Positions 1 through 64,000 of a stretch of 64,000 nucleotides of DNA are shown here, piece by piece. The stretch lies in NCBI GenBank assembly GCA_047495785.1, contig JBLDXI010000003.1, forward strand, positions 4,092,001 through 4,156,000, given 5' to 3'. The position numbers were made by a program, and so were the translations under genes. The stretch comes from Lepidodermella squamata. Lineage: Eukaryota; Animalia; Gastrotricha. The first letter of the stretch is position 1; each line of letters opens with the position of its first letter. The notes beneath the pieces were generated by a model. It saw only the letters and a list, made by a program, of their open reading frames with translations. It was not told the origin of the DNA and made no database searches.

Positions 1-353
1 TCTAGAAATTTGTGATCGTCCGGAAGAATTACGATGTCTCTGGTAGATAGGCTAGCTTTAATAGCCATAGAACTGCCGATAGGTTCGATGCAGGGATTTA
101 AAATCATCGCTTTGGCCCCAGGCTGGATTTTCTCAAAAAATCGACCTTTTAAATCAGTGATGACCAATCGAAATACGACGTTGCCATTCGCGTCATCAAC
201 AAGAGTTGCGACTTGAAGAGGCTTGAAAGGATTCCTTGATCGCACTACAACACCAATGAATCTGACAATCAGCGATTTTTGAATAAAACTGAACCCTCTG
301 GCTTGATAGCCGAGGTTTGCAATGCTCTGCAAGCCGATGCTAGTGCTCTCCAT
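1..353 (-). CDS. TPR + SET domain protein, copy 0 (5' part only; truncated by window edge)
   Basis: Identical to the start of the 610-aa ORF (ATG at 353) except T>C at 334, which gives D7G. Confidence 0.85.
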   Translation of the reverse strand, partial: MESTSIGLQSIANLGYQARGFSFIQKSLIVRFIGVVVRSRNPFKPLQVATLVDDANGNVVFRLVITDLKGRFFEKIQPGAKAMILNPCIEPIGSSMAIKASLSTRDIVILPDDHKFL

Positions 354-505
354 TTTTTCAAATGTAAATTGAAGTGGCGAGTCGCGCTGCTTTTACACGC
401 AACTGGCGTGACTCATCTTACAAAATACGTCCAAAATGAATAATATACTCATTGATAAAGCACACGTTATTCTGTTTATTTCCCAAAGATAAGAAGGAAT
501 AATTC

Positions 506-819
506 CTAGGAAATCTGCTCTGCTGAGCACTTTGCCCATATCATTCCTTTTTGGGTCACTTCGGTCAGACTTGAGGCAGAAATTGCCAAGCAGCATTGCT
601 GGAAAGTATTTGCAGATTCGAATGTCTTGTTTTAGAAGAACAAATTTCCCAAATTCAATTGAAGAGAAGAAATTCAAGAATTTATTACCTCAGATGCATT
701 AGCGACCGCCAACGGAAAATTGATGCAGGAACGAGGGGAGCCACTTGCCACATAAGGACCGGGTGTTTTATTGACGAAGCAAACGCCCTGAACAGCATTG
801 TCTTTTCCCGCCATTCTAA
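506..819 (-). pseudogene. 5'-truncated duplicate of secreted Cys-rich gene A (3' half of exon 3, intron 3, exon 4); repeated at 3100-3413, 5694-6007, 8288-8601, 10882-11195
   Basis: Matches 13476-13789 of the intact gene and lacks exons 1-2 (signal peptide). It is fused at the junction to the 3' flank of the SET gene. Confidence 0.85.
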
Positions 820-1114
820 CGCATGTACCCAGAGAGCGTGTGTATTCTTTTGGAAAAATCTCAGCGATATGTGGTATCCGAAATGTACCCATTTGCCTTA
901 ATCGACTCTCGCATCCTCTTGAAAAGTGAGTTAATCTTCCAAATTGGGAGTGAAATTATTGTATTCTGTATGAATAGGCTGATTGAGAGGATAATGGCAT
1001 TTCTGTTAGAAAAAACCCAGCCGGTGAAACCAAAAATGTAAAAAATTATTTTATCAGTTTTTATTGCGAGCGTCATCGATTGCATTTCCTTTATAGTTAT
1101 TAATGTTGGCACAC

Positions 1115-2947
1115 TTATTCAGACATTAGTTTATCGAATAGCTTCGGGCTACCAGGCCAAATAAGTGTCAACTCGGCAAGTCGTGACGGCCACTGCTTGA
1201 AATGCTTCCGGCGCATGTTGCTGTCAAGGTGGCGGAAAAGCGTTGCAGGGAAAACGAGGGCTGCTTCTAGAGCATGGATTTTCATCAAAGCTTGATAGAA
1301 TTCTTCCATTAAAGCGGATGCTCGAAATAGTCCTCGATCGGTAGTTGCGAGACCTGAGCAGAGGCTAGGAATGATGTGAAGGGCGACAGGATTTAACTCT
1401 AAACATGGACGTATCCGGCATGCTTTCGCAAGTAATTCTTCCAAATGGCCCAAGTTTTGTTTTGAAAATTTCTTCGAGGCGGTTATCCTGTCAGCCGAGA
1501 GCTTGATCATGCTGAGAGCGGAAAGATTTGCGGCTGAATCTTTCCGATCCATTTCGCACAGGCGGCATCTGCATTCGAAGCCAAATTTCTCTCGCAGCGA
1601 CTTTTCCCTTGTCTGGAAGTCTTCGAAAGGTGTACAGTAGTCCCACAAGAGTTGTTCGCCTTTTCGAACTTTGCGAGTTACGCAGACAAATAAAAAGCGG
1701 CCGATGAAAGTTCGGCAGCAATTTGTGTCTACGCAGCTGTGATTTATATAGCTCGGCATTATCCAAAGTCCACAGCCATAGTTTCCTTTGTTATTAGCAA
1801 TATACGTCTCCATTGAAAGAGAATTGTGGTTGACGATAGCAGCTAGGGTTTCAGCGCCTTCATCCGTAAAGGGATCTCTGCTTTTCGACTCGATTTTCGC
1901 GCCACAATATAGCTTATAGAACTCCTCGGATATATCTGGTCGAGCGTCCAATTTTTCTATTACCGCTACAAGAAAATCTGCTGACTGACTCTCATCACAC
2001 GCAGAGTGAGGCTGAGGGAAATAGTTGAAAGCTCGCTCTGCTATTACCAAAGTCCCAGGTTCAATATCGGTTGTTGCGACTAGGCCTCGCCCATAACCAT
2101 CAATTTCCTCGATTTGAAGCATATTGCTTGCAAAGTAGTTGGCATGGTTGCTCAGCATAGGATCGCTTTTAGCCTCGTCGATCATTTTCATTTCATCGAA
2201 ATCTCCAGTAGTTGATTCTTTCAAGCCTCGCTCAGCCTGAGCCAAGAAAAGCTTTTCAAAACCTGGCTTCCCGCAGACGAGTTCGATACATTCTTGGTAT
2301 CGATCAAGTTTCATCAGCGAGCTAGCTTTCCGCAATAGAAGCTTTGGATTGCTAGGATCGATTTCCAGCCCTATTTCAGCATCTTTCAAAGCTTGAATTG
2401 GTCGGTCCATTGCAAGGAAAGCCGCTGATTTGTTCACCAAGATTTTTACTATGGCGTCGTTGTCAGAATTTCCAGCTAGCTGTTGAGCTCTTTCGAAACA
2501 GGCTATCGCCAACTCGAATTCACTTGTTTTGTAGAAGCCAACGCCGAGTGAGTTGAAGTTGATTGCATCAATAGATCTATGCCATTCTATTCCTTCTAGA
2601 AATTTGTGATCGTCCGGAAGAATTACGATGTCTCTGGTAGATAGGCTAGCTTTAATAGCCATAGAACTGCCGATAGGTTCGATGCAGGGATTTAAAATCA
2701 TCGCTTTGGCCCCAGGCTGGATTTTCTCAAAAAATCGACCTTTTAAATCAGTGATGACCAATCGAAATACGACGTTGCCATTCGCGTCATCAACAAGAGT
2801 TGCGACTTGAAGAGGCTTGAAAGGATTCCTTGATCGCACTACAACACCAATGAATCTGACAATCAGCGATTTTTGAATAAAACTGAACCCTCTGGCTTGA
2901 TAGCCGAGGTTTGCAATGCTCTGCAAGTCGATGCTAGTGCTCTCCAT
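1115..2947 (-). CDS. Intronless TPR + SET/post-SET putative protein-lysine methyltransferase, copy 1 (C422)
   Basis: 610 aa. TPR helices (NSLGVGFYKTSEFELAIACFERA; NKSAAFLAMDRPIQALKDAE; KLLLRKASSLMKLDRYQEC), SET motifs GYGRGLVAT, SYINHSC and KGEQLLWDY, post-SET FGFECRCRLC. AATAAA on the minus strand at 1060-1065. Confidence 0.9.
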   Translation of the reverse strand: MESTSIDLQSIANLGYQARGFSFIQKSLIVRFIGVVVRSRNPFKPLQVATLVDDANGNVVFRLVITDLKGRFFEKIQPGAKAMILNPCIEPIGSSMAIKASLSTRDIVILPDDHKFLEGIEWHRSIDAINFNSLGVGFYKTSEFELAIACFERAQQLAGNSDNDAIVKILVNKSAAFLAMDRPIQALKDAEIGLEIDPSNPKLLLRKASSLMKLDRYQECIELVCGKPGFEKLFLAQAERGLKESTTGDFDEMKMIDEAKSDPMLSNHANYFASNMLQIEEIDGYGRGLVATTDIEPGTLVIAERAFNYFPQPHSACDESQSADFLVAVIEKLDARPDISEEFYKLYCGAKIESKSRDPFTDEGAETLAAIVNHNSLSMETYIANNKGNYGCGLWIMPSYINHSCVDTNCCRTFIGRFLFVCVTRKVRKGEQLLWDYCTPFEDFQTREKSLREKFGFECRCRLCEMDRKDSAANLSALSMIKLSADRITASKKFSKQNLGHLEELLAKACRIRPCLELNPVALHIIPSLCSGLATTDRGLFRASALMEEFYQALMKIHALEAALVFPATLFRHLDSNMRRKHFKQWPSRLAELTLIWPGSPKLFDKLMSE

Positions 2948-3708
2948 TTTTTCAAATGTAAATTGAAGTGGCGAGTCGCGCTGCTTTTACACGCAACTGG
3001 CGTGACTCATCTTACAAAATACGTCCAAAATGAATAATATACTCATTGATAAAGCACACGTTATTCTGTTTATTTCCCAAAGATAAGAAGGAATAATTCC
3101 TAGGAAATCTGCTCTGCTGAGCACTTTGCCCATATCATTCCTTTTTGGGTCACTTCGGTTAGACTTGATGCAGAAATTGCCAAGCAGCATTGCTGGAAAG
3201 TATTTGCAGATTCGAATGTCTTGTTTTAGAAGAACAAATTTCCCAAATTCAATTGAAGAGAAGAAATTCAAGAATTTATTACCTCAGATGCATTAGCGAC
3301 CGCCAACGGAAAATTGATGCAGGAACGAGGGGAGCCACTTGCCACATAAGGACCGGGTGTTTTATTGACGAAGCAAACGCCCTGAACAGCATTGTCTTTT
3401 CCCGCCATTCTAACGCATGTACCCAGAGAGCGTGTGTATTCTTTTGGAAAAATCTCAGCGATATGTGGTATCCGAAATGTACCCATTTGCCTTAATCGAC
3501 TCTCGCATCCTCTTGAAAAGTGAGTTAATCTTCCAAATTGGGAGTGAAATTATTGTATTCTGTATGAATAGGCTGATTGAGAGGATAATGGCATTTCTGT
3601 TAGAAAAAACCCAGCCGGTGAAACCAAAAATGTAAAAAATTATTTTATCAGTTTTTATTGCGAGCGTCATCGATTGCATTTCCTTTATAGTTATTAATGT
3701 TGGCACAC

Positions 3709-5541
3709 TTATTCAGACATTAGTTTATCGAATAGCTTCGGGCTACCAGGCCAAATAAGTGTCAACTCGGCAAGTCGTGACGGCCACTGCTTGAAATGCT
3801 TCCGGCGCATGTTGCTGTCAAGGTGGCGGAAAAGCGTTGCAGGGAAAACGAGGGCTGCTTCTAGAGCATGGATTTTCATCAAAGCTTGATAGAATTCTTC
3901 CATTAAAGCGGATGCTCGAAATAGTCCTCGATCGGTAGTTGCGAGACCTGAGCAGAGGCTAGGAATGATGTGAAGGGCGACAGGATTTAACTCTAAACAT
4001 GGACGTATCCGGCATGCTTTCGCAAGTAATTCTTCCAAATGGCCCAAGTTTTGTTTTGAAAATTTCTTCGAGGCGGTTATCCTGTCAGCCGAGAGCTTGA
4101 TCATGCTGAGAGCGGAAAGATTTGCGGCTGAATCTTTCCGATCCATTTCGCACAGGCGGCATCTGCATTCGAAGCCAAATTTCTCTCGCAGCGACTTTTC
4201 CCTTGTCTGGAAGTCTTCGAAAGGTGTACAGTAGTCCCACAAGAGTTGTTCGCCTTTTCGAACTTTGCGAGTTACGCGGACAAATAAAAAGCGGCCGATG
4301 AAAGTTCGGCAGCAATTTGTGTCTACGCAGCTGTGATTTATATAGCTCGGCATTATCCAAAGTCCACAGCCATAGTTTCCTTTGTTATTAGCAATATACG
4401 TCTCCATTGAAAGAGAATTGTGGTTGACGATAGCAGCTAGGGTTTCAGCGCCTTCATCCGTAAAGGGATCTCTGCTTTTCGACTCGATTTTCGCGCCACA
4501 ATATAGCTTATAGAACTCCTCGGATATATCTGGTCGAGCGTCCAATTTTTCTATTACCGCTACAAGAAAATCTGCTGACTGACTCTCATCACACGCAGAG
4601 TGAGGCTGAGGGAAATAGTTGAAAGCTCGCTCTGCTATTACCAAAGTCCCAGGTTCAATATCGGTTGTTGCGACTAGGCCTCGCCCATAACCATCAATTT
4701 CCTCGATTTGAAGCATATTGCTTGCAAAGTAGTTGGCATGGTTGCTCAGCATAGGATCGCTTTTAGCCTCGTCGATCATTTTCATTTCATCGAAATCTCC
4801 AGTAGTTGATTCTTTCAAGCCTCGCTCAGCCTGAGCCAAGAAAAGCTTTTCAAAACCTGGCTTCCCGCAGACGAGTTCGATACATTCTTGGTATCGATCA
4901 AGTTTCATCAGCGAGCTAGCTTTCCGCAATAGAAGCTTTGGATTGCTAGGATCGATTTCCAGCCCTATTTCAGCATCTTTCAAAGCTTGAATTGGTCGGT
5001 CCATTGCAAGGAAAGCCGCTGATTTGTTCACCAAGATTTTTACTATGGCGTCGTTGTCAGAATTTCCAGCTAGCTGTTGAGCTCTTTCGAAACAGGCTAT
5101 CGCCAACTCGAATTCACTTGTTTTGTAGAAGCCAACGCCGAGTGAGTTGAAGTTGATTGCATCAATAGATCTATGCCATTCTATTCCTTCTAGAAATTTG
5201 TGATCGTCCGGAAGAATTACGATGTCTCTGGTAGATAGGCTAGCTTTAATAGCCATAGAACTGCCGATAGGTTCGATGCAGGGATTTAAAATCATCGCTT
5301 TGGCCCCAGGCTGGATTTTCTCAAAAAATCGACCTTTTAAATCAGTGATGACCAATCGAAATACGACGTTGCCATTCGCGTCATCAACAAGAGTTGCGAC
5401 TTGAAGAGGCTTGAAAGGATTCCTTGATCGCACTACAACACCAATGAATCTGACAATCAGCGATTTTTGAATAAAACTGAACCCTCTGGCTTGATAGCCG
5501 AGGTTTGCAATGCTCTGCAAGTCGATGCTAGTGCTCTCCAT
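3709..5541 (-). CDS. TPR + SET domain protein, copy 2 (R422)
   Basis: Same 610-aa ORF as copy 1 with C422R. Confidence 0.9.
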   Translation of the reverse strand: MESTSIDLQSIANLGYQARGFSFIQKSLIVRFIGVVVRSRNPFKPLQVATLVDDANGNVVFRLVITDLKGRFFEKIQPGAKAMILNPCIEPIGSSMAIKASLSTRDIVILPDDHKFLEGIEWHRSIDAINFNSLGVGFYKTSEFELAIACFERAQQLAGNSDNDAIVKILVNKSAAFLAMDRPIQALKDAEIGLEIDPSNPKLLLRKASSLMKLDRYQECIELVCGKPGFEKLFLAQAERGLKESTTGDFDEMKMIDEAKSDPMLSNHANYFASNMLQIEEIDGYGRGLVATTDIEPGTLVIAERAFNYFPQPHSACDESQSADFLVAVIEKLDARPDISEEFYKLYCGAKIESKSRDPFTDEGAETLAAIVNHNSLSMETYIANNKGNYGCGLWIMPSYINHSCVDTNCCRTFIGRFLFVRVTRKVRKGEQLLWDYCTPFEDFQTREKSLREKFGFECRCRLCEMDRKDSAANLSALSMIKLSADRITASKKFSKQNLGHLEELLAKACRIRPCLELNPVALHIIPSLCSGLATTDRGLFRASALMEEFYQALMKIHALEAALVFPATLFRHLDSNMRRKHFKQWPSRLAELTLIWPGSPKLFDKLMSE

Positions 5542-6302
5542 TTTTTCAAATGTAAATTGAAGTGGCGAGTCGCGCTGCTTTTACACGCAACTGGCGTGAC
5601 TCATCTTACAAAATACGTCCAAAATGAATAATATACTCATTGATAAAGCACACGTTATTCTGTTTATTTCCCAAAGATAAGAAGGAATAATTCCTAGGAA
5701 ATCTGCTCTGCTGAGCACTTTGCCCATATCATTCCTTTTTGGGTCACTTCGGTCAGACTTGAGGCAGAAATTGCCAAGCAGCATTGCTGGAAAGTATTTG
5801 CAGATTCGAATGTCTTGTTTTAGAAGAACAAATTTCCCAAATTCAATTGAAGAGAAGAAATTCAAGAATTTATTACCTCAGATGCATTAGCGACCGCCAA
5901 CGGAAAATTGATGCAGGAACGAGGGGAGCCACTTGCCACATAAGGACCGGGTGTTTTATTGACGAAGCAAACGCCCTGAACAGCATTGTCTTTTCCCGCC
6001 ATTCTAACGCATGTACCCAGAGAGCGTGTGTATTCTTTTGGAAAAATCTCAGCGATATGTGGTATCCGAAATGTACCCATTTGCCTTAATCGACTCTCGC
6101 ATCCTCTTGAAAAGTGAGTTAATCTTCCAAATTGGGAGTGAAATTATTGTATTCTGTATGAATAGGCTGATTGAGAGGATAATGGCATTTCTGTTAGAAA
6201 AAACCCAGCCGGTGAAACCAAAAATGTAAAAAATTATTTTATCAGTTTTTATTGCGAGCGTCATCGATTGCATTTCCTTTATAGTTATTAATGTTGGCAC
6301 AC

Positions 6303-8135
6303 TTATTCAGACATTAGTTTATCGAATAGCTTCGGGCTACCAGGCCAAATAAGTGTCAACTCGGCAAGTCGTGACGGCCACTGCTTGAAATGCTTCCGGC
6401 GCATGTTGCTGTCAAGGTGGCGGAAAAGCGTTGCAGGGAAAACGAGGGCTGCTTCTAGAGCATGGATTTTCATCAAAGCTTGATAGAATTCTTCCATTAA
6501 AGCGGATGCTCGAAATAGTCCTCGATCGGTAGTTGCGAGACCTGAGCAGAGGCTAGGAATGATGTGAAGGGCGACAGGATTTAACTCTAAACATGGACGT
6601 ATCCGGCATGCTTTCGCAAGTAATTCTTCCAAATGGCCCAAGTTTTGTTTTGAAAATTTCTTCGAGGCGGTTATCCTGTCAGCCGAGAGCTTGATCATGC
6701 TGAGAGCGGAAAGATTTGCGGCTGAATCTTTCCGATCCATTTCGCACAGGCGGCATCTGCATTCGAAGCCAAATTTCTCTCGCAGCGACTTTTCCCTTGT
6801 CTGGAAGTCTTCGAAAGGTGTACAGTAGTCCCACAAGAGTTGTTCGCCTTTTCGAACTTTGCGAGTTACGCAGACAAATAAAAAGCGGCCGATGAAAGTT
6901 CGGCAGCAATTTGTGTCTACGCAGCTGTGATTTATATAGCTCGGCATTATCCAAAGTCCACAGCCATAGTTTCCTTTGTTATTAGCAATATACGTCTCCA
7001 TTGAAAGAGAATTGTGGTTGACGATAGCAGCTAGGGTTTCAGCGCCTTCATCCGTAAAGGGATCTCTGCTTTTCGACTCGATTTTCGCGCCACAATATAG
7101 CTTATAGAACTCCTCGGATATATCTGGTCGAGCGTCCAATTTTTCTATTACCGCTACAAGAAAATCTGCTGACTGACTCTCATCACACGCAGAGTGAGGC
7201 TGAGGGAAATAGTTGAAAGCTCGCTCTGCTATTACCAAAGTCCCAGGTTCAATATCGGTTGTTGCGACTAGGCCTCGCCCATAACCATCAATTTCCTCGA
7301 TTTGAAGCATATTGCTTGCAAAGTAGTTGGCATGGTTGCTCAGCATAGGATCGCTTTTAGCCTCGTCGATCATTTTCATTTCATCGAAATCTCCAGTAGT
7401 TGATTCTTTCAAGCCTCGCTCAGCCTGAGCCAAGAAAAGCTTTTCAAAACCTGGCTTCCCGCAGACGAGTTCGATACATTCTTGGTATCGATCAAGTTTC
7501 ATCAGCGAGCTAGCTTTCCGCAATAGAAGCTTTGGATTGCTAGGATCGATTTCCAGCCCTATTTCAGCATCTTTCAAAGCTTGAATTGGTCGGTCCATTG
7601 CAAGGAAAGCCGCTGATTTGTTCACCAAGATTTTTACTATGGCGTCGTTGTCAGAATTTCCAGCTAGCTGTTGAGCTCTTTCGAAACAGGCTATCGCCAA
7701 CTCGAATTCACTTGTTTTGTAGAAGCCAACGCCGAGTGAGTTGAAGTTGATTGCATCAATAGATCTATGCCATTCTATTCCTTCTAGAAATTTGTGATCG
7801 TCCGGAAGAATTACGATGTCTCTGGTAGATAGGCTAGCTTTAATAGCCATAGAACTGCCGATAGGTTCGATGCAGGGATTTAAAATCATCGCTTTGGCCC
7901 CAGGCTGGATTTTCTCAAAAAATCGACCTTTTAAATCAGTGATGACCAATCGAAATACGACGTTGCCATTCGCGTCATCAACAAGAGTTGCGACTTGAAG
8001 AGGCTTGAAAGGATTCCTTGATCGCACTACAACACCAATGAATCTGACAATCAGCGATTTTTGAATAAAACTGAACCCTCTGGCTTGATAGCCGAGGTTT
8101 GCAATGCTCTGCAAGTCGATGCTAGTGCTCTCCAT
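6303..8135 (-). CDS. TPR + SET domain protein, copy 3 (C422)
   Basis: Same 610-aa ORF as copy 1. Confidence 0.9.
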   Translation of the reverse strand: MESTSIDLQSIANLGYQARGFSFIQKSLIVRFIGVVVRSRNPFKPLQVATLVDDANGNVVFRLVITDLKGRFFEKIQPGAKAMILNPCIEPIGSSMAIKASLSTRDIVILPDDHKFLEGIEWHRSIDAINFNSLGVGFYKTSEFELAIACFERAQQLAGNSDNDAIVKILVNKSAAFLAMDRPIQALKDAEIGLEIDPSNPKLLLRKASSLMKLDRYQECIELVCGKPGFEKLFLAQAERGLKESTTGDFDEMKMIDEAKSDPMLSNHANYFASNMLQIEEIDGYGRGLVATTDIEPGTLVIAERAFNYFPQPHSACDESQSADFLVAVIEKLDARPDISEEFYKLYCGAKIESKSRDPFTDEGAETLAAIVNHNSLSMETYIANNKGNYGCGLWIMPSYINHSCVDTNCCRTFIGRFLFVCVTRKVRKGEQLLWDYCTPFEDFQTREKSLREKFGFECRCRLCEMDRKDSAANLSALSMIKLSADRITASKKFSKQNLGHLEELLAKACRIRPCLELNPVALHIIPSLCSGLATTDRGLFRASALMEEFYQALMKIHALEAALVFPATLFRHLDSNMRRKHFKQWPSRLAELTLIWPGSPKLFDKLMSE

Positions 8136-8896
8136 TTTTTCAAATGTAAATTGAAGTGGCGAGTCGCGCTGCTTTTACACGCAACTGGCGTGACTCATCT
8201 TACAAAATACGTCCAAAATGAATAATATACTCATTGATAAAGCACACGTTATTCTGTTTATTTCCCAAAGATAAGAAGGAATAATTCCTAGGAAATCTGC
8301 TCTGCTGAGCACTTTGCCCATATCATTCCTTTTTGGGTCACTTCGGTCAGACTTGAGGCAGAAATTGCCAAGCAGCATTGCTGGAAAGTATTTGCAGATT
8401 CGAATGTCTTGTTTTAGAAGAACAAATTTCCCAAATTCAATTGAAGAGAAGAAATTCAAGAATTTATTACCTCAGATGCATTAGCGACCGCCAACGGAAA
8501 ATTGATGCAGGAACGAGGGGAGCCACTTGCCACATAAGGACCGGGTGTTTTATTGACGAAGCAAACGCCCTGAACAGCATTGTCTTTTCCCGCCATTCTA
8601 ACGCATGTACCCAGAGAGCGTGTGTATTCTTTTGGAAAAATCTCAGCGATATGTGGTATCCGAAATGTACCCATTTGCCTTAATCGACTCTCGCATCCTC
8701 TTGAAAAGTGAGTTAATCTTCCAAATTGGGAGTGAAATTATTGTATTCTGTATGAATAGGCTGATTGAGAGGATAATGGCATTTCTGTTAGAAAAAACCC
8801 AGCCGGTGAAACCAAAAATGTAAAAAATTATTTTATCAGTTTTTATTGCGAGCGTCATCGATTGCATTTCCTTTATAGTTATTAATGTTGGCACAC

Positions 8897-10729
8897 TTAT
8901 TCAGACATTAGTTTATCGAATAGCTTCGGGCTACCAGGCCAAATAAGTGTCAACTCGGCAAGTCGTGACGGCCACTGCTTGAAATGCTTCCGGCGCATGT
9001 TGCTGTCAAGGTGGCGGAAAAGCGTTGCAGGGAAAACGAGGGCTGCTTCTAGAGCATGGATTTTCATCAAAGCTTGATAGAATTCTTCCATTAAAGCGGA
9101 TGCTCGAAATAGTCCTCGATCGGTAGTTGCGAGACCTGAGCAGAGGCTAGGAATGATGTGAAGGGCGACAGGATTTAACTCTAAACATGGACGTATCCGG
9201 CATGCTTTCGCAAGTAATTCTTCCAAATGGCCCAAGTTTTGTTTTGAAAATTTCTTCGAGGCGGTTATCCTGTCAGCCGAGAGCTTGATCATGCTGAGAG
9301 CGGAAAGATTTGCGGCTGAATCTTTCCGATCCATTTCGCACAGGCGGCATCTGCATTCGAAGCCAAATTTCTCTCGCAGCGACTTTTCCCTTGTCTGGAA
9401 GTCTTCGAAAGGTGTACAGTAGTCCCACAAGAGTTGTTCGCCTTTTCGAACTTTGCGAGTTACGCGGACAAATAAAAAGCGGCCGATGAAAGTTCGGCAG
9501 CAATTTGTGTCTACGCAGCTGTGATTTATATAGCTCGGCATTATCCAAAGTCCACAGCCATAGTTTCCTTTGTTATTAGCAATATACGTCTCCATTGAAA
9601 GAGAATTGTGGTTGACGATAGCAGCTAGGGTTTCAGCGCCTTCATCCGTAAAGGGATCTCTGCTTTTCGACTCGATTTTCGCGCCACAATATAGCTTATA
9701 GAACTCCTCGGATATATCTGGTCGAGCGTCCAATTTTTCTATTACCGCTACAAGAAAATCTGCTGACTGACTCTCATCACACGCAGAGTGAGGCTGAGGG
9801 AAATAGTTGAAAGCTCGCTCTGCTATTACCAAAGTCCCAGGTTCAATATCGGTTGTTGCGACTAGGCCTCGCCCATAACCATCAATTTCCTCGATTTGAA
9901 GCATATTGCTTGCAAAGTAGTTGGCATGGTTGCTCAGCATAGGATCGCTTTTAGCCTCGTCGATCATTTTCATTTCATCGAAATCTCCAGTAGTTGATTC
10001 TTTCAAGCCTCGCTCAGCCTGAGCCAAGAAAAGCTTTTCAAAACCTGGCTTCCCGCAGACGAGTTCGATACATTCTTGGTATCGATCAAGTTTCATCAGC
10101 GAGCTAGCTTTCCGCAATAGAAGCTTTGGATTGCTAGGATCGATTTCCAGCCCTATTTCAGCATCTTTCAAAGCTTGAATTGGTCGGTCCATTGCAAGGA
10201 AAGCCGCTGATTTGTTCACCAAGATTTTTACTATGGCGTCGTTGTCAGAATTTCCAGCTAGCTGTTGAGCTCTTTCGAAACAGGCTATCGCCAACTCGAA
10301 TTCACTTGTTTTGTAGAAGCCAACGCCGAGTGAGTTGAAGTTGATTGCATCAATAGATCTATGCCATTCTATTCCTTCTAGAAATTTGTGATCGTCCGGA
10401 AGAATTACGATGTCTCTGGTAGATAGGCTAGCTTTAATAGCCATAGAACTGCCGATAGGTTCGATGCAGGGATTTAAAATCATCGCTTTGGCCCCAGGCT
10501 GGATTTTCTCAAAAAATCGACCTTTTAAATCAGTGATGACCAATCGAAATACGACGTTGCCATTCGCGTCATCAACAAGAGTTGCGACTTGAAGAGGCTT
10601 GAAAGGATTCCTTGATCGCACTACAACACCAATGAATCTGACAATCAGCGATTTTTGAATAAAACTGAACCCTCTGGCTTGATAGCCGAGGTTTGCAATG
10701 CTCTGCAAGTCGATGCTAGTGCTCTCCAT
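8897..10729 (-). CDS. TPR + SET domain protein, copy 4 (R422)
   Basis: Same 610-aa ORF with C422R. Confidence 0.9.
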   Translation of the reverse strand: MESTSIDLQSIANLGYQARGFSFIQKSLIVRFIGVVVRSRNPFKPLQVATLVDDANGNVVFRLVITDLKGRFFEKIQPGAKAMILNPCIEPIGSSMAIKASLSTRDIVILPDDHKFLEGIEWHRSIDAINFNSLGVGFYKTSEFELAIACFERAQQLAGNSDNDAIVKILVNKSAAFLAMDRPIQALKDAEIGLEIDPSNPKLLLRKASSLMKLDRYQECIELVCGKPGFEKLFLAQAERGLKESTTGDFDEMKMIDEAKSDPMLSNHANYFASNMLQIEEIDGYGRGLVATTDIEPGTLVIAERAFNYFPQPHSACDESQSADFLVAVIEKLDARPDISEEFYKLYCGAKIESKSRDPFTDEGAETLAAIVNHNSLSMETYIANNKGNYGCGLWIMPSYINHSCVDTNCCRTFIGRFLFVRVTRKVRKGEQLLWDYCTPFEDFQTREKSLREKFGFECRCRLCEMDRKDSAANLSALSMIKLSADRITASKKFSKQNLGHLEELLAKACRIRPCLELNPVALHIIPSLCSGLATTDRGLFRASALMEEFYQALMKIHALEAALVFPATLFRHLDSNMRRKHFKQWPSRLAELTLIWPGSPKLFDKLMSE

Positions 10730-11490
10730 TTTTTCAAATGTAAATTGAAGTGGCGAGTCGCGCTGCTTTTACACGCAACTGGCGTGACTCATCTTACAAA
10801 ATACGTCCAAAATGAATAATATACTCATTGATAAAGCACACGTTATTCTGTTTATTTCCCAAAGATAAGAAGGAATAATTCCTAGGAAATCTGCTCTGCT
10901 GAGCACTTTGCCCATATCATTCCTTTTTGGGTCACTTCGGTCAGACTTGAGGCAGAAATTGCCAAGCAGCATTGCTGGAAAGTATTTGCAGATTCGAATG
11001 TCTTGTTTTAGAAGAACAAATTTCCCAAATTCAATTGAAGAGAAGAAATTCAAGAATTTATTACCTCAGATGCATTAGCGACCGCCAACGGAAAATTGAT
11101 GCAGGAACGAGGGGAGCCACTTGCCACATAAGGACCGGGTGTTTTATTGACGAAGCAAACGCCCTGAACAGCATTGTCTTTTCCCGCCATTCTAACGCAT
11201 GTACCCAGAGAGCGTGTGTATTCTTTTGGAAAAATCTCAGCGATATGTGGTATCCGAAATGTACCCATTTGCCTTAATCGACTCTCGCATCCTCTTGAAA
11301 AGTGAGTTAATCTTCCAAATTGGGAGTGAAATTATTGTATTCTGTATGAATAGGCTGATTGAGAGGATAATGGCATTTCTGTTAGAAAAAACCCAGCCGG
11401 TGAAACCAAAAATGTAAAAAATTATTTTATCAGTTTTTATTGCGAGCGTCATCGATTGCATTTCCTTTATAGTTATTAATGTTGGCACAC

Positions 11491-13323
11491 TTATTCAGAC
11501 ATTAGTTTATCGAATAGCTTCGGGCTACCAGGCCAAATAAGTGTCAACTCGGCAAGTCGTGACGGCCACTGCTTGAAATGCTTCCGGCGCATGTTGCTGT
11601 CAAGGTGGCGGAAAAGCGTTGCAGGGAAAACGAGGGCTGCTTCTAGAGCATGGATTTTCATCAAAGCTTGATAGAATTCTTCCATTAAAGCGGATGCTCG
11701 AAATAGTCCTCGATCGGTAGTTGCGAGACCTGAGCAGAGGCTAGGAATGATGTGAAGGGCGACAGGATTTAACTCTAAACATGGACGTATCCGGCATGCT
11801 TTCGCAAGTAATTCTTCCAAATGGCCCAAGTTTTGTTTTGAAAATTTCTTCGAGGCGGTTATCCTGTCAGCCGAGAGCTTGATCATGCTGAGAGCGGAAA
11901 GATTTGCGGCTGAATCTTTCCGATCCATTTCGCACAGGCGGCATCTGCATTCGAAGCCAAATTTCTCTCGCAGCGACTTTTCCCTTGTCTGGAAGTCTTC
12001 GAAAGGTGTACAGTAGTCCCACAAGAGTTGTTCGCCTTTTCGAACTTTGCGAGTTACGCGGACAAATAAAAAGCGGCCGATGAAAGTTCGGCAGCAATTT
12101 GTGTCTACGCAGCTGTGATTTATATAGCTCGGCATTATCCAAAGTCCACAGCCATAGTTTCCTTTGTTATTAGCAATATACGTCTCCATTGAAAGAGAAT
12201 TGTGGTTGACGATAGCAGCTAGGGTTTCAGCGCCTTCATCCGTAAAGGGATCTCTGCTTTTCGACTCGATTTTCGCGCCACAATATAGCTTATAGAACTC
12301 CTCGGATATATCTGGTCGAGCGTCCAATTTTTCTATTACCGCTACAAGAAAATCTGCTGACTGACTCTCATCACACGCAGAGTGAGGCTGAGGGAAATAG
12401 TTGAAAGCTCGCTCTGCTATTACCAAAGTCCCAGGTTCAATATCGGTTGTTGCGACTAGGCCTCGCCCATAACCATCAATTTCCTCGATTTGAAGCATAT
12501 TGCTTGCAAAGTAGTTGGCATGGTTGCTCAGCATAGGATCGCTTTTAGCCTCGTCGATCATTTTCATTTCATCGAAATCTCCAGTAGTTGATTCTTTCAA
12601 GCCTCGCTCAGCCTGAGCCAAGAAAAGCTTTTCAAAACCTGGCTTCCCGCAGACGAGTTCGATACATTCTTGGTATCGATCAAGTTTCATCAGCGAGCTA
12701 GCTTTCCGCAATAGAAGCTTTGGATTGCTAGGATCGATTTCCAGCCCTATTTCAGCATCTTTCAAAGCTTGAATTGGTCGGTCCATTGCAAGGAAAGCCG
12801 CTGATTTGTTCACCAAGATTTTTACTATGGCGTCGTTGTCAGAATTTCCAGCTAGCTGTTGAGCTCTTTCGAAACAGGCTATCGCCAACTCGAATTCACT
12901 TGTTTTGTAGAAGCCAACGCCGAGTGAGTTGAAGTTGATTGCATCAATAGATCTATGCCATTCTATTCCTTCTAGAAATTTGTGATCGTCCGGAAGAATT
13001 ACGATGTCTCTGGTAGATAGGCTAGCTTTAATAGCCATAGAACTGCCGATAGGTTCGATGCAGGGATTTAAAATCATCGCTTTGGCCCCAGGCTGGATTT
13101 TCTCAAAAAATCGACCTTTTAAATCAGTGATGACCAATCGAAATACGACGTTGCCATTCGCGTCATCAACAAGAGTTGCGACTTGAAGAGGCTTGAAAGG
13201 ATTCCTTGATCGCACTACAACACCAATGAATCTGACAATCAGCGATTTTTGAATAAAACTGAACCCTCTGGCTTGATAGCCGAGGTTTGCAATGCTCTGC
13301 AAGTCGATGCTAGTGCTCTCCAT
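11491..13323 (-). CDS. TPR + SET domain protein, copy 5 (R422), terminal copy next to unique sequence
   Basis: Same 610-aa ORF. Its ATG lies 152 bp downstream of the stop of secreted gene A. Confidence 0.9.
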   Translation of the reverse strand: MESTSIDLQSIANLGYQARGFSFIQKSLIVRFIGVVVRSRNPFKPLQVATLVDDANGNVVFRLVITDLKGRFFEKIQPGAKAMILNPCIEPIGSSMAIKASLSTRDIVILPDDHKFLEGIEWHRSIDAINFNSLGVGFYKTSEFELAIACFERAQQLAGNSDNDAIVKILVNKSAAFLAMDRPIQALKDAEIGLEIDPSNPKLLLRKASSLMKLDRYQECIELVCGKPGFEKLFLAQAERGLKESTTGDFDEMKMIDEAKSDPMLSNHANYFASNMLQIEEIDGYGRGLVATTDIEPGTLVIAERAFNYFPQPHSACDESQSADFLVAVIEKLDARPDISEEFYKLYCGAKIESKSRDPFTDEGAETLAAIVNHNSLSMETYIANNKGNYGCGLWIMPSYINHSCVDTNCCRTFIGRFLFVRVTRKVRKGEQLLWDYCTPFEDFQTREKSLREKFGFECRCRLCEMDRKDSAANLSALSMIKLSADRITASKKFSKQNLGHLEELLAKACRIRPCLELNPVALHIIPSLCSGLATTDRGLFRASALMEEFYQALMKIHALEAALVFPATLFRHLDSNMRRKHFKQWPSRLAELTLIWPGSPKLFDKLMSE

Positions 13324-13475
13324 TTTTTCAAATGTAAATTGAAGTGGCGAGTCGCGCTGCTTTTACACGCAACTGGCGTGACTCATCTTACAAAATACGT
13401 CCAAAATGAATAATATACTCATTGATAAAGCACACGTTATTCTGTTTATTTCCCAAAGATAAGAAGGAATAATTC

Positions 13476-14229
13476 CTAGGAAATCTGCTCTGCTGAGCAC
13501 TTTGCCCATATCATTCCTTTTTGGGTCACTTCGGTTAGACTTGATGCAGAAATTGCCAAGCAGCATTGCTGGAAAGTATTTGCAGATTCGAATGTCTTGT
13601 TTTAGAAGAACAAATTTCCCAAATTCAATTGAAGAGAAGAAATTCAAGAATTTATTACCTCAGATGCATTAGCGACCGCCAACGGAAAATTGATGCAGGA
13701 ACGAGGGGAGCCACTTGCCACATAAGGACCGGGTGTTTTATTGACGAAGCAAACGCCCTGAACAGCATTGTCTTTTCCAGCCATTCTAATCATATTGTAA
13801 TTTAGCACGTCTTTACTTTGAACTTTCAAGCTAGCACAACAAGCGTCGAAGCTCACAAACTGTCCAACAGGCCCCTTCTATAAACATAGAGAGGAGGGGT
13901 ATTAGGATTTTTGTAAAATTTCCTAAAGCAAGGATCTCACCAGGTCGGCATCTATACCAGTGCAATTGCCACTTGTAGTGCAGAACGAAAATGACCCTAC
14001 GAATAGTTGCGGCGATGAAGTAAAGCTGCACGTTTGAAACTGCGTTCATCTCAATTAAATAGGCTGCGGCATAAGTTGGAAACAATTATTTTACCGATCC
14101 CGCTGCTGTGGTGTCCGCCGCCGGGGGCATCTTCCCGCTTCCACTCATGTCTCCCCCGAGACAAGCATCCGACGAACGTGAAAGCAAGGTTAAACTGAAG
14201 AACGTTATTACAAGAACCTGACTTGCCAT
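13476..14229 (-). CDS. Secreted cysteine-rich protein A, 4 exons, 190 aa, unknown family
   Basis: Exons 14229-14095, 14039-13941, 13877-13659, 13595-13476, all phase-0 GT-AG. Protein MASQVLVITFFSLTLLSRSSDACLGG...FQTCSFTSSPQLFVGSFSFCTTSGNCTGID...SFDACC...QGVCFVN...SCINFP...TFQQCCLAIS...MIWAKCSAEQIS*. Signal-peptide-like N-terminus; AATAAA at 13445-13450. Confidence 0.85.
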
Positions 14230-14502
14230 TTGTTGAAATTGTTCAAAAACGTAATTTTGAAAATCTGAGGGCTCTCATTATCGTGGGTGCGCCTTTTCAT
14301 TATTTGTAAGCAACTGAGACAAAGGGCAAGGAACAAAGCAACGACGTGGAACCTCGCCGACTCGTTTATGAGTGGGCAGCTCGAATAAATTCCCAGCATC
14401 AACAACAATCGCACTTTACCTTTGATGACTCACTGATTTTTTCTTATTTTCTCGATTAAGCTATAATAAATGCAGTTGGAATTAATTCCTGAAGGAAAGG
14501 CG

Positions 14503-15248
14503 TTACAATTGAAGGGTAGCGGCCGATTTTTCTTCAGCTTTACTACATTTCGACCACACCATTCCATTTTGCTGCACTTCAGAAAGCTGCGTTGCTGAAA
14601 TCGCCGAACAGCATTGCTGAAATGTCGTTGCTCTGTCGACGGCCTATATATTATAGCGCAAATCAAAATTTTCGCGAATATTCATAGCAAAATACCTCTG
14701 AAGCGTTAAGAAGAGCATGAGGGAAATTGACACAAGCCAATGGCGAACCTGACGCCAGGTAATTGCCCGGGGCGTTGTTAAGAAAGCATATTCCTTGAGA
14801 TGAAGACGAGCCCGCAAGTTTGATCATGTTGTAGTCGATCACGTAACTCGGTACCGGCTTCAAGCCATCGCAGCAAGCATCGAAACTTGTGAAAACTACC
14901 GGTCCAGGTTGCTGAAATCAATCGCAGTTTCCCAAGTTTCAGTTATATTTGTAAAATTACTACCGTGACTTCAATTTTATCCACGTCGATGCCGTCGCAT
15001 TTTCCACCCGAGGTGCAGAACGAGAAAAATTCTGAGAATAAGTTGGGCGTGTTTTGAATGCTACATTGCTGAAACTAAAATTTGAGCGATAATTTTTTGA
15101 ATAAATTTTAAACTTTGAATGGTGTTCTTACCGAGCCATAGGATGGACAGGCTGTACCATTGCCGCCTGTACTGCTTGAGCCGATGCAACTGAATGTAAG
15201 CCTTAAAATGGTAAAAGGAATAGCGAGGGTGAAAACGAAATATTTCAT
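14503..15248 (-). CDS. Secreted cysteine-rich protein B, 4 exons, 194 aa, paralog of A
   Basis: Exons 15248-15132, 15074-14964, 14911-14696, 14643-14503, with the same intron positions and phase as gene A. Protein MKYFVFTLAIPFTILRLTFSCIG...FQQCSIQNTPNLFSEFFSFCTSGGKCDGID...SFDACC...QGICFLN...ACVNFP...TFQQCCSAIS...MVWSKC...*. Confidence 0.85.
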
Positions 15249-15581
15249 TTTTTTTCAGGTATATGATACTTCATCACACGGTATTTTCAATTGGTATAAC
15301 ATATAGGCACGCACGCTATATGTTAGTTCAAAATGTTGTACCTTTACGGTATTTATTTGCACAGCCTTAACTATGCAGATGTAATGGAAGACTAATTCGC
15401 GGTTTTTTTTAGGATAATTGAGTTGCATTGTGGGAGGGTTTTTACTTCGATTTCACGCCTATGGAGTAATAGTATTCAACTTTTGAGGCACTTGTTGATA
15501 ATACACTAATGCATGCGGTCATTTCGATTATAATTGCACCTAGTTTTACTCTGAGTAAACAGAGTACAGCAGCCCCTGACA

Positions 15582-16748
15582 ATGGAGAAGTTCACAAATC
15601 TGGTTGCATGTTTGTTGGTCATCTGGACATTGTACGCAACGTGTCAGCAATCAGCTGAGAAATGTTCGGAAATCTTCTCAGACATTCATATATCGTCAAA
15701 TAACCAGCCAGCAACTGGATACTATGAAAAATGTCTGCAATTTGCGTCGCTAAGCTTTCGGATTTTCAGTATAGTTGTCGATAGCTCCTGCAACGTACCA
15801 TCGCCCGCCTTAAATCGCGAGTGTTCCCGCCTCCGAGCCACTGGGTATAAATTCAAGGCCTGCCGCGATGGCGGTGTCGATTGCGATCCTGATCTACCTC
15901 AACATTATTTTCAGACACTTTGCTCCATAGTCTCAACTGTAGCGAGGACTCCGAACATTTGCAGAGATCGTCGCAGATTTCAATTGCTGCAAAATTATTC
16001 GAGTCTTGCTAAGGATGCATGCAATGATATTTGTCTATCAAAAACCCCAGGCCTGTTACGGAGAAGAAGATCTTGGATCTTCACGACACCGTCTTATCAG
16101 ATAAATAATTGCGAAAACGAACTTTTGCCTGCGATGAATTCAGCTGTTGACCTGATTGGATATTGGTACTGTCCTAATTTCAATGGCCAACTCAACAGAC
16201 TTTGCATGGCAACTGGCCGCAATATTTTGGTCGATTTCTCGAACATTGACATGCCAGTACCATATTTGGGCCTTCAATACGTTACATGCCGCTTACATCC
16301 AGCAATGAATAGCAGCGCTGGCAATATGATGCTCCTTAATTTATTTCAGCTGACTTGTTTTACGATCCTCAACTCAATTAAGCCGATCAACAACGCCGCC
16401 ATATCAAAAATTTGCTCTTCAAATGGAACAGTGATCAATCCACATACTACTACAACCCCGGTCGGGCCAGTTCCTGTTACTACGTTACCTATGAGAACTT
16501 ACCCATTGCCTGATTTAACAGGGAATAATTATTGCGAAATTCCAGCGTTGCCCTTAAATGCGAGGTTCGATTTCATTTCCAACCTTTGCGATAACAGAAT
16601 GCGGACGTGTGAATGGTTGGGTTCACTTAGGATAACTTGTGATCAGGGCTATCAACCAATCCCTGCATCTCGTAAGCTTCAAATTTACTGCATTAGTGCC
16701 AGTGATGGTTCGTTGAAGTGGGACTCGGCTTGGCCAGCATGTCAATAA
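15582..16748 (+). CDS. Secreted Cys-rich protein with Thr/Pro linker and C-terminal Sushi/CCP-like domain, 388 aa, single exon
   Basis: Hydrophobic N-terminus, many Cys, basic cleavage-like sites (RDRRR, RRRR). The C-terminal CEIPALPLNA...ITCDQGY...YC...WDSAWPAC fits the Sushi C-C-C-W-C pattern. Confidence 0.75.
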   Translation: MEKFTNLVACLLVIWTLYATCQQSAEKCSEIFSDIHISSNNQPATGYYEKCLQFASLSFRIFSIVVDSSCNVPSPALNRECSRLRATGYKFKACRDGGVDCDPDLPQHYFQTLCSIVSTVARTPNICRDRRRFQLLQNYSSLAKDACNDICLSKTPGLLRRRRSWIFTTPSYQINNCENELLPAMNSAVDLIGYWYCPNFNGQLNRLCMATGRNILVDFSNIDMPVPYLGLQYVTCRLHPAMNSSAGNMMLLNLFQLTCFTILNSIKPINNAAISKICSSNGTVINPHTTTTPVGPVPVTTLPMRTYPLPDLTGNNYCEIPALPLNARFDFISNLCDNRMRTCEWLGSLRITCDQGYQPIPASRKLQIYCISASDGSLKWDSAWPACQ

Positions 16749-17206
16749 AAACGCAAAAATCGCAAAAAACATTTTACTTTTATTTTGTTTCGGCAAGATA
16801 AAAAAAGAGATAAATGGCACAAATATTTCTCATAATAAAATGAAATTATTTACAATCGGCTACAATTTGAAATAAACAGCAATTTTTTTCGGCGTCATCA
16901 TTTTCATCCCCCATCAGACTTTCGCGGTCGCAACGCACTAGATCGAACCCCGAACAAGCTATTTACACACGGCTGGCCTAGATTTTGAACCTCATTATAT
17001 ATTATCATAAATTTTCGATTTTTGAGAAAAATAGATTTGAGTCACAACGCAATGTGCTTAAAATGCGGCTGTTTTAAGGGTGCGACAAGCCACGACGATC
17101 TTAAAGTTTTTTTTTAGAAAGCACAAAAAGACGGCACCCAGCTTAAAATGCTAACCTACTACGACTAAAAAAACAGCCTTAGAGACAAAGAAGCAATTTT
17201 CTTTCC

Positions 17207-20200
17207 TTATACTTTCACAGCACTAAATGCGATGTTAAAGCCTCGATGTGTTTGCCGTCCGGTTGATCTCGAATAAAAGGCGATGGCTACCCGCCGGCCG
17301 GTGGTTGTGAACACGGCCTTTGGATCAGTCGGCCGTGGGGTACCGCAGAGGGTGGCGATGAGGGTGTCAGGCGAGTTCGTTTGCGAGTCATGATCGTCGT
17401 AAATTTGCAAATGATCACCTGTACAATCAGCGCTCCACGCAAGGTCAAAGTCCAATAAAGTCAATCTAAACACAAAAAATTTGAGATTTTTTTAACAAAA
17501 GAATGGGCTATTAATTATACCTGACACCGGTAAAACCAAGAGGAGCTTCGATCTGCCAGAAACACGAGTCCTGGCTTGGATACGGTAGTGATCTGTCATA
17601 GCCAGGGCTCATGATGGTACCCTGCATTGTTGATACATAGACGAACGACTGGCCATTACACCGAGCCGCTGTGCTGCTCGTCGTAGTCCGCGGCTGGGTG
17701 GGCGGCATTGTCGGCGGTGGGGTAGGCGCTTCGGTCGATGGCGGTTCAGTTTCAGTCTGAGTGGTCGTCGGCCGTGGGGTTCTCCTCGTGGTTGTAGTAC
17801 TAGTAGTACGCGGCGCTTCAGTTGTCCTAACCTGCTCTGTAGTCACATCTCGCGGCTGCAAATTGCCGCCTTGATTCCTCGGCGTTGTTGGCGCAAGAAT
17901 AGCGACGATTTGTTGCCATTGCGTCAGGTCCCAGTACATGTCTTGGTTGACGAGCGGGCTGTTGGCGAGCAGTGCTGCGGTTTCGGCATCGACCGGTACG
18001 TAAGGATTGCCGGGGATGCAAAAGCCCATGCCTTGGTGCATGACGCATCGATAATTTGGCGGGCAGGGATTGGCACGCTGGCAAGACGATGGTGTAGCTA
18101 CAAAACAGACAATTAAAATCACATCAAAATCATCATTGAAAGAATCACTCACTTGGCGGTAAAGTTCTGTCATAAGGCGATCTTGTTGATGAGGCAATGA
18201 TCGGCAGCCTCCTGACAATTGACTCGTCAGGACTCTCCATATCCTCCATTGGGGCAATCGGACCCTCTGTAAACACAAAAAAATCAATTAATGGCTCGTA
18301 AAAGCGAGAATTTTCACTGACCATTCGGTGATAGAACTTTGACTATTGCGTGGAAGTAAGCTTCTGGTTTCGTTGTACTGGTAATGAATGTGATTAGGAC
18401 GTTCGGGCCTGTTGATACGATGGTGTCTGGAATCCAAGTTCCGCAAACTCTAAGCAGCCGCTTATCGTTAGCTGAAGGCCCGTCGTAGACAGCCAACGCA
18501 TCAGCTCGACACTGAGCGCTGCCGTGAAGCATGAAATCGACGAAAGTAATTTGTATCCGAGTGTCCTATTTTTAGAATTTTACGATTAAACTCTCAAAGC
18601 CGTGGGAAAAAACTAACGATTGGCGATGAAATAAGCCAGTTACATTGGTCGGTTTTCGCTACTGTTGAAGTGCCAATTCTCTCCATTTGGCCGCGATTCA
18701 ATTGAAGAACAAAGTAACGACCTTCGCAACGACCGTCTGTTGTTGGCTCGATGTCATTTCCAGCTTTAGGCGTTGTAGTAACATTAATTCGCCGTTGCGT
18801 AACGAAATCTTCGCTTGTAGCTGGAAAAATCAGGGAAAATTCTTTAAATTCTTTCCTAAAAGCTGAAACAACTTACGAGTAAATGAATAGTAGGCAGCGA
18901 AGCCTTTAGAATTAGTCGCAAGATCACGAGAAATGAATCGGATCGCGAGATAACGACTGCTGCTCGTAATCGGGCCCGGGACTTCATTTCTAGATCCGCC
19001 ACACAGCAGGGCTATCCTCGACGCCTGCTCATTAGGGCCGTCGAAAATCTCCATGTAGTCATTCGGGCAAGACCTGTCTATCCCAGTCGTGCCAACGTTG
19101 AACGTTCGGAAGGCTAAGCGAACTCTTTGCAACGGTGTTGCCGCGGCTATTGTCCAGTAGCATTGGTCGTTTGTCGCGTAAGCTCCGGCGTCAAAGCCGG
19201 GTGAGAAAATTAATCCATTATTGTCATAAAGGAACGAGCGACGGCCAGCACACCGGCTACCACTCGCAGTTCCGACGGGCAACGACCGGTCAGCTAGTAC
19301 CGAGCTGGTACCGTCGAGTTGTTCGTAACGGATGCTGAAGCCAGTCGCCGAAATTCGGCTGTTTGTTTTGAACTTAAGGTAGGCAACACTTTTTGACAGA
19401 ACGATCGGGTCGAGATTTCGGCGACCGCATAGCGAGGCGACAATCGGCGCGGCTTCATCCGGGCCGTCGTAGACCAGAAGAGCATCACCCGACTGGCTGC
19501 AGTCCATGTTAGACTGAGCTACGTCGAACGCTTCGAAAATGAGGCGAACTTTGGTATTTTTCGAGCCGATAATTTGCCAATAGCACAAGTCAGTGTTTGG
19601 ATAATCGGCGATGCCGTAACGCGGCGAGCGGATGTAGCCTTGAATTGCGGTTAAAATGGTCGTTTGACCTCCGCAACGCTCAGTTGATGAGCTGTTAGTT
19701 AATTGAAGCTCATTGCCAAGTCCGCCGGGAATAAAATCTCGCAGTTCGTTGTCGGTTCCATCGCCTATCGCTGCATTATCACCGGCTTCCCAACGATCTA
19801 AAATGAGAAATTAATATAATTTTTGATCAGTTAATTCTGTGAAAAATAAACTTACGGACGAAGTTGTAATGAAATCGGAAACCAGGCTCTTGGACTGTTC
19901 CATCCGAAGAAAATTTGATGAACATTTCCGATCCGGTTGAGATGATATTTGGCGGAGGCGCCGAGCCGCAGTAACTGCCAAGCTGGGCCGAATTCGTACT
20001 ACTTCCGTCGTAAACGATGACTTTATCATTGGTGCACAAGTAACTGTCTTCCAATTTGAAATTTTCGGACGAAATCCTACAATTAAATCGATTTAATGAG
20101 GAAAAATGACTATAATGAATTGACGCTAACCTGATTCGAGCAGACGATGGAGCAATAATTTTCCTAATTCAAATTGAAACAATTATTTCGAGCGAACTAG

Positions 20201-22216
20201 TCTAAACCAATATTTAGGTTGATTTATTTTAGTTAAATTACCACATGCAGACATCGTTGCTCGAGTAAGGATGCGGAAAACCGGGTGAGGATATGAACCC
20301 AGATGGCGCGCTCAATGTCCTGGATTCCCCATTACAACGCATACTCGGCATAGGATCGTAGAGTTCTCCATTTCGCAACGAATACCTCGCAAGGTTCGCT
20401 TTAAAAAAATCGTAATTTTTTATTAAATTTCCTATTAGAAAAAGATAACTCACTTGTATCTTCACAGCCGAAAAGGTCAATAGTGAAGGACATCCATTGG
20501 TGAGCAGCGAGTGGTTGGATGCGAATCGCTCTAGCCGCGGCAATCGGCGGTTCAATGTTAACATGGACAAGTGTTGTCGCGTCATTGTTGGCCAGGAAAG
20601 TTTTCCTAAAACCGTCGGAGTCGTGGTAATCGAACCATTTCATGGTATCAGCGCCTCCAGATTGGTAACTCAACGCAAATCGCGTTATCCATTCGCCAGT
20701 AGTTGGATTTCCTCGGATCGCAATCTTATTAATCCTATACAGTTTTCCTGCTTTGAAGCTAATCTATAGTAGGGGAAATTTAATTGCAATTAATTTTGAT
20801 TTTTTCTCGAATTTTACCTCCAGGAAGGCACCGGGTTCCGTTGGAGATTTGCTTGACCAGCAGCAAGCTGGTAACTTGGCTAAAGATGGCACCTGCTCGG
20901 CGAAATAGCTACTTGCCGTGAAAATGGTCTGATCGATTGGTTGAATGAGACTTTTCGAGCATCCAATAATTCCTAAAAGAAAAAATAAGCAAAAACTCCA
21001 TATTCGAACAATAGGATGAAAGCTGAAAGACAAACTTGATGCTTCCCAGCACATTTTGAAGCCGGACAATTGGCGAACTCCTGATGAGACGAATTTAACG
21101 TAGACCACATTCGAAAGTGTATCTATGCCGGCTGGGATGTAGGAGCCACAAAGCGCGGCTAAAAGCGGTGTATTTTCGCTATCTCCGTTGTAAAGCATCA
21201 AGCGATCTGGCTCGTAAAGGCACGGCACTTGCGTCGACGACAAAGCGAAAGTCTCAAAGCGTAGCCTAAAAATTAATTCAAATAAAATGACAGATCGCAC
21301 TAAGAAATTTCCGCACAAACTTGAGAAATGTTCCAGGGTCTGATGCAATTTGCCAGTAGCAGGTATCGCGAGGTGCATAACTGCCGAACCCGTAATTCGG
21401 CGAGTTGATGCACCCTGAAAGTGATGACAGCGTTTGTAACTGATCGCTGCACTTCTGCAGCGGCATCGGGGTTTGTTTAGAGCCCGACGCTTTATTGTCA
21501 TCCAACGCCGTCGAGTTGCCCGTTCGGTAAAAACTCGCGTCCAGAAAATCGAAGCGAATTGAAAAACCGCGGCCATTCGCTACGCTATCAGACTGGAAGG
21601 CTAGAAACACTTGATTGTACGTCGATACGTAAGTTGGCGGTAACCGCGAGCCGCAATAAGTCAGCGGCGGCTGGCGGTTTCGAATCGGTAAAAGCGGTAA
21701 TGGCGTAGTTGCCGGCACTCGGGCGCCGTAACTGTTGTCGTAAATTGTTAAATTATCTTCCCAACAACCCGACGTCATCGACGGCAGGTCAAAGTCAAGA
21801 AAGTCCAATCTAAAAAAATCGAGGTCAAATAATAGGATGACAATAAAATTAGGTCATCGAAAATATTACCGAATAACATAGTTTGGCGGGGCTGCGTAAA
21901 ATTAACATAAATAAATTATTGTTATTTTAAGGTAGAATTAACGAAAAATCACCTTCGATGGACCAGTAACACCGGTCGCTGGCAAAGTATCTTGATGACA
22001 CGCCGTAGTTGGGTGACCGTAGGGTGCTCGGTGCGAATTTGATGTAATAAGTATCTCCCGCACATTTATCTATACGTTAAATGTCAGATTAAAAAGCGTT
22101 CAAGTATAATCAAGATTAAAAATTGTACCTGCTTCGAGTGCGGAGACCGCCGCCATCAGGCCAAGCGAAGCGGTTATGAAGGCGGCAATCAAGGTTTTCG
22201 CTGCCCAGAAAACCAT
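17207..22216 (-). CDS. Multi-exon secreted mosaic protein: ~7 CUB domains, one F5/8 type C (discoidin) domain, small EGF-like module, Thr/Pro mucin-like stalk
   Basis: Signal peptide exon (MVFWAAKTLIAAFITASLGLMAAVSALE, ATG 22216). Repeated CUB motifs (C..G.I.SP.Y...Y....C.W.I, D.L.IYDG, LCG, GF...Y). The discoidin segment CSKSL...IEPPIAAARAIRIQP...DLFGC lies at ~20455-20970. Micro-exons at 21870-21891 and ~20131-20163 splice in frame. Stop at 17207 with no TM segment. Confidence 0.85.
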
Positions 22217-24363
22217 AGCTGCTTAACAATTTTGCCGGGTGTTGGCCGGGTGGCGTTGGCGTTTTTTGAGTTGGAGCAAAATGATGCAGTCTTTCTTTAG
22301 TTACCGTAATGTATATAATGTGGAAAGTTTTAAAACAATGAAAAATTGTTAATTTGGCATACTTCAAGAAAAATCACGCGTGTAAAAGAGTAAAATACAA
22401 TTCTTGCTGTTATTATTATTGTGACACCACAGCGCGCGGTGTTAGCAATATAAGAGTAGCAGAGCTAGACAAGGAAAAGATGGTCGCGCTAATTATCGCT
22501 GTATAAAAAGACTGTAGCTCGCAAAAATGATGCTACAGGCACAACTGCATGAGACACACTATACAATATATCTGAGAGCTCCAAAGCAGGGTATGAACAA
22601 AAATTCAGCAGCGAAACGGAACATGAGCAAAAACTACTCGACGTTTTATTGTTGTAACGTTTATTCATTAAGCGAATCGAGCGCTGTGCGCGTCCACCGC
22701 GATGACAGCTTCAAACGCTATGCGGCCAATATTTTACGCCGAGAAAAACGAAAGAGATTTAAGCGTGGCTTGTTAATCAGGTGCTGGCAGCGAAATGCGC
22801 TGAAATTTCTCCGTCGACCACTATCTCATTTGGCTAAAAACAGAGTACTGGTAAACAACGATTAAAACCTTTGACAGGCCACGTTTTGCGTGTTGTTTGT
22901 TTTTATGGCTGGGAAGAAACGATTTGAAAAGATGTAACGCATAACAAAGCTGCATTTAACTTATTAAGCCGCGTCGATGGACTTAACATCTAACCCGAGA
23001 GAGATATAGACCGGAACCTAACCGCATTAAAATTCGTGCTGTTTTGCGACGGCTGGTCGGTCGGTACAAACCGGGAAAAACGGTGATTCCAGTAGCGGGA
23101 TGTTGACATTAGGATATATTATGTTTATGGCGATAAAAAACTTGTTTTGCTAGCAAAACCGTCGTTCGTTGCGGCTGCTGCTGCCCAGGCGTCAAGTCGT
23201 TGAGCAGTTTACAAATTACAATACCTTCTTCTTGCCTGAGTTTGACAGCCGGGCGCCAGGGGCCAGGCAATTTTAAATTAAATATTATATGTTAAATTAT
23301 TGTTATTTGTTTTTTATTGTATAATCGCTCATTTCAAAAATTATTTTAATCTCCGCGATATTTGCCTACGCATATGCATATCGCGAGCAACCGAGAGTGG
23401 CTCGTTTTAATGGCGCCGTACGCGGCGCCGTTTTTTGAAAACACGCGCGCTCAACCGTATGTGTCATCCTTCACCGCTGCGGCTCTATTTTTGTAAAAAG
23501 TGATTCGTCAATTACGACCGCCGGCGCCGGTGCGACAACCTGATGCCGGCTGCCACTAAATACTCAAATATTATTAACAAAAAAATTGCAACAAAGCGCA
23601 CACTTTTTGTTTAATCACTATGCGCGCTTCCAGGCCACAAAGATACCCATCTCACACCTTTGTTCAATGAGCCGAAGTCAAAACCTACTTTCTTGTTCGC
23701 ACAACGACGGAACCCGGTAATAAACCTGTTTACCAAGACCTCCACCGAAAATTCCGGCACAAGAAAAAAAAACGCTTTGATATCGCCGTAAAACGCTTTT
23801 ATTGCGCAATTAATTAATTGTGACCTGCGTTATATAATAATATTATTATAGCGGAAATAACGATAATATTATTAATAACAGCAAAAAGTAAGTATTGTTG
23901 TTGTTACAAGAAGAAAAGAGTAGTTATGACATAAACTCGTCTCATTCATAGTATTATTTACAAAAAAAATCATCTCGATGCGAATCGCGTGCAAACAAAT
24001 ATTTTTTGATCCATCCGTATGTTAAAAAGGCGAACAAGAGTTGTTATCATTTCAATTCAAGTTTCTTTTGCGAACATCAATCGCCTGTGTATTGTGGCTC
24101 AATCACTCACGCGAAATAATCATAACAAAACGTGAAGAATACATTTTTCAGCCTTTATTCATTAATTTTTTATTGATAATTGACGTAATACAATCGAGAA
24201 TCGGGAAGTTTTTCGACAGCGCTAAAAGGCAAGAATGATTATATACTTTGTTTTTTTTTACAATCAAATCACCTATAGGAAGGCTGAGGTTTGCTTTATA
24301 GTTTTATTATCGATATAAATGACAAACAACAAACAGAGATGATATTTCACAACAACGTGTAGC

Positions 24364-24401
24364 CGCGGCCCGGCGCGGAAAAAGTCGCGCGACGGGCCGC
24401 G
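24364..24401. other. GC-rich stem-loop downstream of the RFX stop codon
   Basis: GCGGCCCG (24365-72) pairs with CGGGCCGC (24393-400), and GCGCG (24373-77) pairs with CGCGC (24386-90), with an 8-nt loop, in AT-rich flanks. Confidence 0.5.
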
Positions 24402-24960
24402 CTCAAAGGCACCCGAACCAATCACATTGGCTTCTCGTGTTTACTTAGATGTGTGTAATCTTGACTTTTCAATCATAGATATACCGCAAGGTTCAAGGTA
24501 GACGGTTTTAAAATTGCAATTTCGACGGCTACTTTTTAGATTAAAACAAGTGTCGATATTGTAAGCAAATAAAAGCACGAACACCGGCCACTCTTGCTTG
24601 CGATCATCATTATTATTAAGGTGGATAATACGTAGCGATTATACAACAGAAATTGCAAAAATCAGCCATGTTCAACGCTTTGATTTTTTCCCGAAATTCA
24701 AGCAGCGAAATTGGTTTTGATGTCATCATCCAATACAAAAACACCTTACACGACGACGTTGCTAAGGATGTTGCTGATAGGCGTATAGTATTAACAGAAG
24801 TAGTAGTGTTCTATATATAGCGGTCAGAATAGTAAACAGTAATGCAAACTAGTATCACCCGATATTGATCAACGTTTTCCATCAGCATTTTTATGGCTTT
24901 TACTTATTCATGGGGCGCTATTTTCATTGTTGTCGAGAGACTCTCGTGTGTGTGCGCGTT

Positions 24961-27900
24961 TTACAGAGTCGACGAAGCTGTAGCAACAGGTGCCGGAGAA
25001 ACGTCGTCCTTCAGCCGCTTAATCGGCGGCTGCTGGCTGTCGGGCGCGTTCGCCTCGCCGGAAATATTGTTATTGTTTGCGGCTGCGGCGTTCGCTGCCG
25101 ATGCGCTGTTGCTGCCGGCGCTATTCACCGGCACGACGTAGATTTTGGCCGCCCCCGAGCCGCCGGCCACTACTGCAGCGGCTGCGGCTGACGACGACGA
25201 TGACGAGGAGACGGGCGCAAAAGAACGCGACGGAATGCTGCCCGGCCCACCGACCTGCAATAAACACAACAATAAATTATAGAACCGCGTGCGCACGTGA
25301 ATTATTGATGATGAGTCAACGCACCTTAATCGACGGCGACGATGAGGCTGTCAGCGTGATTATCGACGGCTTACTCGCTGCGCCCACTGTCGGCCGCGCC
25401 GATATCGCCGTGTTGAACGCGCTGGGGTTGCCAGACGCCGAGGCCGGTGTGATGATCAGATTCGAAGATTTCGGGGCAGGCACTTGAAAATTCGAAACCG
25501 GCGCCGATGATTGCGTTACGACCTGATGCGCCGCACCAGCTGCTTGGATCGACGCAACGACCTGCGAACAAAATTGAAAAAAATATTAATACAAAATAAA
25601 ATATCCCCCTTAACAATTTTTTCAAAAGTGAAATTTTAAATGTGATCTTTAGCAAGTGGCGAAATTTGTAGCGTTTTCAGATGACAATAACAACAATAAC
25701 AACAAGAAGCTGATAGCTGGGGTTTGCTTGGAAACTGGGCTGGCAAGTTTTCAAGCAAAAAAATCCGAGCTGATAACATTTAAATTTGATTGCATCACTT
25801 AATTATCCGCCTCTCTTTAAATGTCATGATTATTGCTACAGCAAGCTCTGATCTTTCGACGAAATATTGAGTTTTTCCGTCATTTAAGGAGGACGGGGGA
25901 GCATCCCGGGGATTCAAAAATTAAAATCTACACAAAAAACTGGTTCAGGGCTTAATGGAAGCTCTTTCCCAAATCAAAGCACTTTTTGAGATTTCATTGA
26001 AAAATCGAAATTTTTTGCGAAGCTATCACTATCGGTCACATGCATGATTATCGAAATTCGATTTTTTCATCCAATTTCTCGGCACAAACGCTTTAAATTT
26101 TGCTTTCAATTACCTGAGGGTATAAACGCGGCCCGCGGAGGTCGGCCCGGGCTTGCATTATGTCGAGGCTGTACAAGGGTTCAGCGAGGGGTACATCGGT
26201 GCTGCCTCGTGACGCATCGAGCACAGCGATGGGTACTTCTCGAACAGCATGCGCGACTCGATGCTCAAGCACGAAGTAGATGTACTCATCGAACAGCAAC
26301 CGGATCAAGTGAAAAGAGCCGAAACTGTGCGCCGAACGCAGCGTCAGATCGCGAATGACCATCGAGTTGTAAAACGACCATTTCAGGAGGAAAGAGCGAG
26401 ACGCCTCGGCGAGGGCCTGCGCCTGCTTCTCGCCGCTAGAGTACGACGCCTGCATCGCCGGCTGCAAGGCCATGTCGACGACGCTCTCCAACCACGCCGC
26501 CCAGTTGTCGAGCGAATTTTCAATCGATAACAGCCGCTTCAGATCAGATTCGATCTGCTTCACGACTTTCGTCTCGCAGGACGTCACCCACGCGGCTTGC
26601 TCTTGAACATTAGCGAAGTCGACTCGGTTCAAATCAGCGACCATTTGCTGCAAATGCTCAGGCGCTTGCAACACAGCTCGAGCTGCCTGCGCTAAATGGT
26701 TGAGGGAAGTGTAGCGACGCAGCGTTTGGGCAAACGCAACAGCTGGGCCGAGTTTAGACCGAACCGCCTCTTCCGGCATGCCGGACATGGCATTTTTCAG
26801 CCACGACTCCATACCCTTGGCGAAGTTTCGGATCTGCTGCGTTAGCTGACTCGGAATAGCGCGCAGCATGTCGGGCAGTAGCGTGTAGACCAGCGACTGG
26901 TACAGGGCTGAATCGACCCGGCGCATGTAGATTTGCACGAAAGGAAGCGCGCTGATGTGAGCCAGCTTAATACGCGGCAGTCTCGCATCGCCCTCGCCCG
27001 AGTCATTCGGCCGGTTGACGCGTCGCGGGCCTTCTTCATCCTCCTCATCGGTGACTTCCTCGTCGATTTCTTCATCGAGATCCTCCTCAAATTCAGCGCC
27101 GTTCCGACCTCGAATATTCGAGCCACGTCCGCGCTGTTGGTTAGAAGAGGCCTCACCGCCACGCCAGAACGACGCCCATACTTGCTCGATTAGGGTGAAT
27201 TGCAGATTAACGACGAGATCGACCACGTTTTCGCAGTGCTCGCGGTAGAGCTGTTCGAAAATGCGGATATCTTGCTCGGAGACGTCGTTACTCAGCGATC
27301 CGGCGGGTATTTCGATCGATTCGAAACGAGGTAGCGCCAGGGTAACATCACCCAGGTATTGCTGTTGGGGCGAGACATTCGACGCAGCCATGCCGTTATT
27401 GCCACCACTAGCGTCAACGTTACTCGAGGCGCCGGCTGCCGCAGGTTGATGACCGACTGACGGCGGCATGGGCGCAGGGGTTCCAATGACTGTAATCGTA
27501 GTCGTTGGCTGTTGATTCTGCCCACCGTCGAACCGGCCGCCAGAAACGCCGGACCGATTTCCGAATTTCTTCTGCTGCGGCGGGGATGAGTACTGCCGAC
27601 CCGCGGCCGCCATTATCATGTCCTCCGTGACATTGACCAGCGGGGAGGTTGCTTTTATTCTAATACCATAGTAATGATACTTTGAATTGCCTCGCGTTCC
27701 TAAACGGCGAGTTCGAAGTCCGAGAAACACCGATCGGATGAGCTTGCCGAAAGAAGCCGGGTTCATGGGTTCGAGTTTTTCCTCCTCGCAATGACGCATG
27801 TAATGCGCGTAGATTGTCGAGCGGGGTAACGAGACGCCGTCGGATGTTTCGTAGTTGTCGACCAGCCATTGCACGGTGGCGGGTGACGCCCGCGTTGTGT

Positions 27901-28952
27901 GGGCTAGCGTATGCGAATCGCCGTCTACGCTGGTTGTCGTCTGCAGGATGTAAGCACCCGATGAATAAAGCACTTGGCCAGGAGCCGCGTTCGACTGCTG
28001 GTTGTTACCCCCACCGCCTCCGCCGCCGCTCGACTGGTGGTGCTGGTAGTAGGCGGGAGCGGCCTGGGCGTACAGGGTGTGCGGGCCGCCGTAGTCAAAC
28101 GCGGCCGCCGCGTGTTGATACTGGTTCGAGACTTGTTGCGATTGTTGTTGGTTATTTTGCTGCTGGTGGTCAGAACCAGCGCTGTGAAGCTGATACACGG
28201 ACATTTGTTGAGGACCAGGGGTTGATTGACCTCCTGAGCCAGCACCTGCGCCTGCTCCGGTGGCTATTACAGCATAACTTGTAGTACCACTGCCAGCTGC
28301 TTTGCTTTGCATAGCCGGCGACGGGCTCGGGTGGGAAGAGGAAGTTGCTGACGATGCAGCTATGGGGAAGGTCGACGGGACCGCGCGGCGGAAAATTACG
28401 GGTTTCACGGTTGCGGTTGTAACTTGTTGAGTTTGAGCCGACGCCGTGGTGTTTTCTTTGACCAATGACGAAGTCGTCAATGACTTAGTCTGTATTGGAA
28501 AACAATAAATCAATAATAATCGACTGGTATAAACTGAGACGGAAATAAACACGTGTAAGGGGCTTTGTGAAGCAATTCTGTGCATTTTAATTAGAACGCA
28601 AAAGGAGGACTAAAATTATAAATAGTTTAATTTCGCAAAAAATGATAGGTATTAATAATTCATTGATAATTGAACTCAGTGAGCGCAGTGAACAGCTACT
28701 AAAAACTCATGTCACGCTTGTATTCCAACTTACCAAATGCAACAATCGACTATAATACAAAATATCATTGACTTAACACTTGCAGAATATTGGCAGATAG
28801 TGAATACTTATTTTTATGAATTTTTACACGCACGCAGTACGCGACTTGTAGATGCAACTTACAGATGATTGCTGAGTCAAAATGTGGGCCATCAAACCGC
28901 CAGCAAATATCTCCTTATTTCCGAATGAAGACGTAGTTTTGGCTTCGGACAT
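24961..28952 (-). CDS. RFX: RFX-family transcription factor (RFX1/2/3, daf-19 type)
   Basis: Winged-helix RFX DBD HTTRASPATVQWLVDNYE...NPASFGKLIRSVFLGLRTRRLGTRGNSKYHYYGIRIK. B/C/dimerization motifs LYREHC, LRRYTSLNHLAQAARAVL and FLLKWSFY...RDLTLRSAHSFGSFHLIRLLFDEY. Exons 28952-28863, 28489-26114, 25561-25325, 25254-24961. Confidence 0.95.
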
Positions 28953-29940
28953 CTGAAATATAAAAAAAGCAATAACCAATTAGAGCGACCATTCGACGTA
29001 TTATTTTATTTTTTTCAACCTAACGCTAAATTGTACAAAAAAGCTTTTGCTTTTCGTCACAGTAAATTACTCGAATTCAAGTCCACTACTATGCGTGCAC
29101 TTCCGCACAGCTTCGAAATTTCATCTTCCAAAACTTCATCTCAGCCCATTTTGCGTAATACAATCAGATTCTAAAATTTAATTATCAACGCCTGACCCCT
29201 AGATGTTTTCAATGCGCTTTATCAATCAGTCAGAATCAGGAAACTATGCAGCAAGCAGTGCGATCTACGACGCCAAGAACTATTGACTGTAGACAATCGC
29301 AGTTATATGTTTACTCATTTTTGTACTCTGCTGCGTCATCTTTGCACTTAAGGCCAAATTACTGATGGTAAGTCCGATCAATCCTGTTACATCGGCAAAA
29401 TTTGTGGCCGGCTATGACATATATCCATCGATCCATAAATGGGTAAAAGCCCCATTTTCTAGCTGATCTATCATAGGCTGCTTTTTCATCCATTCTCTCT
29501 ACTACCTAAAACAATCCGAATAGTAAATCGTGTTCAAATATTGAAGAAATATGATGTAAAAATTGTGTGAATTTCAACAGATAATTCACAATGAAAGCTG
29601 AAACAAAGCACTATAATACATAATGCGCTATTCTCGATTCATCACTTATCATTGCTCGATAATGATTTTCATCATTGAAATGAGCCGATAGATTTACCTA
29701 CGATGATTGTCTGGCGCAATTACTAAGTGGTAACCGTAGAGTCGTGATATTTTCGAATCCATTCGGTGAAATATAATGAATCGACCATTATGCATGCATG
29801 ATAATCGAGTGTGTACACGGCAATTTGTTTGCAGTAATTCATTAGTGTAATGCTTTCCCAAATATCAAGCGGTTAAGTAAGAGCTAAAGAGTCCGCATAA
29901 CTATCCACAAGTTAGTTACGAGCACTGAAACCTAGCAGAG

Positions 29941-30348
29941 GTATCCTAGAAATATGTGGCGACGTACCTTTTGTAGTTCAGGGATACACGGTCTTCACCA
30001 GGCAGCGACAATATTACCTGGCTACAGCTCGGTCAGTTCGTTCCAAATTCTAAGCAACACGATGTTCACCTTGGAGCTAAAGCGGAGAAAAGCGTCAGTA
30101 AAACGCACAACAGACTAACGTTGCCTGGCATCCAACGCAAAGTTGCCTGGCGATGGCGACAGAAACAAAGAAAAGCGGGGTCATCCAAGGACGTTTTCAA
30201 TAATTTTTGAAAATATTTGGGAAACAATCATTTATGATTAAATTGATTTGCGGTATTTTGGAATTATGATTTTCAAAGGACGTCGCGTGGTCATCAAGTA
30301 GAGGGTGAGGAAAAGTGGGGAAATGCGGTGTCAAGTTCCCTTGGAGAC
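29941..30348. promoter_or_regulatory. Cluster of X-box-like (RFX-binding) motifs upstream of the RFX gene
   Basis: GTTCCCTTGGAGAC (30335-30348) fits RTHNYYWTRRNRAC exactly. Near-matches with a 1-nt spacer: GTATCCTAGAAAT (29941), ATTACCTGGCTAC (30013), GTTGCCTGGCATC (30120), GTTGCCTGGCGAT (30142). Confidence 0.55.
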
Positions 30349-30763
30349 GCGTCCATTTCGAAAACCCATGGTTGTTCAGCGCTGTTAGAAGTCTGCAGTA
30401 CTTGGCTTGAATCGCTCTCCGATGTTTTTAATTAAAAACAGAAATTTCCTCCGTAACCGCTTACAGCACTCGATATTCAACATTGCCCATCTATGTCTTC
30501 ATTTCTTATTTCTTTTTACATGGTGTCTACAGTGCCTATCCAACCTTCCACTCAGCCGCAATTAGCAAACACAATTACTTGCTACTTCAGAGGTAGATAA
30601 ATTAATTCGGATCTCTGCTGAAGAATTGAGGATTGATTAATACCCTGTTTCATCATCTTCTCAGGCCAAAATGTCTCCCGCTGAAACTGGATAACGCTTC
30701 AGTGGACGCATAATATGTTGAATAATGAACTTACTATACCTTTTCATTCTGCGAGCATAAAAG

Positions 30764-31700
30764 CTAGGCTTTTACTTCAACGCCTTTAATACAAAATTGG
30801 ATTATGATGATTAATATATTCAATAATTGGACCTGACCGGGAAAAACGGAAAATGGCTGGGACGCATATTTCGTATTGGTACTGTGTATGTGATAATGAA
30901 AGCTTTTTGTATCGCGAAGATTTTGGTGAAATCGCGAAAATTTTATGCAAATCAAGAATCTTCTTCATAAGACAAATATTCAAGTCCCTCACGAGACTGA
31001 TGAAACCATGTAGAGCAGCCGTCGCAAATGACCATGGTTTTTTATCTTGTTTTCCCAACACCGCGGCCAAACGATCTATTCCTCATGTAAAGAATGTTCA
31101 ATTGCAACTTCAGGCCAACTTTATAGGCTGTAATTTCATTTTAGTGGGTAGTGGGTAGCTAGCAGGTAGTTAAGTTGTAATACGCGAAATAAGGCTGGAA
31201 AGCTTGGTTTTGATTTTCGAAAGGTCATTTTTGCTCTTTGCGAAAATTTTCACGTATACAATTCACCACTACGCGAAAATTAGTGTTACCTGAAGAACGT
31301 CTTTGTCGGTAGTTCTGCAACAATTTTTCTTTTTCAAGAAATAATGTTTCGATTTCTTTGTAGGTATATAGCAGCAGCGTTGAATGCTTCTTCTTTCTCA
31401 AAAGGTGGGAAACTCCACCTGATTGACCATAGAGGTCTCCTGATGAGGGAAATAGCACCGTGCTCTAGAAATAATAACAAATCGGAAACGAAAATGCTAT
31501 AAGATTTGTTTTCAAAATATGCATCGACAGAACGTGCGAAGTTGCCAACGCATTTTCTTCCCTTGAATAGTACTATTTGTTTTATGGTTATTCCCCGAAT
31601 TGCAGCCAATCAGCAACTTTCACCAATCAATGCCTTGGGTCTTGGTTTTATCTTCTCATGCCACATGTAGGAATAAACTTTAAAAACCAATATCGCTGCA
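30764..31700 (-). mobile_element. Highly degenerate pogo/Tigger-like (DDE_1) transposase relic
   Basis: Fragmented minus-strand frames contain GITIKQIVLFKGRK (cf. G.KL.P.IIFKG), KKILDLH (cf. LILD.H) and HSTNTKYASQPF (cf. PPNTT..LQP.D) in the expected order, with many stops and frameshifts. Confidence 0.35.
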
Positions 31701-32642
31701 ACCATGATGACTCTTCTTTGTTCTTATTGATTCCACCTTAATCTACAAAGCGGCATGAAAATCAGTTCAAATTTTAGCCGCTCCCGTCTTTACTCATCCC
31801 TTCTATTGTGTTCCGTATTAGTGATGTTTAACTAATTTTCTAGATATTCACTGATTGATATCTAGCATTTTATGTCTAACTAATTGGAGTCGCATTACTC
31901 TGCAGCCTGATGCCTAGATGTAACTCCAATCGTCCAACGATTTCTGCTCATTGTCGAGCTCTCTGGCACATGCAAATCCGAAGTTGAGATGTTACTGCAC
32001 AGTGGCATCTAGGTGAATATTTGCTAGCTCTCAGGGCTGATTCAACCGTCAACTAGGCGGAACCGATCTCATACGAGAAAGTGAAGCTGAAAGGACTTGG
32101 CGCTGAAAAGATACACCGCAGCGATGACCGTGGAAAGCTACATTCGGGCTTCCCTCTCTAATACAAATCCCACAAAACTGACTGACATGACAAATATAAT
32201 GAAAAAAAATTGACAAGTAAAATAAAGACTCCACTTTCCATCATTCCATTATTTATTCATTTCGAAGAATACCGACAAAGTGTCGTTAGCTGAATGCAGC
32301 TTCTATCAATTGTTAATTTTGAAGCCAGATATGATACAAAAAACCAATCCACATCGAGTTGAATTGGCCGATTTCATCAAACGACAGAAATGTGAAAAAA
32401 GCGAACAAAAAGACTCAACAAGGCGTTATCAATTAATCACGTATCCTCTGCGAATAAGAAAGGTAGATTTCAATGGTACAGAAAGAGTAGAAAAGGTCAT
32501 GGAGTACAAAAATTTTGAATGAGGCGGGTAAAAGAAATATCATGTGCACGGCATTAGAGTGCTCACAACGTTAAAAAGAGTAGAAATTTAACCAGTGCCT
32601 GAGTGAGTTACATCTTAGTAAGAAAATCAAAACAAATAACAA

Positions 32643-35600
32643 TCATCGTCTCGCGAAAGCATTCGAATGAGAGGCGCTAGAGGCTGTTCGACAGTCTCGC
32701 AGTTGATTTCGCACCATTTCAAGCCGCGTGAGGTACGAATCGTCGCAAGTTATCACGTCAGCTGCATTGAAGCCGGCGTCGAAAACGCCATTCAAATTAG
32801 TCGAAAGAGTTGCAGTTTCGTAGCCATTTTGAGTGGCTATCGAATAGCCGACATCTACGACCGGCCCATGTTTACTGGAGGTAGTGTGGCTCTTAGCCGC
32901 TCGAGATGACGACTGCGAGCCAGACGGATGGTGCTCGGCTTGCAAAGGCCGCCGATTAGCCGACGATGAAAACAGCGACATCACAGAAGGGGTAGCAGTA
33001 TTTTGATTCGAAGAGTGCGGCTCGCTCTTAGTTCTAGTCGACGTCTCAGTCAACTGAGAAGCAGCGTGAGCCGTGAATTTTCTCCATTTTTTCGCCAATT
33101 TTCGCGTCCTGAAAATGAAACAGCAGTTAAAAATTGTTGAAATGCGTATTTTAAATTTCACTAACCTGTGCATGAAGACAATGGAAGCAGCCGCAGCTCG
33201 GAAAACAGCTAACGGAGCGAGTTTAGTTGATCGTTGAGCAGTGTCAGAAGTCGAACTCGACTTGGATGAGGAAGAAAGTACCGCATTAGCTCGGGAGTGC
33301 CATGATTTCGGCAACAACTGGCCCTGTTTCGAATCGCCAGTCGCAACACGCGTGTCCATCGATTTTAATTTCACTAAAATTTGCCGCTCGTTATCTCGGA
33401 AGTCGCCGATAACAAGCATAAGATAGCGTTTCTGATAGACAAGAGCCTTTCGATGACCTTCGGCCCTCACGTATTTCGCCGTGATGTCTCGAAGTTGTTG
33501 CCGGGTTGTGGCCAAAGACTTTTCACCATCGCTCTTCTCCTTTTGATTCGCGTCATTGGCAGGCGAATGGCGATTTGAAACTTGATCATTCGCAGCGGTC
33601 CGCTGCAACTGACGAATTTCGCAGCTCAACCGGTAAACGGTATCGCCTAGCTCTTTATTCTGAGCGAGAAGCGAGGTGATTTGATGCCGATTCGCTGACG
33701 GCAGTTGACCAGTTGACGGCCGGTCGAGTTCGTCATCATCGTCGAACATCGGCGGCGGCGAATAAGCGTCGGGGATGAAAGCAGCCGTACCGGATGAAGT
33801 CGTGGTAACAGGCGAGATTAGCAGGTCCAATTCATTGGCCGCCATTCTCAAACCAGATTCCAACTGACTCGCTACAGCGACTGAAACAGCTCCGCCAGAA
33901 GCTTTTTCGTCCGAATAGACACTTCCGAGTACGACCGAGTTAGAAACTGAGGCAACTATCGCGTTAGCCCGGGCAGCTGCCAGCAACATTTGGGTTCGAA
34001 TCGGAGTGATACGAGCCGTTAGTTCGGCTAAACGAGCTCTTAAAGTGGCTGTTTGTTCTATCGCGCGTTCACACGCCGCATCACGGGCGTGAAGGCGCTG
34101 TTTTAGCCGGTCGAATTCCGCATGAGTCACCCCAGCCGCCTCGAGTTCAGTCAACCGGGCCGTCAAACGCGCGACTTCACTCGTTTTCGAATCAAGCTGG
34201 TGCGATAACGCGTTCATGCGCTCTTCAGAATGTGAAGACGAAGACATTGCTCGGTCAAGGTCTCGCGTCAAAAGAGCCGATCTTTGCTCAACTGTCGCCA
34301 GTTCAGATCGCAGCCGCTCGTTTTCACTCTCGAGACGATTTAGTGACTCCTTAAATTGCCGCATAGTTGCCTCGGATTTCGATGAGAAGCGCATTTCGAG
34401 CCGACTTTGCTCCTCCCGAAGATTCTCAAGATCGGAAAGAATTCGGCAGCGTTCCAACTCAGTGTGCGTATATTTCTCCGCCATGTCCTGAGTTCGCTTT
34501 TCCTGATCGGCAATTACGCCCAACAGCCGCTGGACCTCGTTCTGAAGCCGATCGCGATCGTGGCTCGACGTTTCAACAGCGCGTTTTGTATCAATCAGCT
34601 CGTTTTGTAACCGAGTCGCTTTTTCACGATTCGAATCCGCCTCGGCTGATAGCCTAGCATAGGCTGCTTGTTGCTTCTCCAATTGTGTTGTGAAAGCCTG
34701 TTTAATACTGACCAATTTCGAGTCAAACCGATCGATTTCGGCCTGTTTTTCTCGAAGTTGAGCCTGGGCGGTGTCACAGGCTCGCCGTGTTTCTTCCAAC
34801 TCGTGGAGAGAAGTCGAGAAATGCGCGTCCGAATTGCGTCGAGCGCGTTCGATTTCGGCGTAGCTCTCATCCAACTGGCTTTTCAGCCGTTCACACTGAC
34901 TAGCAGCGTCGAATCGCTGCTGTTGCTCCTGGTCGAGTTGCGACTGTAAATGCGACAACTCGCCGGACTGATTACGTAATTTCTCATGATATTCCTCGAT
35001 TTCCTTATTCGCCTCGGCTAACACCCGCCGTTCCTTACTCAAATCGGCCTCAACCTCCCGAATCCGCTGCGACAATTTCTGGCAATCTGAAGTCAACGCC
35101 TGACGCTCGGCCGATGAGAAATCGGATGATAGCTGCGTGGTAACGTGAACCAACTGCCGAACAGCGTCAACACTGCCAGAATTCGAGTTCTTCATCTCCG
35201 CCGTGGTAGTCGTGCTAACCAGAATCGACACGACTTGGTCGATAGCCGAGTCGAGTAGTCGACTAATTTCATTGATAAAATCTCCAAACCGCTTCTGGCT
35301 ATCAGTTTCGCGGTAATCGCTCCACTTCGCCGCAATTTTCGCGACCTGGTCTTTGATCGCATCCAACGTTGATGAGACATTTGTAACTTCAGTTCCGACT
35401 GCGATCGATTTGACTGGGGCAATTTTGTGTAGCACTGCGATTAACCGATCGGCCATCAACGAGCCTTCCGCAGCCCCGCTCAACAGGAATGTGTCTGGGT
35501 CTGAAAGGCGCAGAATTTCCGAACTCAACTCCTCAAGCCGCTGTAAAATAGCAGCGAGGGGGCTGGTTGACGAACTACCCGACGGGGAAGACCCGGACGT

Positions 35601-38600
35601 GGCCGGGGTGACTAAGCCGTTATAAGCATTGCCATTCGCCGTAGAAGTTCTCGCCTGATTCGGCTGTTGAGTTTGACTGTTCAAATCTAGACCGACCCTG
35701 CGTAACAGGGCCGCGTCCAATTTGTCGGAAATTGCAAATTCCTGATTCAACTCAGCCGCGATTATCGACAGACTGCCCGGGGGAGCGATTGATTCTGTAT
35801 CCAATGCCTCTAAATCAGCATCGTTATCCATCTTAATCGAATTAATGTCATCTTTACGAAGCCCACTCCGCAGAATGGCGAGTTCGTTCTCGTAGATGAC
35901 AGCCACGTTTCGTAACCTGGCTTCCATTTCGTCATTTTGGGCAGCTAGTTTCTTCTCCAGCGTCATCAACCGAGTTTCTAAAGAGCGGCGAGTTGACTCA
36001 GCGATGTCGATTTGTTGGTTTCTCTCGCTGGTCAGGTCGTCGATAAGCGCCCGTAAATGTTCGATTTCGCGTTCCCTCTCCGCGAGTTGGTTGTCTTGAT
36101 TGTTGTTACCGGAGCCGAAAACACCGCCGTAAGAGTTGACGGTGAACGAGGGGGAGACATTGCCGTTATAGCGCGGGGTAGATTGAGCAACACTGTCGTC
36201 GTTTTCCGCCATCATATCGCGTTCGTTCAACAAATGCCGACTAGTTGTTTCGAGGGTTTGCAGTTGAATTTCACGATCAGTAAGGGCGGATTGTAAAGAT
36301 GAAATCGTCTTCTCGCGATTTTCAATATCGGTCTAGAAAAATTGATAAAACAAGAATTAAGATGAGCAGCGTTTTCTTTTGTCAATTTTAGTAAGCAGAA
36401 ATTTCGCAAGTGCTATAATTTTGCGCAAAAATACTGTTCAAAAATGAAATTTTATGGAAACACTAAAATACGTATTTGGTCTAATAGTAGCCCAGTCGCT
36501 AATATTATTTAATATTAGCCCTAATAGTAAAAGATGAGGGGTAAAGCCGGTTCGAAAACCTAAAAATGAACGCTTCATCGAAAACTAATTTCCGAATTTT
36601 TCTCAACTTTACTAAAATTTTAGTAGCCCGGGCTGCTACAGGAACAAATACGGTATTGATTTCAAAAGTTAAGATTCAAGACAAAATTTTCAGGTTAACA
36701 ACGGGGTTATGGTAAAAAAAATAATCAAGGTTGAGGGAATTTAATTGTTTATTTACCTGGAAACGGGTCAAAGCGACCGTGCAAGCGTTCTCGGCTTCCA
36801 AGAGTTTTTTCTGGCTCTCCTCGAGTTGCACCTTCAACTCGTCCATTTTCAACGCGCAATCGCGTTTCTCTTCGAGGAGAAGCTTCAACTCTGATTCTAG
36901 GGTTTGTAAACGACCGGCCTGGGCCTCCCAACGCGACCGAGTTTCGTAGAGTTCCTGCTGTAAGCGGTCGACGCCGAATGTAGTGTCGAAATTGTCGAGA
37001 TTCGAGTGAGAGCCACTTGTTGTAGCAACGCGGGCTTCTAACTTCGAAATCACTCCGCGAGCTCGAGATAGGTCGTTCTATTCAAAAACACAAAATCAAT
37101 GATGATGATGATTCATGCAGTATGGAAAACAACCAGGCGTGGTGTAACTATAGAGCGTAACGGCGCATCACTGTTTGCACGTACGCGGCGCATCGCAGAC
37201 AATAGCCCCGCCGGCTCACCTAGGCCTCACCCCGCTTGCACAACCCGCACCAGTGTGTATAATAATAATCCGCGAGATTTAGGCCGCACGCGCGCGCTTC
37301 CGTTCAAAGCAAAATTTTACGACTGGTGACAAATTAGCGCGCAATTTTATGACGCGATGCACTCACTTCAAGACGCAGCTTTTCGGCTTGTGCCGACTGA
37401 AGGCGACTCTGCAATCGGCCCGTCTCCGCGCGAAGCCGCTCCTCCGTTTCACCCAATAAGCCTTGCAATTCGATCATCCGCTGCTGGTTCGACTGCAACT
37501 GCCGTGATGACTCTTCCATTTCTTTTTGCATCTCGTCAACAGCCGCCTTAAAAATTGAAAAATAAACAAAAAATTATAATTCTCAGAAAATATTAAAGTA
37601 AAACCAGATAATTTTTAACGAACAAAACAAAATAAAACTAGAATTTTTTGGAAATATTTTCAATTCCTAACACATCTGAGAAGTGTAAAAAATTATTTAT
37701 GAATTGTTCTAAATTTTGGCAAAATTCCCCTAAAAAATTGGTTAAATTACCAATTTGTTGTTTGCCAATTCGAGAGCGCGTTGCCGTTCGCCGAGGCTTT
37801 GCTGCAGGCCCATGATCGTTTTTTGGTATTCATCCTGTTCAGCCTCACGCTCCGCATTTTGCTCATCCAAAAATTTCCGCAACGACTTGAGCGAAGCGTC
37901 TTTTGTCGCTAAATGCTGCGCCGAATCGCTCAACCGTTGCTCGTAATCGATGCGCATACGATCGCTCATAGCTATCAGCTCGTCGACCCGTTGCTGCGTA
38001 GACACCAACTGCCGTTGGTACTCATCGATAGCCCGAGTGGCGGCCGCGTCCATTTCCGCGACTTTTTCAGACCACCGAGCTTCGCATTCAGCCACTTGGT
38101 TGCTTTCAGAATCGCACTGCATCGAGGTGTCGTGGAGACTTTCCAGTTTTTTCTGCTCAGCTTCGATGAAAGAACTGCGTTCCCGCATCAACTCAACCTG
38201 GCGCTCGAGAGAATCTCGCAACTCCGCATCCATTTTCTCAATCGCATCCATCAGTTCGAGACTACCAGCGCGAAGATTAGCCAATTCCTCATCCTTAATC
38301 CGAATTTCCTGATTCTTCTGCAGTAAAATCGCCTCGGTGTTTTTCATCGATTTAAGTTGACTAGCTAGTTGAGCGTCACGTTCTTGCACCGCTCTTTCAG
38401 CCCGGCTAACGAAGTTCTGGTCAATTTCGACCTGCATCAAAGCCGCGTCGACTAGATCGAGGAGACTCTCGAACCGCTCGACCAGCCACATTTGCACCTC
38501 CTGAAACGGCCTAGCGATGTCTTCGCCATCAGTGCCAGCACCGATCGAGGGCAAAGCGGCGGCTCGAACAAGCGCCAACGCCTCAATTAGTCCTTCACTT

Positions 38601-41600
38601 GCAGGTCTTGAAACGAGTTGGTCAGTTTTCTCGCTGATCAACACTTGTACATGCTCAACGAGGCAGGCTAATAGGCGGAAAACACCCAAGGATTGCCCGC
38701 TGGTCACCACCAGCTCATTCGCAGCCAACTTAGCGGCTTGAATAGCTTCATCTCGGGACTTTGTAACATCCTCCAGCGTTTTCCGTAGACCCTCGAGCGA
38801 AGTTTCAAGATATTGCGTTTGGCCGCGCCATTTCTCAACTTCTTGCCTCAACTCTGATTCAACAGCATCGCGAAGATCGAAAATTTGCTGCTGAATTCGT
38901 TCTTTTTCGCGGTTTAAACTGATTTCAGCCTCGCTTTTCGCCTTCGCCTCGGCGTTTTCGACAGCGATTTTCATTTGCTGTTCGTAATCTGAAGCCATCA
39001 ATTCGGCCATTCGTTTAGCCGTTTCTTGCACTTGTTCCAGTTCTTCGTGCACCTTCTGACATTCTTCGGTCTTGGTAGCCATTAGCGCTTCCATTTCTTC
39101 GCAACGGCGCCGCCATAACGCCTCGATTTGATCAACTTCAGCCTCATGAGCCCTATCGAACTCCATGTGCGCCTCGGCTTCTCGCTGTTTAAACTCCAAA
39201 GCTAAGTCTAAACCGAAATATTAGATTAAGTACATAAATATTAGAAAAAAAATTGGACTCACTTCGCTCGATTTGCGCGATTTCTGCGGCCAATTTATCG
39301 CGATAGCTGTTTGTGACGGCCGAATCAATGGCGGCCGACTGTTTGGACAGTTCTTTCATTTGCAGCTCCATTTTGACGTTGAGCTGTTCGGTGAGCGTGC
39401 GGATCTCGCCTTCGTATTTGGCGGAAACGTTGGCGATTTCACTGCGCCGCTCCTCGTCGCATTTCTGCATCAGTTGCTTCAACTCGGCCGCGTGCGACTC
39501 GGCCAGGCGGTCCTGTTTTAAAAAGCGTTAAAAACAACTGCGTTTTGCTTGTTTTAAAGACGCACCTCGGTATCGCGAACAAAACTTCGCAGCGTCTCGG
39601 CCGAGTGCGCCGTGATTCGTTCGATTTCTTGCGCGAAACCGGAGCGCTCGCGGCTAAATTTGTGCTCCAATTCAAGCTAGAAACGAAAACAAAACACATT
39701 ATTATTTACTCGTGAAAAGCACTCGGAAAAGCGATTCAAAAATAACGGGCGCAAATATGGTCAGAAATCAGTTAGGGAATGGCAGGGCGGTGAAACGAAT
39801 TATTTTTAGCATCTGCACTAATTCATAAATCAATTGTAAATATTGCAGGTCCACAATGAGGTCCACCTTAAAATTTGAAGAAATCTATGCGTGACTCGAC
39901 CAACTGTTCTATTACGCAGCATCTAATTAAAGTTTAATATACGACATTTGGCGATGATTCCGGTCGAGATTGTTGCCTACAGAGCAATTGGATCATGGTA
40001 TTTTTGGGAAAATATTATGAGTGAGGATTTTGGAGGAAAACAAAAAATAAGCTTGAAAAGTTGGGTGTGCGTTGCAGCCTATAAACAAGCGTGTCAAGTG
40101 AGCCGGAGAATGCAGTTGCAAAAAACGCGCACAATAGCCACATATAAGATATTTATTCGATGATGAACAGGAGGCAGAAGCAGGAGGAGTCAAAAACTCG
40201 GGCGACGCGAGACAATAGGCGGGACAAAAAATGTGTCCAATGATGAATAATAATAATGGGGCAAGTTGTCGCTAGTGCCCGGATGGGCCGAGAGCGCTGT
40301 TGTGCCGTGTTATTACACTGTAGGGCTATAGTGGAAACGTAAACGTGGCGTGGGCGAATGTGCTACAAACGTGCGCGCCTGCAGCGCCATTTCAGGCCGC
40401 GCCACCAGCCCATATACGAGGACACACGCGCCGGAAAAATAAACATCAAAACAAAACTGCTTTCTTCCTGCTAGGGCATCAGCGAGTAGGTATAATTCGG
40501 GCGCGCCGCTCACCAGGCACCGCCTTAAAAACCGCAATAATGTGATTGCGCGCTGCCCTAATACTGTATTAACGATTGTTTCCTGGCGGCGGACAGCGAG
40601 ATGGTGGCGCGCGCGCCAGTATAGAACAAACACGTCGTCTTTTTATTGACCAGGCCGCTGCCGAAATAAAGAAACATGCCTCGCGCGGCTCATCTCGGCG
40701 CAGGTGTGATACTAACTGCCGGCAAAATGAGTATTTTATGGCTATAGGAGAATACGACACGCGACACTCCAGTAGTTTGGCCTGGTAGCGATATAATATA
40801 ATACAAACAATATCAATACAGAGATGAAGAAATAACACGCCGCCTTTAGTTATATAGGGACGTCTCGAAACAGCCCTAACTGAAGAATTAATATGCGCGA
40901 ATCGCCATTACAAGAGGCGGCAGCGCACGGCGCAGCTCAAACATCCGCGCACCGCCAAGCGCCTCCCAAGTGCCTGTTTTGCAGGTACGCGCGCGCACGT
41001 GGGCCGCCAATGAATATTTAAGGCATCCTAGCCCCACCCACCCATGATATCGCAATTCATCATCATCTAAGACGACTATAAAGAAAAAACAACACAAAAA
41101 TGGCGAATTAAACGCACCTTTTCTTCAATGTATTGATCGACGATTTGCTGCAGTTCTGCGATTCGCGACTCGGCCTTGGCTATAGCTGCCGCGTGATGTT
41201 CGCGCATTGCCGCCATTTCGGCCACTTTTGCATCGAGCCGTTGCTGGAAATCGATGAAAAAGTTGGCGCGTTTCAGCTGAGCCTCCATCTTCGAAAACAA
41301 AACAGAACAACAAGCAATTAGATGGGCGAAAACAAAATACTCAATGATAATATCAAGAATTTAGAGTGATACCCATGCTAGGTAAAATTAACGGTTTTAC
41401 TTATGCAAACAACAACAAAACAAGTAAGGGAAGGTTCAATTAATAAATTGTACATGGGAAGAGCTTCGTTGATTTCGATTTGATCGAGAATTAATGCTCA
41501 AATTTAGATCAGTAATTATTCCTCGCCAGAACCTCGGACCCAATATAATGGGAATAATCCTGCATAGCTAAGTGCACCGGGAAATTAAATTTTTAAATTT

Positions 41601-44600
41601 TCTTGGCAGTAAGAGGCATGCTTTTCGTCAGCGAATAAAAAATCCAAAATAATGTATACGACTTAATTTTTTGGCTATGCACCAAATTTCTGGCGATTCT
41701 CCAGAATTACCAAAAACCACTATTGATTATATTAAGCCGTTTCAGAGAAAATCCAAGTAGAAAAAATAAAAAATGTGTCCATAAAGAATAATAAAAGCCC
41801 ACCAAAATTAATTCTTATACAGTTTATGGAAATCTGACAAAAATGTTGTAGCGAAAATTGGAATAATGAAAAGCTTGATTTAATTCTTAAAAAAAGGAAT
41901 ACATCGCTCAAAAAGCGAACATATTTGACGATATTGCGTCATTTGAGCCCAAGTGAAAAATATTATGTAAAAATCCCATCTTAACGAAACTATTTGAATA
42001 TTACCTCCAGTTTCGACGAGACATTTTGTAGCATATTTTCGAATTCGCCACGCAAGTCTTTGTGATCAGTCTCCAATCGACGTGTAAACTCAGCTCGCTG
42101 TTCTTCAATCATCCGCGTGTACTCCCGAACTTTCACCTCCATCTCGTTGTGTTCCGTCGATAGATCATTGAGCCGAGTCCGCAAATGATCACGCTCTTCG
42201 GTAACAGCCTGCAAATTGCTTCGAGTTGTTAGTAAATCAGCGTGTATTTTCTTGAACTCGATTTCCCAGTCGGCTCGAATTTGCTTTATAGCAATGGCGT
42301 GCTCGGCCAATAGATTTTCGCGTTCTCGCATGACGTAAGCTTCACGTTCCAGCTCGTTCTGCTGTTTCAGCATCGAAATTTTCGCCTCGAATTCTTCCCG
42401 TGAGTCGTGGTGATGAGACCCGTTTTCTTTCTTCAAGCCATCTCCAATTCGCTTCAATTCGGCCTCGAAGCTGCGCTTCATCTCAGCCAGGGCGTCGCTC
42501 TGTTGAATTTGCATAGCAACACGAATCTCGTTCATTTTCTGCGTATGAATAAAATTGGCGCGTTCCAACTCGGCGGCGTGCATTTCAGCCATTTGGTCCT
42601 GAACGCGCTTAGCATCGTCGTAAAGCAGCGCCAATTCGCTAGCGAGCATTTTGTTCTGCTGTTCGAGCTCTTTCAACGGCGCGTCTTCAAAATTTGCAAA
42701 ACACGACGCATCGCAAGTCTGAACCGCTGGGCGCATAGACTTCTGCTGAGTGACCAGCTCCACAATTTTCTAGAATTTAAAAGTTAAATAAATAAGCCTC
42801 CTTAATTTTAGCGATTTTATCGATTTTTCGAATCTCTACGGATGTTAATTTCTTGTGTTTATAGGTAACTTGACTTAACCATTGTTTAATCAACAATTAC
42901 AGGAAATTAGTTATTAAATACTCTAAATAAGGTGAGAACTAAGCAATTTACCGCTTCGAGGTCTGAATTTTCAGCCATCCAAGCTTTCTCTTGAGATAGA
43001 GCCTTCTCCCTGATATCATTCAGCTGCTCCGTCAAAGTCTCAACCTGGCGGTTGATAGCTGCGGCTTCGACCGCCCAAGCCGCCTTCTGCTGGTCCATTT
43101 GCGCGGCATGGGCTTGTTGCTGCAACAACATAGCCGTTCGCAAATCGTTGTTATGCTGGCCAGCCATCATTAACAATTGATGCGTTTCGTCGAGTTGCCG
43201 CTTAGCCAACTCCAATTGACCTGATAACTGCTCGAGCTGAATATCAGCCTCGGTCCTAACGTGTTCAACTGCAACCGCAACTTGGCCTTGTGTGAATGAC
43301 TCGAGTGATTGCCGCATTTCTAATTTTGATAGCAAAAATATTCATGAAAAAAACAGGTAATTTTGCGTGTTAATTACGTTCGATCTGGGACAATAAAGAC
43401 GTGCGCTCGATTATTGCCGATTCGAGCTCTTGTGACTGAGTCTCGAGGCGCTGTCGCATACTGGTGATTATCGACTCGTGTTCAGTTATTGCATCCAATA
43501 GCTGATTCTGATTGGCGAGAGCGGTCTCTAGCTCGCGGCCAAGACGCTGTAATAAACAGACAGCAATAATAATAACAACAACAGGGCTTTAATTATCGCA
43601 ACTTGCCTCGATAGTTTCGTTGCTCTCGCGCTCGACTTGGTGGGCGTGCTCGAGCGCCCGGGCTATTTTGCCCTCGTACTTGGCTATCGACTCGGTTAAC
43701 AGGCGCTCGTGACTCGAGCGTTGCGTCTCTACCTGTGCAGCGTACATGTCTTCGATTTGTTTCCGCTGATCACGCAACTGCTCCTATTGCAATGTCATTG
43801 AAATGCGAAAAACGCGTAAATATAGAGACAAACCTCAAATGTAGCTTTTAGCTCAGCCAATTCCGCCGCGTGAGCTGCCTCTACTTCTTCTCGCAATTCA
43901 GCGATAGCTGTTTCCGTTTTCGCTGCCATTTCTTCGCGAACGACAGCCAACTCCTATATAACATAAATCACACGAAATTTACACGAGTAATAAAATTAAT
44001 TAACGAACAAAACAGAACAAAAATGTCTCACATAGTAGAAGTCTTTCTATCCGTGGCTCAAACGGAAAAGATTGACACGGGACCGCGATGCGAACTACAA
44101 ACTATCAACTATCACGCGTTCTATTTGTAAATAATAAATAAAGCGATCATGAAAACAAAATACGCAGCGCTACGAGACGGCAAACTAAAAATTACCGCGC
44201 TTACAAGATTAATTTCGTTGAGGCGACCCCACCCAGTGCTCTCGACCTTTCGGCTCAAGAAGCTTGACCACCTGAAAAATCACGTACAGCTCCCGCGAGA
44301 ATTAACAGAATTTGGTACGCGTCAAATGTGCGGCCTGCTTTTACTGTAAATAAAGGTGTTTCTCAGGCTATTATTGTTGTTATTACCCATTATAGCGAGC
44401 CGTATAAGAATAGGCGAATTAATTTTTCAAAGACGCAAGGCCTAATCAAATCTATAGCTGGACAACAATGCGCTTGACGTGCGCCGTGAATGAAAGACCC
44501 CAAGGGACTGTGGTCGAGCTGAAAAAAGAAGGCGAAACTTGCCTGTTTGTGGCTTTCGTAAATGTCGTCGAGCTCGCGCTCGTGAATGCGCTTGACGCAC

Positions 44601-47600
44601 ATCATCGCCGAAGTTCGCTCCGCCTCGATCGCACGGCCGTGTTCCATCAGTTTAGCGCACTCTTCGGACAATTTCTCCACCTGAAAGCGAAAAATGAAGC
44701 GAAAAATGTGAAAATTAACGCGTCAAGCTTCAAGGTGGGTTTGTAAGTAGCGATATAAGCATGGTAGCTGTGTTTGCCCGAGGAAATTAGGCATCGCAGT
44801 GGCAATCACATCACAACAAGCGGTTTTGATATTTGCTAAAAAGGGCACACGCCAGGCCTATTGACATTAAGATAGGGGTGTACGTGTGCGTTTCTGGTCC
44901 GGCTTCGAGTGATCATCATTTATTCTGCGGACTGACAACAATCATTGCACGGCGTCCGGGCCTGATGAACAAACAGACACCTGGTTCGTTTCGTGCGGTG
45001 CCAGGAAATTTGAAAACGACAATTACGCGGGTTTTTAGTGCTGTGGTAAAACGCTTCTTTGTCCGTCTTTATTTTACACATTTCGATAACAAAAACTTGA
45101 ATCAAACTACAAGTAACTAAGACCTAGTATCACTGGGATTTTCCGTTGAACACTCAGGCATTGAGTTCGACGAAGAACACGAAATACGACGATTAGTTAT
45201 AAGGAAAAAGTTCAGCTACAAAAATAGTGCGTTCAGAAAATAGTCTTACTTGCATCATCTGGCATTTTAAAAATATTTGAGGCGAAAAATTTTGAAAATT
45301 AAACAAGGCACATTATAGACAAGACAACGAAAAATAACACGAACTAAGGATTTTTTGATGTCATCGTGTCAACTTCACTATCACTTGCGCCCGTACAGCG
45401 CAATCAATTGCAACTGCTGTTGAGAGGTAATAAAAAAGTTACGTTTTTATGATCAATTCATCATTTTGTCAATCGTTTATGGCGAAATGACAGTGACCGT
45501 CGTAGGCTTACCTCCTTTCGCAGATTCTGCTCGCGTGCATTCGCGTCAGCCGCCATTTGCCGGCGTAACTCTTCAACAGCCTGCGAATGCTGCTCTGCAA
45601 GGCGAGCGCGGTCGTGAACCAGTTCAGCATCACGACTGGCCAGTGATTTCTGCAAGGAAAAATAATTAAAAAAATAGGCGAAATTTGAGCCTTTATACCA
45701 ATACCTATCAACCAAATAAGTTCAAGTGATTTTTTCTAAAATGAGAAGATAGTGCTTCTCGAAGAGTGAGAGAGAAATTCAAATCACAGATATGAAAACT
45801 TCCGCAAATTTAATACGTTAGAATATTTCAACTCAATTTCAACTCAATTTCATAATTTTATCTCAAATTATGAAGAATAATTACAGGGTGTCTCATAATT
45901 AACGCAACCGAAGGAAGTATAATGAAATGATTAATGTCAAAAACCGCAGGTGATTTTCGATCCGAGGTCTGACGGTGTTTTGAATGATCAACTATGAAAC
46001 TTACAAATGAATTGAATGGAAACAACCAAAAATCCGAAGGGATCTAATCCAAAAGGGTCAAATATCGAAAGGTAAAAAAATCGGGTTTCTTCGGGTTTTC
46101 GGCGGTAAATTCTCATTTCCTTAGGCGAATGAGAAAGGAAAGGATACAAAATGATTTAGTATCCTTAAAAGTACCAAAATTAGCTAAATGCTAATTACTT
46201 TATTCGATAATTTAATATCAATATCGGGGCTGTGATCGAAGGAAAATTGCAAACTTCGAGTCTTGAATAGATCTGAATGGGTGATCTTGGCGGACCAATT
46301 TTTCTACTACGGGTAGCTCTTAGGTATGGCCAACGCCACGTAAAATTGGGCTCTTATCGGGTCGTTCATTGCTGCGTAACAAAAATTGCAAAATTTACAT
46401 TTTTCCTTCTTTCACAACCATGTACAAGTATCTATTAGTTCGAAGATTAATTTTTCACTTGAGCTCTCTGCACTTGGGAACCTCAAGCAATGTAAGAATT
46501 TAGGAAATAATTAAACGTACGCAAAGTTGATCGATGCGCAAGGTAGCAGCTTCAAGATCAGCACTCAGCCGGTCGGCTCGGTACAAGGCCGTAGACGTCG
46601 CAGACTCGCATTCGGCGAGGCGCGTTGCCGCCGTCTCCTTGTCAGCTGACAAATCGCCAACCATCGCCGCTAATTCACCCTGCCGGCGTTCGGCCTCCGT
46701 CAATTGAATGCGTTGCCGCTGCACAACCGACTGCAGCTGCAACAGTGTCGACTCGAGCGACTCGCGATCTCGACGCCACTGTGCCGCTGCTTTTGATTCT
46801 TGCTCCAGCGCCTCTTGTAACAGACGTTTCTCAAAATTCGCCCCAGCCAGTTGAATTTTCAACGGCTTCAAATCTTCGACAGTTTCCAACAAACTATCAC
46901 GCTCAGTTTTCAACGTTGACAACTGCGTGATTAACACATCTTCCATCTGCTTAGCCGTATGATCGGTATTGATCAATAATTGCTGCCGAAGGGCTGCAAC
47001 CAGCTCCTCTGATTGGTGCAGCCGCTTCGATATCGAATGATTGTCATCTCGAAGTTGCGTGTTGTAAGCTTCAAGAACCGAAACACGCTGTTCAGCCATG
47101 CGAAGCCGGCGAACTGTAAAAATAACATCAGGGCGTAAAAAAATCCATCGACAATAGGCGAATGTCTTAGAATAATAGTAATTACTAATTCAACACATAC
47201 TTGTCGCCGATAGGATTTCGGCCGATAAGCCATCGAGTTTTATAGGCGGTCGGTCCGTTTTGCTACTGTTACCAGGCGGCGGTGTGATAAGGTAAGACGT
47301 CGGCTCGACCGGATCGTCCCTAGACAACGACGAGTGCGGTCGTTTACTATCTGAATTGTTCATGGCGCTGCTGTTACCAACCAGCGGCTGCTTCAAATCA
47401 TAGTCATCCCAGCGGAACCTATTTAGTACATAAAATAATGAGCGTAGTAATGGAAAAATAACAAGCGTAAAAGAAAGCTTGCAAGTTAGCTCGTAATCAG
47501 TGCGAAAATTGATTTTTTAAGGCACCTTGTAAGCTTTGACGTGACGTCGGACACCTCATTGACGACCCTCGACATAGCTGGCGCCAAAGCAAACTCAGCT

Positions 47601-48956
47601 GCGTTATAGCACGAAGGCGGTAGTAGACAATCGTTTAATGAAGGCGACGGCGGTCGAACAGCGGCACATTATTAAAGCGATTTAGTTTTTTTTCGATTAA
47701 AACAATGTGTGGCCGCCTCCTACCACCAAAATGCGCATATCAATCGGCTGTGAACTAAACGCGCGTTTGTTCGACTACTGCTGCTGCTACTTAAATATGC
47801 AATCATAATTTGCTAGCATAACCGCACGCGCAGGTGAAAAAACCGCGTTGCCGAGCTCGAGCGCGACAAAAAAATCAATCAAACCGGATGAGCGAGTAGG
47901 AGGCCGCGAACAAATCGATATGCCAGGTGATTACAAAAACGGCGGATATAGCCCAAGGCAGAGACGATCGGGTGAGAATAAAGCTTAGTCGGCCTAAACA
48001 ACCCGGGGCAGTAGACAGTCTGCTTTTCGCAGCATGTGACATCTACTGAATGGCGCGCGCCAAGGCAATTTAGTAATAAATATGCACTTGAGGCTTGTTT
48101 GTTTATGTTAATGGCAAAGTCGAGTGTAAAAAAATCAGAGCGTACCTATCCGGGCTTTCACCGCGCTGGGGTGATGCGTCTTGTGACTGGTGTCGCGGCA
48201 GCACCGGAGTCGCAGCGGACGATGGGACGTCTACAGCCGAACGGGACCTCGTCAATTTGTGCGAGCCTGTTGTAAACAAGTGTACAGAAGTCAAGAGCAA
48301 AGTCAATACACCAATTAATTACGCCTCGCGCTCGTCGCGGTTGAATCGTCGAAATAAACACGCCAGTCGTCGGCGTGAGAAATTTCAGAATAGCGGCTCA
48401 GGGCAAGACTGGTGCACAATTCCGGGTAGATGTTGCTCTCTTCAAGATAATTCTGCTCGAGTTCTTCGCCATTTTTTGTACTCGAGTGCGCGGCGCACTG
48501 ATATTCTTTCAAGTCGTCGTCACAGTCCGGGCTTTCTTCAAAAGTTAATTCCGACACATACCGGGCCAAGTGGTCAAAAACTAGCTGGGAATTAGCGATG
48601 ACCGAATTGCACGCCTCGCATTTCGAGTGGACCATTTCAGCCGTCAGAGTTTTGAAGTAGCTCCGTTGAATTTCCGCTAGGTGCAAAGAAGCCGTTTCGA
48701 TCGATTTTTCCGAGGGTGTGGACAGTAACTTGAACGTCGTCGCGATTTTCCCCGCCAGGTTCGGCAGTCGGCAGTACAAGTGGTCTCGAAGATGTAAAAA
48801 AGACTTCTCGCTGATTTGCCGCGAGTTTGACCCATTTACTTCGCACACCGCGACGGCTATGCATTTTTCTAGCCGCAAGCAGCAATTTATGTTTTCCGCA
48901 TCTAACGCTGACAAATCGTTGATGGCTTCGTTAATATTTATCAACGATTCATCCAT
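32643..48956 (-). CDS. Large multi-exon coiled-coil protein with C-terminal PACT domain (pericentrin/AKAP9/PLP-like centrosomal scaffold)
   Basis: PACT motif KYVRAEGHRKALVYQKRYLMLVIGDF...FRAAAASIVFMHR near 33170-33475. The minus-strand coiled-coil ORFs from 47113 to 33166 are flanked by splice signals, and the junctions I checked join in frame. The likely first exon starts at ATG 48956, then 48267-48147 and ~47418-47201. The exact exon set is uncertain. Confidence 0.85.
36469..36655. mobile_element. MITE-like element (~187 bp) in an intron of the PACT gene
   Basis: Imperfect ~25-bp terminal inverted repeats: tacgtatttggtctaatagtagccc (36469-36493) vs gggctgctacaggaacaaatacggta (36630-36655). 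TA at both ends, typical of Tc1/mariner/pogo-type MITEs. Confidence 0.65.
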
Positions 48957-49869
48957 TTTAAGAAATCAAAACAAAGGTATACATCTAAAAGAAGAAATTT
49001 TAAATCGTGTGTATGATCACAGTGCAGTCATTCAATAAAACTGAAGTTTATAATTCCCGAGAAAGGCGCAATGTGATGAATTCAAAGGTGGTATCCGCTA
49101 ATCCGGATTAAGTGTGCGGCGCACGAGTCGCGCAAGCAATCACAATCACAATGAATTCAGGTTAGGCAATACATTGTTGCGCGCAACTTAAAGGCCCGTT
49201 GGGTTTTGCTCTAGCCTCGCCCAAGACGAAAGTCTTCCAATCAATTGTCAACATAGTATGATCGCCAAGTTTTTCAACGATAAGCTACAAAGTAACTTAA
49301 CGCCCGAATCTAAATCCATTACATAGCTAATTTCCGTTGCTCGAGATAGCGATCAAACGTTAAGGGTTTCACGAGAACCGCTCAAACACGATGGGTCCCT
49401 AAATTTAACTAGCTATACCCTGACATTAATTTTAGGCTGACTTTACTCTCGGGCAGTACGGTATACCCATTTCAAACTTTGAAAACTATAAAGTTGTAGA
49501 AACAAGGTCGTCATCAGGCGACGATCCATACCACAAAATATGTCTTTCATTGTGCAGCTGGAAAAAAATTACATGCTCGACGCTCGACATATGTAAAGTG
49601 TAAAGTAACCCCAAGGTCGCGGCAAATGAATTGCTATAAGCTATAAGAAACAAGCGAGATCAGCTAAAATGACTCAAGAATATAAAAGTCATCGGGTTTA
49701 GGTGATCCAAAATCCAAATAAAATTATATAAAATATTCTTGCAATAATAGACGACATTGAGGCAAAAGGCAATAAAACAATTAGTTTCTCGTTTCCTAAA
49801 AAAAGCTATAACAAGTAATGATTTCGAAGTTCATACGCAAGCAGTTGCCAAAAATGAGACTTGGAAGAA

Positions 49870-50300
49870 TGCTGTTCACAATCGCCTCGCATGACAGCTC
49901 GAAGCATAAAGACTTACTTGAAGATTGAAGAATTAAATATTGAAGTTACTTCATTGAAATACCGGCAAGTGGCATCTTGCTAACAAGTCATTGGAGGGTC
50001 GAATTCCTCCATTAATTTGTTTTACGGTAAGGGACAAGGAAAGGGGTGGGTTGAAAGAATTCAGTAAATCAAAGCGAAGAGCGAAGTAACCAGACTTCCG
50101 GTTTCATGCGGACAAAGCATCGCGTGCCATCAAACAAGGAGCCATCAAGGCGATCTCAAGCCATGGCTCTTGAACTAAGCCGACTCTCATCGACATATAA
50201 TCAAAGAAAACGTTGAATGTTGCCGACTTTTGTGACAAACGTATAAAATAGATACATTTTCCTATGACATATTTGGTCCACGCGGACACCAGAGTCGCTG
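49870..50300 (-). mobile_element. Degenerate non-LTR retrotransposon endonuclease fragment
   Basis: ORF 50104-50487 contains ...SQKSAT...VGLVQEPWL, resembling the (I/L)QEPW motif of APE-type LINE endonucleases. A GDCEQHS remnant (cf. GDFNAHS) lies near 49870-49890. The rest is disrupted. Confidence 0.35.
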
Positions 50301-51187
50301 CAGGTACTCGGCTTTGTAGTAAGAGGTTGAGCTTGTCACCTTCCGTTTGAATGGGTCGGTCTGAATCCAAGCCGTATTGCGTAGTACCTAGATTGCCTTG
50401 ATAGCCGATTGCCTTGAGGTGTTGAGACTTGAGGCCCTGCCCCCGCGATGTCTGAGTCCGTGATTCCACCTTGGTTTCATGATTCAAATTTCGCGCGTTG
50501 TCTCAGCGGCTCTCACGTTTATTAATATGGCGTCTTGTAATTTTGCATCAATTAATTTTTTTGTTTTTAATTTATCAGCATGGGTTTGGAAATAATTTTT
50601 TGACCCTTTGAGGGGTCCCTTTGCAAACGAAGCGCGGGCCTTTGAAGGGTCTTCGAAATCTAAATATGTTCGTCCTTTACGACCAACCACCATCTAGGTG
50701 TCAGCTGATTCACTCTGAATGCAATCGCATCGTTGCCCTTTACGCTTACTGTTCTTTAGTTTTATATGAGATTTTTTTCAGATTGTTGCTATTTTTGTCC
50801 TGTACGTTTGCCTCTTGCGTTCCTCAGTACTTCACACTTTCCCTCAGTTTGTGAAAGCATCTATCAACTTAATGCACTTGAGAGAAATGCTTCATTCGAG
50901 CCTTAAATGCGCCCAAAGTGGAGCTGAAGTTTCCATTTTAGAATACCTGAATGGAAATGATAAACTTTCCTGCTTACTATGTTACTGGTTGCTAGTCTCT
51001 TGTTGCTGTGAGTGCACTTTCACCACTAAACAGAACACATAAATGTACAATATTATAGGTGTTTTATGCGGTTTTAAAGACTAATGACTCATTTCTGACT
51101 TGGATAGTCTATAAACGTTGTTTGAAGGATTGAGGGTGGGAAGTTTTACGATATATCTTCCTTCTGTTTTAGCCATTTTGATATAAT

Positions 51188-53026
51188 ATGATACGGCGAG
51201 ATTTATCTTTTCCCGGAAAATCAGACCAAGCTGGCAATCAGTCATCCGTTCCATCTTCATCGACGCCAATCACTATTTTGAGACCTGTTACCGTGCTTCC
51301 AAGCGGAACAGGAACTTCCAATAATAATGGATCTCCAGTCGTCTTTTTACTAGCTTCGCCAAATAACATTCGCGTGAGCAATCCAAATACTCCTAACAGC
51401 AATGGTGCTCCGCAAAATGGTCCCCGAGTGTTGCTGTTACATATGCCTCAGAAGAGCGGGCAACCTGGCGGTGTCGCGCCAAGCTCTGCTCCTCAGCCTA
51501 CTAAAATTGTCACGGTCTGTTATTTGTAATCAAAGAATCTTCATTTGGTGACATTTCTTTTACGTAGATCTCCCCCGCTGGCCCAAACAACCTTCCCATG
51601 AAACGGCCTATGGTTGTTCATCAAGCTTCGACTCCAAGCGGACCGATTTCTGTTAATTTAGCCCGACATGACGATTCGGGTCCACCGGTGAAGAGATTTT
51701 CTCTCACCAGTTCGTTGGGCTCACTTGTGCGGCCGATGGCTGTTCAATCGATGTCGATGACATCATCTACATCGCATCAAGTCAGATTCTCTTTTATCGT
51801 TAGCATTATGCTGTGATATAAGAATTTATTATTGTTTTCAGGCGCAATATGCTGCTAGCCCAAATGTACCCTCCATAAAACTTATACCTGCTGGATCAGC
51901 GGCTGCTACTCCTGTAAATGCCAAACCTGCTAATCTTATTAGGCTCGAGCAAGCTCGATCAGCTGTACGAGCTGCCGCAGAATCTCAAATGTCGCCAGCC
52001 CAAGCCACAACTTCTCGACCATCACCAGCTTTACAGCAGCAACAACATCATCATCACCAGCAGCAGCCTTCTCATCCCTCCACACCCTCCTCTGTACATT
52101 CTACTCCTGCTTCGAAAAAAGTCCCGGAAGGTATGCTAATAGCTTCAATTTTTCTGGCGTAAATTAACTGGTTTTTTTCAACCAGTGAAAATGCCTTCTG
52201 CCATCGAGCAAGGCATGAACAGGTGCATAACTCACGACCGAGGCGTCGTTTCATCTCAAAGAGTACCTGGCGTTCGAATCCCGACGTGGTCGAAAATGTC
52301 CGAAGCTGTTTTAGCGCTTATTCCATTTCATGTTTACAACACCGCCGAGCCTCCTCTTGTTGATCTTCTCGAGCACGATTTGTCTTATGCGGCGAGGTGC
52401 CAGAGGCTTTTATCGCGGAAGGATAGATTACATAAACGCATTTCAAGGGTAACGTGCGAAAAACAATCATAGTATCTGAGTCTACATTTCTTGTTATTTT
52501 CTAGATAATTTATGACGATGCTTCATCCAGAGACAAACTAGAAAGCTTGCTCATCGATAGATTATTTGTTGAGAGCTTGCAGCAACCAGACGAGGATCCT
52601 CTCGAGGAGGAGGAACCGCAAGAAGAGGAGGATACCAGTTATGAAGTTACTGCTGATGTTGCTCAAAGCATCGATGAACCACCTCAAGTGACCTCTATAT
52701 ACGCCCCGAAAGAAACTCCAAGGCTCGTTATAAAATTAGGCTCTCGAACGGTCACGACAGCGGATACAAATCGGCATGCCGATTACTCTCATTCGGATTA
52801 TAGCAATAGTTATAAAGACGAAGAAGTCGACGACTTGCCACTGCCAGGAACTTCGTCGAAATCATTACGGGACGATTCTTCACCATTGTTTTGGAACTCG
52901 AATTCCGTTAATAACGACACGGCCTCACCTTCGATCTTTCTTCCGCAACACATGATGGCGGATGAAAGTGCTGCGGGCGGAGACAATCTTAGCGAGGCCG
53001 ATTTGGCTGTTCAAAGTATTTTGTAA
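51188..53026 (+). CDS. GLTSCR1-domain protein (BICRA/BICRAL-like, ncBAF subunit); start codon uncertain
   Basis: Low-complexity P/S/Q exons are followed by TWSKMSEAVLALIPFHVY...LLSRKDRLHKRISR|IIYDDASS...LLIDRLFVE, matching the GLTSCR1 pattern F.S..DA...LLPYHVY...LL.R...M..K...MIDRMF. Introns ~51515-51568, 51781-51841, 52131-52185, ~52449-52504. Confidence 0.7.
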
Positions 53027-53544
53027 TGAAATAGCGTTAATTTTTGTTTTTGTTCAATTTACCTTCTAAATTCGCTGCTATGCGTGCTCTGTTTAGGAAT
53101 GTTTTTGCATATACACATTGCGATGAAGACAGCATTTGTGACTCGGTCTTTCACTACGATAGTTTAGCATTTTTGAAAAGATTGCATATGAAAATAATTT
53201 GAACATATGTTTGAAATGGCAACTGTAAATGATGGACTAACAGCCTTATATTTATATATAAATTTTCGATGAAGAGGCGTTTGATGGCTTGCTTACTGTT
53301 TGTTTCTGCCGACGGTTTTCCGATGATGCAACCCATCTGCATTGCAATTTTTTTTGCTATCACACGCGATTGTCCAAGTCGGTTCTTACATGTCTTCAAC
53401 AACTATGGTTATATAGTATCTATATATTCGAGATATTTGAGGTAAAATTGACTGAAAATAAAGGATAAACAAATTTTACAAGTAATAAATTGATATTATT
53501 TGTATTTCAACTAATTATTTAGCCTTGAATATTTTATTTATGAG

Positions 53545-54314
53545 ATGTACACGCTGCTATCTGGATTATGGCAGTACATGTTCGAGAAAGATTCTTACAC
53601 GATTTTGATTCTCGGGCTGGACAATGCTGGAAAAACCGTATTTTCTCGAACGTTTTTTTTGGTCTGAGTGTTTAATTAACGAAATTTTCAGACTTTTCTC
53701 GAACATTCGCAAGCGAAAGTGAAACAAGGCGCTAATGCTGTGATCAATCTGAACCGTATCACTTCGACAGTGGGCTTGAACGTTGGATCTGTCGATCTTC
53801 TCGGTGTTATGCTCAATTTCTGCGATCTTGGTGGTCAAGAGGAGCTGCAATTATTATGGGACAAATACTATTCAGAAAGTCATGGTATAATCTACGTAGT
53901 CGATTGTGCTGACAAGCAACGGATCTCTGAATCTAAAATAGCCTTTGGTATAAGTTGATCATTCGCATTTTCAGACAGAGTTTTCACATCCGAATTGTAG
54001 ATAAAATGATAAGCAGTTCTTTAGTGACTGGTTTACCGCTTTTGATTGTTGCCAACAAACAAGATGTCGAAGGCTGCTTAACCGTGAACGATATTCGCGA
54101 TGAATTTCATATGTTTGGTAGCAAAATCGGCGAACGAGATTGTCACATTATGCCTGCCTCGGCTCTTCGCGGGTAATGCAGTGAGCTAATTATAAATCAT
54201 TTTTTATTCATAATATTTTCCAGAGATAATTTGGTTGAAGGCTTAAAATGGATGGCTGAGAGGGTAAAGCGAAATGCTATTTGGCGTCAACCTAACAGAC
54301 CTGGGTCAAATTGA
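53545..54314 (+). CDS. ARFRP1: ADP-ribosylation factor-related protein 1 (Arf-like GTPase)
   Basis: Diagnostic N-terminus MYTLLSGLWQYMF, P-loop GLDNAGKT|T, TVGLNVG, DLGGQEELQLLWDKYY, ANKQD and SAL. Introns 53638-53691, 53948-54000, 54173-54223. Confidence 0.93.
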
Positions 54315-54446
54315 GAATCTTAGAAAAATTAACACATCCAAGCTATTGTATTCAACTGGTGGCTGTTATTTTTTACTTTTGTGACTAAAATTGATTGGGG
54401 CTTGAATTTTTCTTATTTTTTAGACTGTTATAACTTATCGGTTGTA

Positions 54447-56456
54447 ATGGTTTTCTTTTCCACAGTCCTTCGGGTTTGTGATTTGATTTTCAAATTTTTC
54501 GAGTGATTATATCGATTTTTTCAGTCCATAACGTCAAATGGGCGAAATTCTTGTAGAAACTTTGTTGTGCGAAGCGCCCGCCGTAATATCTCAGCTTCCA
54601 AAGTATGCTCACAGTTGCCGTCGAGCACTGCCAGTCTTCCTACTGCCGCAAAGCGGATGAATGATAGATATACCCGATCTTTTGTTGTGCAAGGTCTTCG
54701 GGGGCTGTCCTCTGAAGCCACCGGAACCGTCCAGTTCAACCTATCTGATATCGGCGAAGGTATTCGTGAAGTTGAAATCAAAGAGTGGTTCGTCAAAGTC
54801 GGACAACGCGTCGCTCAGTTCGACTCGATTTGCGAGGTTCAAAGCGATAAGGCGGCCGTCACGATCACCAGTCGCTATGACGGTGTTATTAAGAAGCTGT
54901 ACTACGAAGCCGGCGATAAAGCATTCGTAGGAAAACCTCTTGTTGACATCGAACTTGCCGCCGGTTCAGGTATAATTTCCGTAATTTTTTAATTTAGCTC
55001 CAAATTTTGAGTGAATTGAGTCTATTTCATCTAGTGGTCATAATAGTTGGGGAAATAATGCATTTTTTTCGTGGATTTTTATCGTTTATTGAAAGCAGGA
55101 CTTCAGTTTTATTCGATCAAATCCAATAGTGACCTCATTTTCCTATTTAAAATTTGGATTCTGGATTTGAAATATTTTGATCGAGGTCTAGTTGAGTTTC
55201 ATATCGGGAATGGCACCTCAAAATGAAAATCAGTTTCTCAAAATAAAATTAGGAAAAATGTTGGAATTGTTTAAAATTGTTTTACCTTTGAAATTCAGCA
55301 ACTTTGTGATGAGATGTGTTTTTCATTTTAATCAGAGCATCCTGAAAGCGCCCCGGTGGAACATATTTCTCAAGGTGACTCGAAAGCAGTCGCGCAACCA
55401 CCTGCCGCTCAAAAAAGCGACGCAAAACAGCCAGCAGTTGCTCAGTCTGGCGGCGAAGACCACGGCAATGTCCTGGCGACCCCTGCCGTTCGTCGCCTCG
55501 CTCGCGAGAAAAACGTCAACCTCAGCCTGGTGAAGGGCACCGGTCGGGAGGGTCGCATTCTTAAGGAGGACATTTTAACCTTCATAAGCGGTGCCCAGCC
55601 CTCTGCACCGGCGCAACGTGCAGTTGGCCCACCCGCTGCCGGCCAGACTTCAATGCCTCAAGCCGACCCGACTATCATCCACACAAAACCTGTGGCTGTT
55701 GTACCGGGTGACCGAACTGAGCCACTGAAGGGTATTCAGAAGGCCATGTTCCGCGTGATGACCAATTCACTCGCGATTCCTCATTTCGGCTATCGCGACG
55801 AGTGCGACGTTTCCGACCTGGTCGCCATGCGCAAGAAGCTGGCAGCTCACGCGCATAATAAATCGGAGAAAAACCGCGCGAAAGTTACTTTCATGCCGTT
55901 TTTCATTAAGGCGGCTTCTCTAGCCCTGCATAAATTCCCGATTCTAAATGCCGCTCTCGATACTTCCGGACCGGAGCCGAAAATCATTTACCGATCTTCC
56001 CACAATTTTGGTGTTGCTATGGATACGCCCGATGGTCTCTTAGTCCCGGTTATTAAGAACGTGGAGACACTTAGCGTGTTCGAACTTGCCGCCGAGTTGA
56101 ATCGACTTCAATTAGCCGGCGCTGTAGGCAAACTGACCCCGGCTGATTTGACCGGCGCAACGTTCACCCTATCAAATATTGGAGCGATCGGCGGGACCTA
56201 TGCCAGCCCAGTTTTGACCCCGCCTCAGGTGTGCATCGGCGCGATTGGTAAGATTCAACGCGTGCCGAGGGTTGTGACGGTCCAAGACCCGAACGACTCG
56301 TCTCGCGAGATTGAAACCATTAAACCGGCGAGTATCATTTGCCTGTCGTGGTCGGCTGATCACCGAATTATCGACGGTGCCTCTGTCGCCCGCTTTTCGA
56401 ACGCGTTCAAGGCCTACATCGAGCAGCCGGCCTTCATGATGCTCGACATGAAATGA
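54447..56456 (+). CDS. DBT: Dihydrolipoamide branched-chain transacylase E2 (BCKDH E2), mitochondrial
   Basis: Arg/Ser-rich transit peptide, lipoyl domain [13 protein letters not shown]...CEVQSDKA, E3-binding [12 protein letters not shown], catalytic [11 protein letters not shown]. Exons 54447-54473, 54525-54969, 55336-56456. Confidence 0.95.
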
Positions 56457-56688
56457 GACTGAAAAGTTGAATTCTCAGAATTGGAAAACTATATTAATGT
56501 TTATAGAGCTGCCTGTCGGACTACGATACCGTGTGATATGAGGATCTGGTTTGTGCTAAAAAAAAGAAATCTGGTATAGTCTCCCCGAAAGCAATTGTTT
56601 TGTTTCTCGTAACCATTGAATATCGTAATATAAAAACTATTTGAGGAAGAATAAAATCTGAAATTAAATTTGTTTAGAGGAGGTTAAT

Positions 56689-59600
56689 ATGGATTTTGAG
56701 AACCGTCCTTCGACCCTAAGCCTGGGTCTGAATCCTGGGATGAAGGTGAAAATGGACCCGGGTCTAACGAAATCGTCGATTTGGTTGCAGATGTACGACG
56801 AACCGCCGGCGGAAGAGCTGTCCCTCGAACAAGTTATTGATTTATCGCTGAAGCGGTTGCGCGGCCTTCGTATCATAGAATCGGCCGGACTGTTGCGATC
56901 CAGAGGCTCGGCAGAATACACCAAATTACTCGAGAAAGAGCTTAACACGGATGATTTTATTAAATGTTGGACTAAACAGGTGAAATAGCGAACTAGTTTT
57001 TGAAATTTTCATTCGCTGTTTTATTTAATTGTTCAGACCGCTATAGGTAGCGTTAACAGTGGCGTGGATGAAGAGTTTCGCCGCCATGATATCATTTCTC
57101 ATTTCCTTATGCGACTGGCCTATTCGAAAACGTTAGTTTTGTTTGAATCAAAAATGTTCAATATTTTAAATATTGGAATCTTGGAACTTACTAGACCATT
57201 GCGTAAGCAAATAAACTTCAGAAATTGCCCACTAATTCTCAGCCAAACAAGGTTTAAATAGCAAAAAAATCAGGTAAAAATGGAAAAATTTCGATATTTG
57301 CAGGAAAAGTTTTCGATTCTTCTTTGAGGATTTTTGAGCGAAAGCTGTTCTTTATTCTTTGCTTTGTCCACCTTAAGTTACCATTACGTATTTTTTGTGT
57401 TCCGCTTTAGGGAGGATTTGCGGCGTTGGTTCTTGCAACAAGAGGTCGACTTGTTCAAATTTCGCTTTGCCCGTGAAACGCCGGCAGTTCGCGAGGCTTT
57501 TCTCGCGCTAAACAATCTGTCCTGGGAACAGCTATCCGAAATTGAACGTCGCGAATGGGCTCTGGAATTGGCCGACGCTATCGCCTCGACCACAAATTTT
57601 TCGAAGCGAATCACCGAATTTTCGCCGGAAGCGATTCGCGAGGGCCGCCACGTGTTCTACAAAGTGCCGTGGCACGAAGTTGCCGATCTAGTCCGGTCGC
57701 GTTCTGTCCTCCTTAAACGCGGCTGTGCGATCGTGCCATCCGAGGATGTTATCTCCCTCGCCGCCGCTCGTTTTCGATCTCACCTAGCCGAGGCGTTGGC
57801 CACAATCGCGCGAAGAATGCCGGCGCTTGAGGCGGAAGAACGCGGCCGGTTGTTGCCGATTCTCGAGCAGTTGTACAGCGTCAACACGCCGACGGCAGCG
57901 TCGCAAGCCGCTGCGGCTGCGAGCGGCTCGGAGGATACGCAGCACCCGTTGAAAACCAGCGCTGATGTAGACAAGTACGCGAGCTCGTATTCGCCCTGCA
58001 TGCGGCACATGTACTCGCAAATGAAGCAGCGCCATCACTTGAAGCACGCCGCTCGTCTGCAGTTCGGTCGGTTCTTGAAGGGCGCCGGGCTGCCGCTCGA
58101 CCAGGCTCTTCACTTCTGGCGGACCGAGTTTTGCCGCGACCCGGCCATGACTGTGGACCGATTCGATCGCAACTACGCGTATTCGATTCGCCATTACTAC
58201 GGTAAAGAGGGTCGCATGACGGAATACGGGCCGTTTTCGTGTGTTCGAATCATCACTGAGACTGGCCCGTCCGGCCAGGGCGAGGCCCACGGCTGCCCTT
58301 TCCGCCACTGGGATGCCCCGGCTCTACGGCTGGCTCTTCGCAACGATTGGGGCCTGAGCAGCGAAGCGGTATGTTAATCTATTTTGGCCCTGGAAGCCAT
58401 TTAAAACATTTTCATTACTTATGAATTCCCAAATTTGCTTGACTCCAAGGATTGAGAAAATTCATTCATGTGGATAGCAAACGTCCAGCTCACCTGATTC
58501 CACACCAGCTCATGTTGGATCTTCTTGAGCTCTTGCAATAATTGAGGATCACCAAGGGGATGCAGGGTCAGACGGACCTGATCTCTAAGTAACCTGCCCT
58601 CATACCTTGGGGACCTTGGATCCCCATAGCGACTATATTTGGAATGATGGGCCAAAACGCCAAGCTAAAGTAAAGCAGAGCAAAAGTATAGCAGAGCAAA
58701 GGTATAGCAGACCTCTAGGTAACACTGCTAGGTAGTCTTTTTGCTTTTTTCGCTTGATTGTCATCTTCAATCTTATTCGCTGTCTTCTCTAACGAGTCGC
58801 ACTTCCGGCAGAGCAAGCGTTCGTCTTTCTTAGGTAAAACTTTCAGTAGCTCGCAAGATTGGTGAAACAAAGTTGGGCAACCATCGCAGCTTACCATCGC
58901 CTTCTCCATGGTTGTATTGAACGCAAGCTGCGGTGGGTCGATTGCGTGGTGTTCGAAGAACATAACATAACATAACATTTTTCTTTATTTGTCAGCACTG
59001 ATGAAATTTTCAGTGTTCGAAGTTGTTCGAAGAAGCAACGGTCAATGGCCCTCTCAGTTTGAAGACGGCAGGGTACTAGCCAGTGTGAACTTGAAATTTC
59101 ACTCTTCGATCGCAGCGTTTCGCTAACTTTCATGTCCACAAGCTTGACTAAGCCAACGTTTCCATAAATAATGCCTAAAATAGGGTAAAGTGAAACAATA
59201 TAAATATGAAAAAATATCTCATCGTTCCTCTCCTAAACTCTTTACCCTTCGGGTCCCACGCCATCTCACGCGGCTTGTTGTAGAGTTGGGGATTCTTCAC
59301 TTCTTCGGCTTGTCGTTCCTTGGCTTCGACCAACAAGGTTAACCTATAACTATTAATATCCAGCCAGTAGGCATATGGAATGATATCGTCCAATTTTGAC
59401 GATTTTGTACCATGGAGACGAAGATGAGTCTTCGCCATATCTACCACAAGGTCTTCGATGTCCATAGTAAGAATCCACATGCAACATCGGTTTTCAAAGG
59501 AAAAACGGTAGTCTGCAGGAAGCGCGTCGGCTCCCTGTTTCCTGTTTTCCGAAACAGTTCGGAATTATTCTAATGTCGTTATCAGTGTCGTTATGACAAA

Positions 59601-59976
59601 GACTGTTGGTCAGTGAAAATTGAAGTGTCTTCAATAAACTAACCAACTATCAGTTTACAGGAATTTTTCGGCCAGTTGGGGAAAGACCATTTTTGTGAAA
59701 ATTCCACTCGATTGTATAGGATATCATCTGACTGCTCTCACAAGTAGCACAATTATTCATACAAAAATTGATGCATTTTCCTATTATTTCATACCATAGG
59801 ATATCCAGCGAGTGATGGACGCAGTTGGTCGAGGTGCCTACCAGTTGGCTTGCGGCCAGTTGCTCGCCCTCAATTCGCGTCGCCCCGGTCAGCAGAACGC
59901 CAACATCGACCCTGTAGTCGTGCAGAGTCCGAACCAATATTTAAGCGAGGCCCTAGCCCGTGCCAAAATCGAATGA
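56689..59976 (+). CDS. PRIM2: DNA primase large subunit (~506 aa)
   Basis: LQMYDEPP, D.ISHFLMRLAY, EDLRRWF.QE.DLF, and four 4Fe-4S Cys motifs (SPCMRH, SCVRII, HGCPFRH, YQLAC) plus SPNQY. Exons 56689-56979, 57037-57131, 57411-58368, 59800-59976. Confidence 0.93.
58715..59520 (-). pseudogene. Antisense PHD-finger-containing pseudogene/transposon relic nested in the last PRIM2 intron
   Basis: MVSCDGCPTLFHQSC...LLCRKC is the C-terminal part of a PHD finger. The upstream frame is broken at a (CATAA)3 repeat at 58961-58975. Confidence 0.55.
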
Positions 59977-60432
59977 ACACTGCCCATTGATCTTCCTCGA
60001 ATCTCACATGGCTCAAGCTGCTGCATGATATCATCTTCTTTCGATTTTATTGTCATCTCAATTCTTTCCATTTCATTGCTTAAATTCACTGTCAATAAAG
60101 CCAATATCAGTCCTGGATTTTTCTGGTTTTTTTCTGTCATTTTTTTCAAGTTTACATGAGCGAGAAATCACGAATAAATTTTGGCGGTTCCGTAGAATGG
60201 CGCTGACTTGTTGTTATTTACACGCAATTAAGTGTAAACGAGAAAAATGTGAAGTGCGCGATGACCTGTAACATGGAGATCGCTGCTAAAACGTGAGCTG
60301 ATGGCGTTGTATTCATTTCGCTCGAGTACATTACCTGCTGTCACGGGCGAGAGCAGGCTTAACGGCGCCCTCATCTAAAAAAGCGACAAGGAACTTGAGG
60401 CTCGCGTGCATCATTATCATTTTTTCATCACC

Positions 60433-61761
60433 ATGTCTTGCCAGCCTGGCTATGCCATGTTAACTTTCACACTTCTTTGTAGCGTACTCGGCTTGGTTCC
60501 GCTCCTGATGGCATCGGACCATCACAAGAGTTCGGAAGATATTCGGCAGCTGAATAAAGATTTTTCTGTAAGATGAGAGCTTTTTTTCGAGCTGCGCATT
60601 CACCATTGTGTTTCTGCAGTTGGATGAAATTTTGCATCGTACGCGTAGGGAAGCCGTTTTCAACGTCACCGAGCTTGGACAACAGCCATCGGCCGAAGAA
60701 TGCGGTCGAGACACGCGAGTCAGCGCTTGCCGGTTACTTGAAGCTCACAATATTGGCTACGTAATTTCGCATTGTATTTTGGCGGCATTATAACCCGAAA
60801 AACGTGGTTTATTTTTAGGTCTGGCTATGGCCAGTAGCGCTAGGCCCACCGAAGGGTCGTGAAAGTCCTTTACAAACTGCGACCAACACGGCTTCGGCTT
60901 TGAACAATGTTGTCGACCTATGCGCGGGAAAGAAAGCGTAAGGACCAAAAAGCCGCTGTTTTTAAACTGCTGCCCAGAAAAGAAGAAAATCCTATTCAAA
61001 ATACTAGATAAATATGTTGGCCCATATTATGTAGCAAATGAATGTTTGAGAAATATTAAAGTAACTTAGGAATCGTGGGGTTCGATGTGAAGCTGTTTGT
61101 GAATATTTTTTCATTATTTTAACATATAATTACGCAGGACGGCCCCGTATGGCAATCTGAAATTCTGCATCTGTCCAACAGTCCTTGATACCATCTACAA
61201 CTATGCGGCGGATGAAATATTCTTCAGCTTGCCTGTTCGTTTTGACATTGAAATTACAAACAGAATTAAAAACTATATCTTTCAAGGTTTATTCGCTGAC
61301 TGTTCTGGATTCGACGCTATGCCCTGCCGTTAATCAAGACCGGCGAGATACGGGTGCAACTGGCCCAGAAGGCGCTACCGGACCGCAAGAGGCTCCAATT
61401 AGCCGGTTCGACTTATCTCTCATCGAAACGCCAGGCTTCCACACGGTAGACTTCACATGCGGCTTCGCAAACAACGGTAGTTTTGGCGGCGCGGTTTCAA
61501 TCTGCAGCCAGGTAGGCATTTCTCTCACCTGAAAAAACATGTTTATACGCAATATGAAACTATTTTTAGGTCGCTCATTTTTGCGCCCATGCCATCACGA
61601 ATCATCAATTTGTCACGGCATTATCACGCAACTACTCGGCGACAAACATCCCGACAACTGGCCTGATAGAAATTCTGCCATACACCGAGCACAGTTGCGG
61701 CCTTAAATTTTTGACTCAATTCAGCATCCGATGCTCGATTCCTTGCAGCTATACTATATAA
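60433..61761 (+). CDS. Secreted Cys-patterned protein C, 6 exons, 302 aa, unknown family
   Basis: Exons 60433-60567, 60620-60760, 60819-60937, 61138-61234, 61287-61511, 61570-61761 splice (GT-AG) into one ORF. Signal peptide (MLTFTLLCSVLGLVPLLMA), furin-like RTRR, short GATGPEGATGP. Confidence 0.8.
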
Positions 61762-62241
61762 AGTTACGAGCATAAAAACAAGCCTGCCAATTTTTATACA
61801 CACACTTTAGAAGTGTCTTGTAGGCGTTAAATTACCAGCTTACTATTTGTTCAGGCGTGGGTTCAGAGTTAAAAAAAGTTGCTAAACAAACACACGCGGA
61901 AAATAAAAAATAGTAAAAAGCAAGAGAAGATGAATGAGTAGTTTCTGATTCATTAGCACGCTCAGCGTTTTATCTGTAATTGATGAAAAATTTAATTATA
62001 CTACAGTGTTCACGTGTAAAAATAATGATGCTGCGGGTTCAAGGCGGTTTATTCATCTTTCTGATGAATGGCCAATGTCGTGGGGTCAACTAGAAACGAA
62101 GGAATCTGTTGACTACGTAAGCAAACAACACGCCGTGATTATTCACCGCCTTCCAGTCTTTTCATGAATTAACTACCGACGTGTTTATTTTTTTACATGC
62201 TGTTTTGATAACTTTTTTAGACAAGCTTCACAAAATACATC

Positions 62242-64000
62242 ATGCCTAAAATGAGCTCATTTTTAATAACAATTTGTGTAGCACACCTTTCCGCGGTTTG
62301 GTTCATATCTAGCGCGAATCCGTCCCCGGTTCGATTGCTTGAAATCAGCAGCTTTATAAATGCAACTGCTGTAATCGACGATGCGAATTTTACAAGAAAT
62401 TTTACAAGCCCGCTGAAGATTGATCAAAATCAAGCGTTAGCTAGCAACCAAAGCGCTAAGCAGTTGGCACCAAGTATTTTAGTCCGCCCGGCAACGCCTT
62501 CGACCAGCACAACCAGGCCCGTATCTACGACAACAACCGTTAGAACGACTACCACTTCAAGTCGCCCGACCACCGCACCGCCCAGAACTCGAGTTACCGA
62601 TACTACGACAAGGCGAACGACAACTCCTAGAATTACTACGCCGAAGCCGAAGACTGTAGATGAAATCATGGCAGCAGCCGTTGATACGGTGATTGAGGAG
62701 GAATTCATCTTTCAGCTGATGCTACTCAGGAGCAAAGAAAGCGGCGCGCAGGTGAATGAGAGCGAATCCGAGGCGGCGGATGCTGATGGCAAAGGCTCAG
62801 CTCCTCAGGGGCGCCCTAGCAAACAGGCAGCCAGGGTGAGTCGATGTCCTTAATTTAAGCTCTGATTCCTTTATTGAATCTTTGAGAATGATTACCAGCT
62901 GAAAGCTGAATGTTGATTATTTATGATTATTCGATTCTCTTGCAGGCTCTTGCTGGAAATCCAGCTCCTATTGAACCTCCTGCAAACGAATCCACAACTT
63001 TAAATATGCAAGAGCGGCTTGATAACCTAGCTTCAAAAATGACTTCAATCGATGTGCCCATTCCTCCTGTTGCCACCGCACGTGGCCTGGTTGTCGATAA
63101 TTGCTCCGACATAGCGATTCAGCGAGTAGCCTGTGACCTTCTTGCGAAGAGCAAGGAAGGTTCTTTGATGCTTATGCCCCTCTCGGCCGATTCGCCGTTG
63201 CTTAGCGACTCGAGAAACTCGGCGTTTTTCACGGTTATGGAGTCATGCATCGACCCGAGCTCTGTCCGAAAACGCCGTCGTGTCACCGGCTGCCAATTGG
63301 CGAAAAGTTTGACCAGCATTCAGTCAGTTGTCGAAGCAATGGCACCGAAAGCACCGAACCCAATTTTATCGGCATCGGTAGTGTCAGCATCGATGGTGCC
63401 AGTATCGGTAGTCCCAGGACCGATAGCGCCAGCAGTGCCGTCATCCCGTCGCATGGACTTCAACACATCTCAAGATGCAATCAAAGCGAAGAAACCGACA
63501 GTTGTACAAAGCATCTCTCTAGAATCCGATGGCAGCGTTGATTTCATGTGTAGTACGTATGACGCTGCTGGGAACCTTCAATACGACGTATGTGATGAGC
63601 TAAACGATAAGTGCGGCCAATTATTCGGCAGTCAGACATCGAGCCAAGACCTTGAAGTGGTGTACGACTACCCATCCGAGGATGACACTTTTTCAGCGAG
63701 TGGCAACCGCCGGTCTCGAGCTGGAATTAACGTCAAGTCTCAGTCTGGCAAGCCGAAAAAACTTTACCGGTCGCAAAAATGCGCAGCGGCACCCCCGAGT
63801 TATCCAGCACCGATGTCCATCCTGGATGTAGCTGGATCTAGTCGAGCTATGGCATCTGCGCCTGCATCTACAGCATCTATGACATCTGCGATCATCGTCG
63901 AACTTAACTCGGCTTCAGACGTCAAACGAGCCCAAGAACAGCTGGGCGGATACTACGACACTCTTAACACCAAATTGAGGAAGTATCTGACGAGCAAGGT
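62242..64000 (+). CDS. Secreted protein D with Thr-rich mucin-like region and a domain paralogous to protein C; runs off the right edge
   Basis: Exon 1 62242-62835 (signal peptide, Thr/Pro/Arg tract), intron 62836-62945, exon 2 from 62946 open to the window end. The ORF track misses exon 2 because it has no stop in the window. Confidence 0.8.

Follow-up and report, generated by a model that had tools for sequence, protein, structure and literature searches.

The window that we analyzed is a 64,000-nucleotide stretch of contig JBLDXI010000003.1 (C3) from Lepidodermella squamata; window base 1 is position 4,092,001 of C3. It opens inside a head-to-tail array of 2594-bp units, each with one complete methyltransferase gene. 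The array comprises 12 whole units and occupies 35.2 kb (C3:4070623-4105789): it starts 21,377 bases (21.4 kb) upstream of window base 1 and ends at window base 13789. The first-pass annotation had described a tandem amplification of a SET-domain gene in at least six copies. This was correct; since the array runs past the edge of the window, the count was a minimum. The features are as follows (window positions, unless marked C3):

1 to 13789, no strand: window part (5.3 units) of the 12-unit array, with a period of 2594 and 99.6-100% identity
1 to 353, minus strand: 5' part of gene copy 7 (first 353 nucleotides of the coding sequence), with the private change D7G; the full open reading frame is C3:4090524-4092353
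334, no strand: variable site, D7G in copy 7
819/820, repeated at 3413/3414, 6007/6008, 8601/8602, and 11195/11196, plus six upstream of the window: internal unit junction, ...CCATTCTAA joined to CGCATGTACC...
1060 to 1065, minus strand: AATAAA, 50 nucleotides past the stop codon, within the 295-bp 3' flank of every unit
1115 to 2947, minus strand: gene copy 8, intact 610-amino-acid OB-like/TPR/SET open reading frame, Cys422 isoform
3709 to 5541, minus strand: gene copy 9, intact 610-amino-acid open reading frame, majority isoform (Arg422)
6303 to 8135, minus strand: gene copy 10, intact 610-amino-acid open reading frame, Cys422 isoform
8897 to 10729, minus strand: gene copy 11, intact 610-amino-acid open reading frame, majority isoform
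11491 to 13323, minus strand: gene copy 12 (the rightmost), intact 610-amino-acid open reading frame, majority isoform
13324 to 13789, minus strand: 466-bp 5' flank that precedes the ATG in every unit, a putative promoter
13779: unit position 809, A in the rightmost copy only and C in the 11 others, 11 bp from the boundary
13789/13790: right array boundary, ...CCATTCTAA followed by TCATATTG
C3:4070627/4070628: left array boundary, ...GGGTCTAC followed by CGCATG

The 2594-bp head-to-tail arrangement is confirmed by a self-comparison of the window at an offset of 2594: identity is 99.6-100% per 500-bp block from window base 1 to 11195+2594 = 13789, and beyond window base 13789 it drops to about 25%. 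A repeat search of the window recovered six in-register copies at a spacing of 2594. (TRF did not call the array, simply because it handles periods of up to 500.) When we compared the unit by BLAST to C3:4002001-4156000 (154 kb), we found the 12 whole units and one interruption of about 4 kb of foreign DNA, which is a transposon. With the transposon taken out, 31,140 bp remain, equal to 12.00 units, and the array ends are in phase. There are no decayed units past either array boundary within these 154 kb.

The genome (121.2 Mb in 151 contigs) was searched with the protein and the 761-bp spacer as queries. A six-frame search found 12 open full-length copies, all on C3, and neither the unit nor the junction-bearing spacer occurs outside the array in the 121-Mb genome. 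The flanks of the array each occur once in the genome, and both array ends are anchored in this unique sequence. The locus is represented by one haplotype only in the assembly. The array sits among ordinary animal genes (a ROR-type receptor kinase, CUB, RFX, a pericentrin-like protein, an E2 acyltransferase, and a primase), and its GC content of 0.43 is the average base composition. The ROR-like kinase gene and a 388-amino-acid open reading frame lie on either side of the array. At 266-650 bp to the left of the array, and so away from the breakpoint, there is a dispersed repeat of about 380 bp.

Each unit consists of a 466-bp 5' flank, an intronless gene of 1833 bp, and a 295-bp 3' flank that contains a poly(A) signal. 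All 12 units have an open 610-amino-acid frame with intact catalytic motifs; the five full copies that had been reported as intact correspond to five ATG-initiated open reading frames on the minus strand of the window. The 12 copies encode four protein isoforms, with the differences D7G, E353K, and R422C. Exact-sequence look-ups of two of the isoforms gave no match in the public collections searched, in which records close to this genome may be hidden.

A Helitron or another mobile unit that carries the gene was considered and rejected: there are no dispersed copies, and the unit, the spacer, and close copies of the protein are confined to the array. Also, the unit junction is not an end-to-end fusion of Helitron-type termini. 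As an argument for horizontal transfer or retroposition, the lack of introns carries little weight, because neighboring animal genes (RFX, 830 amino acids, and the pericentrin-like gene, 1196 amino acids) are also single open reading frames and because the paralogs are old.

The annotation of the gene as a SET-domain methyltransferase can be refined: Pfam, an alignment to SMYD3, and a fold match identify the predicted product as a SMYD-like SET enzyme without the MYND finger and with an N-terminal TPR. Pfam reports a SET domain (E 6e-12) as well as TPR. GYGRG, INHSC (residues 401-405), and the tyrosine of LLWDY align to the GxG, NHSC, and catalytic-tyrosine motifs of SMYD3, and the post-SET cysteine cluster FECRCRLC aligns to FECDCFRC of SMYD3. 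The structure model (pLDDT 84.8) has SMYD2/3 as its best fold matches (E 1e-10), with alignments of 420-440 columns against the 430-residue chains of SMYD2 and SMYD3; helices 444-609 of the model form a C-terminal helical domain. MYND has no Pfam match in the 610-amino-acid protein, and MYND-type cysteine-rich zinc-finger sequence is absent between the SET parts (about residues 315-388), where the model has helices and low-confidence loops. Like the SMYD proteins, the array protein has the GxG, NHSC, and catalytic tyrosine of the SET core, the post-SET cysteine cluster, the fold of the whole chain, and an expanded family. Unlike them, it has no MYND in the SET insert, and its SET domain is preceded by an additional beta domain at the N-terminus and by a TPR of three repeats.

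At least 16 diverged paralogs are present in the genome, and the nearest are 34-40% identical. By sequence comparison, the protein belongs to an old family with a lineage-specific expansion; in arthropods, the SmydA expansions are lineage-specific growth of the SMYD family (PMC5459927, PMC4521844). The closest relatives by sequence, at 24-31% identity, come from fungi and plants and are TPR-SET proteins. A word search with the SET protein, aimed at the locus in related species, gave no relative above 31% identity, and the ROR-like flanking kinase had no relative above 33% identity, so no orthologous locus was located. A metagenome scan for a related locus gave no match.

The junctions in the window had been described as identical. 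All five are identical across the 35 bases compared, and all 11 internal junctions of the array are of one type. The two original ends have TCTA in common, shifted by one base relative to the join (a TCTA(A/C) microhomology). The flanks share no homology able to drive homologous recombination; they have no common stretch of more than 12 bp, which rules out recombination between flanking repeats as the origin of the array. A single founding rearrangement, as proposed in the first-pass annotation, is supported by the single junction type, by the in-phase ends (12.00 units), and by the absence of this junction elsewhere in the genome.

The leftmost copy alone is without GCGT at unit positions 836-839, at a distance of 17-20 bp from the left boundary. 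Besides this difference and the one at unit position 809, the two edge copies have no private variants. Raised mutation density close to structural-variant junctions has been documented (PMC4937565, PMC5413072), and both variants may reflect error-prone formation of the junction. Alternatively, gene conversion may reach the outermost bases poorly, or the assembler may have switched haplotypes at the array borders.

On average, the copies differ from each other at 0.16% of positions. In the window, the mismatches reduce to exactly five unit positions (334, 566, 575, 809, and 1684), just as had been counted by eye. Positions 566 and 575 are in the spacer, and 1684 corresponds to R422C. Five of the eight variant events are common to 2-4 copies each, in a mosaic: variant types are shared by non-adjacent copies, all four gametes (combinations) are present at sites 1684 and 566, and copy c03 is a recombinant of the two 912-1112 variant types. 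(We also considered that an imported allele might account for the 912-1112 variant block and rejected this; clustering was not significant in a scan statistic, with p=0.31 over the unit and p=0.87 within the spacer.) Two pairs of units are identical. Neighbors have a mean of 2.9 differences, versus 8 for copies that are 10-11 units apart, and the farther apart two copies lie in the array, the more they differ (Mantel r=0.45, p=0.008). Edge copies show no greater divergence than inner ones, with one private event each. Together with the mean difference of 0.16%, this supports the earlier view that the array is very young. There are 8 spacer variants versus 3 coding variants (p=0.004, or p=0.12 with linked sites counted once). 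The coding changes are non-synonymous in 3 of 3 cases, so any selection on the copies would be hypothetical.

The foreign DNA is 4018 bp long and splits the spacer of unit 7, with an ordinary unit junction 45 bp to its left. Its arms of 1251 bp are 100% complementary, and it is flanked by a 4-bp ATAT target duplication. Other copies on contigs C20, C25, C32, and C2 are 98-99% identical and have ATAT or ACAT duplications, and at least 40 matches to its termini are found in the genome. No Pfam domains were found in its open reading frames. These sequence features identify the insertion as a foldback-type non-autonomous DNA transposon. It is limited to unit 7 and has neither spread to other units nor been removed.

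We think that this is probably a real chromosomal array of 12 copies, which arose by a non-homologous founder duplication, grew by repeated unequal exchange, and later received a transposon insertion. The junction suggests that one non-homologous duplication joined the right end (...TCTAA) to the left end (CGCATG...), via the 4-bp TCTA microhomology and one mismatched base. This step was probably based on replication or end joining, and probably error-prone, because the variants private to the edge copies are all close to the boundaries (11 and 17-20 bp away). As the variant pattern suggests, repeated unequal exchange between sister chromatids or homologs, with gene conversion, would then have taken the array from 2 to about 12 copies, and the few mutations that arose meanwhile would have been copied along. 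The last step can be seen directly: the foldback transposon entered the spacer of unit 7, without spread to other units.

Could the array have been created or inflated in vitro? phi29 turns circles into tandem concatemers, and concatemers of a small circle or of a single copy might have been stitched into the native locus. For the published L. squamata assembly, DNA of one animal was amplified with phi29 (PMC11660948); that assembly has 122 Mb in 157 contigs and a mean HiFi read of 13.4 kb. The assembly behind the array is close to it in size and contig number (121.2 Mb, 151 contigs) and is probably derived from such multiple-displacement-amplified DNA, so the copy number calls for confirmation at the level of reads. 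The exact number could be wrong because each half of the array (15.6 kb) exceeds the mean read length and because two unit pairs show no differences. That all of the junctions are identical, and that some units are identical to one another, would also fit an artifact. However, units copied from a single circle would not differ from one another, while the units seen here are a mosaic with at least 8 variant events and a distance gradient. Real molecules of this structure are needed to explain the transposon, which has a regular 4-bp target duplication and long runs of units on either side and lies 45 bp from an ordinary junction. Also, both ends of the array are anchored in unique flank, and the authors of the L. 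squamata assembly found no chimeric contig (PMC11660948). Overall, we consider an artifact to be quite unlikely.

Two other histories would put the array in the living animal. A 2594-bp extrachromosomal circle might have undergone rolling-circle replication, and the concatemer might have re-integrated at the native locus by homologous recombination. The first-pass annotation had offered this route alongside unequal crossing-over. Such a burst would be expected to leave a single junction type, a whole number of copies, and edges that look native, as seen here, and for the first expansion step it is compatible with the structure alone. But a single burst followed only by mutation predicts private variants only, whereas 5 of the 8 events are shared, all four gametes are present, and similarity decays with distance, so later exchange is needed in any case. 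There is also no second integration site or solo junction elsewhere in the genome. Unequal exchange is supported, then, and the burst is not supported as the sole cause; we consider it very improbable. The other history is an old array, or gene-bearing macrosatellite, that is held near-identical by continuous concerted evolution. High identity among copies gives no date, concerted evolution also yields mosaic variants and a distance gradient, and the gene lineage is itself old (the nearest paralog is 34-40% identical). However, the edge copies, which should be the least homogenized, differ from inner copies by just one private event each; no decayed units lie beyond the boundaries within the 154 kb; and the transposon in unit 7 was neither spread nor removed. 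Furthermore, the divergence of 0.16% among copies is about 18 times below the heterozygosity reported for L. squamata (2.99%; PMC11660948). There is only a small chance that the array is old.

If the recent amplification that we favor is confirmed on reads, the locus would be an unusually clean natural record of the birth of a gene array, in a little-studied animal phylum. The order of events could be reconstructed from one microhomology junction, two junction-proximal changes, a few dated variants, and the transposon as a landmark, and junction PCR or ddPCR would be a ready assay of copy-number variation in clonal animal cultures. If it fails on reads, the locus would be a useful warning example for assemblies from phi29-amplified DNA. 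If the 466-bp flank holds a promoter, the array would provide a putative ~12-fold dose of a SMYD-like, MYND-less TPR-SET methyltransferase. If confirmed, the array would also single out one member of an expanded, uncharacterized family of TPR-SET methyltransferases for functional work.

The founding step resembles duplications attributed to MMBIR/FoSTeS or theta-mediated end joining (PMC4937565, PMC5413072, PMC11790251), in that the junction has 4 bp of microhomology and no flanking repeats, and small mutations lie on either side of it within 20 bp. It differs in the probable later growth to 12 copies by homologous exchange, and the polarity of the two small changes needs an outgroup.

As an array, it is similar to the CUP1 metallothionein array of Saccharomyces cerevisiae, in which a unit of about 2 kb, with a whole small gene and its own promoter, is repeated head-to-tail roughly 10-15 times. 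CUP1 has one junction type, its copy number shifts by unequal sister-chromatid exchange, and dose follows copy number. Experiments have linked CUP1 amplification to copper resistance, and strains are polymorphic for it. The two arrays share a kb-sized, whole-gene, head-to-tail unit, a single junction type, and a similar copy number; in contrast, the array described here has an animal host, contains a methyltransferase gene, and is known from the sequence of one assembly. By analogy, it might be a copy-number-variable amplification that is selectively favored because it raises the dose of a TPR-SET methyltransferase, a member of a family with few animal representatives, in a largely clonal freshwater gastrotrich lineage. 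Copy number and enzyme dose would then follow an environmental or genomic stress, in the manner of CUP1, with isoforms (R422C, in the SET core) already spreading within the array. We consider this unlikely.

The D4Z4/DUX4 macrosatellite also has kilobase tandem units with an intronless open reading frame in each, as does the gastrotrich array. D4Z4, however, is an old, heterochromatic, GC-rich repeat that mammals have conserved, whereas in the gastrotrich array the edges are undiverged, the base composition is average, and nothing points to great age. Ordinary tandem gene amplification is a known kind of event, and the array is probably a clean and recent example of it.

Within the window, each base was compared with the base 2594 positions on, and identity in blocks of 500 bp was 99.6-100% as far as base 11195. 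This periodicity ends at window position 13789, past which identity is ~25%. A repeat search identified six in-register copies in the window with a spacing of exactly 2594; TRF, which handles periods of 500 at most, missed the array for that reason alone. The five unit junctions in the window are all identical, and five unit positions are variable (334, 566, 575, 809, and 1684, counted in the 2594-bp period from window base 1). The window also has five 610-aa ORFs, all on the minus strand. The first-pass annotation, which was made from the sequence alone, described all of this accurately, and its estimate of at least six copies rises to 12 once upstream DNA is added. In the 154 kb that we examined (the window and 90 kb upstream), BLAST of the unit placed the array at C3:4070623 to C3:4105789 (C3 is contig JBLDXI010000003.1). 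Without an inserted element, this is 31,140 bp, or 12.00 units, and the same search of the 154 kb found no further unit copies, whole or decayed, outside the array.

Across the genome (121.2 Mb in 151 contigs), a six-frame search found 12 open full-length copies of the gene, all inside the array, and no other close copy of the protein: all remaining matches of this search are 37% identical or less. The spacer around the junction (761 bp) was found nowhere else in the genome. The 1-kb flanks each occur once, except for a short dispersed repeat within the left flank. This repeat (~380 bp, C3:4069973-4070356) is not at the breakpoint but 266-650 bp to the left of the array, and dozens of copies, 75-97% identical, are spread over many contigs.

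Read in the direction of the gene (minus strand), the unit comprises 466 bp of 5' flank, a coding sequence of 1833 bp, and a 3' flank of 295 bp, in which AATAAA lies 50 nt past the stop codon. Because the junction falls in the spacer, no gene copy is truncated. With a slash at the breakpoint, the boundaries read:

Left array boundary: ...GGGTCTAC / CGCATG...
Right array boundary: ...CCATTCTAA / TCATATTG...
Internal junction: ...CCATTCTAA / CGCATG...

The sequences at the two original ends have TCTA in common, with a single mismatch at the next base. Between the flanks there is no homology above 12 bp, which rules out recombination between repeats as the founding event. Together, these features suggest that the founding duplication was non-homologous and microhomology-assisted. 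The single rearrangement that the first-pass annotation had proposed is supported by the one junction type throughout.

To the left of the array is a gene for a ROR-type receptor kinase (Fz, Kringle, and kinase domains). To the right are genes for CUB-domain proteins, an RFX factor, a pericentrin-like protein, an E2 acyltransferase, and the primase large subunit. Judging by these genes, the locus is ordinary animal chromatin and not a contaminant. Features near the array include:

Window 15582-16748, plus strand: 388-aa ORF with no Pfam match; it points away from the rightmost SET copy, with 2.26 kb of intergenic DNA between the two
Window 18830-21576, minus strand: two adjacent CUB-domain ORFs, probably exons or tandem genes of a CUB-domain protein
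Window 26093-28585, minus strand: RFX transcription factor gene, a single ORF of 830 aa, where local GC content is raised (0.556 vs. ~0.43 around it)
C3:4086255-4090272, upstream of the window: inserted element of 4018 bp, in the 3' flank of unit 7, 45 bp from the junction

The inserted element has terminal inverted repeats of 1251 bp that are 100% complementary, a centre of 1516 bp, and a 4-bp target duplication (ATAT). Copies on four other contigs (C20, C25, C32, and C2) are 98-99% identical, also have the termini CGATGATTTT..., and are flanked by target duplications of ATAT or ACAT. Genome-wide, its termini have at least 40 matches. We did not find any Pfam-recognisable ORF or transposase in the element, which is a foldback-type non-autonomous DNA transposon. 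Because several copies are 98-99% identical, the family has been active recently. Only one unit carries the transposon, with a run of about six units on either side.

Aligning the 12 copies (numbered from left to right) revealed 18 variable columns, or about 11 mutational events, in 8 patterns:

334C (D7G): private to copy 7
809A: private to copy 12
GCGT lost at 836-839: private to copy 1
912/913/939: shared by copies 1, 2, and 6
1089 and an ACTT indel at 1112: shared by copies 1, 2, 3, and 6
1891T (E353K): shared by copies 1 and 2
1684A (R422C): shared by copies 8 and 10
566C/575G: shared by copies 7, 9, 10, and 11

Copy 3 is a recombinant between the two 912-1112 types, and all four combinations occur at sites 1684 and 566. 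Pairs of copies differ by 4.3 events on average (0.16%) and by 10 at most. The mean is 2.9 events for neighbours vs. 8 for copies that are 10-11 units apart, and difference increases with distance along the array (Mantel r=0.45, permutation p=0.008). Copies 4 and 5 are identical, as are copies 9 and 11. This is the pattern expected of stepwise local unequal exchange with conversion. Eight events are in the spacer and three are in coding sequence (binomial p=0.004, or p=0.12 with linked sites counted once); all three coding changes alter the protein. Variants seem to cluster at 912-1112, but without statistical significance.

The outermost copies have just two private variants: 809, which is 11 bp from the right boundary, and 836-839, which is 17-20 bp from the left boundary. 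If variants were placed at random in the 761-bp spacer, we calculate that both would lie within 20 bp of a boundary with a probability of ~7e-4. On the simplest interpretation, two small changes arose at the founder junction as it formed, and all 11 internal junctions inherited both. Mutation density is raised near structural-variant junctions and microhomology-mediated joins (PMC4937565, PMC5413072). Alternatively, the last bases of an edge copy might be out of reach of gene conversion, or the assembler might have switched haplotypes at the array borders.

An old array that is kept homogeneous by concerted evolution would also have similar copies, but we consider this unlikely. The edge copies are no more diverged than the inner ones, decayed copies are absent outside the array, and the transposon has neither been homogenised into other units nor out of unit 7. 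Also, the divergence of 0.16% is far below the heterozygosity of 2.99% that is reported for Lepidodermella squamata (PMC11660948). These observations favour a young array, in keeping with the "very recent" amplification of the first-pass annotation. Invertebrate mutation rates are a few per billion sites per generation, so 0.16% would correspond to on the order of 10^5 generations. The amplification is recent in evolutionary terms, yet it is not a somatic or one-generation event.

Because phi29 turns circles into tandem concatemers, an amplification or assembly artefact deserves some weight. The published assembly of Lepidodermella squamata (122 Mb, 157 contigs) was made from phi29 multiple-displacement-amplified DNA from a single animal (PMC11660948). 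We still think that an artefact is improbable, given the mosaic of variants, their gradient with distance, and the unique anchors at both ends of the array. Furthermore, the transposon sits in a single unit and has an ordinary junction 45 bp to its left; a concatemer made in vitro would carry no such landmark. The exact copy number is less secure, because the half-arrays (15.6 kb) are longer than the mean HiFi read (13.4 kb; PMC11660948) and because of the identical copies. The first-pass annotation had suggested expansion by unequal crossing-over or by a rolling circle. The mosaic and the gradient support unequal exchange; a single rolling-circle burst followed by mutation would not yield shared, mosaic, distance-graded variants, and we rate it as quite improbable. 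Overall, this is probably a genuine young amplification to 12 tandem copies: one microhomology-mediated duplication would have founded the array, and repeated unequal exchange would have raised the copy number.

The amplified gene had been described as a SET-domain methyltransferase. Pfam supports this (SET at 286-437, E 6e-12) and adds TPRs at 132-195, which are similar to those of TOM70, RPAP3, and SGT1. Among solved structures, the best match by sequence is SMYD3 (E 1e-9), and the alignment includes INHSC, the catalytic Tyr of LLWDY, and the post-SET cluster FECRCRLC. An AlphaFold model, built with an alignment of 21 family members (mean pLDDT 84.8, pTM 0.80), has an N-terminal beta domain (~1-110), TPR helices (131-259), the SET core, and a C-terminal helical domain. 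In a Foldseek search, the top matches are SMYD3, SMYD2, and SMYD1 (E 1e-10 to 6e-9), followed by SETD3 and Toxoplasma AKMT. We predict that the protein acts like a SMYD-type protein lysine methyltransferase, but it is not a canonical SMYD because it lacks the MYND finger. It is an undescribed MYND-less TPR-SET relative of the SMYDs. R422C falls in a beta strand of the core, at a position that is Arg in SMYD3 as well, and E353K is in a low-confidence loop of the model.

The genome contains at least 16 further paralogues, and the open frames of the family, which has at least 16 members, measure 460-690 aa. The closest one to the array gene (C48:940555-942324, about 37-40% identity) has one in-frame TAA and is possibly a pseudogene or two ORFs. 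Several paralogues are grouped in old local clusters, each with two to three TPR-SET genes that are diverged and intronless:

C29:1520500-1530499
C19:1562500-1570000
C54:1485500-1495499

No paralogue exceeds 44% identity to its nearest relative, and the terminal branches measure ~1 change per site, so the family consists of old duplications and one young burst, with nothing between. Outside this genome, the closest relatives are fungal and plant TPR-SET proteins (24-31% identity). The lack of introns is weak evidence for horizontal transfer or retroposition, because the neighbouring animal genes are also single ORFs.

As an event, the array is a fresh example of a well-known kind of amplification, and it can be compared with yeast CUP1 and with gene-bearing macrosatellites.

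Follow-up and report, generated by a model that had tools for sequence, protein, structure and literature searches.

The closest described relatives of the gene studied here are a group of 'TPR-SET' proteins, described as specific to filamentous fungi and Arabidopsis At1g26760 (Veerappan et al., 2008; PMC2474616), and ATXR1, which is reported to lack a zinc finger (PMC4521844). The literature that we searched names no substrate for any TPR-SET/ATXR1-like member. In the better-known SMYD enzymes, the MYND finger is a partner-recruiting module. The gene that is amplified in the window (the whole 64-kb stretch of Lepidodermella squamata DNA analysed here) is a new animal member of this known TPR-SET/ATXR1-like family, and belongs to a radiation that is old, specific to this host and at least 14 paralogs strong. 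Its product, we infer, is a SAM-dependent protein lysine methyltransferase that looks active and falls within the SMYD/SET5-6 superfamily, on its TPR-SET (ATXR1-like) branch. We are fairly confident of this identity and class, and of the gene's standing as an old family member of its own genome, a judgement kept apart from those on substrate and origin that are given below.

The complete coding sequence, 610 codons followed by TAA (stop at 11491–11493), occupies 11491–13323 on the minus strand as an intact, uninterrupted ATG-to-TAA frame, delimited by the ORF listing, the alignment with homologs and a cDNA-type contig (11422–13270). The architecture of the protein is confirmed as, from its N-terminus and all on the minus strand, an OB-fold domain (residues 1–124; 12952–13323), a three-repeat TPR module with linker helices (residues 125–262; 12538–12951), a MYND-less split SET domain composed of N-SET, a helical SET-I insert and C-SET (residues 277–440; 12004–12495), the post-SET cysteine motif FECRCRLC (residues 457–464; 11932–11955) and a helical, SMYD-CTD-like C-terminal domain (residues 465–610; 11494–11931). 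The TPR module was located by Pfam (TPR_1/TPR_2 at residues 132–160 of the 610-aa protein) and by alignment with TOM70, and the SET domain by Pfam, alignment with SMYD3, a motif table and Foldseek. The Pfam SET match itself (residues 286–437, E 1.7e-12) runs ~50 residues beyond the 105-position model, which indicates a split SET. The original prediction of a split SET domain without a MYND finger was borne out, as the 610-aa protein gave no Pfam match to zf-MYND (PF01753) even at E<=1, none of the 28 family members scanned has a MYND domain, and only two cysteines lie between N-SET and C-SET. The SET motifs read GYGRGL, NHSC (residues 402–405) and Tyr437, and C405 is invariant across the family together with C459, C461 and C464 of the post-SET motif (alignments A1 and A2). 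A phmmer search against the PDB found SMYD3 at E=1e-10 and aligned residues 388–472, spanning NHSC, the catalytic Tyr and an FxCxCxxC post-SET motif. The full-length AlphaFold2 model (pLDDT 85.3, pTM 0.81), in which helices of the C-terminal domain cover residues 472–609, retrieved SMYD2 and SMYD3 as the best Foldseek matches (E ~1e-10 over ~440 columns, including the C-terminal domain), followed by SMYD1, SETD3 and Toxoplasma AKMT.

The N-terminal domain had been called OB-like from its letters, and structure prediction agrees: in the predicted model, it is confirmed as an OB fold of the RPA/SSB/Teb1-like kind, with a five-stranded closed beta-barrel and a capping helix. Folded alone, residues 1–124 gave a pLDDT of 89.7, and the 50 top VIA matches to this model were OB domains without exception (Z 9.1–11.9), among them Teb1 OB-A (11.9), RADX (11.7), RPA70 (11.1), hSSB1 (10.6) and the OB domain of TTC5 (9.7). 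Foldseek likewise returned OB folds for these residues (E 6e-5), and in the ESM Atlas the OB model resembled the N-termini of TPR+SET clusters from Ascomycota and Basidiomycota (TM 0.76–0.78). By residue count the domain carries a net charge of about +3, and D54 and P87 are nearly invariant in the family.

The TPR segment aligns with the N-terminal chaperone-clamp TPR of TOM70 (E 1e-10). Carboxylate-clamp TPR domains such as those of Hop and TOM70 bind the EEVD tails of Hsp70 and Hsp90 through a Lys and an Asn in helix A1, an Asn in A2 and a Lys and an Arg in A3. Measured against these five positions, the amplified protein keeps N172, K202 and R206, but the helix A1 pair ('K..GN') is absent and is represented by N132 and V136 ('N..GV'). 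With two of the five canonical clamp positions substituted, it is doubtful that the TPR module of the amplified protein would bind chaperone tails. All five clamp residues are present in several of the host paralogs and in most homologs from outside this genome.

Evidence of transcription comes from public data, for which four runs were mapped to exactly one unit of the array (11100–13693), the RNA evidence consisting of assembled contigs and not raw reads. In run X2, a cDNA-type contig of 1,869 nt runs collinearly with genomic positions 11422–13270 and ends at 11422 in 20 non-templated T (plus strand), that is, in a poly(A) tail on the gene strand. The polyadenylation site at about 11422 lies 14 nt past an AATAAA signal (11441–11436) and 69 nt past the stop codon, and delimits a 3' UTR of 69 nt (11422–11490, minus strand). 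In run X3, where a SMART cDNA adaptor forms a loose end, 11448–13361 is covered at depths of hundreds to thousands, as against 0–70 in the spacer; one contig spans 13124–13335, and depth is zero at 13362–13448. The 5' UTR is therefore short (13324–13361, minus strand), as contig coverage ends between 13335 and 13361. The absence of introns from the 610-codon frame, as originally proposed, is upheld both by the collinear cDNA-type contig and by an end-to-end alignment with homologs in one frame. This is thus a genuine nuclear gene whose transcript is polyadenylated and is not spliced within the coding sequence, the assembled contigs giving neither expression levels nor an assignment of transcripts among the 12 copies. 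The array unit also holds a separate spliced mini-transcript, with a small ORF in the spacer.

The gene lies in a tandem array with a period of 2594 bp, of which the part within the window spans 1–13789, as delimited by a self-identity profile and the ORF list. The period was measured by script; Tandem Repeats Finder, whose longest period is 500, gave nothing. Further intact ORFs of the same length occur at 1115–2947, 3709–5541, 6303–8135 and 8897–10729, all on the minus strand in the ORF list, so that five copies fall in the window, and there are 12 in the 121-Mb genome, every one intact. The whole array (C3:4,070,5xx–4,105,790, or 4070.5–4105.8 kb) consists of two blocks of six units separated by ~4 kb of unique DNA, and is interrupted by a perfect inverted repeat of 1,255 nt. 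Units are distinguished by a handful of sites and one 4-bp indel. Within the ORF, three sites vary among the 12 copies, all of them nonsynonymous (D7G, K353E and R422C), and dN/dS was set aside as these are too few to interpret. In the short-read DNA run X1, the units are merged in one circular contig of 2,624 nt at a depth of 463.2, and the junction contig at the right boundary, whose loose end matches the unique flank 13790–13819, has a depth of 38.7; the resulting ratio of 12.0 fits the 12 assembled copies, albeit in a run that is possibly the assembly's own sample and so perhaps not independent. Amplification to 12 tandem copies is very recent, and since each unit contains its own promoter region and the spliced mini-transcript, the copies arose by duplication at the DNA level.

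The array is embedded in a contig of 4.56 Mb and is flanked by metazoan genes. To its left are a ROR-type receptor kinase (Fz, Kringle and kinase domains) and Exo84, and to its right CUB-domain exons, an RFX1-3 ortholog, a PACT-domain gene, a 2-oxoacid dehydrogenase E2 and a primase large subunit. The RFX protein shares 44–50% identity with RFX of molluscs, echinoderms and vertebrates, and is closer only to a protein on a metagenome contig (68%). The intron-free gene had been contrasted with neighbours said nearly all to carry many short introns, which proves to be an overstatement. The CUB-domain gene (17.5–21.9 kb) does fit that description and tiles as many short-intron exons, but the RFX1-3 gene (26093–28585) is essentially one exon of 830 codons, the PACT-domain gene has an exon of 1,196 codons, the ROR-like kinase has two large exons, and exons of 350–1,200 codons occur in several neighbours. 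An intron-free gene of 1.8 kb is thus no outlier here. GC3 is 0.45 in the amplified gene and 0.53–0.66 in the conserved neighbours; we rejected the lower value as a sign of foreignness, a neighbouring orphan ORF and the background having the same 0.45.

In a six-frame search, the genome matched at 23 further places, distributed over 11 contigs and 25–47% identical (25–37% where matches exceed 100 residues). With the amplified gene itself, the family comprises at least 14 deeply diverged paralogs (20–37% identity), mostly intron-free and spread over at least 10 contigs, with tandem pairs or triplets on C19, C29 and C54. At least ten of the further matches each consist of one open frame (620–690 codons), three stop just past the SET core, and two are damaged, one by an in-frame TAA (the C48 paralog, which was excluded from alignments) and another by two TGA codons. 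The 14 host proteins used form one clade, whose support is 100 in a FastTree tree (166 rows) as well as in an IQ-TREE tree (61 rows, LG+C20). Catalytic motifs are unevenly preserved among them. GRG, NH[SA]C and the terminal Tyr are all kept in just two of the 14, the amplified gene and its sister on C46, according to the motif table, while the C20 paralog keeps NHTC and has lost the Tyr, and the rest have NH, Tyr or both replaced although the post-SET cysteines and TPR are retained. All outside homologs examined retain the three motifs. This distribution of residues suggests that most host family members may be non-catalytic, and that the amplified gene may be one of two active enzymes. A separate, canonical SMYD gene is encoded on C9 by a MYND exon and a 345-codon exon with a gap of ~37 nt.

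Beyond this genome, 1.84 billion representatives were searched exhaustively with phmmer, and 3,909 of them matched at E<=1e-3; of these, 774 reached E<=1e-10 and 16 reached E<=1e-30. A glomeromycete protein (6e-43, 36% identity) is the best match, and no outside protein in that search exceeded ~36% identity to the amplified protein; by BLASTP, no outside representative exceeded ~31% identity to any host paralog. The initial view of the protein as non-canonical and distinct from animal SMYDs agrees with these scores (the small PDB set gave SMYD3 at E=1e-10, whereas the glomeromycete reached 6e-43 among 1.8 billion) and with the separate MYND-bearing SMYD. Names were looked up for 30 of the 150 best outside representatives and obtained for 11, such that most tree tips are unlabelled. 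The named top matches belong to Glomeromycotina (Ambispora and Acaulospora) and Endogonales (Jimgerdemannia), and the Glomeromycotina clade holds the best outside match for nine of the 14 host paralogs. Other named members come from Ascomycota, a hop, a fern and a lycophyte, and the named animal members are Folsomia candida LOC118435851, which sits beside a hemocyanin gene, and Panagrolaimus davidi and Panagrolaimus sp. PS1159. One further member lies on a very compact, protist-like contig of 39 kb. In the ESM Atlas, the nearest clusters are Ascomycota TPR+SET proteins, and the family extends to a 96-member cluster in which Rotifera are commonest and to clusters labelled Streptophyta, Mucoromycota and diatom. 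The initial expectation of a TPR-SET family common in fungi and protists and patchy in animals thus matches what was recovered, namely fungi, plants, protist-like contigs and few animals. Proteins of Colletotrichum, Thozetella, Delitschia and Adiantum, together with metagenomic ones, align over the full length including the N-terminal domain (alignment A1). A word-index search with a 28-sequence family profile returned only nine proteins, with TPR words dominating. In the trees, which were built without a SMYD outgroup, the host clade stands among family members and is nested in no named subclade, with Folsomia and Panagrolaimus in two other well-supported clades; midpoint rooting sets the host clade opposite all else. 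Placement within vertically inherited SMYD4-like clades was not what emerged, SMYD4 having been compared by description.

How the gene came to be in this genome can be weighed from these observations. The original prediction allowed that it was retroposed, and a retroposed copy of an intron-containing parent would indeed have a coding sequence without introns. We consider this very improbable: no templated A-run follows the poly(A) site, the array period is the only duplication in the flanks, no intron-bearing parent was found among paralogs that are all intron-poor, many of them long single ORFs, the homologs of Folsomia (one intron of 49 nt) and Ambispora (~135 intronic nt) are intron-poor too, and the amplified unit carries a promoter region and the spliced mini-transcript. 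The near absence of introns from those two homologs also means that an intron-free coding sequence is no evidence for transfer. Still harder to credit is that the sequence is fungal DNA contaminating the sample or a repeat over-expanded in assembly, even if the best matches are fungal-type and the perfect inverted repeat could be a foldback artefact of long reads. The array lies between metazoan genes inside a megabase-scale contig, a context on which we rejected fungal contamination; its units bear distinct SNP and indel haplotypes; in an independent-looking short-read run, the collapsed unit is 12.0 times as deep as the boundary contig; and the sequence was found in runs from three studies. 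Integration in the host chromosome and expression, as expected of a transferred gene, are both observed. Recent or private transfer is ruled out by the depth of the in-genome radiation and by the low identity to all outside proteins, and horizontal acquisition is possible only as an old event that preceded the 14-member radiation.

To such an old event we give about an even chance. An ancestor would have taken up a fungal-type (Mucoromycota/Glomeromycotina-like) OB-TPR-SET gene that then radiated, with Folsomia, Panagrolaimus and rotifers acquiring theirs separately. The best named outside matches, in Glomeromycotina and Endogonales, point this way, as do the far greater distance of canonical animal SMYDs and the small number of named animal holders, all of them soil or moss micro-invertebrates, distributed over three distinct, well-supported clades. 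An AU test disfavoured a tree that unites the three groups containing animals (delta lnL 38.4, p 0.027), but these groups were picked after seeing the tree, in which most rows lack a name and may themselves be animals. An alien-index-type value of ~30 (ln 1.0e-29 minus ln 6.2e-43), the check proposed at the outset, leans towards transfer yet lies in the indeterminate range. Against acquisition, the host clade is within no fungal clade and is placed by the midpoint root opposite everything else, and identity to outside proteins is 36% at most. The early suggestion of a horizontally acquired gene therefore survives only as an old event, and loses ground to the lack of nesting in a donor clade, the ceiling of ~36% identity and the 14-member radiation. 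Plants, the diatom-labelled cluster and the protist-like contig also hold the family, which may be ancestral to eukaryotes, and an early-eukaryote TPR-SET family that most animals have lost, but that a few fast-evolving micro-invertebrate lineages retained and enlarged, is a possibility that we take seriously while thinking it somewhat improbable. It accords with the spread of the family across fungi, streptophytes, the diatom cluster, the protist-like contig and several animal phyla, with an old and deeply diverged host family, and with a base composition close to the local background (GC 0.45), and differential loss has been preferred to transfer for odd groups of animal SMYDs (PMC4521844). 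Such descent would however call for many independent losses in animal phyla that are well sampled, and in the trees the animal members do not form a single clade.

As for what the protein does, the SET core, the post-SET cysteine cluster, presumably of the zinc-binding type, and the C-terminal lid would together bind SAM and the substrate lysine as in SMYD2 and SMYD3. The OB fold and the three-repeat TPR module, which is of the co-chaperone type known from TOM70 and RPAP3, may take the place of MYND in recruiting substrates or partners. SMYD2 and SMYD3 act largely on non-histone proteins, and because of this, together with the co-chaperone type of the TPR, the target of the amplified enzyme is most likely, by analogy, a cytosolic non-histone protein. 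A fuller scenario, which we offer as speculative and think unlikely to be right in all its parts, is that a fungal-type gene was taken up long ago, that most of its descendants became dead scaffolds, and that selection for dosage (in stress tolerance, say, or in conflict with fungi or other microbes) drove the twelve-fold amplification of one of the two active members, which would methylate a non-histone target recruited through the OB and TPR domains.

TPR-SET/ATXR1-like methyltransferases are widespread, and this locus provides an expressed, catalytically intact-looking, high-dosage animal member. The paralogs of the same genome that have lost catalytic residues make up a natural series for studying the methylation targets of the family and the partners that its OB and TPR domains recognize. 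The locus also adds to the genes patchily common to fungi and soil micro-invertebrates, and bears on the extent of real transfer into animals. Nothing is overturned by these results; the annotation is refined and the claim of horizontal transfer is tempered.

Set against known systems, the protein shares features with several and the full combination with one. TTC5/STRAP also combines TPR with OB, and its OB domain is among those that resemble our model, but there the TPR precedes the OB, an enzymatic domain is lacking, and similarity at the sequence level was not detected. SMYD4 likewise has a TPR N-terminal to a split SET and then a CTD; it differs in having MYND and no OB (PMC4521844), is set apart here by description, and by score the relatives of the amplified protein are instead the fungal TPR-SET proteins. 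With SMYD2 and SMYD3 the protein has in common a split SET with a SET-I insert, NHSC, the catalytic Tyr, the post-SET cysteine cluster and a helical CTD, whereas it lacks their MYND, carries the OB and TPR as extra N-terminal domains, and resembles them in sequence only over C-SET and post-SET (residues 366–473). The closest correspondence is to the fungal TPR-SET proteins and ATXR1/SDG35 (At1g26760; database name 'methyltransferase FGSG_00040'), with which it shares, over the whole length, the module order of OB-like domain, TPR, split SET, CxCxxC and helical C-terminal domain, as well as the lack of a zinc finger and identical catalytic motifs. Identity to these proteins is nonetheless 20–36%, the host clade lies apart from the named fungal and plant clades, and here the family is an expanded animal one with a 12-copy tandem array.

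Each amplified unit of the array carries a second small transcript in its spacer, encoded on the same strand as the OB-TPR-SET methyltransferase gene. In the window copy (13476–13784, minus strand), the first exon runs from an ATG at 13784–13782 to 13659 (42 codons) and is followed by a 63-nt, phase 0 intron with canonical GT-AG borders (13658–13596), a second exon of 39 codons plus a TAG stop (13595–13476), and an AATAAA polyadenylation signal at 13450–13445, all on the minus strand. Translation covered the two exons individually. The splice joint is present in contigs from two cDNA-type runs, and cDNA depth falls to zero between this transcript and the SET mRNA. Each unit therefore contains two transcription units, the SET gene and a small spliced transcript. 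As for the sequencing runs themselves, the DNA run (X1) and one cDNA-type run (X2) are filed as organism A and the other cDNA-type run (X3) as organism B, and in the run that bears the differing label, 133 of 146 contigs contain the array unit with at least 99% identity. Either the labels stand for one species or for two very close ones, or one label is wrong.

The array is divided into two six-unit blocks by a segment of ~4 kb, outside the window, that contains a perfect 1,255-nt inverted repeat with a 1,516-nt loop (arms at G000:C3:4086251–4087505 and 4089022–4090276 of the host assembly, corresponding to 4251–5505 and 7022–8276 of extracted locus L014). The edges of this segment duplicate array junction sequences, with 189 nt of the right flank at 99.5% and 35–56 nt of the left flank. 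The inverted repeat could be a genuine palindromic rearrangement or a foldback artefact of long reads.

Elsewhere in the window, an RFX1-3 ortholog (26093–28585, minus strand) consists of essentially one exon of 830 codons, a near-single-exon structure that is unusual among animal RFX genes; a metagenomic relative, 68% identical, is likewise a single gene of 845 codons.

The paralog scoring best against the array gene (G000:C48:940555–942324, L015; 37% identity, 403 bits) has one in-frame TAA, and is possibly a pseudogene or the product of a sequencing error. Most host paralogs (contigs C19, C24, C23, C29, C1, C7 and C54; loci L017–L027) have intact ORFs of 460–690 codons and retain the TPRs and post-SET cysteines; their NH motif and/or catalytic Tyr are gone, making them candidate pseudo-methyltransferases. 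Contig C54 also has eight zf-MYND matches inside 18 kb (G000:C54:2251765–2269192). The open frames that contain them are short, 81–115 codons apiece, and one includes a stop codon; the arrangement resembles a group of small MYND-finger genes or exons repeated in tandem.

Tandem arrangement is also seen for several host paralogs: C29 carries three, and C19 and C54 carry two each, with 75% identity between the C54 pair. Tandem duplication of the family extends beyond the host genome, as a metagenomic eukaryote contig (L037) carries two paralogs in tandem (1083–3314 and 5988–8330; 743 and 780 residues).
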